Both the position numbers and the translations under genes were made by a program. From an uncultured bacterium (GTDB lineage: Bacteria > CSSED10-310 > CAZUFC01), in the NCBI GenBank assembly GCA_964619725.1, contig CAZUFC010000035.1:1-64000 (forward strand): DNA of 64,000 bases, read 5' to 3'. Below the pieces are notes generated by a model. The model saw only the letters and a list, made by a program, of their open reading frames with translations, was not told the origin of the DNA and made no database searches. Positions within the stretch are counted from its first letter, which is position 1. Each line of letters opens with the position of its first letter. This document shows, one piece after another, positions 1-64,000 of the stretch.

Positions 1-155
1 ATTGGAATACTTGGAAAAATTTTTCTCCAAAATCCTGCACAGCGGAAAAAGCTCAAAATTTGAAAAATGTTGCTGAAAGGATACTAACATGGTAAAAATC
101 CTGTGACTGGTTATTTTTTTTCTCGATAAAGGGGAGGGAAGTCAAGGGTTTGATC

Positions 156-2015
156 ATGAAAATATCATCAGGAAAAACTGTTTTTTATGCATTGAGAAAA
201 GCCGTTATTTTCTCATTTTTCGTTTCGAGCTTTACGATTATCGGCGGGTCTTTGTTTTCCGCGGAAAGCAGCGATGCAAGTCATTTATTTCCTTGTGCGG
301 ATGAATTGAAGCCTGCAGTTGAATTCTGGAAAAAGATATACAGCGAGTATTCGATTGATCAGACGGTCATTCACGATCATGATCGTTTGGACATCATTTA
401 TGAAGTGATCGACTGGCGAGGGAGGAACTTGTCCCGGAAAGCCAAATCCAGGGAAATACGGAACGTTAAAAACAAGTGGCGTGAAATCATTAAAAACCTT
501 CAATCAGGCAAAACGTCCGTCGACAAAGAAGGCAGTCCGGAGAAACATGTAGCCGACATGTTCGGTTTAAGGCCGGGGCATGCGGAATACAGGCGTGCGG
601 CTTATCGTTTGCGGGCTCAGCAGGGTTTGAAAGAAAAATTCAAAGAAGGGTTGATTAGATCGGGAAGATATTGGGATTATATTCTCGATGTTTTGAAAGA
701 GGAGGGAATCCCGGCGGAGATTGCATATCTGCCGCATGTCGAATCATCGTTCAATCCTGCAGCCTATTCCAAGTATGGGGCAGCCGGACTTTGGCAGTTT
801 ACGCATTCTACCGGCAAGATGTTTCTGAACATTACTTACGAGGTAGATGAGAGACGCGATCCTTTTTTAAGCAGCCGAGGCGCAGCCCGGTTGCTGAAGA
901 AAAATTACGCTGAATTGAAAACATGGCCGCTGGCTTTAACCGCATACAATCATGGTTTTTACGGCATGAAACGGGCCGTTAGAAAGCTGAAAACCCGGGA
1001 TATTTGCTATATCATAAAACACTATCGCAGCCGGTTGTTCGGATTCGCTTCCAGGAACTTTTATGCAGAATTCCTGGCGGCTAAAGATGTGGCTCAGAAT
1101 TCAAATAAATATTTCGGTGAAATAATATTCGAGCCGCGGTTGAACTTTGATGAATTCACGATGCCGCACTACGTATCCGTATCTGCGCTTTCGAAAGCGT
1201 TAAAATTGGATATTCAGACTATACGGGAACTGAATCCTCATTTGAGACCCGTGATTTTCAGCGGAGAAAAAAGAATTCCCAGGGGATTCAAGCTGAGAGT
1301 TCCCAGAGGCACATTGACTCAAGCATCAAATGCTTATGAAGTTATGCCGGATACGGAGAAGCATGATTCCCAGATACGCAGTCTTTACTACAAAGTAAAA
1401 CGGGGAGACACTCTTTCAGCCATAGCCTCACGCGAAGGAACGACAGTGGCAAAATTGATGGCTTACAATAATCTTTCTTCACCTCATAGAATCTATGCGG
1501 GACAGACGCTGAAATTGCCCTGGTCTCATTCTCATTCCGCAATATCGGATACCGGGAGCAACCGTCAGCCCAACAAAGCGGAAAAGAGAGAGAATGATTC
1601 AGTTTACAAGCCGCAAAATATAAACATAAAGATACAACCGGACGAAACAGCCAACCTGATCGCCGACTGGGCCGGCATTTCGATCCGTCAATTTTTGGCT
1701 GCGAACGGACTGAGAAGCAGCAGAAGCCTGCGAGTGGATGCGACTGCGACAGTTCCTTTGAAAACAGTATCCGTGGAGCAATTTGAAAGAAAAAGAACGG
1801 AATATCATCAGGAAATCAAGGAAGATTTCTTCTCGCGATACAAGGTGGAAGGAACGAAAGAACATCGTGTTTCGAGAGGCGAGAATCCCTGGCATATCTG
1901 TCACAGGATTTATGATATTCCTCTCTGGCTGCTGAAAGAATACAATGCCGGTCAGAATTTAAACGAATTGCACGCCGGGACCGTCCTGTCCATACCCATC
2001 GTAATTGAAAAATAA
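156..2015 (+). CDS. mltD: Lytic murein transglycosylase (SLT domain) with LysM repeats, MltD-like
   Basis: SLT motifs LPHVESSFNP, GAAGLWQF and ALTAYNHG. C-terminal LysM repeats (YKVKRGDTLSAIA...NNL...IYAGQTLKLP). N-terminal signal-like segment. ATG at 156 follows a purine-rich GGGGAGGG; the ORF track starts at TTG 150. Confidence 0.85.
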   Translation: MKISSGKTVFYALRKAVIFSFFVSSFTIIGGSLFSAESSDASHLFPCADELKPAVEFWKKIYSEYSIDQTVIHDHDRLDIIYEVIDWRGRNLSRKAKSREIRNVKNKWREIIKNLQSGKTSVDKEGSPEKHVADMFGLRPGHAEYRRAAYRLRAQQGLKEKFKEGLIRSGRYWDYILDVLKEEGIPAEIAYLPHVESSFNPAAYSKYGAAGLWQFTHSTGKMFLNITYEVDERRDPFLSSRGAARLLKKNYAELKTWPLALTAYNHGFYGMKRAVRKLKTRDICYIIKHYRSRLFGFASRNFYAEFLAAKDVAQNSNKYFGEIIFEPRLNFDEFTMPHYVSVSALSKALKLDIQTIRELNPHLRPVIFSGEKRIPRGFKLRVPRGTLTQASNAYEVMPDTEKHDSQIRSLYYKVKRGDTLSAIASREGTTVAKLMAYNNLSSPHRIYAGQTLKLPWSHSHSAISDTGSNRQPNKAEKRENDSVYKPQNINIKIQPDETANLIADWAGISIRQFLAANGLRSSRSLRVDATATVPLKTVSVEQFERKRTEYHQEIKEDFFSRYKVEGTKEHRVSRGENPWHICHRIYDIPLWLLKEYNAGQNLNELHAGTVLSIPIVIEK

Positions 2016-2019
2016 AGGG

Positions 2020-2040
2020 TTTCCGAAGGGCTCTGACCCC
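2020..2040. repeat. REP-like 21-bp dispersed repeat copy
   Basis: TTTCCGAAGGGCTCTGACCCC, 4 nt after the mltD stop. The same motif recurs at 7604, 7702, 7800 (reverse), 17364, 49688, 49765, 50031 and 50108. Confidence 0.85.
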
Positions 2041-2261
2041 TTCGTCGATCAAGCTTTTTCAATGCGCAATGCGGGCGGAGGAATGGACCTGGACCGGGCG
2101 GCCAAGGAATATCTTTTATGGTTGATTATCTGGAAGCAAAAGCAATTTTTTGCATTCCAGGATTATTTTCTTAAAATTAAAGTGGGTATTCCCCGTTAAG
2201 GGTAGAAGAGGAAGACGGGGCTCCTCAAGCATAAGTAATTTTTTAAAGGAGAGCAGGGCCA

Positions 2262-5200
2262 ATGAAGCTCAGATATTTATTAATCATTAGTACGATTGTT
2301 TCGTTACTGACGGCGGGCGTATTTTCTGCCGATATAAATCAAGAGAACGCTGGATCATCCCGGATATATTTGCAAAGCGGAGTTTTCGATCCTTTGGAAT
2401 CGGAAAAGGCAATACCGGAAGAATTTATATATTCCGGGGCCGGCGGGGAGCGAGTGGGAATATATCTTGTACAATACCGGAAGATAACCGGCCGTCCTGA
2501 GGTAGAAATGTTAGAGAAAAGCGGAACGGAAATTTTAGCGTATATTCCTGAGAACACTTATCTGGTAGAGGTTTCTGAATCTGACGATTCAGTATTGAAG
2601 GGATCGAAAGATGTGCGATGGTACGGCATATTCGAGCCGTACTACAAGGTTCAGTCAAGGTTGCATGAATTATGCGGACAGGAAGGCGATACGGAAATAA
2701 TCGTCGAATTTTTCGATGGTCCGAACATAAGAAGGGCTGTTAAGACGGCAGGGCGATTCGGAGGCAAAGTGTTACGGACGTGGGAGCAGGTGAATCATCC
2801 TCGGATGGTTGTCCGTATTGCGAAAGAGGAGCTTTCGGGTTATCTGCATGAGACGGCGGCGCTTCCCGATGTGGCGTGGATAGAGGAGAAGGCTGAATTC
2901 GTTCTGGCGAACGACAACACCGTTTGGATAACTCAGGGCGGTTTGAGTCCTTCAGGCGAGACTCCATTGTATGACGCTGGATTGACGGGCGAGGGACAGG
3001 TTGTTGGTTTCGCGGACACGGGGATAGATGCGGATGCCTGTTATTTTTATGATTTCTCAGAGGGGCTGGTGGACCAAAATACAGGGCCAGACCCTTCACA
3101 AAGGAAGATATTATCTTACCGCAGTTGGTATGATTGCGGTGACGATTGGGACGGTCAGGGTCACGGCAGTCATGTGGGCGGCATAATCGCAGGCGACAAT
3201 TATGAAAACGGAATACATGACTTTGATGACGGAGGAATGATTATCGGAAATGACGGTATGGCTCCGGGAGCCAAGCTGGTGGTCCAGGATGTGGCTATAG
3301 AGGAGTTTCTGGTGGGTATCCCGGAGGACTTGACGTTGTTGTTTTCTGAGGCGCAGCAAGACGGGGCCGTGATGCATTCGGACAGTTGGACTGCAGAATC
3401 TTATCAGCTTGAATATTTGTCTTACAGCCGTGATGTGGATGAATTTATGTGGAACAACAAGGAATTTCTGATCGTTTTCGCTGCGGGCAATTACGGTCCT
3501 TTGGGCTATACTCTGGCATCTCCCGGCAACGCCAAGAATTGCCTGACGGTAGGCGCATCCGACAGCGCTTACACTTATTCGACATCCACAGCGGAAGATG
3601 TGGGCGTCTATTCAAGTCACGGACCTTGTTTGGACGACAGGCTTAAACCGGACTTGACCGCGCCCGGCGGAGCATCGATTTATATTTATTCTGCGGAAAC
3701 CGATCTGCAGGTGGGTATGGGCATATATAACTGCTATTTTGTGGACAAGATCGGAACCAGTATGGCTGGCCCCTGCGCTGCGGGCAATGCCGCTTTAACC
3801 CGACAGTATTTTATGGACGGATATTATCCCACCGGCAGCCCGGAACCGCTTAATGCCCGCACTCCCAGCAATTCATTGTTGAAAGCTGTCCTGATCAATT
3901 CCTGTGAGAACATGACGGGTCAATACACCGGCGATGACGGCTGGTTCGATCCTCCGTCCCCCAGACCGACCGCAGGACAGGGTTGGGGACGCCTGACAAT
4001 GGACAACGCACTTTGTTTCGACGGAGATTCCCGGTTGATGTGGATTCGCGACGAAAAGTGGGGCATAGACCAGGGTGAAACGCATGCATTCGACCTGCTT
4101 GTTACGGCGGGCAGCGAACCGTTGACCGTAACGCTTGTATGGACCGATTATCCGGCAGCAGCTTATTCCGAGATTAATCTGGTCAATGATCTTGATCTCA
4201 CTGTGACGGAAGTGAACGGCGGCACGACATATGTGGGAAATGAGTTTAGCGGAGGATGGTCGGTTTCAGGGGGCGGTCCGGACCGAAGGAATCCTGTCGA
4301 ATGCGTGGCGATTCAATATCCAGTCTCAGGCGGACAATACAGAATACAGGTTAGCGCTTATAACGTTCCAATGCCTGTGCAACCTTACTCGATTGTGGTC
4401 TCCGGGGCTCTCGACTTCAGCAACGGCATGATTTATTTCGATGAAGTCTTTTATGGATGCGATCATAGCGCTGATATTGAGTTAATGGATTCCGACCTGG
4501 CAGGAACAGGTTCTCATGTCGTGCACGTGTTTAGCGATTCCGATCCCACCGGAGAAAACATCACACTAAATGAAATAGCGACTGATTCAGGAAATTTCGG
4601 CGGTACGTTCCATACCACGACCGATTCTTCGCCGCCTGCGGGTTACGTCAGAGTCCAACACGGAGACTCAATTACCGTCGAATACATGGATGCTGATGAC
4701 GGTTTTGGAAATACCAATGTGTTGAAAACGGATGTTTCACAGATCGATTGCGCTCCGCCGGTCATATCCGAGGTTGAATTGCAGGTCATTGCAGACGATT
4801 ATGTCTATGTAAGGTGGGAAACCGATGAATTAAGCAATTCCGTCGTTCGTTACGGAACTGCTGATCCTCCGGGTTTAACGGCCCAGGTTACCGATTACAC
4901 AACGGAACATCTGGTTAAATTGTCGGGACTCACCGAATGCACGGACTACATCTTTGAAGTAGAATCTTCTGATAAATTGAACAACAGCAGTGTGGATGAT
5001 AACTCCGGCGCGTATTATTCCTTCAGGTCGCTGGGTGAAGTCACCGCATTTACGGAAAACTTCGATTCAGATCCGGGGTGGGAGATTTTCGCCGGTGAAT
5101 GGACATTCGGGACGCCCGCAGGACAAGGAGGAGGCCCCGGCGGTTTCGGACCTGATCCCGACAGCGGGTATACCGGCAGCAACGTTTACGGCAACAATCT

Positions 5201-6056
5201 TTTAGGCAATTACCCGCTAAACCTGCAATTCCCTTATATGCTTTATTCAGAAAACGTGGACTGCAGGCCGGGCATTCTGCCGGTTTTAAGATACTGGCGG
5301 TGGCTCGGCGTGGAAGGTTGGGACGAACAATACGGCTGGCAAATCGGCGATAAAGCGCAAATCGGAGTGGAGACAGATGATGAAGATTGGCAGGCAGTCT
5401 GGACGAATCCTAGAATGCCGGCCAGTCTGGACGACCAGGAATGGGTGTATCATGAAGTTTCCCTCCAGAATTTCATTAATCACGAAGACAATGTCAGCGT
5501 AACCTGGAGCATCGGACCTACAGACAATATTTTCAGCGGTTGCGGTTGGAATATAGACGATGTGGAAATAGCATACCTTATCCCCTGCGAACTGCCGAAC
5601 CTCTGGATTCAATCTGTCGACTACGATGATTCCTCCGGAAACGGAAACGGTGTGCCGGGCGTAGGAGAAACGGTAAACGTTGCCGTTACGCTTCACAACT
5701 TCGCAGACCCTCCCTACGACGCCAACAATCTTACAGCCGTTTTGAGCACAGACGACCCATACGTGGATATCCTGGACGATACCGCAACCTTCGGAACCGT
5801 CCCCGCGCAAGGCAGCGCTCAAAGTCAACCGCCACATTTCCAATTTTTCATAGATTGGCAGGCTCCGCCTACAGGACGCACCATTACCTTTAAATTAAAC
5901 TGGACTTCGGACGAAACCAACGGCCATTTCTATTTCGACTGCGACACCGATTACGGAGTTATACCGGAATTCACTCCTGTAGGACTGGGATTCATCATAA
6001 TCCTCATGGGCGGTATACTCTGGTTCGCTGTAAAAAAAACCGGCATAAGCACATAA
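2262..6056 (+). CDS. Secreted S8 (subtilisin-family) serine peptidase with Ig/FN3-like and jelly-roll-like C-terminal modules and an IPEF-TM-basic sorting tail
   Basis: Signal peptide. Catalytic motifs DTG (FADTGID), HGSHVGG, FAAGN and GTSMA. C-terminus VIPEFTPVGLGFIIILMGGILWFAVKK. RBS AAGGAG upstream. Confidence 0.9.
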   Translation: MKLRYLLIISTIVSLLTAGVFSADINQENAGSSRIYLQSGVFDPLESEKAIPEEFIYSGAGGERVGIYLVQYRKITGRPEVEMLEKSGTEILAYIPENTYLVEVSESDDSVLKGSKDVRWYGIFEPYYKVQSRLHELCGQEGDTEIIVEFFDGPNIRRAVKTAGRFGGKVLRTWEQVNHPRMVVRIAKEELSGYLHETAALPDVAWIEEKAEFVLANDNTVWITQGGLSPSGETPLYDAGLTGEGQVVGFADTGIDADACYFYDFSEGLVDQNTGPDPSQRKILSYRSWYDCGDDWDGQGHGSHVGGIIAGDNYENGIHDFDDGGMIIGNDGMAPGAKLVVQDVAIEEFLVGIPEDLTLLFSEAQQDGAVMHSDSWTAESYQLEYLSYSRDVDEFMWNNKEFLIVFAAGNYGPLGYTLASPGNAKNCLTVGASDSAYTYSTSTAEDVGVYSSHGPCLDDRLKPDLTAPGGASIYIYSAETDLQVGMGIYNCYFVDKIGTSMAGPCAAGNAALTRQYFMDGYYPTGSPEPLNARTPSNSLLKAVLINSCENMTGQYTGDDGWFDPPSPRPTAGQGWGRLTMDNALCFDGDSRLMWIRDEKWGIDQGETHAFDLLVTAGSEPLTVTLVWTDYPAAAYSEINLVNDLDLTVTEVNGGTTYVGNEFSGGWSVSGGGPDRRNPVECVAIQYPVSGGQYRIQVSAYNVPMPVQPYSIVVSGALDFSNGMIYFDEVFYGCDHSADIELMDSDLAGTGSHVVHVFSDSDPTGENITLNEIATDSGNFGGTFHTTTDSSPPAGYVRVQHGDSITVEYMDADDGFGNTNVLKTDVSQIDCAPPVISEVELQVIADDYVYVRWETDELSNSVVRYGTADPPGLTAQVTDYTTEHLVKLSGLTECTDYIFEVESSDKLNNSSVDDNSGAYYSFRSLGEVTAFTENFDSDPGWEIFAGEWTFGTPAGQGGGPGGFGPDPDSGYTGSNVYGNNLLGNYPLNLQFPYMLYSENVDCRPGILPVLRYWRWLGVEGWDEQYGWQIGDKAQIGVETDDEDWQAVWTNPRMPASLDDQEWVYHEVSLQNFINHEDNVSVTWSIGPTDNIFSGCGWNIDDVEIAYLIPCELPNLWIQSVDYDDSSGNGNGVPGVGETVNVAVTLHNFADPPYDANNLTAVLSTDDPYVDILDDTATFGTVPAQGSAQSQPPHFQFFIDWQAPPTGRTITFKLNWTSDETNGHFYFDCDTDYGVIPEFTPVGLGFIIILMGGILWFAVKKTGIST

Positions 6057-6270
6057 GCGCTTAGAAGAAACAAAAAAGAAGAAATTTCCGGGCTGGTTCA
6101 AAGTAAGAAATCCAGGGACTCATCAAACGGGCATTACAATTTATTCGAATCACTCCTTCTCTTAACCCTGATAATCCGTGCAGGCAGTGGTTGCGGAGTC
6201 GTTGTTTTGCCAAAAATCCGCGTATTTTGATCACCGCTGGAATTTATAATCCCGGATTTCATCTGGCCGG

Positions 6271-6951
6271 TCACCCGGATTTAGATTTCAGAGGTTGAAC
6301 ATGTTTTTTCTGCATTGTCTTAGTGAATTCATCGCCTCCGTAAAATCTTTTTCTAAGTCCTTTACGAGTTTCTTCCATCTCTTCACTAGTCATAGGGATT
6401 CCGATAATTTCGCGGATAAAGGTTTGTCGACGTTCTTCGGGGGTGTCGCCCAGGGAGATGAAAAATCCGTCTTCGGTTACTTGAACAAACGCTTGTCGTC
6501 CGAAAGCATAGAAACAGATGGTCGAGTTTTCATAATCCAGGGGATTCTCGACTATTCCGGCTTTTTTGGGATTGCCGTAGATGTATCGGATGACTTTTTT
6601 CATATACTCGGCCGTATCGATTATGGTCGAGTAAAAACGTTCGCCCCACAAGTGCCCCGTTCGATTCTGGGCTTTATTGAACAGTTCGGCTATCCGGGCG
6701 TTCACGTACTGCATGAAAAGGCTGATATTCTCTAAAGGCGTATTGATTATCATGTGATAGTGAGTCGCCATCAGAACCAAGTGAAGTATCTGCACTTCAT
6801 AAATTTTGCTCGCTCTCATGAGCACTTCCGCCAAAGAAGCGATCAGAGCCTTCTGTACTTTCTTTTGGTGGAACCGGTATTCCTTGTTATTGGTGCGTGT
6901 GGAGACGTGATAGGGATGTTCCGATTGCGATATTCGTGCAGGTCGCGCCAT
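6271..6951 (-). CDS. REP-associated tyrosine transposase (RAYT)-like HUH endonuclease (IS200/Y1 superfamily)
   Basis: MAR.PR-like start, YHVSTRTNN, HUH motif THYHMII, HLWGERFYS, and catalytic Tyr motif YIYGNPKKAG. A REP-like repeat array lies about 650 bp upstream. Confidence 0.85.
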   Translation of the reverse strand: MARPARISQSEHPYHVSTRTNNKEYRFHQKKVQKALIASLAEVLMRASKIYEVQILHLVLMATHYHMIINTPLENISLFMQYVNARIAELFNKAQNRTGHLWGERFYSTIIDTAEYMKKVIRYIYGNPKKAGIVENPLDYENSTICFYAFGRQAFVQVTEDGFFISLGDTPEERRQTFIREIIGIPMTSEEMEETRKGLRKRFYGGDEFTKTMQKKHVQPLKSKSG

Positions 6952-6982
6952 TTTTTTCCTCCTTTCCTTTAATGAAAATTGG

Positions 6983-7000
6983 TTCAGAAAATTTTCTGAA
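6983..7000. promoter_or_regulatory. Perfect 18-bp palindrome upstream of the RAYT gene (possible operator or hairpin)
   Basis: TTCAGAAAATTTTCTGAA is its own reverse complement and lies about 30 bp upstream of the RAYT start. Function unknown. Confidence 0.35.
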
Positions 7001-7066
7001 TTATCCGATTTAAACGTTCACCTGAAATTTGAATTTTCACCTAATTTCGATCTCTGCCGGAAAGTA

Positions 7067-7082
7067 AGCAAAAAAGGTGCCG
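7067..7082 (-). promoter_or_regulatory. Putative sigma-54 (-24/-12) promoter for the RAYT gene
   Basis: The minus strand reads CGGCAC-CTTTT-TTGCT, matching (T/C)GGCAC-N5-TTGC(A/T) with the exact spacing. It points toward the RAYT start about 115 bp downstream. Confidence 0.5.
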
Positions 7083-7588
7083 AAAAAACAGCTTATTGAG
7101 ATATTAACAAAGAGCAGAGCTCCCGGTGAAAGCGAGGCATAGCTAAAACCATTGATGTAAAAGCTTCAAAGGAGTCAGTCCGGTTCTGAAAAAATTTATT
7201 TTTATCGGAATTTGATGATGATGACATTATTCCAGCAAACCAATTTCGCAGAAAAAATTCAAAAAATTTGAACTTTTCAGTGACCAAAACTCATAAAACA
7301 AGGCCAGGCTTAAAAAAAGGGGGGTCAAAAATTTTGAATTTTTTTCAAAAAATTTGAATTAGACGAGAGGGGAAAATTATTCATCAGTGCCTGTCGACAA
7401 ACTCACTAATCGACTGATTCCGAATTTTATTTCCTGATATGAAAGTCATAGAAAGCAATGACGGAAAGCAATGACGAAGCAAGATGAAGAAAATGGAACA
7501 GCGTAGGGTTTGCCAATGCAATGCAGCCATGCAGCCAGACGCAGCAGTTCAGGAAAGGGGCCTGGACGGACGGGCGGGATTTGGCTAG

Positions 7589-7820
7589 GCAAGGGGTTCC
7601 GGCGGGGTCAGAGCCCTTCGCAAACGCCCGGCCGGCAAAGGGGCTTGGATTCATTCCAGGGCGTGGCACTGGTGAAAGGTTCAGCAGCAAGGGTTTCCGG
7701 CGGGGTCAGAGCCCTTTGCAAATGCCCGGCCGGCAAAGGGTCCTGGATTCGCTGCAGGGTGGGGGGCTGGTGAAGGGTTCGACCTGCAAGGGTTACGGCG
7801 GGGTCAGAGCCTTTCGCAAA
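7589..7820. repeat. Tandem array of ~98-bp units, each carrying the REP-like motif (BIME/REPIN-like)
   Basis: The GGGGTCAGAGCC core starts at 7604, 7702 and 7800 (period 98). The intervening sequences are similar to each other (GCCCGGCCGGCAAAGGG...GGATTC...CTGGTGAA.GGTTC). Confidence 0.9.
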
Positions 7821-7907
7821 AGCTGGTATATTCTTTCTTTGATTTTTTGCTTTTTATCTCCCATAATGCATTTTTGGAAGGCGAACGCGAATTTTTGAAT
7901 CTGGAAA

Positions 7908-9641
7908 ATGGAAAAACGACGAAAGTTATACATCCTTCATGGGCTGCTCCTGCTTGCATTGGTCATAGGCTCTCGGATTTGGGTCGTTGATGATCCTTTT
8001 ATCCTTGACGACTATACTTTGTTGAACAAATGCAGGTATTCGGGGGGCGGATTTTTGACGACGGCCTGTGATTTATATAATTTCGGGCGGCCGGGCGAAT
8101 ATAATGTGTGGAAAGCCTGGTGGACGTCGCCTGAGATGAAGTTGAGTTATTTCCGTCCTTTAGCGGGAATATTGTTATGCGTGGAATTTCAGCTATGGGG
8201 AAGGAATCCGGTTTTTTATCATCTGGATACGATTCTGTTTTATTTTCTTTGCATAATGCTTCTATATAAGTTAGCTGCGGATATTTTTAATTCTCAATGG
8301 CCGGGATTTTTTGTCGCAGCGGTTTTTTCCGTTTCTCCGGCTCATATGACCAATATTCAATGGACGGCTAATCGTGTGGACATACTGTGCAGCCTGGGAA
8401 TGCTGGCGGGTTTCGTTTTATACCTTAAGGGATTCCGGTCATCGGACAAATCGTTTAAATATCCGTTGATGGTGGGATTGTGTTTTATAGGGGGATTATT
8501 TTCCAAGGAAAGCGCATTAATTTTTATACCTGCCCTGCCGTTGTATCACCTTTATTTGTACTGGACCGACTGTGAAAAATGTGAGGAAACCGCATGCGAT
8601 AAAAGGACAGGAATGCTGATAAGAAGTCTTTCGATAGTTCTGTTGACGGCGGCAGCCTGGATGGTACTTTACTTTACAGGAGACTATGGAATTCGAAGCG
8701 GCTATTGCATTACTGCTGATACTCCGGCTGATATCGCTTTCGCTCACATGTTAAAGGCCTTCATGCTTTATATGGGGGATCTGTTTTTCCATGTAAAAGC
8801 GCTTGAAGTATCAAAGAATAAGATGTTTGGAGTTTCACTGATTAATTTTCTGCTGCTTTTTGCGGGCTGGTTATTTATAATTTTTCTTGTTTGTCGGATA
8901 CTGGGTAAGCGAGGAATAGTTCTGACGTTACTGCTGTTTTTATTTTTACTTCCTGCTTTGCCTTTTAGAGTGAGCGACCGTTTATGTTTCATCAGCGTAA
9001 TATGGACGGCAATGATCGGGGGTTCCTTGATTGATTATGCTTTTTCACGCAACAGGCGAGTTTGGGTGCGGATATTGATAGTCGCTGTAATAACCGGATG
9101 GTGGATCGGCGGGGGGATTGTTTATTCAGTGAAAAGGAGTCTTGACCGGGAAGAATGGTGCCGGAGGTATCCGGAAAGATTACTGGAGGAGACGGCAGAA
9201 ATAATAGAGGAGAATCCGGGAGCAAGGGTAATTTTTTACATGAATCTGCCCAATCCGTTGCTTTGCATGTCTTTGACCGACAGTTTGTGCTGGCATTTAA
9301 ACAGGAACGACATACATGCTTATGCGTTGACTACTTTCAACGGACCGCCTCAGATTATGATTCGAGGAAGCAGAAAATTTCATTTACGTTCAAAATTCGG
9401 AAAACCGTTTTTCACTTCCATGGCGGAACAGATATTTATGACGGCTGACGCTCTAAAGGAGAAAAAGGAGTATGCTGTTCCTCATTTTTTTGCAGAAATC
9501 AGTCAGACCAATTTAGGAGATGTTCAGGAAGTCGCATATACGTTACGGAAAGCCGCCCGGCATTCTGATTATCTTTTCATCGTTTGGGGCGACAGGTATC
9601 CTCAACGGGCGAGACAGTTTACCTTTTCAAAAAGTCGTTGA
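7908..9641 (+). CDS. Polytopic membrane protein, GT-C-fold glycosyltransferase-like (PMT/TMTC-related)
   Basis: Acidic DD motif after the first TM (FILDDY), then YFRPL, NPVFYHL, P.H...QW...R.D and SKESA. Many hydrophobic segments and a soluble C-terminal domain. Confidence 0.6.
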   Translation: MEKRRKLYILHGLLLLALVIGSRIWVVDDPFILDDYTLLNKCRYSGGGFLTTACDLYNFGRPGEYNVWKAWWTSPEMKLSYFRPLAGILLCVEFQLWGRNPVFYHLDTILFYFLCIMLLYKLAADIFNSQWPGFFVAAVFSVSPAHMTNIQWTANRVDILCSLGMLAGFVLYLKGFRSSDKSFKYPLMVGLCFIGGLFSKESALIFIPALPLYHLYLYWTDCEKCEETACDKRTGMLIRSLSIVLLTAAAWMVLYFTGDYGIRSGYCITADTPADIAFAHMLKAFMLYMGDLFFHVKALEVSKNKMFGVSLINFLLLFAGWLFIIFLVCRILGKRGIVLTLLLFLFLLPALPFRVSDRLCFISVIWTAMIGGSLIDYAFSRNRRVWVRILIVAVITGWWIGGGIVYSVKRSLDREEWCRRYPERLLEETAEIIEENPGARVIFYMNLPNPLLCMSLTDSLCWHLNRNDIHAYALTTFNGPPQIMIRGSRKFHLRSKFGKPFFTSMAEQIFMTADALKEKKEYAVPHFFAEISQTNLGDVQEVAYTLRKAARHSDYLFIVWGDRYPQRARQFTFSKSR

Positions 9642-9663
9642 CGGAAAAGAGCCTTTGAATGAT

Positions 9664-9692
9664 TTGCGCGGATAGAATGCGGATGTTATAAT
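9664..9692 (+). promoter_or_regulatory. Sigma-70-type promoter for elbB
   Basis: TTGCGC-17 bp-TATAAT with an extended -10 TG. RBS AAGGAGG precedes the ATG. Confidence 0.55.
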
Positions 9693-9764
9693 TTTAGCCG
9701 CGAGAATGAGTCGTAATGTAATCATCGACAAAGGAATTGTCGAGGACAATTAATTAAGGAGGAA

Positions 9765-10436
9765 ATGATTATGCCTAAAGTAGCTGTTATTCTTTCAGGT
9801 TGCGGATATTTGGACGGCGGAGAAGTGCATGAGTCTGTTCTGACGATATTGGCTCTGGACCGGAAAGGAGTAGACATAGTGTATGCGGCGCCTTCCGGAA
9901 TTCAATATCACGTGGTCGATCATATCACGGGGAACACAATGGAAGGGGAGAAAAGGAGCGTATTGATCGAGTCGGCCCGGATCAGCCGGGGAAATATAAA
10001 GAAGGTATCCGAGCTGAATGTGTCGGACCTTGATGCGGTAGTTTTCCCGGGAGGATTCGGAGCTGCGAAGAACTGGTCTGATTTTGCTTTCAAGGGGAAG
10101 GATTGCACAGTTAATCCGGAAATTGAAAAAATAATCCGGGATGCTGCAGCAGCCAAAAAGCCGATGGGATTCCTGTGCATAGCTCCGGCAGTTGCGGCAA
10201 AGGCCCTTCAGGGGCAGCTTGAGAATCCGCCGAAGCTGACTATCGGTAATGACGGCGGTACCGCTGCGGCAATCGAAGATATGGGAGCAGTCCATGTAGA
10301 TGCACCGGTTGACGGAGTCGTTATCGACGACATCAATAAAATCGTTTCAACGCCTGCTTATATGTTGGCAGACAGGATATCTCAGGTCGAAGCCGGCGCG
10401 ACTAAACTCGTGGAAAGATTACTGGCCATGATATAG
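9765..10436 (+). CDS. elbB: Glyoxalase ElbB (DJ-1/PfpI, ES1 family)
   Basis: VAVILSGCGYLDGGEVHE, ESARISRG, PGGFGAAKN, CIAP and STPAYM are ElbB signatures. Confidence 0.92.
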   Translation: MIMPKVAVILSGCGYLDGGEVHESVLTILALDRKGVDIVYAAPSGIQYHVVDHITGNTMEGEKRSVLIESARISRGNIKKVSELNVSDLDAVVFPGGFGAAKNWSDFAFKGKDCTVNPEIEKIIRDAAAAKKPMGFLCIAPAVAAKALQGQLENPPKLTIGNDGGTAAAIEDMGAVHVDAPVDGVVIDDINKIVSTPAYMLADRISQVEAGATKLVERLLAMI

Positions 10437-10754
10437 ATATTCCGCACCTGTTTTCGATGCTGCCGTCAGCAACGGATATTATCAGGATCGCTTTGCGTGC
10501 AGCCGGCCGTCATCATTCAGACCGCAAGCAGGCGGCGATAACTTTATTCATGTGCGATTGTCGTCGGTCACATTTTCATTTCCTGCTTGCGGCTGAATGA
10601 ATGGTCACTTTTCAACCGGTGTAAAGCTTTTCTCTTTTTGCTGCGATCGTTAACTAATTTTTTTTCATGTGAAGTTCCTTTATTAACAGACCGGCATTTA
10701 AATCGACCAAAAATTCTTTTATTTCCGTTGAATTATGAAAGGAAAAGAGAAGGT

Positions 10755-11504
10755 ATGAACGGCAGAGAAACTATAATTGCCAAATGTCTGGAATTAATCC
10801 TCAAAAATGGTTTGAAAAATTTGTGCGACTATGGATGCGGCAACGGGAGAATGCTGAGGGATATCGCTAAGTATGCCGGAATTCCTCTTGATTTGACCGG
10901 CATCGATTACGCCAGAAGATTTGAGGATACTTCAGGAGAGCGATCTGAGCCTGAAATGCGCTTCATTGACAGGGATTCCATGGAATATCAGCAGTTGTTA
11001 TCGCGTTCTGATTTTGATCTGATTCTTTCTACCTGGGCTCTGCACCATTTCCGTTTTCCGGTGTCGGAGATTCAGGCGTTGTTCAGCATGCTGAAGAGAA
11101 ACGGATACTTTTTGCTGGCAGACATAAGCTTCAAGAATGATAATGATTCACAGACGATGAAAAATATATGCGGATTTGCTGATGAGATGCTTGAAGCGTT
11201 CAGAGGCAATTACCATCGTCATCATTACACGCTGGACGAGGCAAAGGACATTTTGAAAGTTTTGGATGCGGAGATTGTGGAAGCGTTTGAGGGGAAAGAG
11301 GATGTTGAGGAGGAGCAACGAAGAGAGGAGAAGGAAGAAGTTTCGGAAAAGATGAAGAGCAAAACGGATGCAATGGTTAGAGCTGAGGACAGGGAAATTG
11401 TGAGGGATTTGATTCGCGAGGTCATGATTATGGCGCAGAAATTGCTGGGTAAATATCTGATTGAGCATTCGACTTATTTCATGATAATTGGGAAGAAGAA
11501 CTGA
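10755..11504 (+). CDS. Class I SAM-dependent methyltransferase
   Basis: DYGCGNG motif I, TGID, FDLILSTWALHHF, LKRNG. Start placed at ATG 10755 after AGAAGG; the ORF-track extension to 10587 is probably non-coding. Confidence 0.75.
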   Translation: MNGRETIIAKCLELILKNGLKNLCDYGCGNGRMLRDIAKYAGIPLDLTGIDYARRFEDTSGERSEPEMRFIDRDSMEYQQLLSRSDFDLILSTWALHHFRFPVSEIQALFSMLKRNGYFLLADISFKNDNDSQTMKNICGFADEMLEAFRGNYHRHHYTLDEAKDILKVLDAEIVEAFEGKEDVEEEQRREEKEEVSEKMKSKTDAMVRAEDREIVRDLIREVMIMAQKLLGKYLIEHSTYFMIIGKKN

Positions 11505-11605
11505 GTGTTTTTTAGAGTTTTTAATGAAATGGGAAATCACAGATTATTGCTGAAAAATGGGAGGCCGAATGTATAATAGGAGACTGTTCGAAGGAGGATT
11601 ATGAG

Positions 11606-12988
11606 ATGGCGAGTGCGAAGCGAGTAAGTTCGCAGATAATTCCGACGTCCGGCATGGGGGTGTTGTCGCAGTATGAGACATCACAGTTGAAGAATACGAG
11701 TGAAGGGGGGATTCATCAGTTATTTCGTCAATGTTCGCTGGCGGTATTGACGGGCGGCAATGAGACGGATGATCCGCGCATTTTGTTGCAGAAGTACAAG
11801 GATTTTGACATAAAGGTAATCCCTCAAGCGAGAGGCATAAAGCTGGAGGTAATCAATGCGCCGCCGGAAGCTTTTGTAGACGGGCGGATAATCGAGAGCA
11901 TACGGGAGAATCTTTTTGCGGTATTGCGGGACATAATTTACATTCACAACAAGTTGAACTTTGAGGAGAAGCAGAATTTAGGCGGTTCAGAGATCATAAC
12001 GAATGAAATTTTTCATATATTAAAAAATGCTGAGGCGTTGAAACCGGTATTAAAATGCAATCGGATCGTGTGCTGGGGAGGACATGCCGTCAATCGAGAG
12101 GAATATGAATACAGCAAGCAGGTGGGATATGAGCTTGGGCTTCGGGGATTGGACATTATAACGGGTTGCGGCACAGGGGTAATGAAGGGTCCGATGAAGG
12201 GCGCCAGGGTAGGGCACGCCAAGCAGCGCATATATAAAGGAGAATACGTTGGTTTGACCGAACCGGAAATAATAGCTGCAGAGGCGCCGAATCCCGTGGT
12301 GAATAGACTGGTCATAATGCCGGATATTGAGAAGCGTTTGGAGGCTTTCGTTCGCCTGGGACATGGTTTTATCGTTTTTCCGGGCGGGGTGGGCACAGCG
12401 GAAGAAATTTTATATTTATTAGGCGTTTTATTGACGGAAGAGAACCAGGAAATGCCTTTTCCGTTAATTTTCACCGGTCCGAAAAAGAGCGAATTTTATT
12501 TTAGACTGATTGATGATTTTATAGCTGCGACATTGGGTAGGGAAGCACAGGAAAAATATGAGATAGTGATAGGCGACCCGAAAAAGACGGCGTATACGAT
12601 GAAAAAGGGAGTTACCCGGATAAGGCGATACAGGAAGAAGCGGTCTGATGCTTACTATTTCAACTGGTTATTGGAGATTAAGCCTGTTTTTCAGGAGCGT
12701 TTTATTGCAACGCATGAAAGTATGGAGCGATTACGCATAAGCAAAGAGCAGGGTTTGATGTCTCTGGCGGTAAATTTACGACGAGCATTTTCCGGCATTG
12801 TAGCAGGGAACGTGAAGGAAGACGGCATACGGAGAATTGAGGAATATGGACCTTTCAGAATCCAGGGTGATTCCGAGATAATGGGGAAGCTTGATGAGCT
12901 TTTGCGATCATTCGTGCGCAGCAACAGGATGAAATTAAACGGCAGGGCGTATGAACCCTGCTACGAGATAATAATGGGGCGAAGATGA
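11606..12988 (+). CDS. ppnN: Pyrimidine/purine nucleotide 5'-monophosphate nucleosidase PpnN (YgdH, LOG family)
   Basis: LFRQCSLAVL, AFVDG, VCWGGH, TGCGTGVMKGPMKGA, LOG motif PGGVGTAEE, LRRAFSGIVAGNVK and C-terminal YEPCY. Confidence 0.92.
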   Translation: MASAKRVSSQIIPTSGMGVLSQYETSQLKNTSEGGIHQLFRQCSLAVLTGGNETDDPRILLQKYKDFDIKVIPQARGIKLEVINAPPEAFVDGRIIESIRENLFAVLRDIIYIHNKLNFEEKQNLGGSEIITNEIFHILKNAEALKPVLKCNRIVCWGGHAVNREEYEYSKQVGYELGLRGLDIITGCGTGVMKGPMKGARVGHAKQRIYKGEYVGLTEPEIIAAEAPNPVVNRLVIMPDIEKRLEAFVRLGHGFIVFPGGVGTAEEILYLLGVLLTEENQEMPFPLIFTGPKKSEFYFRLIDDFIAATLGREAQEKYEIVIGDPKKTAYTMKKGVTRIRRYRKKRSDAYYFNWLLEIKPVFQERFIATHESMERLRISKEQGLMSLAVNLRRAFSGIVAGNVKEDGIRRIEEYGPFRIQGDSEIMGKLDELLRSFVRSNRMKLNGRAYEPCYEIIMGRR

Positions 12989-15900
12989 AGACTGCGGTGG
13001 TAGCGGAAAAACCTTCTGTAGCGAGGGATATAGCGCGAGCGCTGGGTGCGGGAGAGCGAGGCGACGGATATTTGCAGGGTAACGGTTATAAAGTGACGTG
13101 GGCATTAGGTCATCTTGTCCGGCTGCCGGAACCTCATGAGATAGATTCTGTCTGGAAGTCCTGGCGCCGAGAGAATCTGCCCATGCTGCCGGAAGAATGG
13201 CCGATAAAGGTAATCAGAAAAACGCGAAAACAGTTTAACACGGTGAAAAGGATAATCAACGACAGGGCTGTTGGGAGAGTAGTTTGTGCAACGGATGCCG
13301 GAAGAGAGGGTGAGTTGATTTTCAGGTTAATATATGAAGCAGCCGGATGCGTAAAGCCTGTGGAGCGATTATGGATATCTTCATTGACGGAGGAAGCGAT
13401 AAAGGAAGGATTTGAGAACTTAAAGCCTGGCGGCAGGTATGATTCGCTGGCTTCTGCGGCGCGTGGACGAAGCCGTGCGGACTGGCTGGTCGGGATGAAT
13501 TTTTCGCGAGCGTACAGTTTGAGTCATAAGGATCATTTTTCTGTGGGGCGAGTTCAGACGCCCACATTGGCGATGATCGTGGACCGGGAGCTGGAGATAC
13601 GGAATTTTGTCCCGGAAAAGTATTTGCAGATTTATGCGACGTTTTCGCGGTGGAGTGAAGAAGGAGAGAGATCGAACGGCGATGGGAGGGAGGCAACAGA
13701 ATCGTACAAGGGTGTATGGTTTCGGGACAAAGAAAAGGGGTCGCCGCCTGAGTGGCCTAAGGAAAAAGAATTAAAAGAAAAGCGACCGGACAGGCTTCCT
13801 GACGACGTGGAATTGGCTGAGCGTATAATCGAACGGGTAGTAAGGGGATCGGCTCAAATAACATCTATAAATTCCAGGGAAAAAAGCATTCCGCCTCCTT
13901 TACTTTATGATTTAGCGGAGCTGCAGCGCGATGCCAATCGTTTTTTCGGTTATAGCGCCGAAAAGACGTTACAGATAGCCCAGAAGCTTTATGAGCGTCG
14001 GAAGCTGATCAGTTATCCCCGAACGGACAGTCGCAGGCTGGATGAAAAAACCGCGGGAACGCTGGAAAAAATAGTCCGAGTAATAGAGAAGCCTTACCGG
14101 GCACATTTACCGTTTGGTGAGCGGATACCTCGCTTAGGCCGGCGTTTTGTAGACGATTCGAAAGTTACCGATCATCATGCCGTTATACCGACGGCTGTTT
14201 CTGCGGAAGGAAAAGATTTAACGAGAGAAGAGAGCCGAATTTATGATCTGGTATGCCGAAGGCTTTTGTCTGCCTGGCTGGACAATTACATAACGAAATC
14301 CACAACGGTCATAACTGAAGTCGAATCAATTTCGAGCGAGGACGGAAAGAGAACGGTTGATCATTTTAAATCCCGCGGAATCATAGTAGAGCAGTTGGGT
14401 TGGAAGGTTCTGGAATACAGCAGCGAACGATACGGAAAAAATCGGTCGTGGAAAGGGCAGGAGCCTGAGGAACAGGCGCTGCCGGCTTTTTTGCGTAAAG
14501 GGCAAAAACAGAATGTGGTCAGCGCCGAATACAAGCGAAAACAGACGAAACCGCCGCCACGTTTTAACGATGCCGCTCTCTTGACGGCTATGGAAACTGC
14601 AGGAAAGTCTCTCGACAGCAAGGAACTTTCCGATATCATGAAAGAGTGCGGGCTGGGGACCCCGGCTACGCGAGCCGCAATCATTGAAACTTTGATCAGA
14701 AGAGGATACATAAGTCGCAAAGGGAAAACGTTTTATGCTCTGGAAAAGGGAATTCGTCTGATTGATTCTGTGCATCCTCACGTCAAGAGCCCTGAGATGA
14801 CCGGCAAATGGGAGAGGAAACTGAAACGGATAGAGCAGCAAAAAGGTGATTTGGAGCGTTTTTTAAAAGAAATCGAAGAGTATGTCAGAGAAGTTGTGGA
14901 AGAAGTTTTCTCCGACAATACGAGTACAGAAGGGTTTTACTCAGAGGCGGGATCAGAAGCGCCGCCTGTTTCCGATGATACATTCAAAAAGAAAGAGGCC
15001 GGCGAAGTATCGACGCGAAAGAGCGGAACGGAGGGTCGAAGAGAAGCGGAAAGAGCGACAGAGGATTTGCATGGGAGGGAACAATTGAAAACGGGTGAGC
15101 CGCCGCCGGAGGATATGGAAGAATGGGACGGTATTATCACAGGAGCCGAATTTGCAGGATATGATGAGGTTCCGCCTGACGTTCTGGAGGCTGAAATGGC
15201 CGGCGGCCGCGATTATGCCGAATTCATCGAGAATCCATCGCCTGTCAGGACTAAAAAGGAAATAAAGCATCCTGAGAATCTGGATTATTTACTGAGAGAA
15301 ATTTTCGGATTTAAAGATTTCAGGCGGTATCAGAAGAGTATCTGCAGTTCCATCATAGGGGGGAACGATGCATTGGTGGTCATGCCGACAGGAATGGGCA
15401 AATCGTTATGTTATCAATTGCCGGGCATAGCCTTGCAGGGAACCACTCTGGTGATCAGTCCACTGATAGCGCTTATGGAGGATCAGACGGCCAAGTTAAA
15501 GGAAATGGGATTCAATGCTGAAAGGATTCATTCGGGAAGATCGCGTTTAGAATCCAGGGCCGTATGCCGATCATATCTCCAGGGCGAGCTGGATTTTTTA
15601 TTCATAGCGCCGGAAAGATTGGGCGTAAAAGGTTTCCCGGAGATGCTCGCGCGATATAAGCCAGTTCTGATCGCCATTGATGAAGCTCATTGCATCTCAC
15701 ATTGGGGACACGATTTCAGACCCGATTACCGTCTGCTGGGCGAAAGGCTGCCTGTTTTTCGTTCCTCACCGGTAGTCGCCATGACGGCCACCGCTACGCC
15801 GCGCGTGCAGCAGGACATCCTCGATCAACTGGGTTTGAAAGACGGAAGACGTTTCATTCACGGTTTCCGGCGTACCAATATTGCAATTGAAGTGGTCGAA

Positions 15901-17316
15901 CTGCCCCCCGCTCAAAGACAAAACGCTGCTTATCAAATATTGAAAGAACCGGATGCTCTGCCTGCAATCGTTTATGCTTCTACCAGAAAAAAAACGGAAA
16001 GCATGGCTGAAGAATTCGGTTATACTCTGAGAGCCGCCGCTTACCATGCCGGGTTGACTCCCAGGCAACGCGAGCAAGTCCAGACAGGCTTCCTGAAAGG
16101 AGAACTGGACGTCATCGTCGCCACTATCGCTTTCGGGATGGGAATAGACAAACCGGATATACGCACTGTCATTCATACGGCTTTGCCGGGGACGCTAGAA
16201 GGCTATTACCAGGAAATAGGCCGTGCCGGAAGAGACGGAAAATTATCGAGAGCAGTTCTATTTCATTCGTACGCGGACTGCAAAATACATGAGTTCTTTC
16301 TAGAAAAAAACTATCCGCCGGCTTCCGTGGTTAAAGCTGTTTATAATGAACTCACAGACGACAAAATTCCGAAAAATGAATTATTATTCAAGCTCAACAT
16401 GGACGAAGAACTGTATGAAAATGCGCTGGAAAAATTATGGATTCATCACGGCGTAGAGATCGACCCGCTGGAGAATCTTATGCGGGGTGATCGTCAGTGG
16501 CTTCCGGCTTATCTGGCTCAAAGAGACCACAAAGCGAAACAACTGGACGATATGAGACGGTTTGCCGAGTCATGTCGATGCCGCATGCTGCACCTGGTTA
16601 AATATTTCGGAGATAAAACGGATACGGGAGAATCCTGCGGCATATGTGATTTTTGCAACCCCGAAACGAACGTAGCCACGCAGAAAAGGGCCCTCAATAA
16701 TCAGGAGCTGGAAGCCGGGGTGAAGATTATGGATACGTTGAGAAATTCAAGAGGATTAGGAACCTCCCGGTTGTTCAAAGAGACGTGCGCAAATTCATCA
16801 ATAAACAGAAAACAATTCGAGGCGCTGTTATTCGCAATGGCACGTTCCGGTTTGTTGACGATAAGAAGAGACTCTTTTGAAAAAAACGGACAGCTTATCA
16901 ACTACAGAAGAGTAGAGATGAAACCCGAAGCCAGGCGTTACAGTTCGGCGATGGTTTATAAAGTTCATATCGACGATCATCCCCTGTGGAACTCCGTCGA
17001 ATCAAAAAGTAAAACCGGGTACGGAAAAAGAAAAGACAAGAAAAAGAAAGATCAGAAAATTCAGAAAAAAGCGGAAAGACCGAAGAATCCTCATGTCTAT
17101 GAAGCGTTGAAAAAATGGCGATTACAGACAGCCAGAAAAATAAACAAACCCGCCTTTATAATATTCGGGAACAAAACCCTGGAAGCATTGTCCCGAGACC
17201 TGCCTAAAGACAGAGAAAGCCTGCTGGAGGCTAACGGAATTGGACCTCATAAGGCAAAACAATATGGTAAAGAAATATTAAGGGTCATTAATGAGATCAT
17301 AGGCCCGGACAGATGA
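12985..17316 (+). CDS. topB: DNA topoisomerase III (type IA) fused to a RecQ-family helicase with HRDC domain
   Basis: TOPRIM AEKPS and ATDAGREGE, active-site ISYPRTDS, GLGTPATRA, then an acidic linker. RecQ motifs MPTGMGKSLCYQLP, DEAHC and QEIGRAGRDG, Zn site CGICDFC, and a C-terminal HRDC. Single uninterrupted 1443-aa ORF; the ATG overlaps the ppnN stop (ATGA). Confidence 0.92.
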   Translation: MKTAVVAEKPSVARDIARALGAGERGDGYLQGNGYKVTWALGHLVRLPEPHEIDSVWKSWRRENLPMLPEEWPIKVIRKTRKQFNTVKRIINDRAVGRVVCATDAGREGELIFRLIYEAAGCVKPVERLWISSLTEEAIKEGFENLKPGGRYDSLASAARGRSRADWLVGMNFSRAYSLSHKDHFSVGRVQTPTLAMIVDRELEIRNFVPEKYLQIYATFSRWSEEGERSNGDGREATESYKGVWFRDKEKGSPPEWPKEKELKEKRPDRLPDDVELAERIIERVVRGSAQITSINSREKSIPPPLLYDLAELQRDANRFFGYSAEKTLQIAQKLYERRKLISYPRTDSRRLDEKTAGTLEKIVRVIEKPYRAHLPFGERIPRLGRRFVDDSKVTDHHAVIPTAVSAEGKDLTREESRIYDLVCRRLLSAWLDNYITKSTTVITEVESISSEDGKRTVDHFKSRGIIVEQLGWKVLEYSSERYGKNRSWKGQEPEEQALPAFLRKGQKQNVVSAEYKRKQTKPPPRFNDAALLTAMETAGKSLDSKELSDIMKECGLGTPATRAAIIETLIRRGYISRKGKTFYALEKGIRLIDSVHPHVKSPEMTGKWERKLKRIEQQKGDLERFLKEIEEYVREVVEEVFSDNTSTEGFYSEAGSEAPPVSDDTFKKKEAGEVSTRKSGTEGRREAERATEDLHGREQLKTGEPPPEDMEEWDGIITGAEFAGYDEVPPDVLEAEMAGGRDYAEFIENPSPVRTKKEIKHPENLDYLLREIFGFKDFRRYQKSICSSIIGGNDALVVMPTGMGKSLCYQLPGIALQGTTLVISPLIALMEDQTAKLKEMGFNAERIHSGRSRLESRAVCRSYLQGELDFLFIAPERLGVKGFPEMLARYKPVLIAIDEAHCISHWGHDFRPDYRLLGERLPVFRSSPVVAMTATATPRVQQDILDQLGLKDGRRFIHGFRRTNIAIEVVELPPAQRQNAAYQILKEPDALPAIVYASTRKKTESMAEEFGYTLRAAAYHAGLTPRQREQVQTGFLKGELDVIVATIAFGMGIDKPDIRTVIHTALPGTLEGYYQEIGRAGRDGKLSRAVLFHSYADCKIHEFFLEKNYPPASVVKAVYNELTDDKIPKNELLFKLNMDEELYENALEKLWIHHGVEIDPLENLMRGDRQWLPAYLAQRDHKAKQLDDMRRFAESCRCRMLHLVKYFGDKTDTGESCGICDFCNPETNVATQKRALNNQELEAGVKIMDTLRNSRGLGTSRLFKETCANSSINRKQFEALLFAMARSGLLTIRRDSFEKNGQLINYRRVEMKPEARRYSSAMVYKVHIDDHPLWNSVESKSKTGYGKRKDKKKKDQKIQKKAERPKNPHVYEALKKWRLQTARKINKPAFIIFGNKTLEALSRDLPKDRESLLEANGIGPHKAKQYGKEILRVINEIIGPDR

Positions 17317-17363
17317 CGGTCCGCAAGGAAACGGGTGAACTAAGGATGCTTGACGCCCGGACG

Positions 17364-17384
17364 TTTCCGAAAGGCTCTGACCCC
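17364..17384. repeat. REP-like 21-bp dispersed repeat copy
   Basis: TTTCCGAAAGGCTCTGACCCC between two convergent gene ends. Confidence 0.8.
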
Positions 17385-17398
17385 CTCGCAAATCAAGA

Positions 17399-18013
17399 TC
17401 AATCGCTCTTTTGAAGGATTTCAACTTTGCAGTCAGCCAGCTCTTTAAATTTTTCAGCGTCTGCGACATCGCCGACGATTTCCCCGTAATGCATGGGAAT
17501 CGCCAGTCCGGGTTTGATCAGGGATACGGCATCTGCTGCTTCTTCAGCGGTCATTACATATGTTCCGCTGACCGGTAGCAGAGCGATGTCACAGTTTATC
17601 ATTTCCATTTCCGGAATAACGTCGGTGTCGCCGGCGTGATAAATTCTTTTGTTTTTGACGGTCACTATAAAACCGAGTTTACCGGTCTCTTTCGGATGAA
17701 ATTTTTTATTGATGTTGTATGCGGGAACAGCTTCAACCGGTATTCCACGGACGGTCATCTTATCGCCCGGCGATGCTGTTTTGACGTTTCCCGTCAATTT
17801 TTGAGCGGCTTCCGGTGTTGTAACTATGACGGTATCATCATTTTGAAGCCGGTTGACGTCTTCCATGGACAAATGATCGTAATGCTCATGGGTGATAAGA
17901 ATAATGTCCGCCTTTTCCTGCCGTTTTATTTTCCAGGGATCGATGTATATGACGATATCCTCGTCTTGTATTCTGAACGAATCATGTCCCAGCCATTGAA
18001 TATTTTCAATCAT
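17399..18013 (-). CDS. MBL-fold metallo-hydrolase (UlaG/UPF0173-like)
   Basis: WLGHDSF, IDP, THEHYDH, YHAGDT, IPMHYG. Confidence 0.88.
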   Translation of the reverse strand: MIENIQWLGHDSFRIQDEDIVIYIDPWKIKRQEKADIILITHEHYDHLSMEDVNRLQNDDTVIVTTPEAAQKLTGNVKTASPGDKMTVRGIPVEAVPAYNINKKFHPKETGKLGFIVTVKNKRIYHAGDTDVIPEMEMINCDIALLPVSGTYVMTAEEAADAVSLIKPGLAIPMHYGEIVGDVADAEKFKELADCKVEILQKSD

Positions 18014-19274
18014 CCTTTTCTCCTTTCATATCGATTTTCGGAATTTCCTGCACCTCCTCTTCCACAGAAAATAAAGGCCAGGGTTTAAAACCGAATATTT
18101 TCGTAATCAGAACTCCGGGAAAACTGCTGATGTCGGTGTTGTATTCCTCGGCGGTTTCGTTAAAAGTTTTACGGCCGTGGGCAATTTTTTCTTCTAAAGC
18201 GATCAATTGCTGAAATACGTTTTCATGCAAAGCCGAGCTTTTCAGTTCCGGGTAATTCTCTACCGTTCTGAACAATCCGTTCAACGAGTTCACCATATCC
18301 GACTCCATTTCAACCTTTCTGGCGATTCCGCCTTTTAAGGCCGAAGAACGAATCCCGGCCAGGTCCTCCAGAACATCCTGCTCAAACTGCGAATATTGTT
18401 TCACGACTTGAATCAGATTCGGTATCAAATCGTACCTTGCCAGGAGGTCCACTTCGATTTGCTTCCAGGAATTGCGGACTCTGTTTCTGTATTGCACGAA
18501 CATGTTGTAATAGGAGATGATCATCAACGGCAACCACAGAACGAAAGCGATGCCTGCTGAAATTGCGGCATACTGTGGAGACCACCAGGAGCCGTCCGGC
18601 ATGAGCCCTTTCATGAGTATAACGATTCCGTAGACGCAGACGGTAATTCCCAAAAAAAGAAATATTCTTCCGACCCATCTTAATGCCGCTTCTTTTGTTT
18701 CCGAACTCTTCAAAAAATTTTCCCGGCTTTTTGTCGTAACAACCAACGGAATATTTTCGTAGGGTTCCAGGGTTCCCTTGTCTTCAGATACGCTGCCTAT
18801 CGCTCCCACGGTCGATGCAAGCGGCAAATACCTAATCGAATGTCGCCAACTGCCGATTCTTTGCGTTTTGGACTCAAGCCCGTCATATTCCGCCTGTTTT
18901 CCCCGTATAAGGATTTTTCCGGTCTGATCATCGACGTTAAAGTCCGCAGAATCGGACTCCGTTCTCTTCGTAACCCATTCGTAATACGTCTCTGTTTTGC
19001 CGTTTACTTTCCGGGTCTTTCTTTCATGATGCTCCAATTTGTAATGGTAATGAAGGCATGCGATATTAAAATGAGGCGTCGTCACCGGCGAAATGACATC
19101 CGTCTTGCCGTCCAGCCATACATCGTCCCGTGGATTAACATATTTGATCTTCAGAGGAGTCGCCCGCTGAATAATATAATTTTTGCGATCAGCTTTCCTG
19201 GAAAGATACAAAAACAGCGTGGCCAAGAGAATAATGACTCCTCCGATGATAAAAAAGTAAAAATGAGTTTCCAT
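18006..19274 (-). CDS. lemA: LemA-family protein with an N-terminal GIDE-like membrane-anchored domain
   Basis: C-terminal LemA motifs (YN...RN.V..SW.QIEV.L..RYDLIPNL; VENYPELKS; YNT.I..FPG). N-terminal TM, a beta-rich domain (F.VDD.TG.I) and two further TMs. Confidence 0.78.
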   Translation of the reverse strand: METHFYFFIIGGVIILLATLFLYLSRKADRKNYIIQRATPLKIKYVNPRDDVWLDGKTDVISPVTTPHFNIACLHYHYKLEHHERKTRKVNGKTETYYEWVTKRTESDSADFNVDDQTGKILIRGKQAEYDGLESKTQRIGSWRHSIRYLPLASTVGAIGSVSEDKGTLEPYENIPLVVTTKSRENFLKSSETKEAALRWVGRIFLFLGITVCVYGIVILMKGLMPDGSWWSPQYAAISAGIAFVLWLPLMIISYYNMFVQYRNRVRNSWKQIEVDLLARYDLIPNLIQVVKQYSQFEQDVLEDLAGIRSSALKGGIARKVEMESDMVNSLNGLFRTVENYPELKSSALHENVFQQLIALEEKIAHGRKTFNETAEEYNTDISSFPGVLITKIFGFKPWPLFSVEEEVQEIPKIDMKGEKDD

Positions 19275-19495
19275 TCGGTTATCTCCTCAAAATCAGATTA
19301 AAGCTTACCATTAAGAATATGGCGTTTTGGGCGCTCAGCGTCTTTTCACAGTTGCTTTTTTTCTCTGGATTAATGCCGATTCCTCCTCAGCGCCCGGATA
19401 ACGTTTAACTCAATAATAATAAAATAATAGTTCTGCGGTCGTCAAACCTAAATTTTTTTGGAACTTTTTTCTGATTTTCGGTGTAGCCGATAAAG

Positions 19496-19957
19496 ATGGA
19501 GATGCAATTGGTTTGCCTGAGGAATCCAATGAAATATTTCACTTTTAAAAATCATGTCGGTCGGTTAATCGGAATTGCAGCGCTGATATTTGTCGCATCA
19601 TGTCTTCCTGAGGAGCACACGGGACCTCAGGATAACCTGAGGAAGATGTACGTCCAGGGCGTCGAAATACCTGGATCTGTTGATGCGGACCAGGAAATCC
19701 TTGTTGTGGTGCACGGTTTTCTGATGGGTTCTGGAGAGCGGTTCTTCAGGGTTGAAAGCGCTCAGACAAGCGAAGAAGATGGCTGCGAATTTCATTTGAT
19801 TCCGCAGGTTGAAATCGTGTCGGATATTTCCTATCCAGCCAAAGAAGAGATAGTGGTGACAGCGAGTATTGCGAATCCCGGACCGTGTATCTGCCGCATA
19901 AAAGTAGAAGGGTCAAACCGCATTATCAGGAAAGAAACGATAATTGAAGCCGACTGA
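19496..19957 (+). CDS. Hypothetical lipoprotein
   Basis: Hydrophobic stretch ending in the lipobox-like VASC, followed by a small beta-rich domain. The true start may be the second Met. Confidence 0.5.
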   Translation: MEMQLVCLRNPMKYFTFKNHVGRLIGIAALIFVASCLPEEHTGPQDNLRKMYVQGVEIPGSVDADQEILVVVHGFLMGSGERFFRVESAQTSEEDGCEFHLIPQVEIVSDISYPAKEEIVVTASIANPGPCICRIKVEGSNRIIRKETIIEAD

Positions 19958-20230
19958 TACGATTTTTTCTGCAGGATATTTTTGCAAGGGATATTTCAGT
20001 TTCGTCATTTTTGGTTTAAGATAAATATTCCGGCGTATCGTCGGTTTGGAAAGATTTTCGGTTTTTGTCCATCGCAGTTCTGATTCATGCATCTGGAGGA
20101 AACTGTATCGTTGGCCGAGGGGAGCATTGCAGATTTGAAAAAATAGTTATCAAGCAATAGAATATGATGAGAGTGACTTTCGAATGAGTAAAGAGAGACT
20201 CTTAATGATTTACAGAACAGGAGTATAGAG

Positions 20231-21691
20231 ATGAGCGCCAAAATTGGAATAGCGCGAGCTGATTTTTTACTTCCCGTCAGGAAGTTTGCGGGAAAGGGAA
20301 ACAGAATAGAAGACGGATATATTTTATGGGAAGAGGAACGCTTGATGGAAGTGGGTGCGTATGAAGAGGAGAAGGGGAAGGCTTTATTGAGGAAATACGG
20401 GGATAAACTGACGGTATTGGGGGAGAATGGCGACGGGAGCGTTCCCAGGTTGCCCGGATTATTATTGCCGGGCTTCGTTAAAGGCCACGGACATGATCAT
20501 GAATCCCCAATAATCGGAATAAGTAAAGATGCGCCTTTGACGACGTGGTTGGACGAAGCCGTCAATCCATTTACGGGTTTCATCAATCAGAAAAAAGAAG
20601 AATTGACGAAAAGATTCGGCATGACTCCTCATTTGCTGACTTATTTAAAAGCGCGTCTGGATGATCTTTCATTCGGCATAACGTCGTGCCTGGTTCATCA
20701 CTGCAATCACAACAAGTATAATGTTGAGGATTTAGCGGCAGCCAACCGGCAGGCCGGAACGCGAATGACGGCTGCAGTGGGATCACAGGATAGGAATTAC
20801 GTGGAGATATTGCTGGATAAGCCGGAAGAGGCGGTTGAGAGAATGGATCGTTACCGTGAATTGTTTGCGGGTGAGGAGCGGTTTCGAGTGGTTCCCGGGC
20901 CTGATCAATTTTTTTCTAACGGACCGGAGATACTGAAAGGTTTAAAAGATTGGTCCCGCAAAAATGATACGTTAATTCACATACACAGCAGCGAAGAACC
21001 TGCCACCACAAAGTGGTTTCGAGAAACTTACGGGAAGACGCCGGTGGAGTATGCCGAAGAGATTGGATTTTTGGACGAAAGGACCATACTGGCGCATCAG
21101 GTGAATTGTACGGGAAACGACCTGGAAATTTTAAAACGAACGGGGACGAAAGTAGTACATAATCCTTTGGCCAACACCATTTTGGGTTCGGGAATGCCGC
21201 CTGTAATGAAAATGATGGAACTCGGCATTCCGGTAGCCGTATCCACAGACGGGTCGGGCAGCGCCGACAACCAGAACATTATCGCTGCAGCGCGTTTGGC
21301 TTCCCAGTATCAGAAGGCTTTAAACCAGGATGTAACGCAGCTTCCAGCGGAACAGTTACTGGAAATGATAACTGCCATACCTGCGTCATTTCTTGAAATC
21401 AATGCCGGATCGCTGGTTCCCGGAAAAGATGCGGATTTTATATTGATCGACACCAGGCGCCCCAACATGACGCCGACGAGACGTGACAACTGCCTGGAGA
21501 ATCTGTTCTGGGCAGCGGCGGGAAATGAAGTTCGTTATGTTGTTGCCGGCGGCCGAATACTGGTGGATGATTATCGATTCACCACATTGGATGAAAGTAA
21601 AATCAAAAGTGATGTGATGAAGCTTTCCGAAATGTTCGTCGAATATCGCGAAAAGTCGGAACGCTTGCGGGGAACGGGAGTACATAAATAA
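20231..21691 (+). CDS. Amidohydrolase family protein (MtaD/SsnA-like nucleoside or base deaminase)
   Basis: PGFVKGHGH metal motif, HIHSSE, AHQV, HNPLAN, STDG and GK.ADF. Confidence 0.82.
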   Translation: MSAKIGIARADFLLPVRKFAGKGNRIEDGYILWEEERLMEVGAYEEEKGKALLRKYGDKLTVLGENGDGSVPRLPGLLLPGFVKGHGHDHESPIIGISKDAPLTTWLDEAVNPFTGFINQKKEELTKRFGMTPHLLTYLKARLDDLSFGITSCLVHHCNHNKYNVEDLAAANRQAGTRMTAAVGSQDRNYVEILLDKPEEAVERMDRYRELFAGEERFRVVPGPDQFFSNGPEILKGLKDWSRKNDTLIHIHSSEEPATTKWFRETYGKTPVEYAEEIGFLDERTILAHQVNCTGNDLEILKRTGTKVVHNPLANTILGSGMPPVMKMMELGIPVAVSTDGSGSADNQNIIAAARLASQYQKALNQDVTQLPAEQLLEMITAIPASFLEINAGSLVPGKDADFILIDTRRPNMTPTRRDNCLENLFWAAAGNEVRYVVAGGRILVDDYRFTTLDESKIKSDVMKLSEMFVEYREKSERLRGTGVHK

Positions 21692-21723
21692 TTCAAGGCA
21701 TTATTAAAAAGACAGGAAGAGAA

Positions 21724-23694
21724 ATGAAAACTGAAAAAAATAATCTGTTCAGGTATACGTGTTCAGCATTTTTAATCGCAATGGTTTTCGCCTGCTGCAA
21801 TGCGGCATGGGCTGACGTCGAATTCGAATGCCCTTACCGTGGCCCCGTAGAGGAGGCAATTCACCGTATTGAGGTCACTCATTACCTTTTAGACATAACG
21901 GTGGATGTTGAGGATCAGTCCATATCGGGCCGTGTGGACATTTCAATGAAAGCGTCGCCGGAAGAGGATTTATTGTATGATGTTCCGTTAGACCTGGTCG
22001 AGTTGACGGTTGATGAAGTTTTGGCGGACGGAGCGCCGGCTGAATATGAATATGACGGAAGGGAAATTCTGGTAGAATTGCCGAATCCACTGTCTGCCGG
22101 CGAAGTCTTCCAGATATCCGTGAGTTATCACGGGGATACGGGACAGGGATTGAACTGGAGGCTGGGCAATGCTTTTAACGACATGGTTGAAGCATCGAGG
22201 TGGTTTCCCTGTTATCATGAGCCGGACATGAAATGTACTGCGGATATGCGGTTTACGGTTCCGGAGGATTATTTTGCGGCATCCAACGGACTCCTGGTGG
22301 AGGAGATAGAGAATCCCGACGCCACGAAAACGTATGTTTGGCAGGAGATTTACCCGATTGCGACCTATCTTGTGACGGTAAATATCGATCAGTATGTTTC
22401 CTTTACAGAGGAATATCCTGGCGTGCCGATGCGTTTTTACGTTTTTCCTGAAGACCTGGAGAAGGCTGAAGTCGATTTTGAAAATGCCGGAGTCATCATG
22501 GGATTTTTTGAAAGTATGTTCGGACCGTACCCTTTCGATCGATACGGTATCGCTGAGGTGAGAATGGCGGGCGCCATGGAGAACCAGGAAATGGTCTCTT
22601 ACGGCAAAATTTTCATTAAGGGAGACAAGCGATTCGAAGATACTTTCGCGCATGAGATGTCTCATATGTGGTGGGGCGATTCATTGACTTTGACCGATTG
22701 CGTCGACGTATGGCTGAATGAAGGATTCGCCACATACTGCGAGGCGCTCTGGGAGGAATTCAATTACGGAGAAGAGGCTTATAAGGAGACCATGGAGACT
22801 TTCAAAGAAAACTATTTTGAGGAGGATGAGCACAACCGTTTTCCGATAAGAGACCCGGAAATCATATGGGGTTGCACAACATATGAGAAGGGCGCCTGGG
22901 TATTGCACATGCTTCGTCATATCACGGGAGATGAACCCTTTGAGGAGATACTTCAACAGTATTATGAGGATTTTAAGTACATGAATCCGACTACAGCGGA
23001 TTTTCAGGCCGTCTGCGAATCTGTTCACGGCGAATCTCTGGAATGGTTTTTCGATCCCTGGCTTAACGAGGCCGGATATCCTGAATATTTATGGGATTGG
23101 AAAATCGAACCGGAAAACGACAATAAATTTCGCCTGTTCGTTACCGTTGACCAGGAACAGGAGAATGCTCCTCTGTTTCGAATGCCCATTGACCTTCATA
23201 TCGTTTCAGGTGAGGAAACGCAGATAAAAACAGTGATCGTGGATGGTGAAACCAATAATTATTCATTTATCCTGGATGATGAACCGAATCAGGTCCAATT
23301 CGACCCAGACGAATATGTACTGAAAAAAACCAATCGCGGGGCTCTTCCGCGAGAGACGCTAATACTGCTTGCCGGATACGTTGACACAGTTTTGTCTTCT
23401 TCAGCAGGCGGCCGATTAAAAATATGGGCCCTTCTTTCTCCGGAAGTTCTCCCGCTGACTCCAGAAGTAGAACTGTATTATAACGGCGTTCCTGCTGGAG
23501 TTTTTCTTTTCGACGACGGATCGCACGACGACGGAGCTTCCAATGACGGATTATACGGCATTGCTTTCGATGTTGCCGAATCAAGCGGACTGGAAACCGG
23601 CAGTATAACGGGAATCGAAATGCGCGCAATCGACGCGTTCGGTAATGACGGCCCTCTTTGGCCTTACCTGAAGGTCCGCGATGACGGGCGCTGA
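21724..23694 (+). CDS. Secreted M1-family metallo-aminopeptidase with an Asp/Gly-rich C-terminal domain
   Basis: GAMEN, HEMSHMWWG (HExxH), WLNEGFA and YEKGAWVLHML. Signal peptide. C-terminal LFDDGSHDDGASNDGLYG. Confidence 0.9.
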   Translation: MKTEKNNLFRYTCSAFLIAMVFACCNAAWADVEFECPYRGPVEEAIHRIEVTHYLLDITVDVEDQSISGRVDISMKASPEEDLLYDVPLDLVELTVDEVLADGAPAEYEYDGREILVELPNPLSAGEVFQISVSYHGDTGQGLNWRLGNAFNDMVEASRWFPCYHEPDMKCTADMRFTVPEDYFAASNGLLVEEIENPDATKTYVWQEIYPIATYLVTVNIDQYVSFTEEYPGVPMRFYVFPEDLEKAEVDFENAGVIMGFFESMFGPYPFDRYGIAEVRMAGAMENQEMVSYGKIFIKGDKRFEDTFAHEMSHMWWGDSLTLTDCVDVWLNEGFATYCEALWEEFNYGEEAYKETMETFKENYFEEDEHNRFPIRDPEIIWGCTTYEKGAWVLHMLRHITGDEPFEEILQQYYEDFKYMNPTTADFQAVCESVHGESLEWFFDPWLNEAGYPEYLWDWKIEPENDNKFRLFVTVDQEQENAPLFRMPIDLHIVSGEETQIKTVIVDGETNNYSFILDDEPNQVQFDPDEYVLKKTNRGALPRETLILLAGYVDTVLSSSAGGRLKIWALLSPEVLPLTPEVELYYNGVPAGVFLFDDGSHDDGASNDGLYGIAFDVAESSGLETGSITGIEMRAIDAFGNDGPLWPYLKVRDDGR

Positions 23695-23727
23695 TCTTCC
23701 TCCAGTCATCCATCTTTACCGCTGATT

Positions 23728-25470
23728 ATGAAAATACTGTTCATCGACGGCTATGTGGATGAACCAGCGGCCCTGGGAGTCCCTCCTTACCTTTCGCCGC
23801 AGGCCAGATACGTCTGGGGAGCCGTTCAGGATGCGGGAGCGGACGGACGTTACATGACGATCGACGAGGTGCGTCGTCGATCGAATATACTGGTCAGAGA
23901 ACCGGATGCCGGAATTAATTCGACTGAAGGCTTCCGTAAGCCGGTGAAATATCCGGTAACAGATGAAAAAATAGATTTATTGGTCCTGCTTGCTGGAGCG
24001 GTAGTCCCCGGTCGATATTTGAGGGCTTTTCCCATATCGAAAAGAGAAATTAATGCCCTGATTAAATGGTTTGATGGTCCCGTCATCCTGGGAGGAGCAC
24101 AGATCAGACAAAATCAGCAGGAATACCGGATCGTCAGCCAAAAACGTCCTCATTTCCATATTTCGACAAAAGACTTGGATGCATCTGTATTCGATTTTCT
24201 ATCTCAAGACTCGTTTCAAGACAGAAGAAGAACGGAAGAAGAATGGGACAAATGGGCGTTACTCGGGGCTTCCCTCACCGTTTTTCATCCCGATTATCCT
24301 GAGCCCCTCATTTGCGACGTCGATACCTCTCGCGGTTGCGTCAGATGGTTCACCGGCGGTTGCAGGTTCTGCATCGAGCCCTCTTACGGCAAACCCTTCT
24401 TTCGCAGCATAAGTTCAATAAAAAATGAAGTGCAACGGTTGTCGGATGCGAACGTCCGCAACTTCAGGCTGGGGGGACAATCATGCTTTTTCTGCTATAA
24501 AGCATTAAATGTCGGCGAAACGGAAACTCCTGAACCTCGACCCTCGATGATTGAATCTCTTTTGCGCGAAGTCAGAACTGCAGCCCCTGATCTTAGCGTC
24601 CTCCATCTGGATAACGCCAATCCCGCGGTCATCGCTGAACATCCTGAAAAAGCGAAACAAATAATGAATTCGATTCTTAAATATTGCACTCCAGGCAATG
24701 TGCTGGCTCTGGGGATGGAATCGGCCGATCCCCGCATAATACATGCTGAAAACTTGAACGCTTCTCCGCAACAGATGTGGGAAGCCGTTAAACTGATTAA
24801 TGCTGCCGGAGGTTTGCGGGGCGCTAACGGCATGCCCCATACTTTACCCGGCATCAATATCCTGTGCGGGTTTAACCTCGAAAATAAAAACACTTATTCC
24901 CTGAATTTTCAATTCCTGGAATCCCTTTTGAACCACGGGCTGCTCGTTAGAAGGATCAACGTTCGACAGGTCCTGATGCCTGATGCTGCTAAACCGAAGA
25001 AAAAATCTCATTCCAGGTTTCTTCGTTTTAAAAGGCAAATAAGGGAAAAAATCGACAGACCTATGCTGCAGAAAATTATCCCGCAAGGCTGTATCCTTCG
25101 GAAAGTCTTTACTGAAATAAGAAAAGGTAAAATTACCTTCGGAAGACAACCCGGCTCATATCCTATACTGGTAGGCATTCCCTACGAGTTGCCGCTTAAC
25201 CGGTTCGTCGACGTGAAAATAACGGGACATGGTTATCGAAGCGTTACAGGAATAAGCGTTCCAATGAATATTAATACTGCTGAGTTTACGGCCCTTCAGG
25301 CTTTGCCCGGCATCGGAAAAAAAAGAGCCGTAAGATTAGTGCAAAAACGGCCCTTTCATTCTGGAAATCAGGTTATGCAGGCCTTGGATGAACCGGAAAT
25401 ATTTCAAAGAATCCGGCCTTTCATAAGCTTGGACTCAGAAAGCGCACCGAACCCGGATCAACGAAAATAA
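23728..25470 (+). CDS. Radical SAM protein with C-terminal helix-hairpin-helix motif (COG1031-like)
   Basis: N-terminal IDGYVDEPAALGVPPY, Cys motif CVRWFTGGCRFC (CX7CX2C), RRINVRQV, FGRQPGSYPILVG, and HhH INTA...LPGIGKKRA. Confidence 0.85.
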   Translation: MKILFIDGYVDEPAALGVPPYLSPQARYVWGAVQDAGADGRYMTIDEVRRRSNILVREPDAGINSTEGFRKPVKYPVTDEKIDLLVLLAGAVVPGRYLRAFPISKREINALIKWFDGPVILGGAQIRQNQQEYRIVSQKRPHFHISTKDLDASVFDFLSQDSFQDRRRTEEEWDKWALLGASLTVFHPDYPEPLICDVDTSRGCVRWFTGGCRFCIEPSYGKPFFRSISSIKNEVQRLSDANVRNFRLGGQSCFFCYKALNVGETETPEPRPSMIESLLREVRTAAPDLSVLHLDNANPAVIAEHPEKAKQIMNSILKYCTPGNVLALGMESADPRIIHAENLNASPQQMWEAVKLINAAGGLRGANGMPHTLPGINILCGFNLENKNTYSLNFQFLESLLNHGLLVRRINVRQVLMPDAAKPKKKSHSRFLRFKRQIREKIDRPMLQKIIPQGCILRKVFTEIRKGKITFGRQPGSYPILVGIPYELPLNRFVDVKITGHGYRSVTGISVPMNINTAEFTALQALPGIGKKRAVRLVQKRPFHSGNQVMQALDEPEIFQRIRPFISLDSESAPNPDQRK

Positions 25471-25596
25471 GCGTCCGGCGATTCTCAAAAAATTCCAAGA
25501 AAAAGGCGAACCGGCAATAATAAATAGCCTCGTTTTTTTATTGAGACAACTTGCAACCCGCGTTGGATAAGCCTCGAAAAAACTCGTCAGTGAGGT

Positions 25597-26208
25597 TTAT
25601 TCAAATTCTTTTTTCAGTCCGTCAAAATTGATTTTTTCAGCGAAAGATTTGGCCGTATCGCCTGATTCGAAACCTTGTGTGGTAATCGTTATAACGACAT
25701 TGCTGGGTAAGTTGTAGGTCAAAACGGTTTCCTTATTGGTTCCGTTGTAGACCAAATTGCCTCGATTTCCCTTAGTCGTGACCACCTGGGAATCTAATGA
25801 ACCGTCCATTGATGCCGCCAGTCCCGCAAATCCCATCAAAGCGCCCAAGCCGCTCGTTCCCCCGGCTTGACTGCCTGAAAAAATCATTATTTCCACGGTG
25901 TTCGACGTGTCATTATGAGTGTATTCTCGCGTCAGTCCCTGCATGCCCATTACATTGCCGCCTGAAACGTCTTCCTGCGTATAACCTTCCATATTCTCAG
26001 GAAGAAACGTCATCATCTTTTTCATATGAAGGTTGCTCAATTCCTTTTTCGCCCATTCCAGTTCCTCCAGCGCCTTGGCATATTTTTCCTCGTCGTAATA
26101 CTTTCGAGCATTATTCAAAAATTCTGTTATAGTATCCGCGAGTAAAGCCTCGCTGAACAACAATACCGGTATAATCAAAAACAGAAAGATACTGCACGCT
26201 TTTCTCAT
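25597..26208 (-). CDS. Secreted hypothetical protein
   Basis: Signal peptide, helical N-terminal part, RBS AAGGAG. No family recognised. Confidence 0.65.
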   Translation of the reverse strand: MRKACSIFLFLIIPVLLFSEALLADTITEFLNNARKYYDEEKYAKALEELEWAKKELSNLHMKKMMTFLPENMEGYTQEDVSGGNVMGMQGLTREYTHNDTSNTVEIMIFSGSQAGGTSGLGALMGFAGLAASMDGSLDSQVVTTKGNRGNLVYNGTNKETVLTYNLPSNVVITITTQGFESGDTAKSFAEKINFDGLKKEFE

Positions 26209-26272
26209 CTCTTAGAATCTCCTTTCGATAATAAACGTAACTGAACAGACGAATGTTAAGCCGTTCAATCGG

Positions 26273-27106
26273 TTACTTCCTCAGCATGCTCTTGCCTGCT
26301 TTGGTTCGAAAATCGTATATCGCATGACGGTAAAAAACCGTCGGCGTTCCGCCCTTCATCAGTATCTCGATATCCCACTGACTGAACCAGGATATGATGC
26401 CTTTCAGCTTCTCCCCTTCAAGCAGTGTAACGTATAGCACTTGCTTCTCTTCGTATAATTCAAACAATGTATGATTATGAATGCGGTTACGATCCAGAAT
26501 TTTTTCCGCCGGCCTTAAATTTTTCGCTGCGATTTTCTCGTCAATTGATAACGCTTTTTGCACTTCATCAGCATGCTCGGGCAAATAAGCATATTTCAGT
26601 AACAACTTGTGGACCTCGCGCTCCTCACCTTCATTCGTCTCTACAACGAATTCATAAGGATTGTCTTCGATAACCCTGCCCCGCAACCTCTCGCCTTCAA
26701 ACAATTCGTATATCGCCTCTCGCTTCTTTTGCATGTTCTCGCTGATGAACGTCCGCATGTTGTTCCTGGCGCGATATCTGCCCCAGCGATCAAGAAACAA
26801 AGCTCTTTCAAGCGATACTTTCTGGTCTACAACCAGGGCTGCCAATCCTCCGTTGATCTCATGCTCTTCCATCAATTTATGGATGCTGCGCTTTCTCGTT
26901 ATCCATACGAGGTATTCGTTGAGATCACGCTGTCCCTTGGCTATTTGAACCGCAGCATTCATCGCTATGCCCCACTCTTCAGCCAGTTGTCGCGCCTTCT
27001 CCATTACCTCAGGATTATCTTTCTTTTGCCTGGGTCGTTGAGCTTTTCTTACTCTATATTTCCCTTTTTCCTTGTTGTGTTTTCGATAGGCTCTTTCCTT
27101 TTCCAC
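26273..27106 (-). CDS. Hypothetical basic protein with two Hfq/Sm-like domains
   Basis: C-terminal VTLLEGEKLKGIISWFSQWDI...VFYRHAI resembles Hfq Sm1/Sm2 (YKHAI). A second, degenerate copy (ELFEGERLRGRV...VHKLLL) precedes it. Lys/Arg-rich N-terminus. GTG start. Confidence 0.6.
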   Translation of the reverse strand: MEKERAYRKHNKEKGKYRVRKAQRPRQKKDNPEVMEKARQLAEEWGIAMNAAVQIAKGQRDLNEYLVWITRKRSIHKLMEEHEINGGLAALVVDQKVSLERALFLDRWGRYRARNNMRTFISENMQKKREAIYELFEGERLRGRVIEDNPYEFVVETNEGEEREVHKLLLKYAYLPEHADEVQKALSIDEKIAAKNLRPAEKILDRNRIHNHTLFELYEEKQVLYVTLLEGEKLKGIISWFSQWDIEILMKGGTPTVFYRHAIYDFRTKAGKSMLRK

Positions 27107-27407
27107 CCCTTACTCCCTTTGTTTAAGCATTCTCTTTGAATCCTTCTTTCACATACTCAGTTCAAGCTAGCATAAACGAAAGAAAGCGTCAACAGGAATC
27201 AAGTCCGCCTGACGGAGGAGCAGCGATTTTTCACCACAGTCATATGGTTTTAATAATAATTTACTCTTCTGAAGAGCGGCCAGAGATTCTTTCATTTGAG
27301 ACGAAATGGGTGTAAGGAATATTTTTAAAAAATTTTTTTTTGCAGCGGAGCCCGATTTTGCATCTTTTATCCTAAATAACAAGCAATTAACTCCATCTAT
27401 ATTTTTC

Positions 27408-27461
27408 TTGACAACTCAATATATGGTGGAGTAAAAAAGATGTGACTACGAGATATTGTTT
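27408..27461 (+). promoter_or_regulatory. nrdD promoter with tandem NrdR boxes
   Basis: TTGACA at 27408-27413. ACTCAATATATGGTGG (27414) and CTACGAGATATTGTTT (27446) resemble the NrdR consensus acaCwAtATaTwGtgt and lie 32 bp apart, directly upstream of an RNR operon. Confidence 0.7.
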
Positions 27462-27515
27462 TTTCGTAAAGTAGGTTGAGTAAAAAAACTAAAAAAAAAA
27501 TTGAAAAGGTGGGGC

Positions 27516-29531
27516 ATGAAATTTCCTATTATCATTCGAAAACGAAATGGCATCTGCGTTGATTTCGATCCTGTAAAGATACGGAATGCAATAGCGAAGG
27601 CCATCACTGCAGTCGGAGAGGAAAGAACATGCGATCCGGAGAAGTTGACGGTTCGAGGTATAGAGAAGTTGAGCTGTCGATTTTCGGAAAAGGATGTGCC
27701 GACGGTTGAGGAAATCCAGGACATTGTAGAGGAGACGCTGATAGAGGCGGGACATACGGGAGTGGCGAAGGCATACATATTGTATCGAGACCAGCATATG
27801 CGTTTACGAGAGACAGAGGCGATAGTACTGGATGGAGTGAAGCTAGTGGAGGATTATTTAGAGCGCAGCGACTGGCGAGTAAAGGAAAACAGCAATATGA
27901 CGTATTCGCTTCAGGGGTTGAATTTTTATCTGGCGTCATATATTTCTGCCCGTTATTGGTTGAACAAGATATATCCTCCAGAAGTGAGGGAGCGTCATAT
28001 TGAGGGAGCGATGCATATTCATGATTTGGGGATGCTGGCAGCATATTGCTGCGGATGGGATTTACATGATTTATTGATTCGAGGTTTCGGCGGGGTAGGC
28101 GGCAAGGTATGCAGCAAGCCTCCGCGACATCTGCGTTCGGCGCTGGGTCAAATCGTGAATTTTTTCTATACGTTGCAGGGTGAGACGGCGGGAGCCCAGG
28201 CATTTTCCAATTTCGACACGCTGCTGGCTCCATTCGTGTATTACGATAAGCTGTCGTATGACCAGGTAAAGCAGGCGATTCAGGAGTTTATATTCAACAC
28301 GAACGTACCGACGCGAGTCGGTTTTCAGACGCCGTTCACTAATTTGACGATGGATCTGGTATGTCCGCGTCATTTGAACGAGGAGCCGGTGATAGTCGGA
28401 GGGGAGCTACAGGAAGGGCGTTATGGAGATTTTCAGTCTGAGATGGATATGATCAACCGGGCGTTTGCGGAGCTGATGCTGGAAGGTGATGCGCAGAGAC
28501 GGGCATTTACGTTTCCAATACCGACTTACAACATTACGGACGATTTCGACTGGGACAATCCGAATCTGATACCGATGTGGAAAATGAGCGGTAAATACGG
28601 CATACCTTATTTCGCTAATTTCATTAACAGCTCATTGAAGCCGGAGGATGCCCGTTCGATGTGCTGCCGTCTGCGTCTGGACAACCGTGAATTAAGACGT
28701 GGAGGACTGTTTGCGGCCAATCCTTTAACGGGGAGCATCGGCGTCGTGACGATCAACATACCGAGGATAGCTTATGCATCGAATACGGCAGATGAATTTT
28801 TCGAAAATTTAAGCCGTACCATGGAATATGCGAAAGTAAGTCTGGAAATTAAACGGAAGGTGTTGGAGCGATATACGGAGAACGGGTTATATCCATACAG
28901 CCGCCATTATCTGGTCAGCATAAAGAGTAAACTGGGAGATTACTGGGGCAATCATTTTTCAACGATAGGGTTGAACGGGGTGAATGAAGGGTGCATTAAT
29001 TTTCTGGGAGTAGACATCGGTCATCCTGAAGGGAAGGCATTTGCCGTCGAAATATTGAGATTCATGCGCAGGAAATGCAGCGAATACCAGGATGAGACGG
29101 ACCATTTGTACAACCTGGAGGCGACGCCGGCGGAAAGCGTCTGTTATCGTCTCGCGAAAGAGGACAGGCGCAGGTTTCCGGATATACATACGGCTGGAAC
29201 GGAAACGGAGCCTTATTATACGAATTCCTCGCATCTGCCGGTCAGTTATACGGACGATCTGTTTAAGGCGTTGAGTCATCAGGAAATTCTACAGCAGTCC
29301 TACACAGGCGGGACGGTTTTTCATGGCTTTGTGGGCGAGCGCATTTCTGACTGGCGTCAGGTCAGACTTTTAGTCCGTAAGATTGCTGAAAATTTCCAGT
29401 TGCCTTATTTCACCATAACGCCGACATTCAGTATTTGCCCGGTCCATGGTTATATATCAGGGGAACATCGTTATTGTCCTTATGATCACAGCGAGGCGGA
29501 ACTGGAAAGATTCGGAGTTGAAGCATCATAA
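27516..29531 (+). CDS. nrdD: Class III (anaerobic) ribonucleoside-triphosphate reductase large subunit with ATP-cone, lacking the C-terminal glycyl-radical segment
   Basis: ATP cone (IRKRNG...FD..KI..AI; VEEIQD.VE), HIHDL, YCCGW, finger loop SMCCRL, EATPAES and CPVHG...CP. It ends without an RxxGY motif. Confidence 0.93.
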   Translation: MKFPIIIRKRNGICVDFDPVKIRNAIAKAITAVGEERTCDPEKLTVRGIEKLSCRFSEKDVPTVEEIQDIVEETLIEAGHTGVAKAYILYRDQHMRLRETEAIVLDGVKLVEDYLERSDWRVKENSNMTYSLQGLNFYLASYISARYWLNKIYPPEVRERHIEGAMHIHDLGMLAAYCCGWDLHDLLIRGFGGVGGKVCSKPPRHLRSALGQIVNFFYTLQGETAGAQAFSNFDTLLAPFVYYDKLSYDQVKQAIQEFIFNTNVPTRVGFQTPFTNLTMDLVCPRHLNEEPVIVGGELQEGRYGDFQSEMDMINRAFAELMLEGDAQRRAFTFPIPTYNITDDFDWDNPNLIPMWKMSGKYGIPYFANFINSSLKPEDARSMCCRLRLDNRELRRGGLFAANPLTGSIGVVTINIPRIAYASNTADEFFENLSRTMEYAKVSLEIKRKVLERYTENGLYPYSRHYLVSIKSKLGDYWGNHFSTIGLNGVNEGCINFLGVDIGHPEGKAFAVEILRFMRRKCSEYQDETDHLYNLEATPAESVCYRLAKEDRRRFPDIHTAGTETEPYYTNSSHLPVSYTDDLFKALSHQEILQQSYTGGTVFHGFVGERISDWRQVRLLVRKIAENFQLPYFTITPTFSICPVHGYISGEHRYCPYDHSEAELERFGVEAS

Positions 29532-29556
29532 TTTTTTTTGTATTAGGGAGGATGCA

Positions 29557-29721
29557 ATGAAGGAGAAAAAAATACCGTGTGAAGTTTATTCCCGCATAGT
29601 CGGATATTTGCGGCCGGTTCAGAACTGGCACAAGGGGAAGCAGCAGGAATACAAAAACAGAAAGGAATACGATACGGGGATGACCGTAAAAGAAGCCGAA
29701 AAGGAGGCGCTTTTTCATTAG
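29557..29721 (+). CDS. nrdD: Stand-alone NrdD glycyl-radical domain (54 aa)
   Basis: CEVYSRIVGYLRPVQNWHKGKQQEY carries the RxxGY glycyl-radical motif. It has its own RBS (GGGAGG) just before ATG 29557, and its stop overlaps the nrdG start. Confidence 0.88.
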   Translation: MKEKKIPCEVYSRIVGYLRPVQNWHKGKQQEYKNRKEYDTGMTVKEAEKEALFH

Positions 29722-30428
29722 TGGATAACGAGACCTTTTCAATAAAGGGTTTTACGCCCACCTCGGTAATAGACTTTCCGGGAAAAATCAGTTCCATCGT
29801 ATTCACTCCAGGCTGCAATTTTCGTTGTCCCTTCTGTCACAACTCAGCCCTGGTCCTCAGACCCGAAACATTGCCGGACTATGATCCTCAGCACATACTG
29901 AATGAGATATCGCGAAGAGTGGATTTTCAGTGCGGGCTTGTGATTACGGGTGGCGAGCCGTTTTTACAGAAGGGACTGCATAATTTTGTCGAGAAAGCGA
30001 AGAGTGCGGGAGTATCGGTTAAAATAGACACTAACGGCAGTTTCCCGGAGCGTCTGAAAGAATGCATAAGGGGAAGACTGGTCGATTATGTTGCCATGGA
30101 TATAAAAAATGAACCTTCGCGTTACTCCCTATCTTCGGGCGTTGAAATCGATTTCGCTCTTATTGAGGAATCAATACGACTGCTGTCGGAATCGAAACTT
30201 CATTTTGAATTGAGGACTACTGTGACGCCCGGTCTGATCCGGGAAGTAGATATGGCGAAAATAAGGGGAATGATTCCGGAAAACGCGGTGTATTATCTGC
30301 AACAATATCAAGCGGGCCATACGATTGATCCGCGTTATGAGGAAGTGGAGCCGTATGATCTGCCAACGTTATATCGGATGAGAGATTTGTTGTCGACCAG
30401 CGGCGTCAAAGTTTACGTGAGATTCTGA
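29721..30428 (+). CDS. nrdG: Anaerobic ribonucleotide reductase activating enzyme (radical SAM)
   Basis: DFPGK...VFTPGCNFRCPFCHN, ITGGEP, DTNG, DIK and RTT; lies in the nrdD operon. Confidence 0.92.
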   Translation: MDNETFSIKGFTPTSVIDFPGKISSIVFTPGCNFRCPFCHNSALVLRPETLPDYDPQHILNEISRRVDFQCGLVITGGEPFLQKGLHNFVEKAKSAGVSVKIDTNGSFPERLKECIRGRLVDYVAMDIKNEPSRYSLSSGVEIDFALIEESIRLLSESKLHFELRTTVTPGLIREVDMAKIRGMIPENAVYYLQQYQAGHTIDPRYEEVEPYDLPTLYRMRDLLSTSGVKVYVRF

Positions 30429-31630
30429 ATGAATTTCAACGTCTCATCCAGCACAAGCATTTCCAAGTCTTCAATAGAGCCGGAATTCGTGATGGTCGCG
30501 TCGGCTTCATCCATCACGCGCGCAACCTGGCGGTCAACATCTGCGGCAGAATGCCCCAGTTCATCCTGCAAGATTTTCTGTGCGGCCTGGTCTGAATCAT
30601 TAAGGGTTTTAGCTTCGTCGAATCGTTTTCGTCGCCTTAAGCGGTTTATTATGGTTCCTTCGTCCGCAATTAGCGAAAGCAGAAAGAATCGTCCCCCGAA
30701 ACGACGTCGAAATTCCTCAACCTCACCCAGCGTCCGGTATCCTTCCACGACAAAAACCAGTATGTTCGGCGCCTTGTAATACTTTCTTAAATGATCGATT
30801 CGGTTGCAAATGCGAACGGCCAGGGCTTCCGGTCCATGACGTCGTCGAAGGTCTCCGCCTACTTCAGATAAAACTTCCCTGTCAAAGTCGCCGGGTTTGT
30901 TCGTTAAGATATACTGCCTTAATTCATTGCTGAAACCCAGCGGAAAAGCCAGTAGTCCCTGTGATTCCATCTCATTCCGTATGAATCTGCCGGCCGTATC
31001 CTTTCCGCTGGCCGGTAATCCCGTGATCCCGAATACGATCACCAGCGCTTCATCAGGTGTACCCTCATAACCTTCATCATGAAATTCAGCCGGGTCTATA
31101 GCTTCGATCATGTTGGCTGCAGCCGTCCTGATGAGCGACATACGATCCGAAGTCAACTTCAGGAGCCAGGGTACGGCGTCTTTGCGTTTCGTTAAACCCA
31201 GCGCCCGCGCCGTAAAGTAACGGATATGGGAACTGGAATCGAAACGATAACGCGATAAAAGTCTTACTGCTTTCCTGGAACGTATCCGGCACAGGGTTTT
31301 CAAAATCTTGATTTTGTCGTTTTCATCACATTCTTCGTATAAACTCGCCAGTTGATCCGTCACCCGGTCGCCCGCGTTGATGAAAGCCCCCATTGCCGAA
31401 TGCTTGAAACCCGGATCAGAGCCCAGGAAAGCTGAACGCAACAGCTTCCAATTACCCGGTTCCACGGCATTCAATGAGGACAGGTACTGACCGAATACTT
31501 TTGGGTCATACTTTACGTTTTCGTCGATCGATAATATGTCCGCACCCAAAAAACCGATGAAATCAGCCGCTTGCATGCGTTCGTAAATGTCATCTGATTT
31601 AAGTTTTTCCTTCAGTTCGTTCCAATCCAT
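30413..31630 (-). CDS. HEAT-repeat domain fused to a P-loop NMP/dephospho-CoA kinase-like domain
   Basis: HEAT-like repeats (IRYFTARALG...AVPWL; IRTAAANMI). Walker A GITGLPASGKDT, VVEGYRTLGEV and ADATITNSGS. Start placed at the ATG of MDWNEL. Confidence 0.7.
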   Translation of the reverse strand: MDWNELKEKLKSDDIYERMQAADFIGFLGADILSIDENVKYDPKVFGQYLSSLNAVEPGNWKLLRSAFLGSDPGFKHSAMGAFINAGDRVTDQLASLYEECDENDKIKILKTLCRIRSRKAVRLLSRYRFDSSSHIRYFTARALGLTKRKDAVPWLLKLTSDRMSLIRTAAANMIEAIDPAEFHDEGYEGTPDEALVIVFGITGLPASGKDTAGRFIRNEMESQGLLAFPLGFSNELRQYILTNKPGDFDREVLSEVGGDLRRRHGPEALAVRICNRIDHLRKYYKAPNILVFVVEGYRTLGEVEEFRRRFGGRFFLLSLIADEGTIINRLRRRKRFDEAKTLNDSDQAAQKILQDELGHSAADVDRQVARVMDEADATITNSGSIEDLEMLVLDETLKFIQNLT

Positions 31631-31930
31631 AATCACAACGCCTTTCACAAACTATAATACAAATCAAAAAATAATATGTAAATGCTGATCGGCCGTCCTG
31701 AGCAATTTTTTTGATTCGCTGTGATGGAGAATGAGTTCTCGTACATTATTCAATATTCGTTTGAACATTCTCCGTTATTTAAATGGAATTTCATGAAATT
31801 GGCAGCCCACGACATCCAGTCCGCAGAGCGTCGGGGAGATAATCGTCATTAATGTCATTCCTTTATAGGCATTGATCAAATAAGCATCTTTTGAGATTAC
31901 AATGCGTTAGAATTCCCCATCATTTTGTTT

Positions 31931-31957
31931 CGATTGCGATCCCGATACCGACCCCGA
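31931..31957. repeat. Short 6-bp-periodic repeat (CGATNN/CGACNN)n
   Basis: CGATTG CGATCC CGATAC CGACCC CGA; a related copy lies at 56595-56617. Confidence 0.45.
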
Positions 31958-32062
31958 TTTATTGAAATAAACTGTTAAAAGATTAGAAAGAAGTGTAACC
32001 CCTGTTTGATCACTCCACTATCATAGTCATGAAGGAGCTTGGATGAGAAGGCGCGGACCGGA

Positions 32063-32830
32063 CTATTGTCGTTTAATTTTCTTGTGAATGTATAGAGTTA
32101 GAAAGGATATGAAGAAGATAACGAAAAGCGGGAGGGAGTAGGCGGTGTTTGCTTTAAGAAATTCAAATCTTTCAATGAGCAGTGATATTCTGGACATGAC
32201 GGTGTTTCCGTAAGAAGCGCCGAAGGAAATCATGAGGAACCCCATACCGCCGGCTGCAGCAGCGCCGAGAGCGCCTTTATGTTCCAGAGAAAAGAAGAAA
32301 TAGACCAGAACCATGAGCACTCCGAAGATCATGATAGGGTTCCAGATAAATTCCAGGAAAGAGAAGAGGCCGGGATTTTCCATGAAATTGGTCCAGGCTC
32401 CCGGTTTGATTAGAGGCATCATGTTGGCGTGAATCTGTGGAATGAGATCTCCTTGAGCGAAACCTATTATGGCGAGCCCGGAAAAAGAACCGATAACGAC
32501 GGCCATGGGCCAGCGGGACAGCCATCCGTATTTTTTGACCAGTTGAGTAAACATGAGTAATCCCATGATAAAAGGAATGATCAACGCCAGATTCCACCCG
32601 GAGAATTCATTAGCGGTGAAAAGGTTTTTTATGGCTTCGGTCATAGGGTCCCAAAGATTAGGAATGAAAACCGTATGGTACTGAATGACGATAAAATAGC
32701 CTGCAGCTACTCCTACGAAAAGGTATTCGGCGAAACGGTAAATGGGATTATCGCGGTAGAGGAAGCTGAAAATGCTGAGGGTAAAAAATACGGCAAGTAA
32801 ATTACCAAAATCCGGTGCAAAGGCATCCAT
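32063..32830 (-). CDS. Conserved hypothetical polytopic membrane protein (gene 4 of 4-gene operon)
   Basis: About 7 hydrophobic segments. Motifs SFLYRDNP.YRFAE..FVG and FGASYGNTVMSR. Starts 2 bp after the upstream stop. Confidence 0.8.
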   Translation of the reverse strand: MDAFAPDFGNLLAVFFTLSIFSFLYRDNPIYRFAEYLFVGVAAGYFIVIQYHTVFIPNLWDPMTEAIKNLFTANEFSGWNLALIIPFIMGLLMFTQLVKKYGWLSRWPMAVVIGSFSGLAIIGFAQGDLIPQIHANMMPLIKPGAWTNFMENPGLFSFLEFIWNPIMIFGVLMVLVYFFFSLEHKGALGAAAAGGMGFLMISFGASYGNTVMSRISLLIERFEFLKANTAYSLPLFVIFFISFLTLYIHKKIKRQ

Positions 32831-32832
32831 GA

Positions 32833-33681
32833 TTACCTCGATCTCCAGCGGATGAACAGATTAAGGAAGAAAAACACATTGCCCAGGATGATGAAAAAAA
32901 CGATAATGCCGTGCCCCAAAGCCTGGGCATCCATCGCTTTCGTTGCTCTTCCAGAGTATCCCAGGAGTGTTTCATATTCAGCGCACGCCTTAAGGCCGCC
33001 GACGAGTCCCGCTAATTGTCCAGATTCGTGATAGGGATAATATTCGGGAGATGATATGCCGGCGCATCCTGAAACGACTTTCTTTTTAAATCTTTTCTGG
33101 ACCTGCTGCACCCATTCTTTTGTTCCGGGGTATCCCGCAGAAAGAGTAACGATTAAATCGATTGTTTCATAGTTCAGGATGCCCTCCATTACGTTTATTT
33201 CATTCACCGGCGTATGATGAAAATCCTTGGGAAAGGCGCTCAATATACTTTCGCCCATGGACACCATCACCACTTCGCGGCCTTCCTTGAATCCCAGGTT
33301 AACGAAATGTTCGCCGTATTTCTTGTTATATTTCGGCGATACTTCATTATAGGATTCGGAGAGCATCCGCGGTCCAGCCGGCCACAGACTCAATCCGATA
33401 ATTTTGACGTTTTTTGAAAAAAGATGATGAAGGACCGCTATGGTCATGGGCAGCAGTTCGGCCCTTGATCCCGGGTCCCAGTCAGCCGAAAGCAGAACTG
33501 CCGCTCCGTCCGGCAATTCTTCGATAGCCCGGTAAAAATCTTTGACCGGTTCTGTCGGGGTGACGGGAAGCCCCAGGGGGAACAACAAGGGAAAAAATAT
33601 GGTCAGGGCAACGAAAATGAAAATATATCGCCGGTCCATTTTTTCTATTTTTTCCAGCCTTAACATCTTTTTCGTTTTCAT
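32833..33681 (-). CDS. Conserved hypothetical membrane protein with a soluble alpha/beta domain (gene 3 of operon)
   Basis: N-terminal TM, YGEHFVNLGF, PYHESGQLAGLVGGLKACAEYE, MDAQ and a C-terminal TM. Confidence 0.8.
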   Translation of the reverse strand: MKTKKMLRLEKIEKMDRRYIFIFVALTIFFPLLFPLGLPVTPTEPVKDFYRAIEELPDGAAVLLSADWDPGSRAELLPMTIAVLHHLFSKNVKIIGLSLWPAGPRMLSESYNEVSPKYNKKYGEHFVNLGFKEGREVVMVSMGESILSAFPKDFHHTPVNEINVMEGILNYETIDLIVTLSAGYPGTKEWVQQVQKRFKKKVVSGCAGISSPEYYPYHESGQLAGLVGGLKACAEYETLLGYSGRATKAMDAQALGHGIIVFFIILGNVFFFLNLFIRWRSR

Positions 33682-33686
33682 GTCCG

Positions 33687-34325
33687 TTACTCGCCGCTGA
33701 TGTAACTGCGTTCAATGCCGAGAATTATTTTCAATCCTGTTGAGATGGCTCCCAGAGCTGCTCCGATCATGATCGCCCGTTTACCGGCGTTCTGCAGGCA
33801 GGCCATGATCCATTCCACAAAATCCGGCAGATCGTTCCAGAAGTATTCGCCGATAGAGACGCGACCCAGCATCACAATGACGGCGGTAACCGCCAGCAAA
33901 GAGGCCAGAACGGTCTTTATGCGAAACGCCCGGAAAGCTGCGGATGCAATGTAAAACGCCAGCAATGAAAACATGGTAGCCTGCATGGGCACATAAGCGT
34001 TATCAAATATCCATAAAAACAGCGAACCTTCCTCATATCCGCCCCGCCAGGTTTCAGGAATAAAAATGCCGAAAAGAATCATTATTCCCATGCCGATAAG
34101 GGTCAGCACGCTATATCCCCAGCCTTTTTTTCTGTCAGCGGTTTTACGGTAGTGAATTCTCCCCACGTTAGTCACGCCCAGTACATAGGCGAAGGAAATA
34201 ATGATCAGGGCCCAGATGTTCAACTTGTCGGCCAGTGTTTTCCAACCGGGATGAACAATGAAAGAATTAATGATGAAAAATATCCCGCAAAGAAATGTTA
34301 TAAGCAGAGGAACTTCCCTTTTCAT
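33687..34325 (-). CDS. Conserved hypothetical polytopic membrane protein (gene 2 of operon)
   Basis: About 6 hydrophobic segments. P..ATMFSLLAFYIASAAFRAFR, RAIMIGAALG and ILGIER. Confidence 0.8.
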   Translation of the reverse strand: MKREVPLLITFLCGIFFIINSFIVHPGWKTLADKLNIWALIIISFAYVLGVTNVGRIHYRKTADRKKGWGYSVLTLIGMGIMILFGIFIPETWRGGYEEGSLFLWIFDNAYVPMQATMFSLLAFYIASAAFRAFRIKTVLASLLAVTAVIVMLGRVSIGEYFWNDLPDFVEWIMACLQNAGKRAIMIGAALGAISTGLKIILGIERSYISGE

Positions 34326-34341
34326 CTTTAGAACAGACTCC

Positions 34342-35118
34342 TTACGTCACGAAGAACTTCGTGATCCAATCCTTTCCGAACGTCTCGAAAATGAACCCCA
34401 GAATAAGCAGGATAATAATCATTACTTTGAACCAGTCGATGCCCTTGAGCGTCCCGACCAGTTTCGGTTCCTGCGAAAGATAGGCTGTGGCCGCAAAAAA
34501 TTCTTCTCCGATCAATGTATAATCGCAAGCTACCACGAAAAACGGCAACTGATGAATATTGGCCGTTCCCGCCACCTGGATCGAACCTGCCACGTAACCG
34601 GTTTCTGCTAAAATCAAAGATTCGGCGTAAAAGGATCCCAGATAAATATTTGCTGCAGGCTTTTCCCTAAGGATTATTCCGTTCACTGCAGCCGTAAAAG
34701 CGAACTGCTCGTCTGATAAATACCGAACATTATCGACGTCGAAATTTTCCGGCGATCCTGCATTCAGATAACCCTGCTTTACGGTTTCTTCCGCCATGGG
34801 CGTAACGAAAGCCTTGCCTATAGGGACGATAAGCGGGGTCCCATAAGATGCCACAATGCCGGCCACATGCTCCAGAATCACCATACTATAAATAGTCTGA
34901 ATATTATTCACATCATCGATCCCGGGCACATACAGCACCGCACGACCCATCTCCGTCGCCCGCCCCACAGCCTCCTCAATAGCCTTCAATCCCGCAAGCG
35001 GCCTTATGAACATGCTCCGGCCGCTTTGGGCCCGCCTGATCATGTACATAACGAAGAGGGAGAATGAAACCAGAATGACGAAAAAATTGAGTTTTTCAAA
35101 ATCGAATATTCCGGACAT
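34342..35118 (-). CDS. DUF6754-like membrane protein (gene 1 of operon)
   Basis: IRPLAGLKAIEEAVGRATEMGR, G.FYAESLILAE, QLPFFVVACDYTLIGEE; N- and C-terminal TMs. The family name is recalled from these motifs and was not searched. Confidence 0.78.
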   Translation of the reverse strand: MSGIFDFEKLNFFVILVSFSLFVMYMIRRAQSGRSMFIRPLAGLKAIEEAVGRATEMGRAVLYVPGIDDVNNIQTIYSMVILEHVAGIVASYGTPLIVPIGKAFVTPMAEETVKQGYLNAGSPENFDVDNVRYLSDEQFAFTAAVNGIILREKPAANIYLGSFYAESLILAETGYVAGSIQVAGTANIHQLPFFVVACDYTLIGEEFFAATAYLSQEPKLVGTLKGIDWFKVMIIILLILGFIFETFGKDWITKFFVT

Positions 35119-35394
35119 CAGTAAACTTCCATAAGCAGGCCATGAATGATAAGCATGTGAAATTTGCCTTGATCCTTCATTAACATTACCCGATGCGGCA
35201 AAATAGTCAAGCGAAAAGTTTATTTTGCGGATGCCGTGACGGCGTTGACCGGAGGAAAACAGCGAATCAGATGAATCTCTCGAACAAGAAAAGGGATAAG
35301 AGGGCCGGTATTAGCTTAAAGCTCATCTTGAATGTTTTCGTGAGCACGAATTATCGCGGAAACGGACATGGATTGTTTATAGAATGCTGATCTT

Positions 35395-35513
35395 CAGACG
35401 CCGCTTCCTGCATCGCGGACTCCGGCGACGAGTCCGACGTTGAGTCCCGAAGGAACGTCGAATCCGTTCAAACGTTCAGAAGAATCTGTATGGGGATTTT
35501 GAGGAAGCGCCTG
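35395..35513 (-). ncRNA. Candidate structured RNA (unassigned family)
   Basis: Closing helix CGCTTCCT/AGGAAGCG, a 7-bp hairpin CGGACTC/GAGTCCG, and a GACGT-stem hairpin capped by C(UUCG)G on the minus strand. Intergenic. Confidence 0.35.
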
Positions 35514-35664
35514 TCCGCCATTGCATTTCCGGCAAGAATGAGTTTTTGGACAGGAGTAGCTCAGCATTGAGTGGATTGTTAGGATGACGGGGCAGCAGAA
35601 CAATGTTACCTTTCGAAGTTAATTATGTTTGATGCCGATATTCGATGGCATTAAGGAGGAAAAA

Positions 35665-36129
35665 ATGGCGAAGAAAAGCGCCGGCATTCTTATGTATCGT
35701 TTTGCCGGTAAAGAATTGGAATTTTTGCTTGTGCATCCCGGAGGGCCTTACTGGGCGAAAAAGGACAAACAAGCCTGGTCTATCCCGAAGGGAGAATTTG
35801 ACGAAGATGAAAAACCTCTGGATGCCGCTTTACGTGAATTTCAGGAAGAAACGGGGATAGAGGCGGAGGGTGAGTTCATTGAGCTGGGCGCTGTCCGTCA
35901 GTCCGGCGGCAAAGAGGTGCATGCCTGGGCCGTCGAAGGCGATTGCGATCCCGCAGCGGTCAAAAGCAATAAATTTGAAATGGAGTGGCCGCCTAAGTCA
36001 GGACGGACTCAGAGTTTTCCGGAGATAGACCGGGCCGGCTGGTTCAAGGCCGATACCGCAAAAGAGAAAATCAACAAGGGGCAGATCGAATTTATCGACA
36101 GGATTTTGAAAAAGAAGGACAAGGATTGA
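35665..36129 (+). CDS. NUDIX hydrolase (COG4119-like)
   Basis: SAGILMYR, LVHPGGPYW, Nudix box PKGE...AALREFQEETG, EWPPKSG...FPEIDRA. RBS AAGGAGG before ATG 35665. Confidence 0.9.
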   Translation: MAKKSAGILMYRFAGKELEFLLVHPGGPYWAKKDKQAWSIPKGEFDEDEKPLDAALREFQEETGIEAEGEFIELGAVRQSGGKEVHAWAVEGDCDPAAVKSNKFEMEWPPKSGRTQSFPEIDRAGWFKADTAKEKINKGQIEFIDRILKKKDKD

Positions 36130-36395
36130 AAGTGCAAATTTCGGCATCGGCAATTTGTTCAATCATAGTGATGTATGAGCGGTTGAAAAACTAAAATATT
36201 CAATACGATTTGGGTCAGAAGACAAGAAGGAAACCTAATGTCCGTTAATGCTGAGACTTCGTCTGCATCGCATCTCAGCAGACGAGCCTGATTTTGTCGC
36301 CGATTACCTGCAATTCCAACCGTCAGGTATAAGCGGTCGGAACGTCAATGTAAACCAACCATCCATACATCCGTCGACTCATCCATTCTTCCGGG

Positions 36396-38642
36396 CTATT
36401 CCAGATAACCCAGAGCTTTCAGAGATGCTTCATCCCCGGCGCTGAGAATCCGCTGCTCCTTTTTAAGAGAGCCTTTGGAGCTTTTTATCCATTTGTTCGT
36501 AATGTTCGTCATCTGTTTTAGCTTTTCCGGATTCTGATCGGCGAGGTTATACCTTTCCAAAGGGTCCTCCCGCAGATTGAAAAGCAATGACTGCGGAAAA
36601 TCAGGATGCTCTTTGATCGGGCAGATGATTTTTTGATCATCCCGCCATAAAGCTGCAGCGAAACTTCCCGTTTCAGCGTGAATATTCCGGCTTTTTCTTT
36701 CCGGCAACGAATTTTGGGGGAAAAGGTCTATACCGCTGGCCGACGCAGGACATTCCAGGCCGAGACGAGAGATTAAAGTGTGGAAAATATTCAGCATTTC
36801 GACGGGTATGCCGCTGCATCCTTTCGGCCACTTGTTTTCCGAATCAAAAAAGATCAGCGGCACGCGAACGTGTGGTTCATAAAGTCCTGTGTGATGCTGG
36901 AAAAAAAGGCCATGTTCATAGAGACTTTCGCCGTGGTCCGCTGTCAGGACGACTAAAAGCGGTTTGTCGCCGCGGCATTTCCGCATAAGTCTGAATACAT
37001 TTCCGGCATATCTGTCGGCATCGCAAATTTCAGCCCTGTACATGGCCATCAGATTCCTGGTTTTATTTTCATCGAAATCGCGGGTTGGTCGGAAAATGTC
37101 GAGGTTCAGCCGTTCTTCGCGAGGAGAATAGTAGTTGCTGAATTCATTCTTCAGGTAAGGAACATGAGGATCGAAAAGGTGCAGAAATACGAACAGGGGG
37201 CGTTCGTCCTGCTTTTGCAGTTCATCGGACAAATCTGCTGCAACGTCTCTGCCGTCTCTCTTGGATACTTCTGTGCCGTAATAGACGTCCGATCCCTGTC
37301 CGAAACCTGAATCTCCGCCGGACATATGTCTGGCGCCTGCCGAAGCGATCGTGCGGTATCCGTTTTGCTTCAGAATTTCCATCAGGGTCGTTGCATCAGA
37401 CGATAAGCGCCATTTATTGCCCAATACATTATGCTGCCGAAGATACATCCCGGTCAGAAGACTGGCGTGCGACGGGTTGGTCACTGCGGCCTGGCTGTAG
37501 GCGCGAAAGAAAACAAAACCCTTATCCGCAAGAGAATCGATAAAAGGCGTGAGGATGCGGTGATCGCCCTGGATGCCTGTGTGATCGGCACGAAGAGTAT
37601 CCACCGAGATGAGAAGGATGTCCGGATAATACATTTTCTCTTGAGAGTCTCTATATGCAAAGGATAGCGATGCGACGGCCAGGTCGTTTTGCGTCTGAAA
37701 TTTCAAGGCCTGGTATCCTTCAGGCAAATCATAATTGAAGGATAGCCATCCCGTATCGGGCAGGAGTATTGTTTCTATATATTTAAGCGTTTGAACTGTT
37801 CCGTCTTCTTTCAACCCTTGAATGGTCAAGGATGCTTTAAAGTAATTATCGACAGGGTAGCCGATTTTAAAGCAAATTTTCCCTTCTTTCTTATCGGGAA
37901 TCCTGAATATGCCGCAACCGCCTCCAGCGAAAACCAGGGCTGGACGATTTTCTTTATCTAGAGAAATGCGCCCTATGGATACGAAATTATTGCGGTGAAG
38001 TTCGGGATTGTGCCCTAGTCTAATCTCATCCAGGCGAAAATAACGCATCTCCGTGATCTTTTTATCGGCTGCTTCGTCAGCTTTCGCATCGCGTAAGCCA
38101 CGGCAATGAAAATCAAGCGTGTTGAATCCTTCTTTCAATGTGCCTGGGGGAATATTTATTCTAAACCATTCCGGATAGTCCTTCAGTTCTATTTCAGCAA
38201 TTTTGTCGTCATTCAGAGCTATAACGACGGTCAGTGAATTCCAGCGCATTTCTTCGCACCGGGACATGAAAATTTCCATGATGTCGCCGCAGGAAGTAAA
38301 GCAGGGCAACAATATTCTTGCATTAGGATAATCGCAGCGCAGCCGGCTTCCTTTGCCTGTTTCTTTCAATTCCCTGGTCCAGCGGGATACGATGAGTTCA
38401 TTGCACACCGCTGAAGCCGGCAATATCGTCGTTCCACGGTCATCAATTTTCTCCAGTTTGGGTTCTCCATGAGTTAAAAGGTCCAACGTTCGATTATAAT
38501 GATTATAAGAAAGGGAAGCGTTTTCCGGCTGATCGTTTTCGCCGTTCTTCGCAGAATCGGGACTTATGCAGCCATGAACAGAGATGAAAATGAGAAGTAA
38601 TGTAATTTTCAACAGCGATATCAATTTCGAAACCCAAGACAA
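36396..38642 (-). CDS. Sulfatase-like (alkaline phosphatase superfamily) lipoprotein with N-terminal accessory domains
   Basis: ILLISVDTLRADH, TNPSHASLLTG, HLFDPHVPY, TADHGE, VPLIF, DPLE..NL and LKALGY. Lipobox-like VHGC. Confidence 0.85.
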   Translation of the reverse strand: MSWVSKLISLLKITLLLIFISVHGCISPDSAKNGENDQPENASLSYNHYNRTLDLLTHGEPKLEKIDDRGTTILPASAVCNELIVSRWTRELKETGKGSRLRCDYPNARILLPCFTSCGDIMEIFMSRCEEMRWNSLTVVIALNDDKIAEIELKDYPEWFRINIPPGTLKEGFNTLDFHCRGLRDAKADEAADKKITEMRYFRLDEIRLGHNPELHRNNFVSIGRISLDKENRPALVFAGGGCGIFRIPDKKEGKICFKIGYPVDNYFKASLTIQGLKEDGTVQTLKYIETILLPDTGWLSFNYDLPEGYQALKFQTQNDLAVASLSFAYRDSQEKMYYPDILLISVDTLRADHTGIQGDHRILTPFIDSLADKGFVFFRAYSQAAVTNPSHASLLTGMYLRQHNVLGNKWRLSSDATTLMEILKQNGYRTIASAGARHMSGGDSGFGQGSDVYYGTEVSKRDGRDVAADLSDELQKQDERPLFVFLHLFDPHVPYLKNEFSNYYSPREERLNLDIFRPTRDFDENKTRNLMAMYRAEICDADRYAGNVFRLMRKCRGDKPLLVVLTADHGESLYEHGLFFQHHTGLYEPHVRVPLIFFDSENKWPKGCSGIPVEMLNIFHTLISRLGLECPASASGIDLFPQNSLPERKSRNIHAETGSFAAALWRDDQKIICPIKEHPDFPQSLLFNLREDPLERYNLADQNPEKLKQMTNITNKWIKSSKGSLKKEQRILSAGDEASLKALGYLE

Positions 38643-38845
38643 CTTCCATACCCTCCGAAGAAATTGAGGGTTCAGTTTATCCTTTCAACAGTCGGAGGTC
38701 AAAGCAGATCGGATTAATGGCTGCTTCGAAGTTGACGCTTATGGTATAATTTGCATCTATCAGTGAAACTTCACGAATCCACGCGAAAAAGAGGGGACGG
38801 CGGAAAAGTGACGTGCGCCGATTGGTTTTGGCATACCGAGACAAA

Positions 38846-40756
38846 TTAAATTACGGACATCTCCTGATTTTTCCGTCGTATCATAAGAAATGCGGAGCCG
38901 AAAAGGATCAGGATAAGGACCCCGGCGGTTGAAAAAGCGGGTATGGAGTGACCCGGCATAATGATGAAAGAGAAGGGATCGGCCTGAGCTTCTTCTTCAA
39001 ATGCGGAAACGTAGCACTCTGCGTCATTTCCGTAAATATATGTCGTTCCGTATGTGGTGGGCTCTCCGTTGATTTCCATGTAATATTCGATTACGTCGTT
39101 ATTGTCGTAATCGTTTTCTATTAAGCTGAAAGAAGCCATCCAATATTCATTGAGGCCGTATTGCGAGTCGAAATTAAATTCCGAACTGTTCCAGGAGGTT
39201 TCGCCGACTTTTCTGTAATGGAGCATACCGGACCAGATAGTTCCCGACGGGTATCCGCCGCAGTAGATGTGGACAGTTTCCGTGTCATCCGTGACGTCGA
39301 GCGGATTGCGCATGGTGACGCTGAAGGGTTCCTGATTATTCGGAATATGCCACACGTTGAGCAACTGAGGAGTGATGGAGGGCGTTGTCGTGGGCGCCGG
39401 CGATGGAGAGGGAGCCGGTGTTTGCGTCGTTTCGGGATATCGGAAGCGATAGGGTTCATTCCGGGCGATCAGCTCATCGACGGTTCTGGAGGGGGATTCT
39501 TCATTATAGAGAAAAGTTACGGCGTTTCCGGGATTCCATACTTCTATGTAATATTCGACGGCGCTTCCGGGCTCTGCATGCGGTATCCACGAGGAGCCGC
39601 CCTGATCGCAATAGGTCCACCAGTAATCGTTGTGCTGGTCGTTGCATGTCCATATGAAATCATGATCCATCCAGGCTCCATGGTCGACCCTGTAGTGGAG
39701 AGTGAAACCTGAAGCGCCTCCCATTACGACGCCACCGTAAATGCAGACGGGTTGTTCGGGCATGGAGGGCGAGACGGGATCGCGCATGGGAGCATTGTAT
39801 TGGCAGGCTTCGTGCCATGCCGGGCCGTGCCAGGCGTTGATCGTGGGCAGCGGCGTCGGGACTAAAGTTGCTGTCGGCGTCGCAGTGGGTTGAGAGGACG
39901 ACAGATGAAATTTCGTGCCGCCGTAAATGCCCCAGGCGTTACCCTGAGCCATGCCTCTGAATCGACACCAGCGCACCTGGTCGGGCGGACTCCAGGTATC
40001 CAGACACCCGTATTCGTTATAACCCTGGGTGTCGCGATAGCCTATCACCGTAATGAAATGGTCCGTGCTGCCGTCGCCGTTCGTGTCCACCAGAAAAACC
40101 AAAGGCCTGTCATTGTCGATTTCGGTTTTAACCAGGTCCCATGTCCCGCTGTTATAGTAAAAATTCGAATAAGTCTGTTCATATTCGGGCGCCGCATATT
40201 CCACATAATCAAAAAAAGCCGGTCCGATGTCGCTCGACCAGCTCCATCCGTAATAATTCCATTCCGCGCTCCACGAAGTATGCATGAAGTCAGCGATGCA
40301 GTTGCTTGCATGTTCGTCGCCGGCCGGCGGTTCCGATTTGTCCGGTATCGGAGTCGGTTGGCCGTTGTCTATGGGCAGGCTGTAATCTTCGTAATGCTGG
40401 GGGTTCCCCGCATTACCCTGCGAGGCTATGGCCTGGTTCACTTCCCAGGTCTGCGTTGATGCGTCGCCCGGTATCAGGTCGGGAAAACCATGCCCATCAT
40501 AATACCCTATCACCATGCCGACGGCCGTAGGTCCGCATCCGTGCCGCCACAAATATCCGGGCACTCCCGTCATCAACTTGTCGTCACGATCCAACGTCAC
40601 ATCGTCATGTCTCGCCGGGGATACTCCGGGAGGCAGCTCAGGCCCGGTCGTGCTCTGCTGCGGCCCTATAACTGAAAAATCATCCGCTGATGTCTTCATA
40701 AAAAAGAGAGGAAGGAATGCGATGATCATTATAATCAAACCGAATGTTTTCTGCAT
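38846..40756 (-). CDS. Secreted C39/C10-like cysteine peptidase with Pro/Thr linkers, two repeated beta-rich domains and an IPxF-TM-basic sorting tail
   Basis: GCGPTAVGM (Cys), HFITVIGY (His) and LDTW. PT-rich linkers. C-terminus SIPAFSTAGVLILILFGSAFLMIRRK. Confidence 0.75.
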   Translation of the reverse strand: MQKTFGLIIMIIAFLPLFFMKTSADDFSVIGPQQSTTGPELPPGVSPARHDDVTLDRDDKLMTGVPGYLWRHGCGPTAVGMVIGYYDGHGFPDLIPGDASTQTWEVNQAIASQGNAGNPQHYEDYSLPIDNGQPTPIPDKSEPPAGDEHASNCIADFMHTSWSAEWNYYGWSWSSDIGPAFFDYVEYAAPEYEQTYSNFYYNSGTWDLVKTEIDNDRPLVFLVDTNGDGSTDHFITVIGYRDTQGYNEYGCLDTWSPPDQVRWCRFRGMAQGNAWGIYGGTKFHLSSSQPTATPTATLVPTPLPTINAWHGPAWHEACQYNAPMRDPVSPSMPEQPVCIYGGVVMGGASGFTLHYRVDHGAWMDHDFIWTCNDQHNDYWWTYCDQGGSSWIPHAEPGSAVEYYIEVWNPGNAVTFLYNEESPSRTVDELIARNEPYRFRYPETTQTPAPSPSPAPTTTPSITPQLLNVWHIPNNQEPFSVTMRNPLDVTDDTETVHIYCGGYPSGTIWSGMLHYRKVGETSWNSSEFNFDSQYGLNEYWMASFSLIENDYDNNDVIEYYMEINGEPTTYGTTYIYGNDAECYVSAFEEEAQADPFSFIIMPGHSIPAFSTAGVLILILFGSAFLMIRRKNQEMSVI

Positions 40757-41028
40757 TTTTACCTCCGCAGGAAAAAGGTTCCTCCGGCATTATACTGATC
40801 TGTATTCTGTTTTCCATTTTTTCGGGCATTGTTCAAAAAGATGTTTTTGGGCAAATGATCAATTTGTTCAGTCTTAAGGATTTAAGGGGTTTTGAAAATC
40901 TTATGGAGCGCCTGTCCGCAAGCCGCCTGTTTCCCTCAATGCTTTGTCAGGGATCGGATTCGTTCAGTCAATATACAAACGCTTCATTCGGCAATGTATT
41001 GAGCGGGCCGAATACCGGCAAGCCGCCT

Positions 41029-41892
41029 TCATGATTTATCGATGACCTTGTTTTTAATTTCAATAATTTTGTGCACGTTCAACCAGGCGCGCAGAAGGTT
41101 TCCGCTGTTTTTAAGATTATCTTCCGTTGCAGGGCCGTATTTATGGTCGGTCGTTAAATGAGCGCCGTCATTACTGACGAGAGTTCCTTTCCAGGCGTCT
41201 CCGGGGCGGCGGGATAAAAATTCGCCGTATACGTCTACGACCGGCAGTTTATATTTTTCAGCGAGGCGGATGAGCCCCCGGTTGTATTGTTTGATGTAGC
41301 CTGCCGAGTCCCACGTGGTCGGAGGAATTGTGTTGACGAGAGGGATAGTTCCGTTTTTCAGGCACATTCGATATATCGTTTCCATATTGGAGAGGTATTT
41401 TTCCGGCGGAACCCTTGCCCCCAGATCATTCGTGCCCAGCAGAACGACGGCGATCTGCGGATTGCGGCGCTTTAAAATTTCCTCCAGCGGCGGTAAGCCT
41501 CCTTTGCCTCCCCTGATGAATTCGTCTGAACGACACCCGCAGGCTGCAGTTTCGCTTCGTCCATGTCCCCTGTCTACGGCGGCGAGATACCATCCGTTGC
41601 TTGCGTCGTCCCTGTCCGCATTCATCCAGTCGCATATTTGCTGTTCTTCTTTTGTTTTGCCTTTGCCGGAGCGGACCCAGAGTCCCGCATCAATCAGATA
41701 GGTGATCGAATCGCCCATGGGTACGACCTTTCCCTCGCTCCCTGTGTAGTCAGCAGTCACGGAGATCATTGATTTCTCCCAATCCCACGTTTCGCGGAAC
41801 CTCTTTTCGTCCGCCTGTCCGCACGAACATGCCGACAATGCGCAAATTAAAGCTGTTATCGACCTGATAAACATTTTCAGATATCCCTTCAT
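41029..41892 (-). CDS. SGNH/GDSL hydrolase family lipoprotein
   Basis: GDSIT, LLGTND and DGAH. Cys-containing signal sequence. Confidence 0.82.
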   Translation of the reverse strand: MKGYLKMFIRSITALICALSACSCGQADEKRFRETWDWEKSMISVTADYTGSEGKVVPMGDSITYLIDAGLWVRSGKGKTKEEQQICDWMNADRDDASNGWYLAAVDRGHGRSETAACGCRSDEFIRGGKGGLPPLEEILKRRNPQIAVVLLGTNDLGARVPPEKYLSNMETIYRMCLKNGTIPLVNTIPPTTWDSAGYIKQYNRGLIRLAEKYKLPVVDVYGEFLSRRPGDAWKGTLVSNDGAHLTTDHKYGPATEDNLKNSGNLLRAWLNVHKIIEIKNKVIDKS

Positions 41893-42292
41893 TCACCCCG
41901 ATATGTCATCCATCGCCGGTTTGAATGCGAGTCAGGTCAGTCGGGCAACCCTTAGACGCATCCGGCGATGCTTTGGCATTCTTGATCCTATACGCAATCC
42001 GAGAAAAAACCAACATTATAATCGTGGATTCGGACTAATTCGTATTAGTTCAGATTATCGGGGATTTTCATTTTTCGGCGTGCGGCGATATGATTGTTTC
42101 TCAGATGATTTAAGATGCTTCCGGCTTGGTTGCATTTGTTGTGGAAAATACTTCATGTCGGTCAATTTACCGCTTTTTGCTCCAGTGTTTCCTCGTTCCT
42201 TGACTTCTGCCGCTGAATTGAATATTACAGAACGGGGAGGGTTTTGGGAGACAGTTTAATGTTTTTTTATGATGTATCTCAGGAGCTTGCGA

Positions 42293-45200
42293 ATGAAGAT
42301 ATTAAGAAAAATTTCGGTTGTATGTTTGTGGGTAACGGCTTTGACTCTTTTTATTTATTCTTTTTCGGCGACGGCTGAAACGGATGATGCCGATCTTGTT
42401 CGCGTCCGTTTGGAGGATTTCAAATACGACATTTACGATTTTCATCTTTATCCGTTCGATATAGCGGGAATTGACGTGCATGAAGGAACCGTGGACATTA
42501 TAGCGGACGAAGAGGCCAAGTCCTGGCTCGCGATGCTTGGATACGGTTGGAACATCATAACGGCGGGATCAGAACGGGATGTCCTATCGCTTGGACAGTA
42601 TTTAGACCCTGATGAGATTGATGTTCTGTTGCATCAATACGCGAGTGATTATCCTGATATCACTCATATCAGCAATCTTGGTCAGAGTCACCAGGGGCGT
42701 GATGTCTGGTGTCTGAAGATATCGGATAATGCGAATTTCGATGAAGATGAATATCAGATATTTATTAATGGTACGCATCATGCGCGGGAAGTGATGACAT
42801 CTGAAGTGACCGTTCATTTCATCGAGCATTTGTTGTCGAATTACGGCAGCGATCCGGTAATAACGACATATGTTAATAAATATGAAATATATGTCGTTCC
42901 TTCGATGAACGTGGACGGGCACAAGTATGTTTTCACGAACGACAACTGGTGGAGGAAGAACCGTCGGAACAACGGAGGAGGGCAGTATGGGGTGGACCCG
43001 AACCGCAATTATCCCTGGTTCTGGAACGAATGCGGCGGTTCCAGCGGTTATCCGGGCTCGGACACTTACCGGGGTCCTTCTCCGGGGTCAGAGCCATGCG
43101 TTCAAGCCCTGATGAACCTGTCTTACGACAAGAATTTCGTTTTCGACATTTCCTATCACTCTTACAGCGAGCTGGTCCTTTATCCCTATGGTTGCGACGG
43201 CTATTATACGGCGGATCATGCAGTTTACAGCAACATCGGACAGACTTTCGCCTCCCTGATACAGCGCGACAGCGGAGGCTGGGGATACACTGCCGGCACC
43301 TCCTGGGGCGTTCTTTATTCCGTGGACGGCGACGACGTGAGCTGGCATTATGCGGAACGGGGAACATTAGCGTATGTGGTGGAATTGAATTCATCGAGCC
43401 AGGGATTCCAGCCCAATTACGATACCTGGCGTGATTCGACGTGTGAACGAAATCTGCCTTCATTACTGTATCTGCTGGACAGGATGGACGGTCCGGGCAT
43501 CGGCGGTCATATACTGGACGGTTGCACTTTTGAACCTTTGGAAGCGGTTATTGAGCTGCAGGAAGTCGATTTTGAATACGGAGAAATTCCGAGAAAAAGC
43601 GAGCCTGAATACGGAAGGTATCACTGGATAACGCTGCCCGGCAGCTATCATCTGACCGTTCAGAAAGTCGGGTACATCAGTCAGACGGTTCCCTTTGAAG
43701 TAGGCGATTCTATGGTGATGCAGGATATTTATCTTATCCCTGAGGATGCCTTCGGCTTGTCCTATTCAAGCCATTCCATTGATGATGAGGAAGGGGACGA
43801 CGACGGTACCGCCGATCCGGGTGAAACTTTTGACCTTCCGATCATCATTCAGGCAACAGGGGGATCGGTCACAGGGATCGAAGCGGTATTGACCAGCAGC
43901 GATCCATATATCACCGTCATTGACGGCGACGTTATTTTTCCGGACATTCCGGGAGGTTTTGCCGCAGAATCCATGCCGCCTCACGCCCGTATCTCTGTTG
44001 ACCCGGCATGCCCGGAGGGACATGCGGCGAGTCTTCAACTGGCTTTTACCGCTGACCAGGATTTGTGCCAGGATACGACGGATTTTCAAATTGTCGTGTC
44101 CAGTTATGTCTGGGCCTGTCCCATTTATGGTGTTTACATGGATTCAGACCCCGGATGGACGATTTCCGGGGGAATATGGGATTTCGGTCAACCCACGGGA
44201 CAGGGCGGAGAATACGGTCATCCGGACCCTGATTCAGGATATACGGGACCGAACGTTATCGGCACGAATCTGAACGGCGATTACCCCAATTATGCTGACT
44301 GCAGCATTACTTCCGGTCCGTTTGATTTTTCCAATGTATCGGATGCCGTTATTTATTTCAGACGTTGGTTGAATGTCGAACAACCCTCTTATGATCAGGC
44401 GACTTTTTCCATTTCCACTAACGGCGGATCAAACTGGCAGCAGGTATGGCAGAATCCGGAAGAAATAACGGAAACTTCCTGGTCCCTGCAGTCCTATGAC
44501 ATTTCCAACTGGGCGGATTATCAGCCGGACGTCCGTTTCCGTTTTTCCATAACCTCTGACGGCGGCTGGCGGTACAGCGGCTGGAATATCGACGACATAG
44601 AAATCTGCGGATATACGGAAAGTGAAGCGACGCCTGTTCCGACCTGGACGCCGACCCTATTGCCGACCGATACGCCCACGCCATTGCCGACCAATACGCC
44701 AACCAATCCGCCGCCGACCTGGACGCCTACTGAAGCGCCTACCCTTACGCCGACCTGGACGTCTACTGATGTGCCGACTCATACGCCGACCCGGACGCCC
44801 ACGATGCCGCCTACGTTAACGCCCACGGCGACCGATGTACCTACCGGAACGCCGACCCGTACGCCGACGAAGACTCCTACGCATATTCCTACCGATACGC
44901 CGACTCGAACCCCCACACATACGCCGTCCGGCCTTCCCAGCAATACTCCGACTAGAACTCCGACCGTTACTTCCACATCCTCGCCGACCCTGACTCCCAC
45001 AGCGACTCTCACCCCTACGGGAACATTGCCGACCGGCACGCCGACATCGACGCCGACCCTTTCTCCAACATCCGATCCTTCGCAAACTCCGACCGGAACC
45101 ATTCCCACAGCTACTCCCACTGAAACCGTTCCTTCTCCGACCCCTGTCGAAGACCTCACTATCCATATCGAAACGAATCAGTCACAATACACAGGTGGCG

Positions 45201-45499
45201 ACCAGTTCCTGCTTACCACCGAAATAATCAATCCCGTGGACGAACTGCGCGTGGTTCAGGAATGGATCATTCTGGACGTAGGACAGTTGTATTTCTTCTT
45301 CCCCTCATGGAACACATTGCCCGATTATGAGCTCCTGCTCCTTCACGAGAATGAGCAGCTCGAACAAACCATACTGGACTTCATATGGCCCGAAGGAGCC
45401 GGCTCGATGCACGGAATACTTTTCTGGGCAGCCCTGCTCGACCCGGAAAATTTTGAACTCATTTCCAATATCGACTGGACTGAATTTTCTTATTATTAA
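42293..45499 (+). CDS. Secreted M14 zinc carboxypeptidase (carboxypeptidase T-like) with accessory modules, long Pro/Thr linker and a C-terminal domain
   Basis: HHARE (HxxE), [19 protein letters not shown] and VVEL. Signal peptide. ATG 42293 follows AGGAG. Confidence 0.9.
44625..45145 (+). repeat. Low-complexity Pro/Thr-rich coding repeat (TPT.TPT)n
   Basis: About 170 aa dominated by P and T within the M14 gene. Confidence 0.9.
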
Positions 45500-45811
45500 A
45501 GGCTCTTTCTATACTGCGAAGCTTTAAAGCAGAATGCATTGCGAAGCTTTTTGATCCCTGGCTGATTGCCGGCAATTCATCGGCCAATATCCGGTTTGTC
45601 TGATTAAAAGCGTCAGGAATTTCAGAATTACCCCTTGCCGAGGTCCAATCGTCAATGGTCAACGATAAACGACTGAGTTCATCTGCCATTGGAGTTTCGA
45701 TCAGGCAAACGCTTTATTAACGTAATGAGCGTTCAACATCCTATGATTCCCATTTGATCAATTGTAAAACTCAATATATACTTGCCTCCGAAGATGGGAG
45801 GAGAAACGGGT

Positions 45812-46621
45812 ATGGGCTCAGTTCCCGACGTATCGATCATCATAATCAGCACCAATGAAGCGCATGAACTGGAGTATTGCATTGATTCGCTTAAACGAAG
45901 AGATGGAAAAACGGATGTTGAGATCATCATTTTCGACAACGCTTCCTCCGATTCCACTACTGAGCTCGTGAAGGAACGTCTCTCCGAAGCCCGCCTTATC
46001 GTCAACGAAACGAAAACTGGTTTCGCGTCCAACAACAACCGTGGTATCGAAATGAGCAGAGGAAGATACATACTTCTGCTTAATCCAGACACGATAATAT
46101 CGCCGGAAACTTTCAGCGTAATGGTTGATTTCATGGACCGTAATTCCGATGTAGGCGCGGCCGCGTGCAAACTGGTGAATCCAGACGGCACTATTCAGCA
46201 TACCTGCAGACGGTTTCCCACTCCCGGCGCTGTTTTTTTCAGGTGGGCAGGAGTCGAAAAGTTTTTCCCGAATTCCCGAATTTTGAGCAGCTATTTAATG
46301 AAAAACGAAGACCATGACAGGCTGATCGAAACGGACTGGCTTTTGGGCGCTTTTCTGATGCTGCCCCGGAAAATAATAGATGAAGTCGGCCTGCTTGATA
46401 CCCGCTTCGATCCCCTTTACTATGAGGACATCGACTTGTGTTACAGGATAAAAAAACAGGGGTATCGCATCTGTTATTATCCGGAAACGTCAATTGTCCA
46501 TCTTTACAACAGGGAAAGCGCTGAGAGCATTTTCAATAAAATGACGTATATTCATTTCAGGAATATTATAAGGTTCTTCAGAAAACACAGATGGAGAAAA
46601 AATGAAGACTTTACTGATTAA
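45812..46621 (+). CDS. Glycosyltransferase family 2
   Basis: DVSIII, DNASSD, GFASNNN, LLNPD, GAFLM and YEDIDLC. RBS GGAGG before ATG 45812. Confidence 0.9.
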   Translation: MGSVPDVSIIIISTNEAHELEYCIDSLKRRDGKTDVEIIIFDNASSDSTTELVKERLSEARLIVNETKTGFASNNNRGIEMSRGRYILLLNPDTIISPETFSVMVDFMDRNSDVGAAACKLVNPDGTIQHTCRRFPTPGAVFFRWAGVEKFFPNSRILSSYLMKNEDHDRLIETDWLLGAFLMLPRKIIDEVGLLDTRFDPLYYEDIDLCYRIKKQGYRICYYPETSIVHLYNRESAESIFNKMTYIHFRNIIRFFRKHRWRKNEDFTD

Positions 46622-48086
46622 TTCCCCCTGGATACAGGAAGAGGAGCGGTACGGAGTGAAGGCAGGAGCGCGTTGGGCAAGTATCCGCAGAAAAAAGGAA
46701 ACCTTGATGTATTATCCTTTTCCTTTTTTTATGGCCTATGCGGCGGCTTATCTGAAAAGCAAAGGTCATGAGGCCAGGCTCAAAGATTCCGTCGCCGAAG
46801 GACAAACGGCCGAAGAAGCTCTGCAGTCCGTTGAGGAATATGGGCCCGCGATATGCGTTATCGAGACCTCAACGCCGTCCATATATCACGATCTTAAATT
46901 CGCAGAAAAAGTAAAACAGAACAGCGGCATTTTCGTCGCTTTGTGCGGTCCTCATGCTTCCGCGCTGCCTGAAGAAGTCCTGCAAAATTCTTATGTCGAT
47001 GCCGTGCTTTACGGCGAATATGATTACACGCTGGAGGAACTTGTCAGAAAACACCAGGAAACGAAGGGAGTTCCCGATCTTTCAAGTATCCAGGGACTCG
47101 CCTGGAAAGATAAAGCCGATGATGATCGAACAGTCGTGAATCCCCGGCGTCCTCTTATAAAAAACCTGGATACATTGCCTTATCCGGAAAGAGATGATGT
47201 GCCGTTGGAAAAATACACCGACCCAACATGCAAAAGATTTCCCAACGTTTGCATAATCGGAAGCCGGGGTTGCCCCAATCAGTGCATTTTCTGTCTTGAG
47301 CCTTCTGTTTTCTATGGGCCCAGGCCGGGCTTAAGATTACGGAAAGCTGAATTAGTGGTGGACGAAATTGAGTTTATCATGCAGAAATACCAGGTCGAAG
47401 AAATCTATTTCGATGATGCCTCCTTTTCACTCAATACCGATTGGTCGCGCCGGATCGCTGAGGAAATACTCAAGCGTAAACTGGACCTTTACTGGTCCTG
47501 CATGGCCGATTCGGGAATTGACCTGGATACCTTGCAATTAATGAAAAAATCGGGATGCCGCGGCGTAAAGTTCGGCGTCGAATCGGCAGATCCGGAAATA
47601 CTGAAAAAAGCGAAAAAACCTCTCAGCCTGGAAAACGTCAAAAAATTCGTCAGAGATTGTAAGACCGCCGGCATCTATACTCACGGCACTTTCATGTTCG
47701 GACTGCCGGGCGAAACGAGAGAATCCATCGAACAAACCATAGATTTCGCTTTTTCCCTTAAATTGACTACTGCCCAATTCTCCGTCGCCACACCCTTTCC
47801 GGGAACGCAATTCTATAAAATGGCCAAAGAAAACGGGTGGCTCATTACCGATGACTGGTCAAAATTCGAAGGCGCGGGTTCGCCCGTTATCGAATATCCC
47901 CAGTGCTCAAAGGAAGATATAATCAGAGGCGTGAGTTTAAGCAAAAAAAGGAAACTTCTGCGCGTGGCCTATAATCCCAGGATATTCGTGCAATACGTAA
48001 AAAAAATATATGACATGGAAGGCGTTGCCGGCGTGCTTAGAAACCTATGGGATAAAGGTTCATTCATCATCCGCTCAGGAAAATGA
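46602..48086 (+). CDS. Cobalamin-binding radical SAM protein
   Basis: N-terminal B12-binding-like domain (GPHAS, GEYD), SRGCPNQCIFC, GVES, FGLPGET and PFPGT. Overlaps the GT2 gene. Confidence 0.88.
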   Translation: MKTLLINSPWIQEEERYGVKAGARWASIRRKKETLMYYPFPFFMAYAAAYLKSKGHEARLKDSVAEGQTAEEALQSVEEYGPAICVIETSTPSIYHDLKFAEKVKQNSGIFVALCGPHASALPEEVLQNSYVDAVLYGEYDYTLEELVRKHQETKGVPDLSSIQGLAWKDKADDDRTVVNPRRPLIKNLDTLPYPERDDVPLEKYTDPTCKRFPNVCIIGSRGCPNQCIFCLEPSVFYGPRPGLRLRKAELVVDEIEFIMQKYQVEEIYFDDASFSLNTDWSRRIAEEILKRKLDLYWSCMADSGIDLDTLQLMKKSGCRGVKFGVESADPEILKKAKKPLSLENVKKFVRDCKTAGIYTHGTFMFGLPGETRESIEQTIDFAFSLKLTTAQFSVATPFPGTQFYKMAKENGWLITDDWSKFEGAGSPVIEYPQCSKEDIIRGVSLSKKRKLLRVAYNPRIFVQYVKKIYDMEGVAGVLRNLWDKGSFIIRSGK

Positions 48087-48197
48087 CCGACTGATGTCGT
48101 GCATTTCAGCAGGAAGGAAACGGTTAAGCATATCGTTAAAAACGTTTTGGCAAAAATGAACGGTTTTTTTTACCATATGTGAGAATCTCGAATCGTC

Positions 48198-48902
48198 ATG
48201 CTTTACGACAAAGAAAAAAAAGAAAAAGCGCTGAAAGACCTGGAAAGACGAGGGCTGGACTTGACGCACCGGCGAATTATCGAAATGACCGGGAAAAATA
48301 AAAAAGTCCTGGAAGTTGGATGCGCGACAGGTTATGTATCGAAGGAGCTCAAGAAGGCCGGATGTTCCATAACCGGCATAGAAATTGACCCGGAAGCGGC
48401 TAAGCAGGCTGAAACGCATTGCGATAAAGTCCTGACCGGCGATATTGAGACCGATATCGACTTTTCAGAAGTAGGAGAAAAATTCGATGTAATACTTATG
48501 GGCGACGTCCTGGAACATCTCAAAGACCCGGAAAGCATATTGAAAGAGCTCCGAAAAATGCTTCAACCCTTTGGATACATATTAGTCACATTGCCCAATG
48601 TAGCCTTTTACAAAATGAGATGGGACCTTCTTCTGGGGCGCTTCGAATACAGCGATTTCGGTTTGCTGGATCGCACTCATCTGCGCTTCTACACATTCTA
48701 TTCTTTTCACAGGTGCGCGGCCAGATGCGGTTTCCGTATCGCCGATTACAGGGTGAATGAAGGACGATTCCCGCTGGAAAATAAATTAAGAAAAGTAAAG
48801 CCTGTCGAGCGCTTTATAAGAAAAGTGAGTGAAGGGCTGGTCAAGAGATTCCCCAACCTGTTCGGATTTCATTTCATTTTTAAACTTGAACCTGATGAGT
48901 GA
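48198..48902 (+). CDS. Class I SAM-dependent methyltransferase (glycan-locus type)
   Basis: VLEVGCATG, DVLEHL.DP and GLLDRTHLRF. Confidence 0.88.
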   Translation: MLYDKEKKEKALKDLERRGLDLTHRRIIEMTGKNKKVLEVGCATGYVSKELKKAGCSITGIEIDPEAAKQAETHCDKVLTGDIETDIDFSEVGEKFDVILMGDVLEHLKDPESILKELRKMLQPFGYILVTLPNVAFYKMRWDLLLGRFEYSDFGLLDRTHLRFYTFYSFHRCAARCGFRIADYRVNEGRFPLENKLRKVKPVERFIRKVSEGLVKRFPNLFGFHFIFKLEPDE

Positions 48903-49684
48903 TCATGGATATTGAACGTAGAATACTGCAGAGTATCCTGCCGTCATGGTACTGGGACAGAATCGACGTAGAACGTCATACTATTGAGACTTTCATCAAA
49001 CGAATCGCTTCAGAGATTCCAGAAAACAGCCTGGTTCTGGATGCAGGCTCCGGCGAATGCCGCTATCGCCCCTATTTCGCTCACACGAGATATCTGACTG
49101 CAGACTTTGCACAGGGAGAAAACGCCTGGGATTACAGCGGACTGGATATGATAGCGGAGATCAATGAACTTCCCGTAAAAACGTCATCCGCAGATGCCGT
49201 CGTATGCACTCAAGTACTGGAACATGTGCCCGAACCAGGACAAACGCTGCAGGAACTTCACAGGGTCCTCAAACCGTCCGGCAGGCTTTACCTGACAGCT
49301 CCACAGGCATTCGGAGAACACCAGGAACCCTACGATTTCTTTCGATTCACCTCATTCGGACTGAAACACCTGATGAAAAAAGCAGGATTCAAAATAATAA
49401 GCGTGGAAGCGAGAGGCGGATTCTTCAAGTTTTTATCCGTAATGCTGATATTCTTTTACGACAGAGTTTTTCCGGATACTCATCCCCGTATCTTGAAGGC
49501 GCTGTTGCTGCCCTTTCGTATCCCCCTGGCTTTTTTCTTTCTATTAGTTTTACCTCCGCTGCTCTATGCGGCAGATCGCCTGGACAAAAGAAAAGATATA
49601 ACTCTGGGCTACCAGGCAATTGCTGAAAAATGGGGTGTGGAAAAATGGGGTGTGCCGGATGCCGGCGGTCCTATCGCAATTTAA
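48899..49684 (+). CDS. Class I SAM-dependent methyltransferase
   Basis: VLDAGSG, QVLEHVPEP, LKPSG and PYDFFRFT. GTGA overlap with the upstream gene. Confidence 0.85.
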   Translation: MIMDIERRILQSILPSWYWDRIDVERHTIETFIKRIASEIPENSLVLDAGSGECRYRPYFAHTRYLTADFAQGENAWDYSGLDMIAEINELPVKTSSADAVVCTQVLEHVPEPGQTLQELHRVLKPSGRLYLTAPQAFGEHQEPYDFFRFTSFGLKHLMKKAGFKIISVEARGGFFKFLSVMLIFFYDRVFPDTHPRILKALLLPFRIPLAFFFLLVLPPLLYAADRLDKRKDITLGYQAIAEKWGVEKWGVPDAGGPIAI

Positions 49685-50134
49685 TGGTTTGCGAAGGGCT
49701 CTGACCCCGTTATGGATGGTTGCTGGAGGCTGATGCCGGATAGCGGATGATTTGTTTTAAAGCGTTTCCGCAGGGCTCTGACGCTGTTTCTTTTCCCTGA
49801 CCCTGTTTCTTTTCCGGATACTCATCCCCGAACATTGAAGGCCCTGTTGCTGCCCTTGCGCATCCCCCTGGCTTTTTTCTTTCTGTTAGTTGTTCCTCCG
49901 TTGCTGTATGGTATGCGGCCGATCGTTTGGACAAAAGAAGAGATATAACCCTGGGTTACCAGGCAATTGCAGAAAAATGAGGTGGCCCGGAAGCTGGCGG
50001 GCCTATCGTAATTTCAATGGTTTGCGATGGTTTGCGAAGGGCTCTGACCCCGTTCCGGATGGTTACTGGAGGCTGATGCCGGATAGCGGATGATTTGTTT
50101 TGAAGCGTTTCCGCAGGGCTCTGACCCTGTTTCT
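49468..50134 (+). repeat. Diverged direct duplication (~325 bp x2) containing four REP-like copies
   Basis: 49468-49791 aligns with 49810-50134. REP-like motifs at 49688, 49765, 50031 and 50108. Confidence 0.92.
49811..49980 (+). pseudogene. Frameshifted remnant of the 3' end of the upstream methyltransferase gene
   Basis: Translates as FPDTHPRTLKALLLPLRIPLAFFFLLVVPPLLY, then a GTATG duplication shifts the frame, then AADRLDKRRDITLGYQAIAEK-stop. Confidence 0.8.
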
Positions 50135-50246
50135 GTTTCTGAACCTGATACGGGATCATTTTTTTATGGGTTGACTGATGCCGGGAAGCCTTTTAGACTT
50201 TGGCTTGCGAGTTTTATTTGCTCTTTTTTTTCTCAGGAGAAGTCTA

Positions 50247-51110
50247 TTGACGTTATGTTTTTTCGTTTCCGATCTGCACGGGAACCTCAGCAAATATGAT
50301 AAGCTTTTCAGCGCTATTGAAATGGAAAGTCCATCGGGAGTCTTCATCGGTGGTGACATTCTTCCTGGGGGTTCTTTTTATTCAAAAATTCCGTCACCTG
50401 GAGAAGGGGATTTTTTGAACGCATTCCTGGCGTCGAGGTTCGGGCGACTCCGTGAGAAATTAGGCGCTCGTTATCCGGAAGTTTTCATTATATTGGGTAA
50501 TGACGATGAGAGGGTTGCGGAAGCGGGTTTGCTTGAAGGTTCGACAAAGGGGTTATGGGTTTACGCTCACAATAGAAAATCCGTTTTTGAAGCCTGGCAG
50601 GTTTACGGATATTCCTATGTTCCTCCGACGCCGTTTCGGTTGAAGGACTGGGAGCGGTATGACGTATCGCGTTATGTAGATCCGGGTTCGATATCGCCTG
50701 AGGAAGGCGTCCGGACGGTGGCTGTGTCGAAGAGTGAGAAACGGTGGTCGACGATACAAAAGGACCTGGAGTTGCTGAAAGCTAAAGATGATCTGACGGA
50801 TGCGGTTTTCCTTTTTCATACGCCGCCCTATAAAACGGCGCTGGACAGAGCGGCCCTGGACGGTCAAATGATCGATCATGTTCCCCTGGATGTTCATATC
50901 GGAAGTATTGCCGTTCGCCGTTTTATCGAGAAAGAACAGCCGTTGCTGACATTGCACGGCCATGTCCACGAGTCCACGCGGTTGACCGGCAATTGGAAGG
51001 ATCGAATAGGGCGGACCTGGGCTTTCAACGCAGCTCATGACGGCAAAGAACTGTCGATAATTAAATTCGATCTTTGCCGCCCCGAAAACGCCGAACGAAT
51101 ACTGCTCTGA
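50247..51110 (+). CDS. Metallophosphoesterase (calcineurin-like, Icc-related)
   Basis: SDLHG, GGD, LGNDD, FHTPP and LHGHVHE. TTG start at 50247 after AGGAG; the ORF track starts at 50178. Confidence 0.85.
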   Translation: MTLCFFVSDLHGNLSKYDKLFSAIEMESPSGVFIGGDILPGGSFYSKIPSPGEGDFLNAFLASRFGRLREKLGARYPEVFIILGNDDERVAEAGLLEGSTKGLWVYAHNRKSVFEAWQVYGYSYVPPTPFRLKDWERYDVSRYVDPGSISPEEGVRTVAVSKSEKRWSTIQKDLELLKAKDDLTDAVFLFHTPPYKTALDRAALDGQMIDHVPLDVHIGSIAVRRFIEKEQPLLTLHGHVHESTRLTGNWKDRIGRTWAFNAAHDGKELSIIKFDLCRPENAERILL

Positions 51111-51299
51111 TGATGATCATACATGAAAAGATGCAAGGCTGACGGGATGATCCGTTCTTAAATTATCATGATCCGCAGAATCAGCGTTATCCCTGGGTCA
51201 AGAGAAGGCTGAATTATTTTAAAGGGTCAAGGACCTGTTGAAACGTTTCAAAGCAGATTACATGACCTTCTGCCTCCGCTCTTCGCCATCCGGCATCCC

Positions 51300-54200
51300 T
51301 TACCGATTGATTATCTCTTCAAGCGTTTTCTTTTCCACATAGGAATTTCTTTTTATGTCAGAATCCTGTTTTTTGAGTTCCAGGGGGCGGGCGGGGTCTG
51401 TGACTGCGCTGATTTTAGAGGCGAAACTCGTTTTCTTTTTGATATCTTCGTCCGTGACGATGTGTAAATCGATCAAGCCGTCTGTTCTGTATCCGGTACG
51501 AAGATAATTTATTTCGCTCAGACTGGCGCTCCACCCCTCAATCCAATGCAGAAGGTTTTTGCGCTGATCCTCAGTACCCTCAAAATGAACGATCAGGTCG
51601 ATATCGCTGGCCGGTCCGGCAGTAGCATTCTTGGCGCTTCCGAATATATACAATCCTTTAACGCCGAATCTTTCCGGGTCAAGGCGTGAGGCGAGAATTT
51701 CCGCCATGCTCAGTCGCCATTTCCAATGATCGTCCATGGGGGCTTTCGTTTCAATTGTCGCTCCTTGCAGGTCTTTAACCTCAGCGGCGGTCGGCGGCGT
51801 CAGAAATCCGACCGCCTTCTCCAGTTCAGCATTCATCAGAATCCTCAACACATTGCCCTGTTCGACGCCCGGCACGTCAATGACTCTCAATGTCTCCGCC
51901 AACCGGGAATATTCCGGAAGTATATCTCCTAAAATAGACTGTTTTCGCGTGAGGAAATGTTCGTTGAATACCACGCCGTTCTGATCGGGATAAAGCGGCA
52001 GGTACCTGATGGAAGCTTCCACCAGGTCCTGGAAAAAATGAGTGCCGAAAGAGAGCTCGGGGATATAATTCCCCTTCTGCTTGGCTATTTCAATCAGCAT
52101 TGCGGTATTACTGAAATCAGAATAATTAACGTTGACGCCTAATTTAATGTCTCCACGGCTGCCCCATCTTCCGGGACCCATCATGATGAAACGCCTTTTA
52201 GGAAGAATTCTGTTCAGCTTGCTGATGGCGCGGCCGACCTCTTTCATATCGTCAAGATTAGTCAATGATTGATACTTTTCCGGGTCTACGTAAATGATAT
52301 GGGAGATATCCGGCACTTTACCGTTTGATACGAATTTATTAGCGGAAAAAACAATTCGATTTTCGGGTATGTTTTTCGGAATAGGCGAAGCGATGTCCTC
52401 GCTTGAATAGCTCTGCGGTCTGCATTGCAGAAGATAAAAATCCGTTCCGTCGCATGCGAATTCAATATCGACCGGAGAATGGATGCCTTCTTTCAGGACA
52501 CTTATGATCGCGTGGACCTTTTTCAGCAGATTCGTTTCCTTGGCCAGTCCTTCGAAAGTAAAAACGAGCGATTCGTTCTCATAATCTATCAAACCTCCCG
52601 GTCTGGTGAATCTTCTGTCTTTGTAAACAGAAACCAGGCGCCTGAGTTTCGGGAACTCATTTCCGTATTTTTTTATGAATTCGTCAGCATCTACCGTTCC
52701 GAAAGAATTGGTTTCCAGGTCGATAACGTCAAGTTTGCGCGGCGAATAACGGAGTATTTCATCTGGCGTTACATTGACGCGCAGGTTCGGCTGTCCCGGC
52801 GCCATTAAAACCGGATAGTCGTCGCTCAATCTGTCTACGGCTCTCGTCCCCAAACCGGGTACCATACGTATCAAGCCATCTTCCCGCTTTATCCGCGGAG
52901 ACCACCGGAACTCATTATTACTGAAGGCAACCCCTGCGAACGACGGAAGAAAATATTTGCCTATCTTTGTCCCAACAACCTCCTGGATCAGTATGCCCAT
53001 TTCCTCATGAAAATCCAGAAGACCCCTTTCCGTCCGATATTGAATAGGATCAGGGCTGAAAATAGATGCGTATACTTCCGAAATCGCATCCATTAATTCT
53101 TCCAGACGTTTCTTTTTAGGACCCTGGTTGGCCAGAAACAAACTCTTGTACTTCCCCGAAAAGGCCGTTCCCAAATTGTCCTCTAATAAACTCGAACTGC
53201 GCACTATCAGAGGACTATTTTCAAACTCATCCAGCGCAATCGTCAATCCCTTGACTATCTCAGGAGGAAACGGCGAATTTTTGAAAAGTTGAATGATCTG
53301 CGGATATTCCAGCCGAATTTGATCTATCTCCTTGTATTTTTGTTCAGTTATATCGTCAAGATTGTTGTAGCTTATGAAATAAGTGATCGCATCAGAGGCT
53401 ATATACCACGTTTTAGGAATTTTGATGTTTTTCAGCAGCTCGTTCTCGTCTTCCTTCTTTTTCAAAATTTTGGATGCCAGGAATAACCCCGAACTCTTTC
53501 CCCCCAATTTTCCCCGGCTGTCCGGAGGGTAAACGATGCTGTTGACTATATCGTAAAAATCACTGACTTCAATGTACTGCTTCGCAATATTTATGTAATC
53601 CAGCCGATCGAAAAAGAACCGGCGGATCAACGCCACGCGTAAACCGATTTCCGAAGAGGGGGCAATTTCCGGAGTCAAATGATGATATCGTGATACAGCA
53701 GCGATTATTTCAGACAAAGAGCTGCTGGGCGAACTTAATATTTTAACTAAAAAATTGGATTTATCCTCCTGAATCCATTTCTGAATCAAATTCATTATTT
53801 CCTGGCCGCTGAGATATTCCTCCGTCAATTCATAAATCTCGGCAGTGTAAGAAAGAATGTTTTCAATCGGTTGCCGTTGACTGGGCCGATTGCAATCATG
53901 CTGCTTGGAGTCGACGAATCGGTTTTCTATTCCGCCTAATTTCTGCATCAGGCTGATCGCCTTCTTGTTACCGCTCCAAGACAAATAATTCATCATTTTA
54001 CGCACTATCTGAAGGAACAATTTCTGATCGGTCAAACGCAACATATCCAGGATTGCACGCCAATCTCCCATCGGCTCGGCTTTTATCGTTCTCTTCCCTT
54101 TTTCCCATTCCTTGATTATTTCCTGATTTTTAAGGTAATAAATGGCATTTCCCAGACGCTCCGCTACAGTATCGATTAATTTCCTTTCCTCCTGTAAGAA

Positions 54201-54536
54201 TACGCCGTCGTCATCCTCGCCTATTTCTTCAATATAGTAAACGTTTATCGAGCCGACGCGGGAGCCTTGAACGAAAATACCTGCGGATTGAACAAGATTT
54301 GTTTCCTGAAAATCCCTGGAAGTATATTCTGCGCCTTCATAAGTTATTTTAACCCTGCAAATTTCAGGATATTGCCATCCCGGAGGAATCGCCTCTATAA
54401 TTTTGTGGAAAATGTTTTCCAGGTCTAAATCCGTATCATTCAACACATCCTCGACTTTATAGAGGCAGTTTAATTCCTTGGCCCTTTCCTGAAGGTTTTT
54501 AATTATATTCTTGCCGGGTTCTCCTTTGTTTTTCAT
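51300..54536 (-). CDS. PEP synthase/PPDK N-terminal (ATP-grasp)-domain protein with N-terminal GAF-like and C-terminal nucleotidyltransferase domains
   Basis: LGGKSSGL, VRSSSLLED...FSGKY, DIEFA...LQCRP and GRWG...GTHFF. N-terminal LQERAKELNCLY...PPGWQYPE. C-terminal IFGSAKNATAGPASDIDL (Pol-beta NTase GS...DxD). Confidence 0.8.
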   Translation of the reverse strand: MKNKGEPGKNIIKNLQERAKELNCLYKVEDVLNDTDLDLENIFHKIIEAIPPGWQYPEICRVKITYEGAEYTSRDFQETNLVQSAGIFVQGSRVGSINVYYIEEIGEDDDGVFLQEERKLIDTVAERLGNAIYYLKNQEIIKEWEKGKRTIKAEPMGDWRAILDMLRLTDQKLFLQIVRKMMNYLSWSGNKKAISLMQKLGGIENRFVDSKQHDCNRPSQRQPIENILSYTAEIYELTEEYLSGQEIMNLIQKWIQEDKSNFLVKILSSPSSSLSEIIAAVSRYHHLTPEIAPSSEIGLRVALIRRFFFDRLDYINIAKQYIEVSDFYDIVNSIVYPPDSRGKLGGKSSGLFLASKILKKKEDENELLKNIKIPKTWYIASDAITYFISYNNLDDITEQKYKEIDQIRLEYPQIIQLFKNSPFPPEIVKGLTIALDEFENSPLIVRSSSLLEDNLGTAFSGKYKSLFLANQGPKKKRLEELMDAISEVYASIFSPDPIQYRTERGLLDFHEEMGILIQEVVGTKIGKYFLPSFAGVAFSNNEFRWSPRIKREDGLIRMVPGLGTRAVDRLSDDYPVLMAPGQPNLRVNVTPDEILRYSPRKLDVIDLETNSFGTVDADEFIKKYGNEFPKLRRLVSVYKDRRFTRPGGLIDYENESLVFTFEGLAKETNLLKKVHAIISVLKEGIHSPVDIEFACDGTDFYLLQCRPQSYSSEDIASPIPKNIPENRIVFSANKFVSNGKVPDISHIIYVDPEKYQSLTNLDDMKEVGRAISKLNRILPKRRFIMMGPGRWGSRGDIKLGVNVNYSDFSNTAMLIEIAKQKGNYIPELSFGTHFFQDLVEASIRYLPLYPDQNGVVFNEHFLTRKQSILGDILPEYSRLAETLRVIDVPGVEQGNVLRILMNAELEKAVGFLTPPTAAEVKDLQGATIETKAPMDDHWKWRLSMAEILASRLDPERFGVKGLYIFGSAKNATAGPASDIDLIVHFEGTEDQRKNLLHWIEGWSASLSEINYLRTGYRTDGLIDLHIVTDEDIKKKTSFASKISAVTDPARPLELKKQDSDIKRNSYVEKKTLEEIINR

Positions 54537-56347
54537 TTTAATATAACACCTTTTCCCGTTTTGCCGTCGACTTTAATGGTCAAAGCCGACTCAGTTTTAA
54601 CGTGTTTTACGAAACGTAAATTTTCGGAAATTTTCAAATTATTCAACCAATCCCAGTCAATCATACGGCCGTTATGCAGATTGATGGAAAAATAAACCGT
54701 CTGAAAACAAGATAAATTGTGAAAAAAATGCGATCCTTGACTTAATTCGACCCTCATTTTCGAAAAGGAAGCCTCAATGATGGCTTTAGCCCCGCAAATT
54801 TGACCCCAATTTGCCGGTATGCCGAGCCAGGGATCGGAACTGCCCCATCGCCCGAATCCAATCAGAAGATAAGGGGAGCCGGATTGAACCAGTTTTCTGT
54901 TGATGTTTTCGATTTCCAGCGCCATGCGAGGAGTATCTTTGGCCTCGAATGTTTCAGGTTTGACGAAAACGATATCTTTAATCGAAGAAATAATGCCGTT
55001 GCCCATCACCTGGTCTGATGCGGTTAAAACATCAGCGCCTGTCATTTCTTGTTCGGTTATGACGACGTTCTCATGCGAAACGACCATAGGTCGAACCTGA
55101 AGAAAACCGAATTTAACCGGAGTTTTAAGTTTTCGATCAAAACTCAGAGCGAATTCCACCTCTACTTCTGCGTCCATAACATCTTCGCATATCGGCAAAA
55201 GTTCTTTTATCAGCTTGTTCAACGGAATCTGCTCATGCTCCAGAACAGGAGAAAAATTCACCACCTTCGCTCCGGGCCGTCCCTTACCGGGCATTATTCT
55301 GTCCGATTGCGGATCATAAGTACCCGCAATATGATCCAACGTTCCGTCGTAATCGGCGTCTCTCAATCCCAACTGCACCAGATATTCTGTTTCTTTCATG
55401 GGATCATACGCCGGCGGTTTTCCCATGTTGATCGCCCAGAATTTCTTCTGGGTCATCTGCAACATATCTCTTGTAGAACTGAAAGGCGGTCCGGAACGGG
55501 GAAAAGCCGGGGAATAGCTCCAGACAATATCGCCATCGACTATGGTCTTGCCCAGTCCCAGAGCCAGGTCCACTACCCCGTCCTCAGGCCGCGCTTTTCC
55601 CGATCTGTAAAAATTATATGATCGGGCTACTCCTGAAATATCAGGATAGAATCTGTCGCCTCGTTGCTTGCCCACAACGTCCTGGATGATTACCGCCATC
55701 TTCTCGTTCTCAATTTCATTCCCCGTTCCTTGAAAATAACCCTTGGCCGCGTTGAAAAATGTCGATGCATAGATGAATTTTATCGCTTCAACCAGTCGAA
55801 GGAATCGCGTGTCTGCAGAAGGTTGATTACCGGGCAGCATTTTTGTTCCGTAAATTCCCGCAAACGGTTCGAATTTAGCATCCTCCAGCAAACTGGAAGA
55901 CCTGACGGCTAACGGACTGCGCTTCACGCGGGCTATCGTCAATAAATCCCCTACCAGTTCTGCAGGCAGTTCCGTTTTTAAAAAATGATAGGCTGTTCGT
56001 TCGTCCTCCTTCACAGAATAAGCAGTTTCATACAGATCGTTCATCCTCATGAAAGAATCAAAGTGATCGGTCGCTATGACCGTTAAACGGGGTATCTCTA
56101 CTTCAATTCCGGGAAATCTTTGCTTGCTTATACGGCTTTCTACCGCTTCCCATATACGCGCTAACCCCGATGCCTTGCCCCCTATCTCACCATGACCGAT
56201 GACAGTGAATTCATTACCGCTCTCCATGAGATTTCTGCTGAAATAATTTATTCTCTTCGGAGTTATTTTGGAAGAAGGCTTGCTCATCTCGGCATCACCG
56301 ACGTTTGATTTTTTTTTCATTTCCGAGCGAATCAGAGGTGCAATCAT
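54533..56347 (-). CDS. PEP synthase/PPDK N-terminal (ATP-grasp)-domain protein lacking the pyruvate-binding barrel
   Basis: IGGKASGL, AVRSSSLLED...FAGIY, EVEFA...LQVRPM and GRWGSSDPWLG...SQGSHFF. The start is uncertain (alternatives near 56320 or 56287). ATGA overlap with the downstream paralog. Confidence 0.8.
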   Translation of the reverse strand: MIAPLIRSEMKKKSNVGDAEMSKPSSKITPKRINYFSRNLMESGNEFTVIGHGEIGGKASGLARIWEAVESRISKQRFPGIEVEIPRLTVIATDHFDSFMRMNDLYETAYSVKEDERTAYHFLKTELPAELVGDLLTIARVKRSPLAVRSSSLLEDAKFEPFAGIYGTKMLPGNQPSADTRFLRLVEAIKFIYASTFFNAAKGYFQGTGNEIENEKMAVIIQDVVGKQRGDRFYPDISGVARSYNFYRSGKARPEDGVVDLALGLGKTIVDGDIVWSYSPAFPRSGPPFSSTRDMLQMTQKKFWAINMGKPPAYDPMKETEYLVQLGLRDADYDGTLDHIAGTYDPQSDRIMPGKGRPGAKVVNFSPVLEHEQIPLNKLIKELLPICEDVMDAEVEVEFALSFDRKLKTPVKFGFLQVRPMVVSHENVVITEQEMTGADVLTASDQVMGNGIISSIKDIVFVKPETFEAKDTPRMALEIENINRKLVQSGSPYLLIGFGRWGSSDPWLGIPANWGQICGAKAIIEASFSKMRVELSQGSHFFHNLSCFQTVYFSINLHNGRMIDWDWLNNLKISENLRFVKHVKTESALTIKVDGKTGKGVILK

Positions 56348-56594
56348 CCCAACTTTCTTAAGAATACATGATTTTCCGATTTTTCCAAACTTTCTTTTCC
56401 AATGTTTTCAGTACGCAACGAAATTCAAAAGAAAACATTCGGCTACGCGGCTGACATAAGCGATGAAATATCTGTGGATAGCGAATATGTCAACCGACCG
56501 GATTGACGCAAAAATCTATTTGTTTCGAACCCGTCGCCAGCCTGGTAAACAACCGGTATTTTAGTGAAAGTTCCCGGAAATTATTTGTAGCGTC

Positions 56595-56617
56595 TGCGAT
56601 ACCGACACCGACCCTGA
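56595..56617. repeat. Short 6-bp-periodic repeat, second copy
   Basis: TG CGATAC CGACAC CGACCC TGA, similar to 31931-31957. Confidence 0.4.
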
Positions 56618-56881
56618 TATCCGCCACAAACAGCCCGTAATCAACTAACAGCGTTGTCTTTGACGAAGGGGTCTCGCCGGGTTTTCACGGCGAATTTTAA
56701 CCGGATTCTGCTCCGTCCCGACATTTCGGATGCTGAATGTTCGACGATCCGTATCAAGAATCTGTCTCTTGTGACTTATGCCGGTAGGATTCCAAGTTCA
56801 GACGAACCTAAAAGGCGGTTCTTTCAGAGTCTGTGTTCAAGCATTAACCGTCGAACATCCGGCATCCGTTCTATGAAGAAT

Positions 56882-58168
56882 TTATACCCAGCTTCGATCC
56901 TTACAAGCTTGAGCAACGCGGTTGATGGCGATTACGTAGGCAGCGTCGCGCATGAAGAGTTTACGCTTTTCCGCCAATTCATGAGTATCGATAAAGGCTG
57001 CAGTCATGATAGAGTCGAGTTTTCCTAATACTTCGTCCTTCTCCCAGTAGTAGTTCATATTGCACTGAACCTGTTCGAAATAGCTGCACGTCACTCCGCC
57101 TGCGTTGGCCAAGAAGTCCGGAATCACAAAAATATCGCGTTGCTTGATAACTTTATCGGCTTCCGGGGTCGTAGGACCGTTGGCGCCTTCAGCTATTATT
57201 TTTACGCGTTTATGAATCTTGTCGACGTTAGCGGCCGTAATCTGGTTTTCCAGAGCACAGGGCAACAAAATATCCGCTTCTTGTTCAATCCATGCGTCTC
57301 CAGGGAGTACATCATATCCGATTTCTTTCGCTTTTTCTTTCTCGACGCCGCCGAATTTGTCGGTGATCCTCAGCAATTCCTCTATATCTATGCCGTCCAG
57401 CTTGCGGTAACAATACGCTGTTTCATCTTTCTGGTCCCAGCAGGAAACGCATATGACTTTTCCGCCCAGTTGATTCATTAATTTAACGGCATACTGTGAG
57501 ACATTGCCGAACCCCTGAACGGCAGTGATCGTATCCGCAGGTCGAATGCCCATTACCTTCAGCGCCTCTCTTACCGTGTAAATCAATCCGAATCCCGTCG
57601 CTTCAGTTCTGCCCAGCGAACCTCCCAGTCCCACAGGCTTGCCCGTTATGAAACCGGGATACTTAGCCCCGTGAAGAGCTTCATACTCATCCAGCATCCA
57701 TAACATGTGCTGGGCATTGGTCATAACGTCCGGAGCCGGAACGTCATTCAGCGGACCCACATTCTTAGACAACTGCCGGACCCAACCGCGACAGACCAAC
57801 TCCTGTTCACGATCGCTCAAATTATGAGGATCGCATATCACTCCGCCTTTGCCGCCGCCTAACGGTATATTGACCAGCGCGCACTTCCAGGTCATCCACA
57901 TCGATAGCGCTCTGACTGTATCCACCGTTTCCTGAGGATGAAAGCGTATACCGCCTTTGCACGGTCCCAGAGCATCATTGTGCTGAATCCGAAATCCCCT
58001 GAATACCTTGAACGTACCGTCGTCCATCCTTACCGGAATGTTGAAATGAAATTCTCGCATCGGGTATCTCAGTAAATCTCTCGTCGCAATGTCCAAGCCC
58101 AAATACTCGGCTACGGAATCAAACTGCGCCTGCGCCATATCGAAAGGATTAAAAGATTTGTCAGTCAT
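56882..58168 (-). CDS. gdhA: Glutamate dehydrogenase (Glu/Leu/Phe/Val dehydrogenase family)
   Basis: GPCKGGIRFHP, GGGKGG, DVPAPD, ITGKP...GGSLGR.EATG, QGFGNV, EGANGP and NAGGV..SYFE. Confidence 0.95.
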   Translation of the reverse strand: MTDKSFNPFDMAQAQFDSVAEYLGLDIATRDLLRYPMREFHFNIPVRMDDGTFKVFRGFRIQHNDALGPCKGGIRFHPQETVDTVRALSMWMTWKCALVNIPLGGGKGGVICDPHNLSDREQELVCRGWVRQLSKNVGPLNDVPAPDVMTNAQHMLWMLDEYEALHGAKYPGFITGKPVGLGGSLGRTEATGFGLIYTVREALKVMGIRPADTITAVQGFGNVSQYAVKLMNQLGGKVICVSCWDQKDETAYCYRKLDGIDIEELLRITDKFGGVEKEKAKEIGYDVLPGDAWIEQEADILLPCALENQITAANVDKIHKRVKIIAEGANGPTTPEADKVIKQRDIFVIPDFLANAGGVTCSYFEQVQCNMNYYWEKDEVLGKLDSIMTAAFIDTHELAEKRKLFMRDAAYVIAINRVAQACKDRSWV

Positions 58169-58246
58169 CCTGAAATAACCTCCTTCTGAGGAAATTTGAA
58201 CTGTTTAAATCGCCGGCTCTTTTACGCTTCGTGGAATCCAATGGTG

Positions 58247-58963
58247 TCACCTCATACGCCGAATGGATCGCTTGTTCTGCATCGGCCTTTGCTTCTCGTT
58301 GCTCTGACGCGCAAAGTAGGCGACTTTCTCTAAATACATGTTTACGTCCAACTGCTCTATACATACCCAGGATGGAACTTTCAACAGCGTCGGCGCAAAA
58401 TTGATGATCCCCTTTATTCCCGAAGTCGTCATCATATCCGCTATCTGCTGTGCCGATTCTGCCGGTACCGTTATTATACCGATGCTTATGCCCCGCTTCT
58501 TCACGATCTCGCTGAAACGATCCACAGGATAAGTCCGACAACCGAATAACGTCTGATTCGTCTTGGCCGGATTCCTGTCGAATGCCGCCGCCAATTTGAT
58601 GTTGGGACTGCTCTTTACAAAATATGCCAGTATCGCTCGACCTAAATTGCCTATCCCGCACAAAGACGCTCTCTGCTCTGCTTCTCCGTCCAAAAATCCG
58701 CTGATGTCGCCGATTATGTCGCCTATCAAATATCCCTTAGCAGGACTACCCGCTATTCCAAGCAGCATCAAATCCCGACGTACCTGGGCCGCATTGCAAT
58801 GAGCCATCTCCGCCAACTGATGCGAAAATATGTGCGTACGATGCTCCGGTCCCACTTCCTTCAGAATCCTTCGGTAACGTATTATTCTCTCAATCGTCTT
58901 CTCAGAAATCAATGCGCTTTCCTTGCCGTCGAAAATCACCTCATGAGCTGTAATTCGTTTCAC
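58247..58963 (-). CDS. rex: Redox-sensing transcriptional repressor Rex
   Basis: TIER...YRR.L, S..LA...QVRRDL...G..G...GY, GIGNLGRA, VPAESAQ and INFAP. Start uncertain. Confidence 0.9.
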   Translation of the reverse strand: MKRITAHEVIFDGKESALISEKTIERIIRYRRILKEVGPEHRTHIFSHQLAEMAHCNAAQVRRDLMLLGIAGSPAKGYLIGDIIGDISGFLDGEAEQRASLCGIGNLGRAILAYFVKSSPNIKLAAAFDRNPAKTNQTLFGCRTYPVDRFSEIVKKRGISIGIITVPAESAQQIADMMTTSGIKGIINFAPTLLKVPSWVCIEQLDVNMYLEKVAYFARQSNEKQRPMQNKRSIRRMR

Positions 58964-59157
58964 GCTGTGAATTATTCAACAGCGTTTACAGAGGGACTAT
59001 ATAAACCCTGGCTATTGGTTTGTCAAGCTTATTTTGTTTTTTTTTCGCCCTTCTTCAAATTTTTATCGGCAATGATCACAATATGCGTGATTCGGTCGAT
59101 AATTTTACATCCTGCATCGCTTAAGGATGTCACGGAAAAGAGAAGAAGGAATAGTCA

Positions 59158-59190
59158 AAAAGCGGGCCGTATCCCCATCGGCCCGCTTTT
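59158..59190 (-). terminator. Rho-independent terminator downstream of the S1 protease gene (possibly bidirectional)
   Basis: AAAAGCGGGCCG-9 nt-CGGCCCGCTTTT with flanking A/T runs. A second hairpin (GGCGCCTGT...ACAGGCGCC) lies at 59219-59268. Confidence 0.75.
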
Positions 59191-59281
59191 CAGTGGGATT
59201 TACAGGAAAAATCCAGGCGGCGCCTGTTCCGGGATCGTTTTCTGGGAACTTACCAGGAGACAGGCGCCGAATTGGGTTGGG

Positions 59282-61507
59282 TCATTTACAAGTTCTGGAG
59301 CCTGGTTTACCGAGGCATTTATTTGAGCAGCATTCCGAGTCATAGACGCAGGGGGAATCAGCGGGCAGGCAAGAGCATGCTGGGTCGGCGCTGCAATCGC
59401 CGTCGTCGCAATCGGCGTAGCCGTCGCAGTCTTCATCGATGCCGTCGGAGCAGTTTGTTTCAATGGTCGGCGGATACCCGCAGTCATCGGGGCAGGAGCA
59501 CTGGTCTTCGCCTTCGTCGCATATGCCGTCTCCGCAGAAGGGCGGGGGACCGCAGTCTTCTTCGCATGAGTAGGAGTCTTCATCGCCGTTGCAGATGCCA
59601 TCGCCGCAATATGGAGCGGGTCCGCAATCGACAGCGCAATTGTAAGAATCTTCGCTTCCTTCGCAGATACCGTCGCCGCAGCAGGAACCGACAGCAGGGA
59701 TATCTGAACAGGTGTTGCCGCCAGACGAACATCGCGGATCATCGCAGCCGACGGGATTATGACCGTCGCCGTCTCCGCAGCAATAACGGAAATCCGGTTT
59801 GCCGGTCTGAACGCCGTTGCAGTCCTGGGGACATGAGGCGCAATCTTCGCCGTCAGCCGTTTCGCAGATATTGTTTCCGCATACGGCTCCCGAACCGCTG
59901 AAACAGTCGTTGGGACAATTGCTGCAATCTTCTCCGGATTCGCAAACGCCGTCGTTATCGCAGATGCAATCGGGGCTGCCGTCGCAATCGCCGTCTTCGC
60001 AGTCCGTTAATCCGTCGCAATCTTCATCAACTCCGTCGCTGCAGTTCGTTTCAATGGACGGCGGATATCCGCAATCTTCCGGACAATTGCATTCGTCTTC
60101 GTCCGGATCACAGAATCCGTCTCCGCAGTAATGACTTCCGGGGACCAAGGTATTAAGGCTCGTCACGCCGGTGTTGCCGGGATCAAGCCAATCTTTAAGC
60201 CGGCTGGAGGATGAACCGCCGCCCTCCCAGGATACGGAGAGCCTGCCGTACCAATCGGATTCGTCATTGTCGCATGCCGCATAACCTCCGTGAAGCTGTC
60301 CGACAACATGATGATTCTGATCGAATAACGGCGAACCTGACGATCCGGGCTCAGTAGTTCCGGCATCCCAATCAACGACTCTTATATGCGTTCCGTCTCC
60401 GGGTATCGTATATCCCAAATAACTCGTGGTTTCCACAGCGTCATATTCGAAACTGATGCTCTTCTCATCGCAACTCGGATGATGGATGGCCACCGCGCTC
60501 GATGCATCGTTGCCGCTGCGGCTCCATCCCGCGTAGGCTACGCTCCAGGCGGGGTTCGGCATTTCATCGAGTTCCACCAGGGTAAAGTCCGAATCATAAT
60601 AGGCGGCTCTCCAATAGGAACCGCTTTGCCATTCAGATAGGGAGCCGCCTCCCTGCTGGCCGCACGAAGGACTTTCAAAATTCCAGTAAGCCACCAGCGA
60701 TGCCGCATTATTCGATGTGATGCCGCAGTGATTAGCCGTCATGAAATAGGGCGTCTGATCCTCATTTGTATTGTTGACCATGAATCCCGTGCAAAATAAT
60801 GAGCCGCCTGTTGAAATTACGGCGACAGATGCTATCTCGTCACGCCAGGCATCACCCTCAGGACATATTACATCTATATTACACCAGCCGGACTTCAATG
60901 GGTCGTCCTTGAAAAAGCCGCGATAGCCGACATTGACGGACGTCAGTTCCAGCTCTAATTCCTTCCTTTGAGAAGCAGGAACCGTCACTTCCAATATCAG
61001 TTCATCCGATTCGACGACCGGAGTCCATAATTCGCCGTGATCAGCGTTATCGCGGGCCGTAAAAGGACGGAGCGTCGTGCTGTAATCAGGCGAATAGATA
61101 AAGAGACGTCCTCCTGAAGGCATATAATAACCGGAGAAACCCAGATTCAAAGATATCGCTCCCTTTGATGCAATTCGCTGCCTCCATACCATGGTGTCCT
61201 TATCTATTATCTCCCACAATCCGTTGTTGTCCGGAGTTATGTAAACTTCATTCGGAATTGCGAAACGAGGAGCTAATCCCATCGCTTCACGCTCCATGTC
61301 CTCAAGCGCTGTCGAATTCAAATCAACGAAAGGAACCTCGCGCAAAGGCAATTCATCCGTTCCTCTGAGTATCTCAGAACGCAACTGTGACGTCGGCACA
61401 GAACGTCCCAGCCGCCCGACATTATCGCTCGCAAACGTCGAACTCATTAATAATACAATTAATATGGCCGGCATTAGTCTAAAAATATGAAATCCTGTTT
61501 TATTCAT
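59282..61507 (-). CDS. Secreted lysyl-endopeptidase-like S1 serine protease with a Cys/Asp-rich repeat tail
   Basis: Signal peptide and propeptide. CNIDVIC, TANHC (His), SDFTLVEL (Asp) and TEPGSSGSP (Ser). About 280 aa of CGDG.C...E....CP.DC and CSDG.DEDCDG..DC repeats. Confidence 0.88.
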   Translation of the reverse strand: MNKTGFHIFRLMPAILIVLLMSSTFASDNVGRLGRSVPTSQLRSEILRGTDELPLREVPFVDLNSTALEDMEREAMGLAPRFAIPNEVYITPDNNGLWEIIDKDTMVWRQRIASKGAISLNLGFSGYYMPSGGRLFIYSPDYSTTLRPFTARDNADHGELWTPVVESDELILEVTVPASQRKELELELTSVNVGYRGFFKDDPLKSGWCNIDVICPEGDAWRDEIASVAVISTGGSLFCTGFMVNNTNEDQTPYFMTANHCGITSNNAASLVAYWNFESPSCGQQGGGSLSEWQSGSYWRAAYYDSDFTLVELDEMPNPAWSVAYAGWSRSGNDASSAVAIHHPSCDEKSISFEYDAVETTSYLGYTIPGDGTHIRVVDWDAGTTEPGSSGSPLFDQNHHVVGQLHGGYAACDNDESDWYGRLSVSWEGGGSSSSRLKDWLDPGNTGVTSLNTLVPGSHYCGDGFCDPDEDECNCPEDCGYPPSIETNCSDGVDEDCDGLTDCEDGDCDGSPDCICDNDGVCESGEDCSNCPNDCFSGSGAVCGNNICETADGEDCASCPQDCNGVQTGKPDFRYCCGDGDGHNPVGCDDPRCSSGGNTCSDIPAVGSCCGDGICEGSEDSYNCAVDCGPAPYCGDGICNGDEDSYSCEEDCGPPPFCGDGICDEGEDQCSCPDDCGYPPTIETNCSDGIDEDCDGYADCDDGDCSADPACSCLPADSPCVYDSECCSNKCLGKPGSRTCK

Positions 61508-61972
61508 CCGTTACCTCCCTTTCCGTCCTGCAGCCGCAATACAACCACAGAAATCATTACTGATTTTACGATCTTTCTGCATCCTTCGTTTTGCCTGAAC
61601 AATCGAAAACCTGATTCATTTTAAATTTTTATCTTTTATAGTGAAAGGGAGGGAAAAAGCAAGCAGAACAAAATAATTATAAGCGAAAGAGAAGGCTTAG
61701 TCAAATAGAAAAACGAGAAAGTTTTGACCTTCTGCGTCTCTCCGTATAGACTGTTATCCGGACATGACTGGATGGAGCGAGCGAATTCGGAGGAATTAAC
61801 GGTTTTCAAAGAGGAAAGATACGGAAACAGGCTGAGTAGAAAAGGGTAGGGTATGAGCAATGAATCAGCAACCTGTTTTTCGATTAATATTTGCAATTTT
61901 TCATTTTTTCGATTAAATAAAAGAGAGCTCGTGTGCTTAATTCTCCGACTCACGAGAGGGGGGTAAAATCAA

Positions 61973-62443
61973 ATGAATCAAAAAGGTTACACATTGATTG
62001 AGCTTCTGATGGTGGTGGCGATAATATCGATATTGGTGTCGGGAGCGATCCCGTCATTGCTCCGAGCGAGGTTGTCGGCCAACGAGATAGGCGCGGTAGG
62101 CGGATTGAAGACATTGGTAGCTGCTCAGATCGATTACAACAACAACACATTGCCGCACACGTATTCACCGGAACTTTCTTACTTGGCTGAGGGGAGATAT
62201 GCGGGGGAAGTGGCTTTCATTGATCCAGTTTTAGGCGAAGGATTGAAATCCGGTTATACGTTCAATCTGGTGCCTGGGAATTTGCAACCGGACGGCGCGT
62301 ATCTGTCATATTTCATCACCGCCTGGCCTGTAGTGTACAACAGTACGGGAATTCGGTCCTTTTACGTTGATGAAACCGGCGTTCTGAGAGGACAGGACAT
62401 CGGCGGCGTACAGGGAACAGAGGCTTTAGGTTCGCTCGATTAG
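61973..62443 (+). CDS. Type IV pilin/pseudopilin-like protein
   Basis: Prepilin cleavage/methylation site QKG^YTLIELLMVVAII; C-terminal TG.RSFYVDETG. RBS GAGGGGG. Confidence 0.88.
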   Translation: MNQKGYTLIELLMVVAIISILVSGAIPSLLRARLSANEIGAVGGLKTLVAAQIDYNNNTLPHTYSPELSYLAEGRYAGEVAFIDPVLGEGLKSGYTFNLVPGNLQPDGAYLSYFITAWPVVYNSTGIRSFYVDETGVLRGQDIGGVQGTEALGSLD

Positions 62444-62759
62444 AGCTGAAAATGTTGTTTATGATTATTGTAAAGGGTTGAGTTCGACCTGCCGTATGAG
62501 GTGGTCAAACAAGGTCGGAGTAATTTTAGATCAGTTCCGTTTCGATATCCTGGGAAGACAGAAACAGTTAACTTATTGAAAGAATTGATGTTCTACAAAT
62601 GAGCATCAAAAAAGGTCAAATATTCTACAGGAGAAAATTGACTCTGAAAAAAATATCATTAAATAAATTAGGGGGAAAAGTATTCCCCGAGAAACACAAG
62701 TATTTCCTTTTACCGGGTAGGCTTGGAACGAAATGAAAGGCAACATCAAAGGGGGATGT

Positions 62760-64000
62760 ATGCTGCAATTAAAAGATTTTCGGGTAATGATCGTAATATT
62801 GGGATTAATTGGGATTTTTTGTTTAATGAAGTCGCCGGCGGAAGCGGCGGTGATACGAGTGCCGGCGGATCAGCCGACATTGCAGGCAGCGATTAATGCT
62901 GCGACGAACAATGATGAAGTTCTGGTTGCGCCGGGGACTTACACCGGGAACGGCAACAGGAACGTCCAGTTTAACGGTAAAGCGATTCCAGTGTATTCAG
63001 AGGATGGGCCTGATGCGACAGTTGTAGATTGTCAGGGCGGTGCACGAGGATTTTTATTTATCAGCGGTGAGACGAGCGAGAGCGTGTTGAAAGGTTTCAC
63101 GATACGCAACGGTTTGGGATTCCCGGACGGCGGAGGAATAAATGTCGTCAACGCATCTCCGACAGTAATCGAATGTATATTTGAGAATTGCACTGTAGGC
63201 GAGAATCTTGGAGGCGCGGTTTATTGCAGCGGCGGAAGTCCTTTGTTTCAATATTGCGAATTCAGAGACAATGCTGCATCAACGGGCGGCGCTGTGCATG
63301 CGGAGAATTCAGCTTCACCGACTTTTTACCGTACGCAATTTACGGGAAATTCTGCCGGAGTCCAGGGTGGAGCGTTAAGTTGCGAGATAAACGCGACATT
63401 GGCTTTGGAGAGTTGCACGATAAGCGGGAATGATGCCTGGGCGGACCAGGGACAGACGAGCGGCGGTGCTTTGTATGCGAGCAGTTCAACGATAGAGATG
63501 ACGAGTTGTATGGTCGTGCAGAACGGGAATAATGATTCATTGGCGTTTGGCGGCGGTTTAAGAGCGATCAGCGGAAGTAACGTTACTTTGACTCAGTGTA
63601 CGTTTGCGGATAATACGGCGATAACGTCCGGTGGTGGAGTGCATCTGGCCAATTCCTCTTTATCGGCGGTGAATTCTATATTTTGGGGGAACGGCCCCGA
63701 TCAGATAGGAATATTCTCCGCAACAGCGACAGTTGAATATTGCGATATTCAGGGAGGTTGGTCAGGTACGGGAAACATAAGCAGCGATCCGCAGTTTTTA
63801 GGACCTGATGATTATCATATACCTCGAACATCCCCCTGTTACAATTCAGGAACCGATACGGGAGTGAGGTTTGATGCCGATCCTGATTTGATGCCCCGCG
63901 GGGGCGATTATGAGATAGGAGCGGATGAATATCTTGATCCTCTGGTGTTGAATGTGCCTGACGAATGGGGGACTATCCAGGCGGCCATAGATGATTCTTC
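62760..64000 (+). CDS. Secreted right-handed parallel beta-helix repeat protein (partial, runs off the window)
   Basis: My translation from ATG 62760: MLQLKDFRVMIVILGLIGIFCLMKSPAEA-AVIRVPADQPTLQAAINAA...VAPGTYTG..., with GGA/GGG and F..N repeats. A second module starts at the edge (VPDEWGTIQAAIDD). It is absent from the ORF track because there is no stop in the window. Confidence 0.85.
   Translation, partial: MLQLKDFRVMIVILGLIGIFCLMKSPAEAAVIRVPADQPTLQAAINAATNNDEVLVAPGTYTGNGNRNVQFNGKAIPVYSEDGPDATVVDCQGGARGFLFISGETSESVLKGFTIRNGLGFPDGGGINVVNASPTVIECIFENCTVGENLGGAVYCSGGSPLFQYCEFRDNAASTGGAVHAENSASPTFYRTQFTGNSAGVQGGALSCEINATLALESCTISGNDAWADQGQTSGGALYASSSTIEMTSCMVVQNGNNDSLAFGGGLRAISGSNVTLTQCTFADNTAITSGGGVHLANSSLSAVNSIFWGNGPDQIGIFSATATVEYCDIQGGWSGTGNISSDPQFLGPDDYHIPRTSPCYNSGTDTGVRFDADPDLMPRGGDYEIGADEYLDPLVLNVPDEWGTIQAAIDDS

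Follow-up and report, generated by a model that had tools for sequence, protein, structure and literature searches.

Two paralogous dikinase-like proteins, here named A and B, are encoded beside glutamate dehydrogenase (GDH), and they may form a sensor-controlled covalent switch on GDH, likely as self-phosphorylating dikinases that would pass phosphate to the neighbouring enzyme. We put this reading a little short of an even chance. If true, GDH would be switched by protein-directed dikinases of a new class, in a nitrogen-control circuit that is also new; the residues implicated are B His540, A His833, A Asp978/980 and GDH His115. The family is mostly labelled PEP synthase in databases, a name that would mislead metabolic modelling of anaerobes. 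We found no description of the module in the main text of open-licence PMC and bioRxiv papers.

Organization of the locus

The window, i.e. the whole 64,000-nt stretch analysed, carries all four ORFs on its minus strand, in the order rex, gdh, B and A. The rex gene (58247-58963) encodes a 238-aa Rex repressor and lies 78 bp upstream of gdh (56882-58168), whose 428-aa product is a family II glutamate dehydrogenase (PF00208 and PF02812) and the presumed target. B (54533-56347) has 604 aa counted from the first ATG, although the real start may be a later ATG. A (51300-54536) has 1078 aa, divided into a GAF domain, a helical region, an ATP-grasp domain, a histidine domain and a nucleotidyltransferase. 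The stop codon of B overlaps the start of A in the ATGA at 54533-54536, confirming the four co-oriented genes and the coupling of the paralogs reported in the first-pass annotation. Its description of the genes was correct, yet incomplete, overlooking the GAF and nucleotidyltransferase domains of A as well as a plus-strand gene convergent on A (50178-51110), which encodes a calcineurin-like metallophosphoesterase (PF00149), a candidate eraser.

The intergenic gap between gdh and B measures 534 bp (56348-56881). Its size had been estimated well (~535 bp), but it is peculiar to this locus, as other gdh-B loci are tight: the gdh stop and the GGK codon of B are 700 nt apart here, but 27-240 nt apart in 20 of the 21 others. 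The long gap is thus a local feature. Scans for promoters (13 vs 12.1) and terminators (10 vs 9.2) stayed at the chance level, and Rfam gave no match within 49500-59500.

The identity of Rex is clear, with 182.5 bits against an NCBIfam subfamily cut-off of 126. The earlier proposal placed the module tentatively under NADH/NAD+ control by Rex, which in that case would repress rex-gdh-B-A as a single redox unit. The co-orientation and the 78-bp spacing speak for it, as does the absence of any other Rex match from the genome. Nevertheless, of 160 family loci only 1, that of the window, has Rex, and the palindrome that we take to be the Rex operator consensus (≤ 3 mismatches) was matched twice in the window, each time far from the module genes, with 3.9 expected by chance. 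We consider such a unit very improbable; Rex is a local neighbour rather than a conserved component.

Domain architecture of A and B

A and B share 28% identity over 527 aa (E 3e-38), in keeping with their earlier assignment as paralogs. PF01326 is present in both, whereas PF00391 (no hit at E 0.1) and PF02896 are absent from both, which bears out the previous view that each has the dikinase ATP-grasp domain without the pyruvate barrel. B is made up of a short leader, the ATP-grasp domain (~ residues 50-425; 55073-56200, minus strand; PF01326 E 3e-32) with intact GGK, RSSxLED, Q, E and QxR motifs, and the histidine domain (residues 431-604; 54536-55057, minus strand), modelled at pLDDT 91.5 with a putative swivelling beta/beta/alpha-like fold. 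It has no sensor, and searching PDB sequences with phmmer returned nothing useful for B.

B stops after the histidine domain, whereas A runs on into a Pol-beta-type nucleotidyltransferase (~ residues 937-1055; 51372-51728, minus strand; PF01909 E 1.7e-7; PF18765). The N-terminal GAF-fold domain of A (residues 11-145; 54102-54506, minus strand) aligned with 3cit at a VIA-align Z of 12.9 (rmsd 2.2, 123 aligned residues) and matched many further GAF domains. The ATP-grasp domain follows (~ residues 335-710; 52407-53534, minus strand; PF01326 E 3.7e-58), and then the histidine domain (~ residues 722-915; 51792-52373, minus strand).

In-frame B-A fusions exist (8 among the 120 matches listed), which argues that A and B are partners, as had been proposed. 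The long ORFs of L047, L052, L053 and L054 were discarded as fusions, each having a single core and being an upstream-extension artefact. No fusion above 1887 aa, of A with GDH or the phosphoesterase, was scored, which is weak evidence. Across the family the N-terminal modules swap (GAF, receiver, none, others), a pattern that would fit a regulator; C-type members carry a receiver domain whose Asp and Lys are conserved.

The histidine domain

The histidine of the HFF motif was invariant in 205/205 family cores, together with the catalytic K and R, and the catalytic E, D, Q, E and Q were kept in 204/205. It corresponds to His540 in B (codon 54728-54730, minus strand; SQGSHFF) and His833 in A (codon 52038-52040, minus strand; SFGTHFF). 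Both proteins retain GRWG and S-x-G-[ST]-HFF, the segment previously noticed as common to them, and the canonical swivel motif GGxT[SC]HAA is absent. Gly replaces Thr two residues before the His in all 205 cores. In PEP synthase and PPDK, this Thr is described as a regulatory site (PMC12167813).

In a fold search of 48,161 chains with the histidine domain of B, a DRTGG domain ranked first and the swivel domains of RPH, PPDK, pyruvate kinase and EI took ranks 2-6, with moderate scores (Z 6.3-7.0, i.e. below 8; rmsd 2.9-4.0). The domain is larger than canonical swivels, with 174 residues versus 105-116 aligned. In Foldseek, PPDK filled all top five places. The His starts helix 109-117 of the domain model. 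Alignment with hhalign to 27 canonical swivel segments gave no similarity, like three unrelated controls and with no positive control. The invariance and the swivel-like fold matches strengthen the original suggestion that the HFF histidine is a candidate phospho-His.

Linkage to glutamate dehydrogenase

We sampled 351 genomes, of which 83 had the family. A member lay within 10 kb of gdh in 46/83, where ~ 1.8 would be expected, so the linkage presumed at the outset is conserved; in the other 37, some of them affected by contig breaks, no member lay that close. Tandem pairs stood beside gdh in 18 of 22 cases, and the remaining four stop at a contig edge on the gdh side. Among the named GTDB loci, which come from over ten phyla, 56/80 were linked, including 17/17 of those with a nucleotidyltransferase-bearing A. 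Among genomes with an A-type gene, 26/27 had the matching GDH type (the 27th GDH is cut by a contig end), and an A-type gene occurred in 25/27 genomes with a GDH of at least 68% identity. Where the family was not found, the matching GDH type survives in 4/36 genomes. Some members away from gdh are near gltBD (adjacent at 3 loci), amt, carA, NAD synthase or NrpR; no PII or glnA cluster was present among the annotated recurrent neighbours of family loci.

In FastTree trees, the module-linked GDHs of A/B-type genes formed one clade, and the family as a whole was linked to three unlike GDH groups. The clade-specific His115 (GGGKGGVICDPH; 57824-57826, minus strand) is a candidate acceptor or docking site. 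It was present in 43/43 clade rows and replaced by Pro in two genomes without a detected family member, a correlation that amounts to one gain and one loss event. The two loss genomes had also altered the widely conserved GDH residues T150S, Q153K and N222K, and 4/25 unlinked GDHs have His in the same column. His115 cannot be a general acceptor, because C- and D-linked GDHs carry Lys or Arg at this position. Thr84 and Thr389 were rejected as clade-specific sites, since the loss genomes retain them, as does 1gtm, the best PDB match.

Nucleotidyltransferase and metallophosphoesterase

The nucleotidyltransferase of A is intact, with the hG[GS]x9-13DhD motif of the Pol-beta superfamily and the third Asp. 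The conserved residues are G966 (157/157), S967 (156/157), D978 (156/157), D980 (154/157) and D1023 (155/157). Against the type VII antitoxin MntA (NF047752), A scored 22 bits with a cut-off of 60. The domain is absent from most family members, and a similar motif in L111 was dismissed as a chance match.

The phosphoesterase likewise carries the calcineurin-like metal motifs, DLHG32, GGD58, GNDD107, FHTPP213 and GHVHE261, which are conserved in 25 sequences; Asp stands where GNHD normally has His. Its conserved part begins near residue 27, and phmmer against PDB sequences found nothing useful. The phosphoesterase occurred in 15/19 genomes with the nucleotidyltransferase and in 1/332 lacking it. 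When nucleotidyltransferase-positive systems were contrasted with -negative ones for an NMP site (GDHs, 32 vs 6; B/C cores, 35 vs 7; A cores, 34 vs 8), none of the three proteins showed a Tyr, Thr or Ser that separates them.

Proposed mechanism and alternatives

The intact ATP-grasp motifs and the invariant His of both A and B are the starting point of the proposed switch. As the fold and known dikinase chemistry predict, ATP would be converted to AMP and Pi with phosphorylation of the His. The acceptor may be a protein in trans, because B has no acceptor-binding domain; in the PTS, enzyme I phosphorylates HPr on a His by means of a fold that appears to be shared. Linkage and co-inheritance point to this GDH clade as the likely acceptor, with His115 as the first candidate, and the GAF domain of A may sense a metabolite signal. 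Judging from co-occurrence, the nucleotidyltransferase could place an NMP on a module member and the metallophosphoesterase remove it. This NMP cycle would be a second control layer, with GlnD/GlnE-like logic built from other parts. In its fullest form, the system would be widespread and GDH would be controlled by a phosphate that the dikinases, turning ATP into AMP, put on a GDH His (His115 here) in a PTS-like His-to-His transfer. An NMP mark, written by the GAF-controlled fused nucleotidyltransferase and erased by the metallophosphoesterase, would set the direction, as a counterpart of GlnD/PII/GlnE, and the trans-acting GdhA activator of gut Bacteroides would be the single-gene form. We regard this complete scheme as conceivable but unlikely.

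Linkage alone cannot discriminate a modifier from a metabolic partner, and the linkage data also fit a module that controls GDH without modifying it, where A and B bind GDH as allosteric subunits or act on the expression of gdh. Their state would be set by autophosphorylation, by nucleotidylation or by a nucleotide messenger, which the nucleotidyltransferase would synthesize and the phosphoesterase degrade. Such control agrees with the lack of NMP site candidates, with the C-type receiver domain and its conserved Asp and Lys, and with 5 loci at which histidine kinases and a Crp-type regulator next to gdh bear this GAF subtype. The link shown between VadK and its partners is also one of interaction (PMC13400623). 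However, the invariant His domain requires an acceptor, and neither A nor B contains a receiver domain. At ~ 120 aa the nucleotidyltransferase is minimal, which sets it apart from known cyclases, and members without it are still beside gdh in 48/108 non-A loci. We judge control without modification to be a possible, though doubtful, explanation. Rather unlikely, in our view, is that A and B are metabolic enzymes which share a small-molecule substrate with GDH, such as 2-oxoglutarate, glutamate or a reaction intermediate, e.g. in ATP-driven ammonium assimilation or glutamate use. The characterised relatives among the fold-search matches (RPH, HpeI, PEP synthase and PPDK) all phosphorylate small molecules (PMC12167813), but RPH and HpeH have a separate acceptor-binding domain, which B lacks. 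The oversized His domain, whose invariant GRWG Arg could hold a carboxylate, and the presence of gltBD and amt among the neighbours would suit an enzyme; swappable sensors, a fused nucleotidyltransferase and a tracked phosphoesterase would be odd for a catalytic step, and GDH of the matching type remains in 4/36 family-negative genomes.

A split or truncated PEP synthase/PPDK, with A and B as subunits and the barrel in trans, would explain PF01326 and the name 'pyruvate, water dikinase' given to many homologues in databases. Yet the NCBIfam score is 59 bits versus cut-offs of 598-740, there is no conserved barrel gene in 160 loci, and the GGxT[SC]HAA motif is missing. Moreover, the genome has separate 798-aa PEP-synthase-like and 888-aa PPDK-like genes. 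We consider this arrangement exceedingly improbable, and the initial call that A and B are not PEP synthases stands.

Comparison with known systems

In domain architecture, B resembles VadK (Rv1127c), a regulatory histidine (di)kinase that mycobacteria derived from PPDK and that has only ATP-binding and His domains and no pyruvate/PEP or acceptor domain (PMC13400623). VadK autophosphorylates its His with ATP and Mg2+, interacts with metabolic enzymes and was proposed to regulate them (PMC13400623). A and B differ in the loss of the canonical His motif, the tandem arrangement, the GAF and nucleotidyltransferase domains, and the association with GDH and the phosphoesterase.

The closest solved ATP-grasp domains are those of rifampin phosphotransferase (RPH, 5hv1; Z 25.5 to A, rmsd 3.0, 300 aligned) and of the two-component dikinases (Z 18.3), which also lack the TIM barrel, and the RPH swivel is close to the A/B-type His domain (Z 7.0). 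The NCBIfam RPH score is nevertheless 33 bits versus a cut-off of 999. According to PMC12167813, the two-component dikinases comprise HpeHI, CreHI and phenylphosphate synthase, and the RPH/HpeHI group has a large small-molecule-binding domain and a T/SxxGGxxxH motif, neither of which is found in A/B; HpeHI has its ATP-grasp and His domains on separate chains, whereas A and B each have both. PEP synthase and PPDK share with A/B the PF01326 domain and its intact motifs, and their next domain, too, bears the His in a fold that appears similar, but they have the pyruvate barrel, and Thr where A/B have Gly before the His.

PTS enzyme I and EI-Ntr contain swivel His domains (Z 6.3 and 5.4 to that of B), and the N-terminal GAF domain of EI-Ntr, 3trc, is one among many GAF matches of A (Z 10.9). 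EI draws phosphate from PEP via a TIM barrel, whereas A/B have ATP-grasp domains, and no conserved HPr-like gene was seen in family loci. GlnD and GlnE pair a Pol-beta nucleotidyltransferase with a removing activity on one chain, in the control of an ammonium-handling enzyme. Here, the transferase is minimal and shares its chain with a dikinase, a calcineurin-like protein encoded by its own gene would be the eraser, and linkage is to GDH, whereas GlnD/GlnE act on PII or glutamine synthetase.

Baggio and Morrison (1996) reportedly described a trans-acting gene downstream of gdhA in Bacteroides. The single-gene C type in Bacteroides offers a cultured model, and in the genus to which L091 (a Bacteroides record) belongs, 31/31 genomes had the family.

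Gene layout and domain architecture

Four co-oriented ORFs lie on the minus strand: rex (58247-58963), gdh (56882-58168), B (54533-56347; 604 aa) and A (51300-54536; 1078 aa). As the first-pass annotation described, B and A overlap by ATGA (54533-54536) and a gap follows gdh, measuring 534 bp in the window sequence. The Pfam search placed PF01326 in both proteins and a nucleotidyltransferase domain additionally in A, and gave no match to PF00391 or PF02896 in either. With 28% identity across 527 residues, A and B are indeed paralogues with a dikinase ATP-grasp domain and no barrel. They had also been judged not to be PEP synthases, which the absence of PF00391 and PF02896 and NCBIfam dikinase scores far under the cut-offs bear out; the tests run place the module outside PEP synthase, PPDK and RPH. 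The same genome also encodes a PEP-synthase-like protein of 798 aa and a PPDK-like one of 888 aa, so called on the basis of their length, PF00391 and motifs.

In the model of A (117 sequences in the alignment, mean pLDDT 83.7), residues 11-145 adopt a GAF fold (Z up to 12.9, many GAF domains tied), and a helical region matches no assigned domain. Structure comparison placed the modelled ATP-grasp domain nearest to rifampin phosphotransferase (Z 25.5), then HpeI (Z 18.3). The C-terminal HFF domain of B, modelled alone (124 sequences, pLDDT 91.5), resembles swivelling beta/beta/alpha domains at moderate Z: DRTGG 7.4, RPH 7.0, PPDK carrier domain, maize PPDK and pyruvate kinase tail 6.8 each, and enzyme I 6.3. 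The top five Foldseek matches were all PPDK (best E 8e-3). No similarity emerged when the domain's profile was set against 27 canonical swivel segments, a comparison that had no positive control. The HFF His opens a helix in the model, and the canonical swivel His likewise stands at the start of one. The GGK Lys, RSS Arg, GRWG Arg and HFF His (H540 in B, H833 in A) were invariant in all 205 full cores left after removal of four duplicate loci; five further ATP-grasp residues were kept in 204/205 and the LQxR Arg in 193/205. A search with the His-domain profile gave 1726 clusters (50% identity level, E up to 1e-10). In HpeHI and RPH the acceptor domain is separate and the motif is T/SxxGGxxxH (PMC12167813). 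The module is best filed with the swivel-His dikinases, as a variant.

Family diversity

Of 351 genomes searched with the core profile (completeness 85% or more, spread over families, including 10 of the same phylum), 83 gave a match, a fraction that is not a prevalence estimate. FastTree separated the cores into a B/C and an A/D branch. Type C carries receiver domains and B occurs with or without them; A has GAF and nucleotidyltransferase domains or is a short form without both, and D has a different N-terminus. Among the 120 matches listed, eight were in-frame B-A fusions (1629-1648 aa) keeping both histidines, which supports the idea that A and B act together.

The alignment of the C-type N-terminus (e.g. 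L021:12070-13390) contains, by eye, two receiver-like domains. The first is without acidic residues (SS, ITM); since the second retains ED, Asp and Lys, it could accept phosphate. D-type N-termini (e.g. L159:6435-9056, L036:8000-10609) gave no Pfam match and, by eye, start like KaiC/RecA-type ATPases (STGxxGLDxxxxGL); several D-type members adjoin gltBD, amt or NrpR. Five other proteins encoded next to gdh or family members, four histidine kinases and a Crp-type regulator, share the GAF subtype of A (L111:9687-10835, L123:14393-15694, L124:3305-4411, L128:1902-3410, L139:12142-14274), hinting at a common ligand.

Linkage and co-inheritance with gdh

The suggested association with gdh held in neighbourhood statistics. 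Counting all 128 gene matches, including those that are weak or partial, 46 of the 83 family genomes have a member with a PF02812 gene no more than 10 kb away, against ~1.8 expected from genome size, and 37 have none; no P value is attached because related genomes are not independent. Gdh was within 10 kb of 18/22 tandem pairs, the remaining four reaching a contig end on the gdh side. Within the best 80 named GTDB loci of at least 631, a set skewed toward B-like members, gdh was present in 56 and accompanied every nucleotidyltransferase-bearing A (17/17); their titles name Ignavibacteriota, Acidobacteriota, Bacteroidota, Planctomycetota, Chloroflexota, Gemmatimonadota, Chrysiogenota, Thermoplasmatota and others. 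The window's gap is atypical: the distance from the gdh stop to the B GGK codon is 27-240 nt in 20/21 other gdh-B loci. When 40 further single-member loci were inspected, 32 were away from gdh; neighbours were mostly unconnected with nitrogen, with gltBD adjacent in three and amt, carA, NAD synthase, NrpR and aminotransferases also among them.

Rex, earlier counted as a component, is not part of the module: it occurs in 1/160 family loci, the window's own, and no match to the Rex palindrome was found near the module genes. It may regulate gdh in the window's organism.

In a tree of 147 complete GDHs (at least 380 aa), the window's GDH sits in a 45-row clade (SH-like 95) in which every row comes from an A- or B-bearing locus or genome, save two from the same phylum (G009, G010). 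Conversely, the family is present in 32/36 genomes with a window-type GDH, and an A-type gene in 25/27 whose GDH reaches at least 68% identity. At a second locus of the window's genome (G000:C51:50509-55083; L021:10510-15084), the gene after an NADP-type gdh (454 aa) is a third family member, of C type (1005 aa) with receiver domains, so both GDHs of the genome have an adjoining family gene.

A ~3 kb fragment described by Baggio and Morrison in 1996 reportedly restored activity. In the genus of L091, a Bacteroides record, one C-type gene of ~3 kb is present in 31/31 genomes (split in one). It lies within 10 kb of a gdh in 24 genomes; eight copies are downstream of the NADP-type gdh within that distance, four within 500 bp, and most are divergent from the other gdh. 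This fits, and does not prove, identity with the gene in the title of that paper (PMID 8955404), as it appears in the reference list of PMC4539542.

Three same-phylum genomes encode a 457-aa protein upstream of a C-type gene, with no gdh near these C-type genes (L025:3100-4473, L033:12998-14368, L034:12061-13434); it weakly matches the circularly permuted ATP-grasp PF14403, under the cut-off. A MurU-like nucleotidyltransferase and phosphotransferase/RapZ-like gene pair lies near C-type genes in L096, L109, L110 and L121.

Nucleotidyltransferase and metallophosphoesterase

Nucleotidyltransferase residues G966, S967, D978, D980 and D1023 are kept in 154-157 of 157 sequences; one aligned locus, L131, is degenerate. 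A metallophosphoesterase with intact metal motifs lies at 50178-51110. Such a gene is found in 24/38 loci with a nucleotidyltransferase-bearing A, 0/14 with other A-like genes and 1/108 remaining loci. Across the 351 genomes, the transferase occurs in 19 and the phosphoesterase clade in 16 (matches with E up to 1e-70, a limit that excludes two weaker ones of 1e-35 to 1e-37), with both in 15, the transferase alone in four (one degenerate) and the phosphoesterase alone in one; the clade was absent from the remaining 64 family genomes. The phosphoesterase thus tracks the nucleotidyltransferase and not the dikinase core, as expected from a writer/eraser or synthase/hydrolase pair. One clade member (G161:C4:32147-32977, 61% identity) comes from a genome in which searches found no family member and no nucleotidyltransferase. 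Contrasting GDH, B and A sequences between nucleotidyltransferase-positive and -negative systems found no substrate for the pair.

Possible modes of action

Covalent control of GDH by the module is our tentative reading, held at slightly under even confidence. We infer that B and A autophosphorylate at His; GDH would be the acceptor, and sensor and eraser roles would also reside in the module. The mode of action might resemble that of enzyme I or of VadK, a PPDK remnant with ATP-grasp and His domains that, according to PMC13400623, autophosphorylates and interacts with metabolic enzymes. The linkage and co-inheritance with gdh could also reflect non-covalent control or control via a messenger, which we consider unlikely though plausible, or B and A as a metabolic partner of GDH, which seems rather improbable.

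For covalent control, GDH His115, eight residues past the GGGK lysine, is a candidate site. It is present in 43/43 clade rows and three further GDHs from A- or B-bearing genomes. In G009 and G010, two genomes that are 92-93% complete and in which the family was not found, position 115 is Pro; seven remoter relatives, whose genomes carry C/D types at most, have Ala, Lys, Arg or Ser there. Against this site, the correlation amounts to one gain and one loss, G009 and G010 are altered at other conserved residues too, His occupies the column in 4/25 unlinked GDHs, and it is absent from C/D-linked GDHs. The G009 and G010 GDHs (G009:C29:66954-68234, G010:C1:439948-441225; L181, L182), with H115P, T150S, Q153K and N222K (GFGKV), offer a natural control for experiments. 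A search of open papers found no published description of the module; the full circuit, a dikinase His-phosphate layer plus a nucleotidyltransferase/metallophosphoesterase layer, would if true add a new kind of nitrogen control.

Other genes in the window

A secreted-looking trypsin-like protease (59282-61507, minus strand; PF13365) has a long Cys/Asp-rich repeat tail. On the plus strand, 42269-45499 encodes a large protein whose N-terminus looks carboxypeptidase-like by eye and which has a long Thr/Pro repeat region; proteins like it border the module in genomes of the same phylum. By eye, the ORFs at 45782-49684 (plus strand) comprise a glycosyltransferase, a radical-SAM-like protein and two methyltransferase-like proteins, probably a glycan-modification cluster unconnected with the module.
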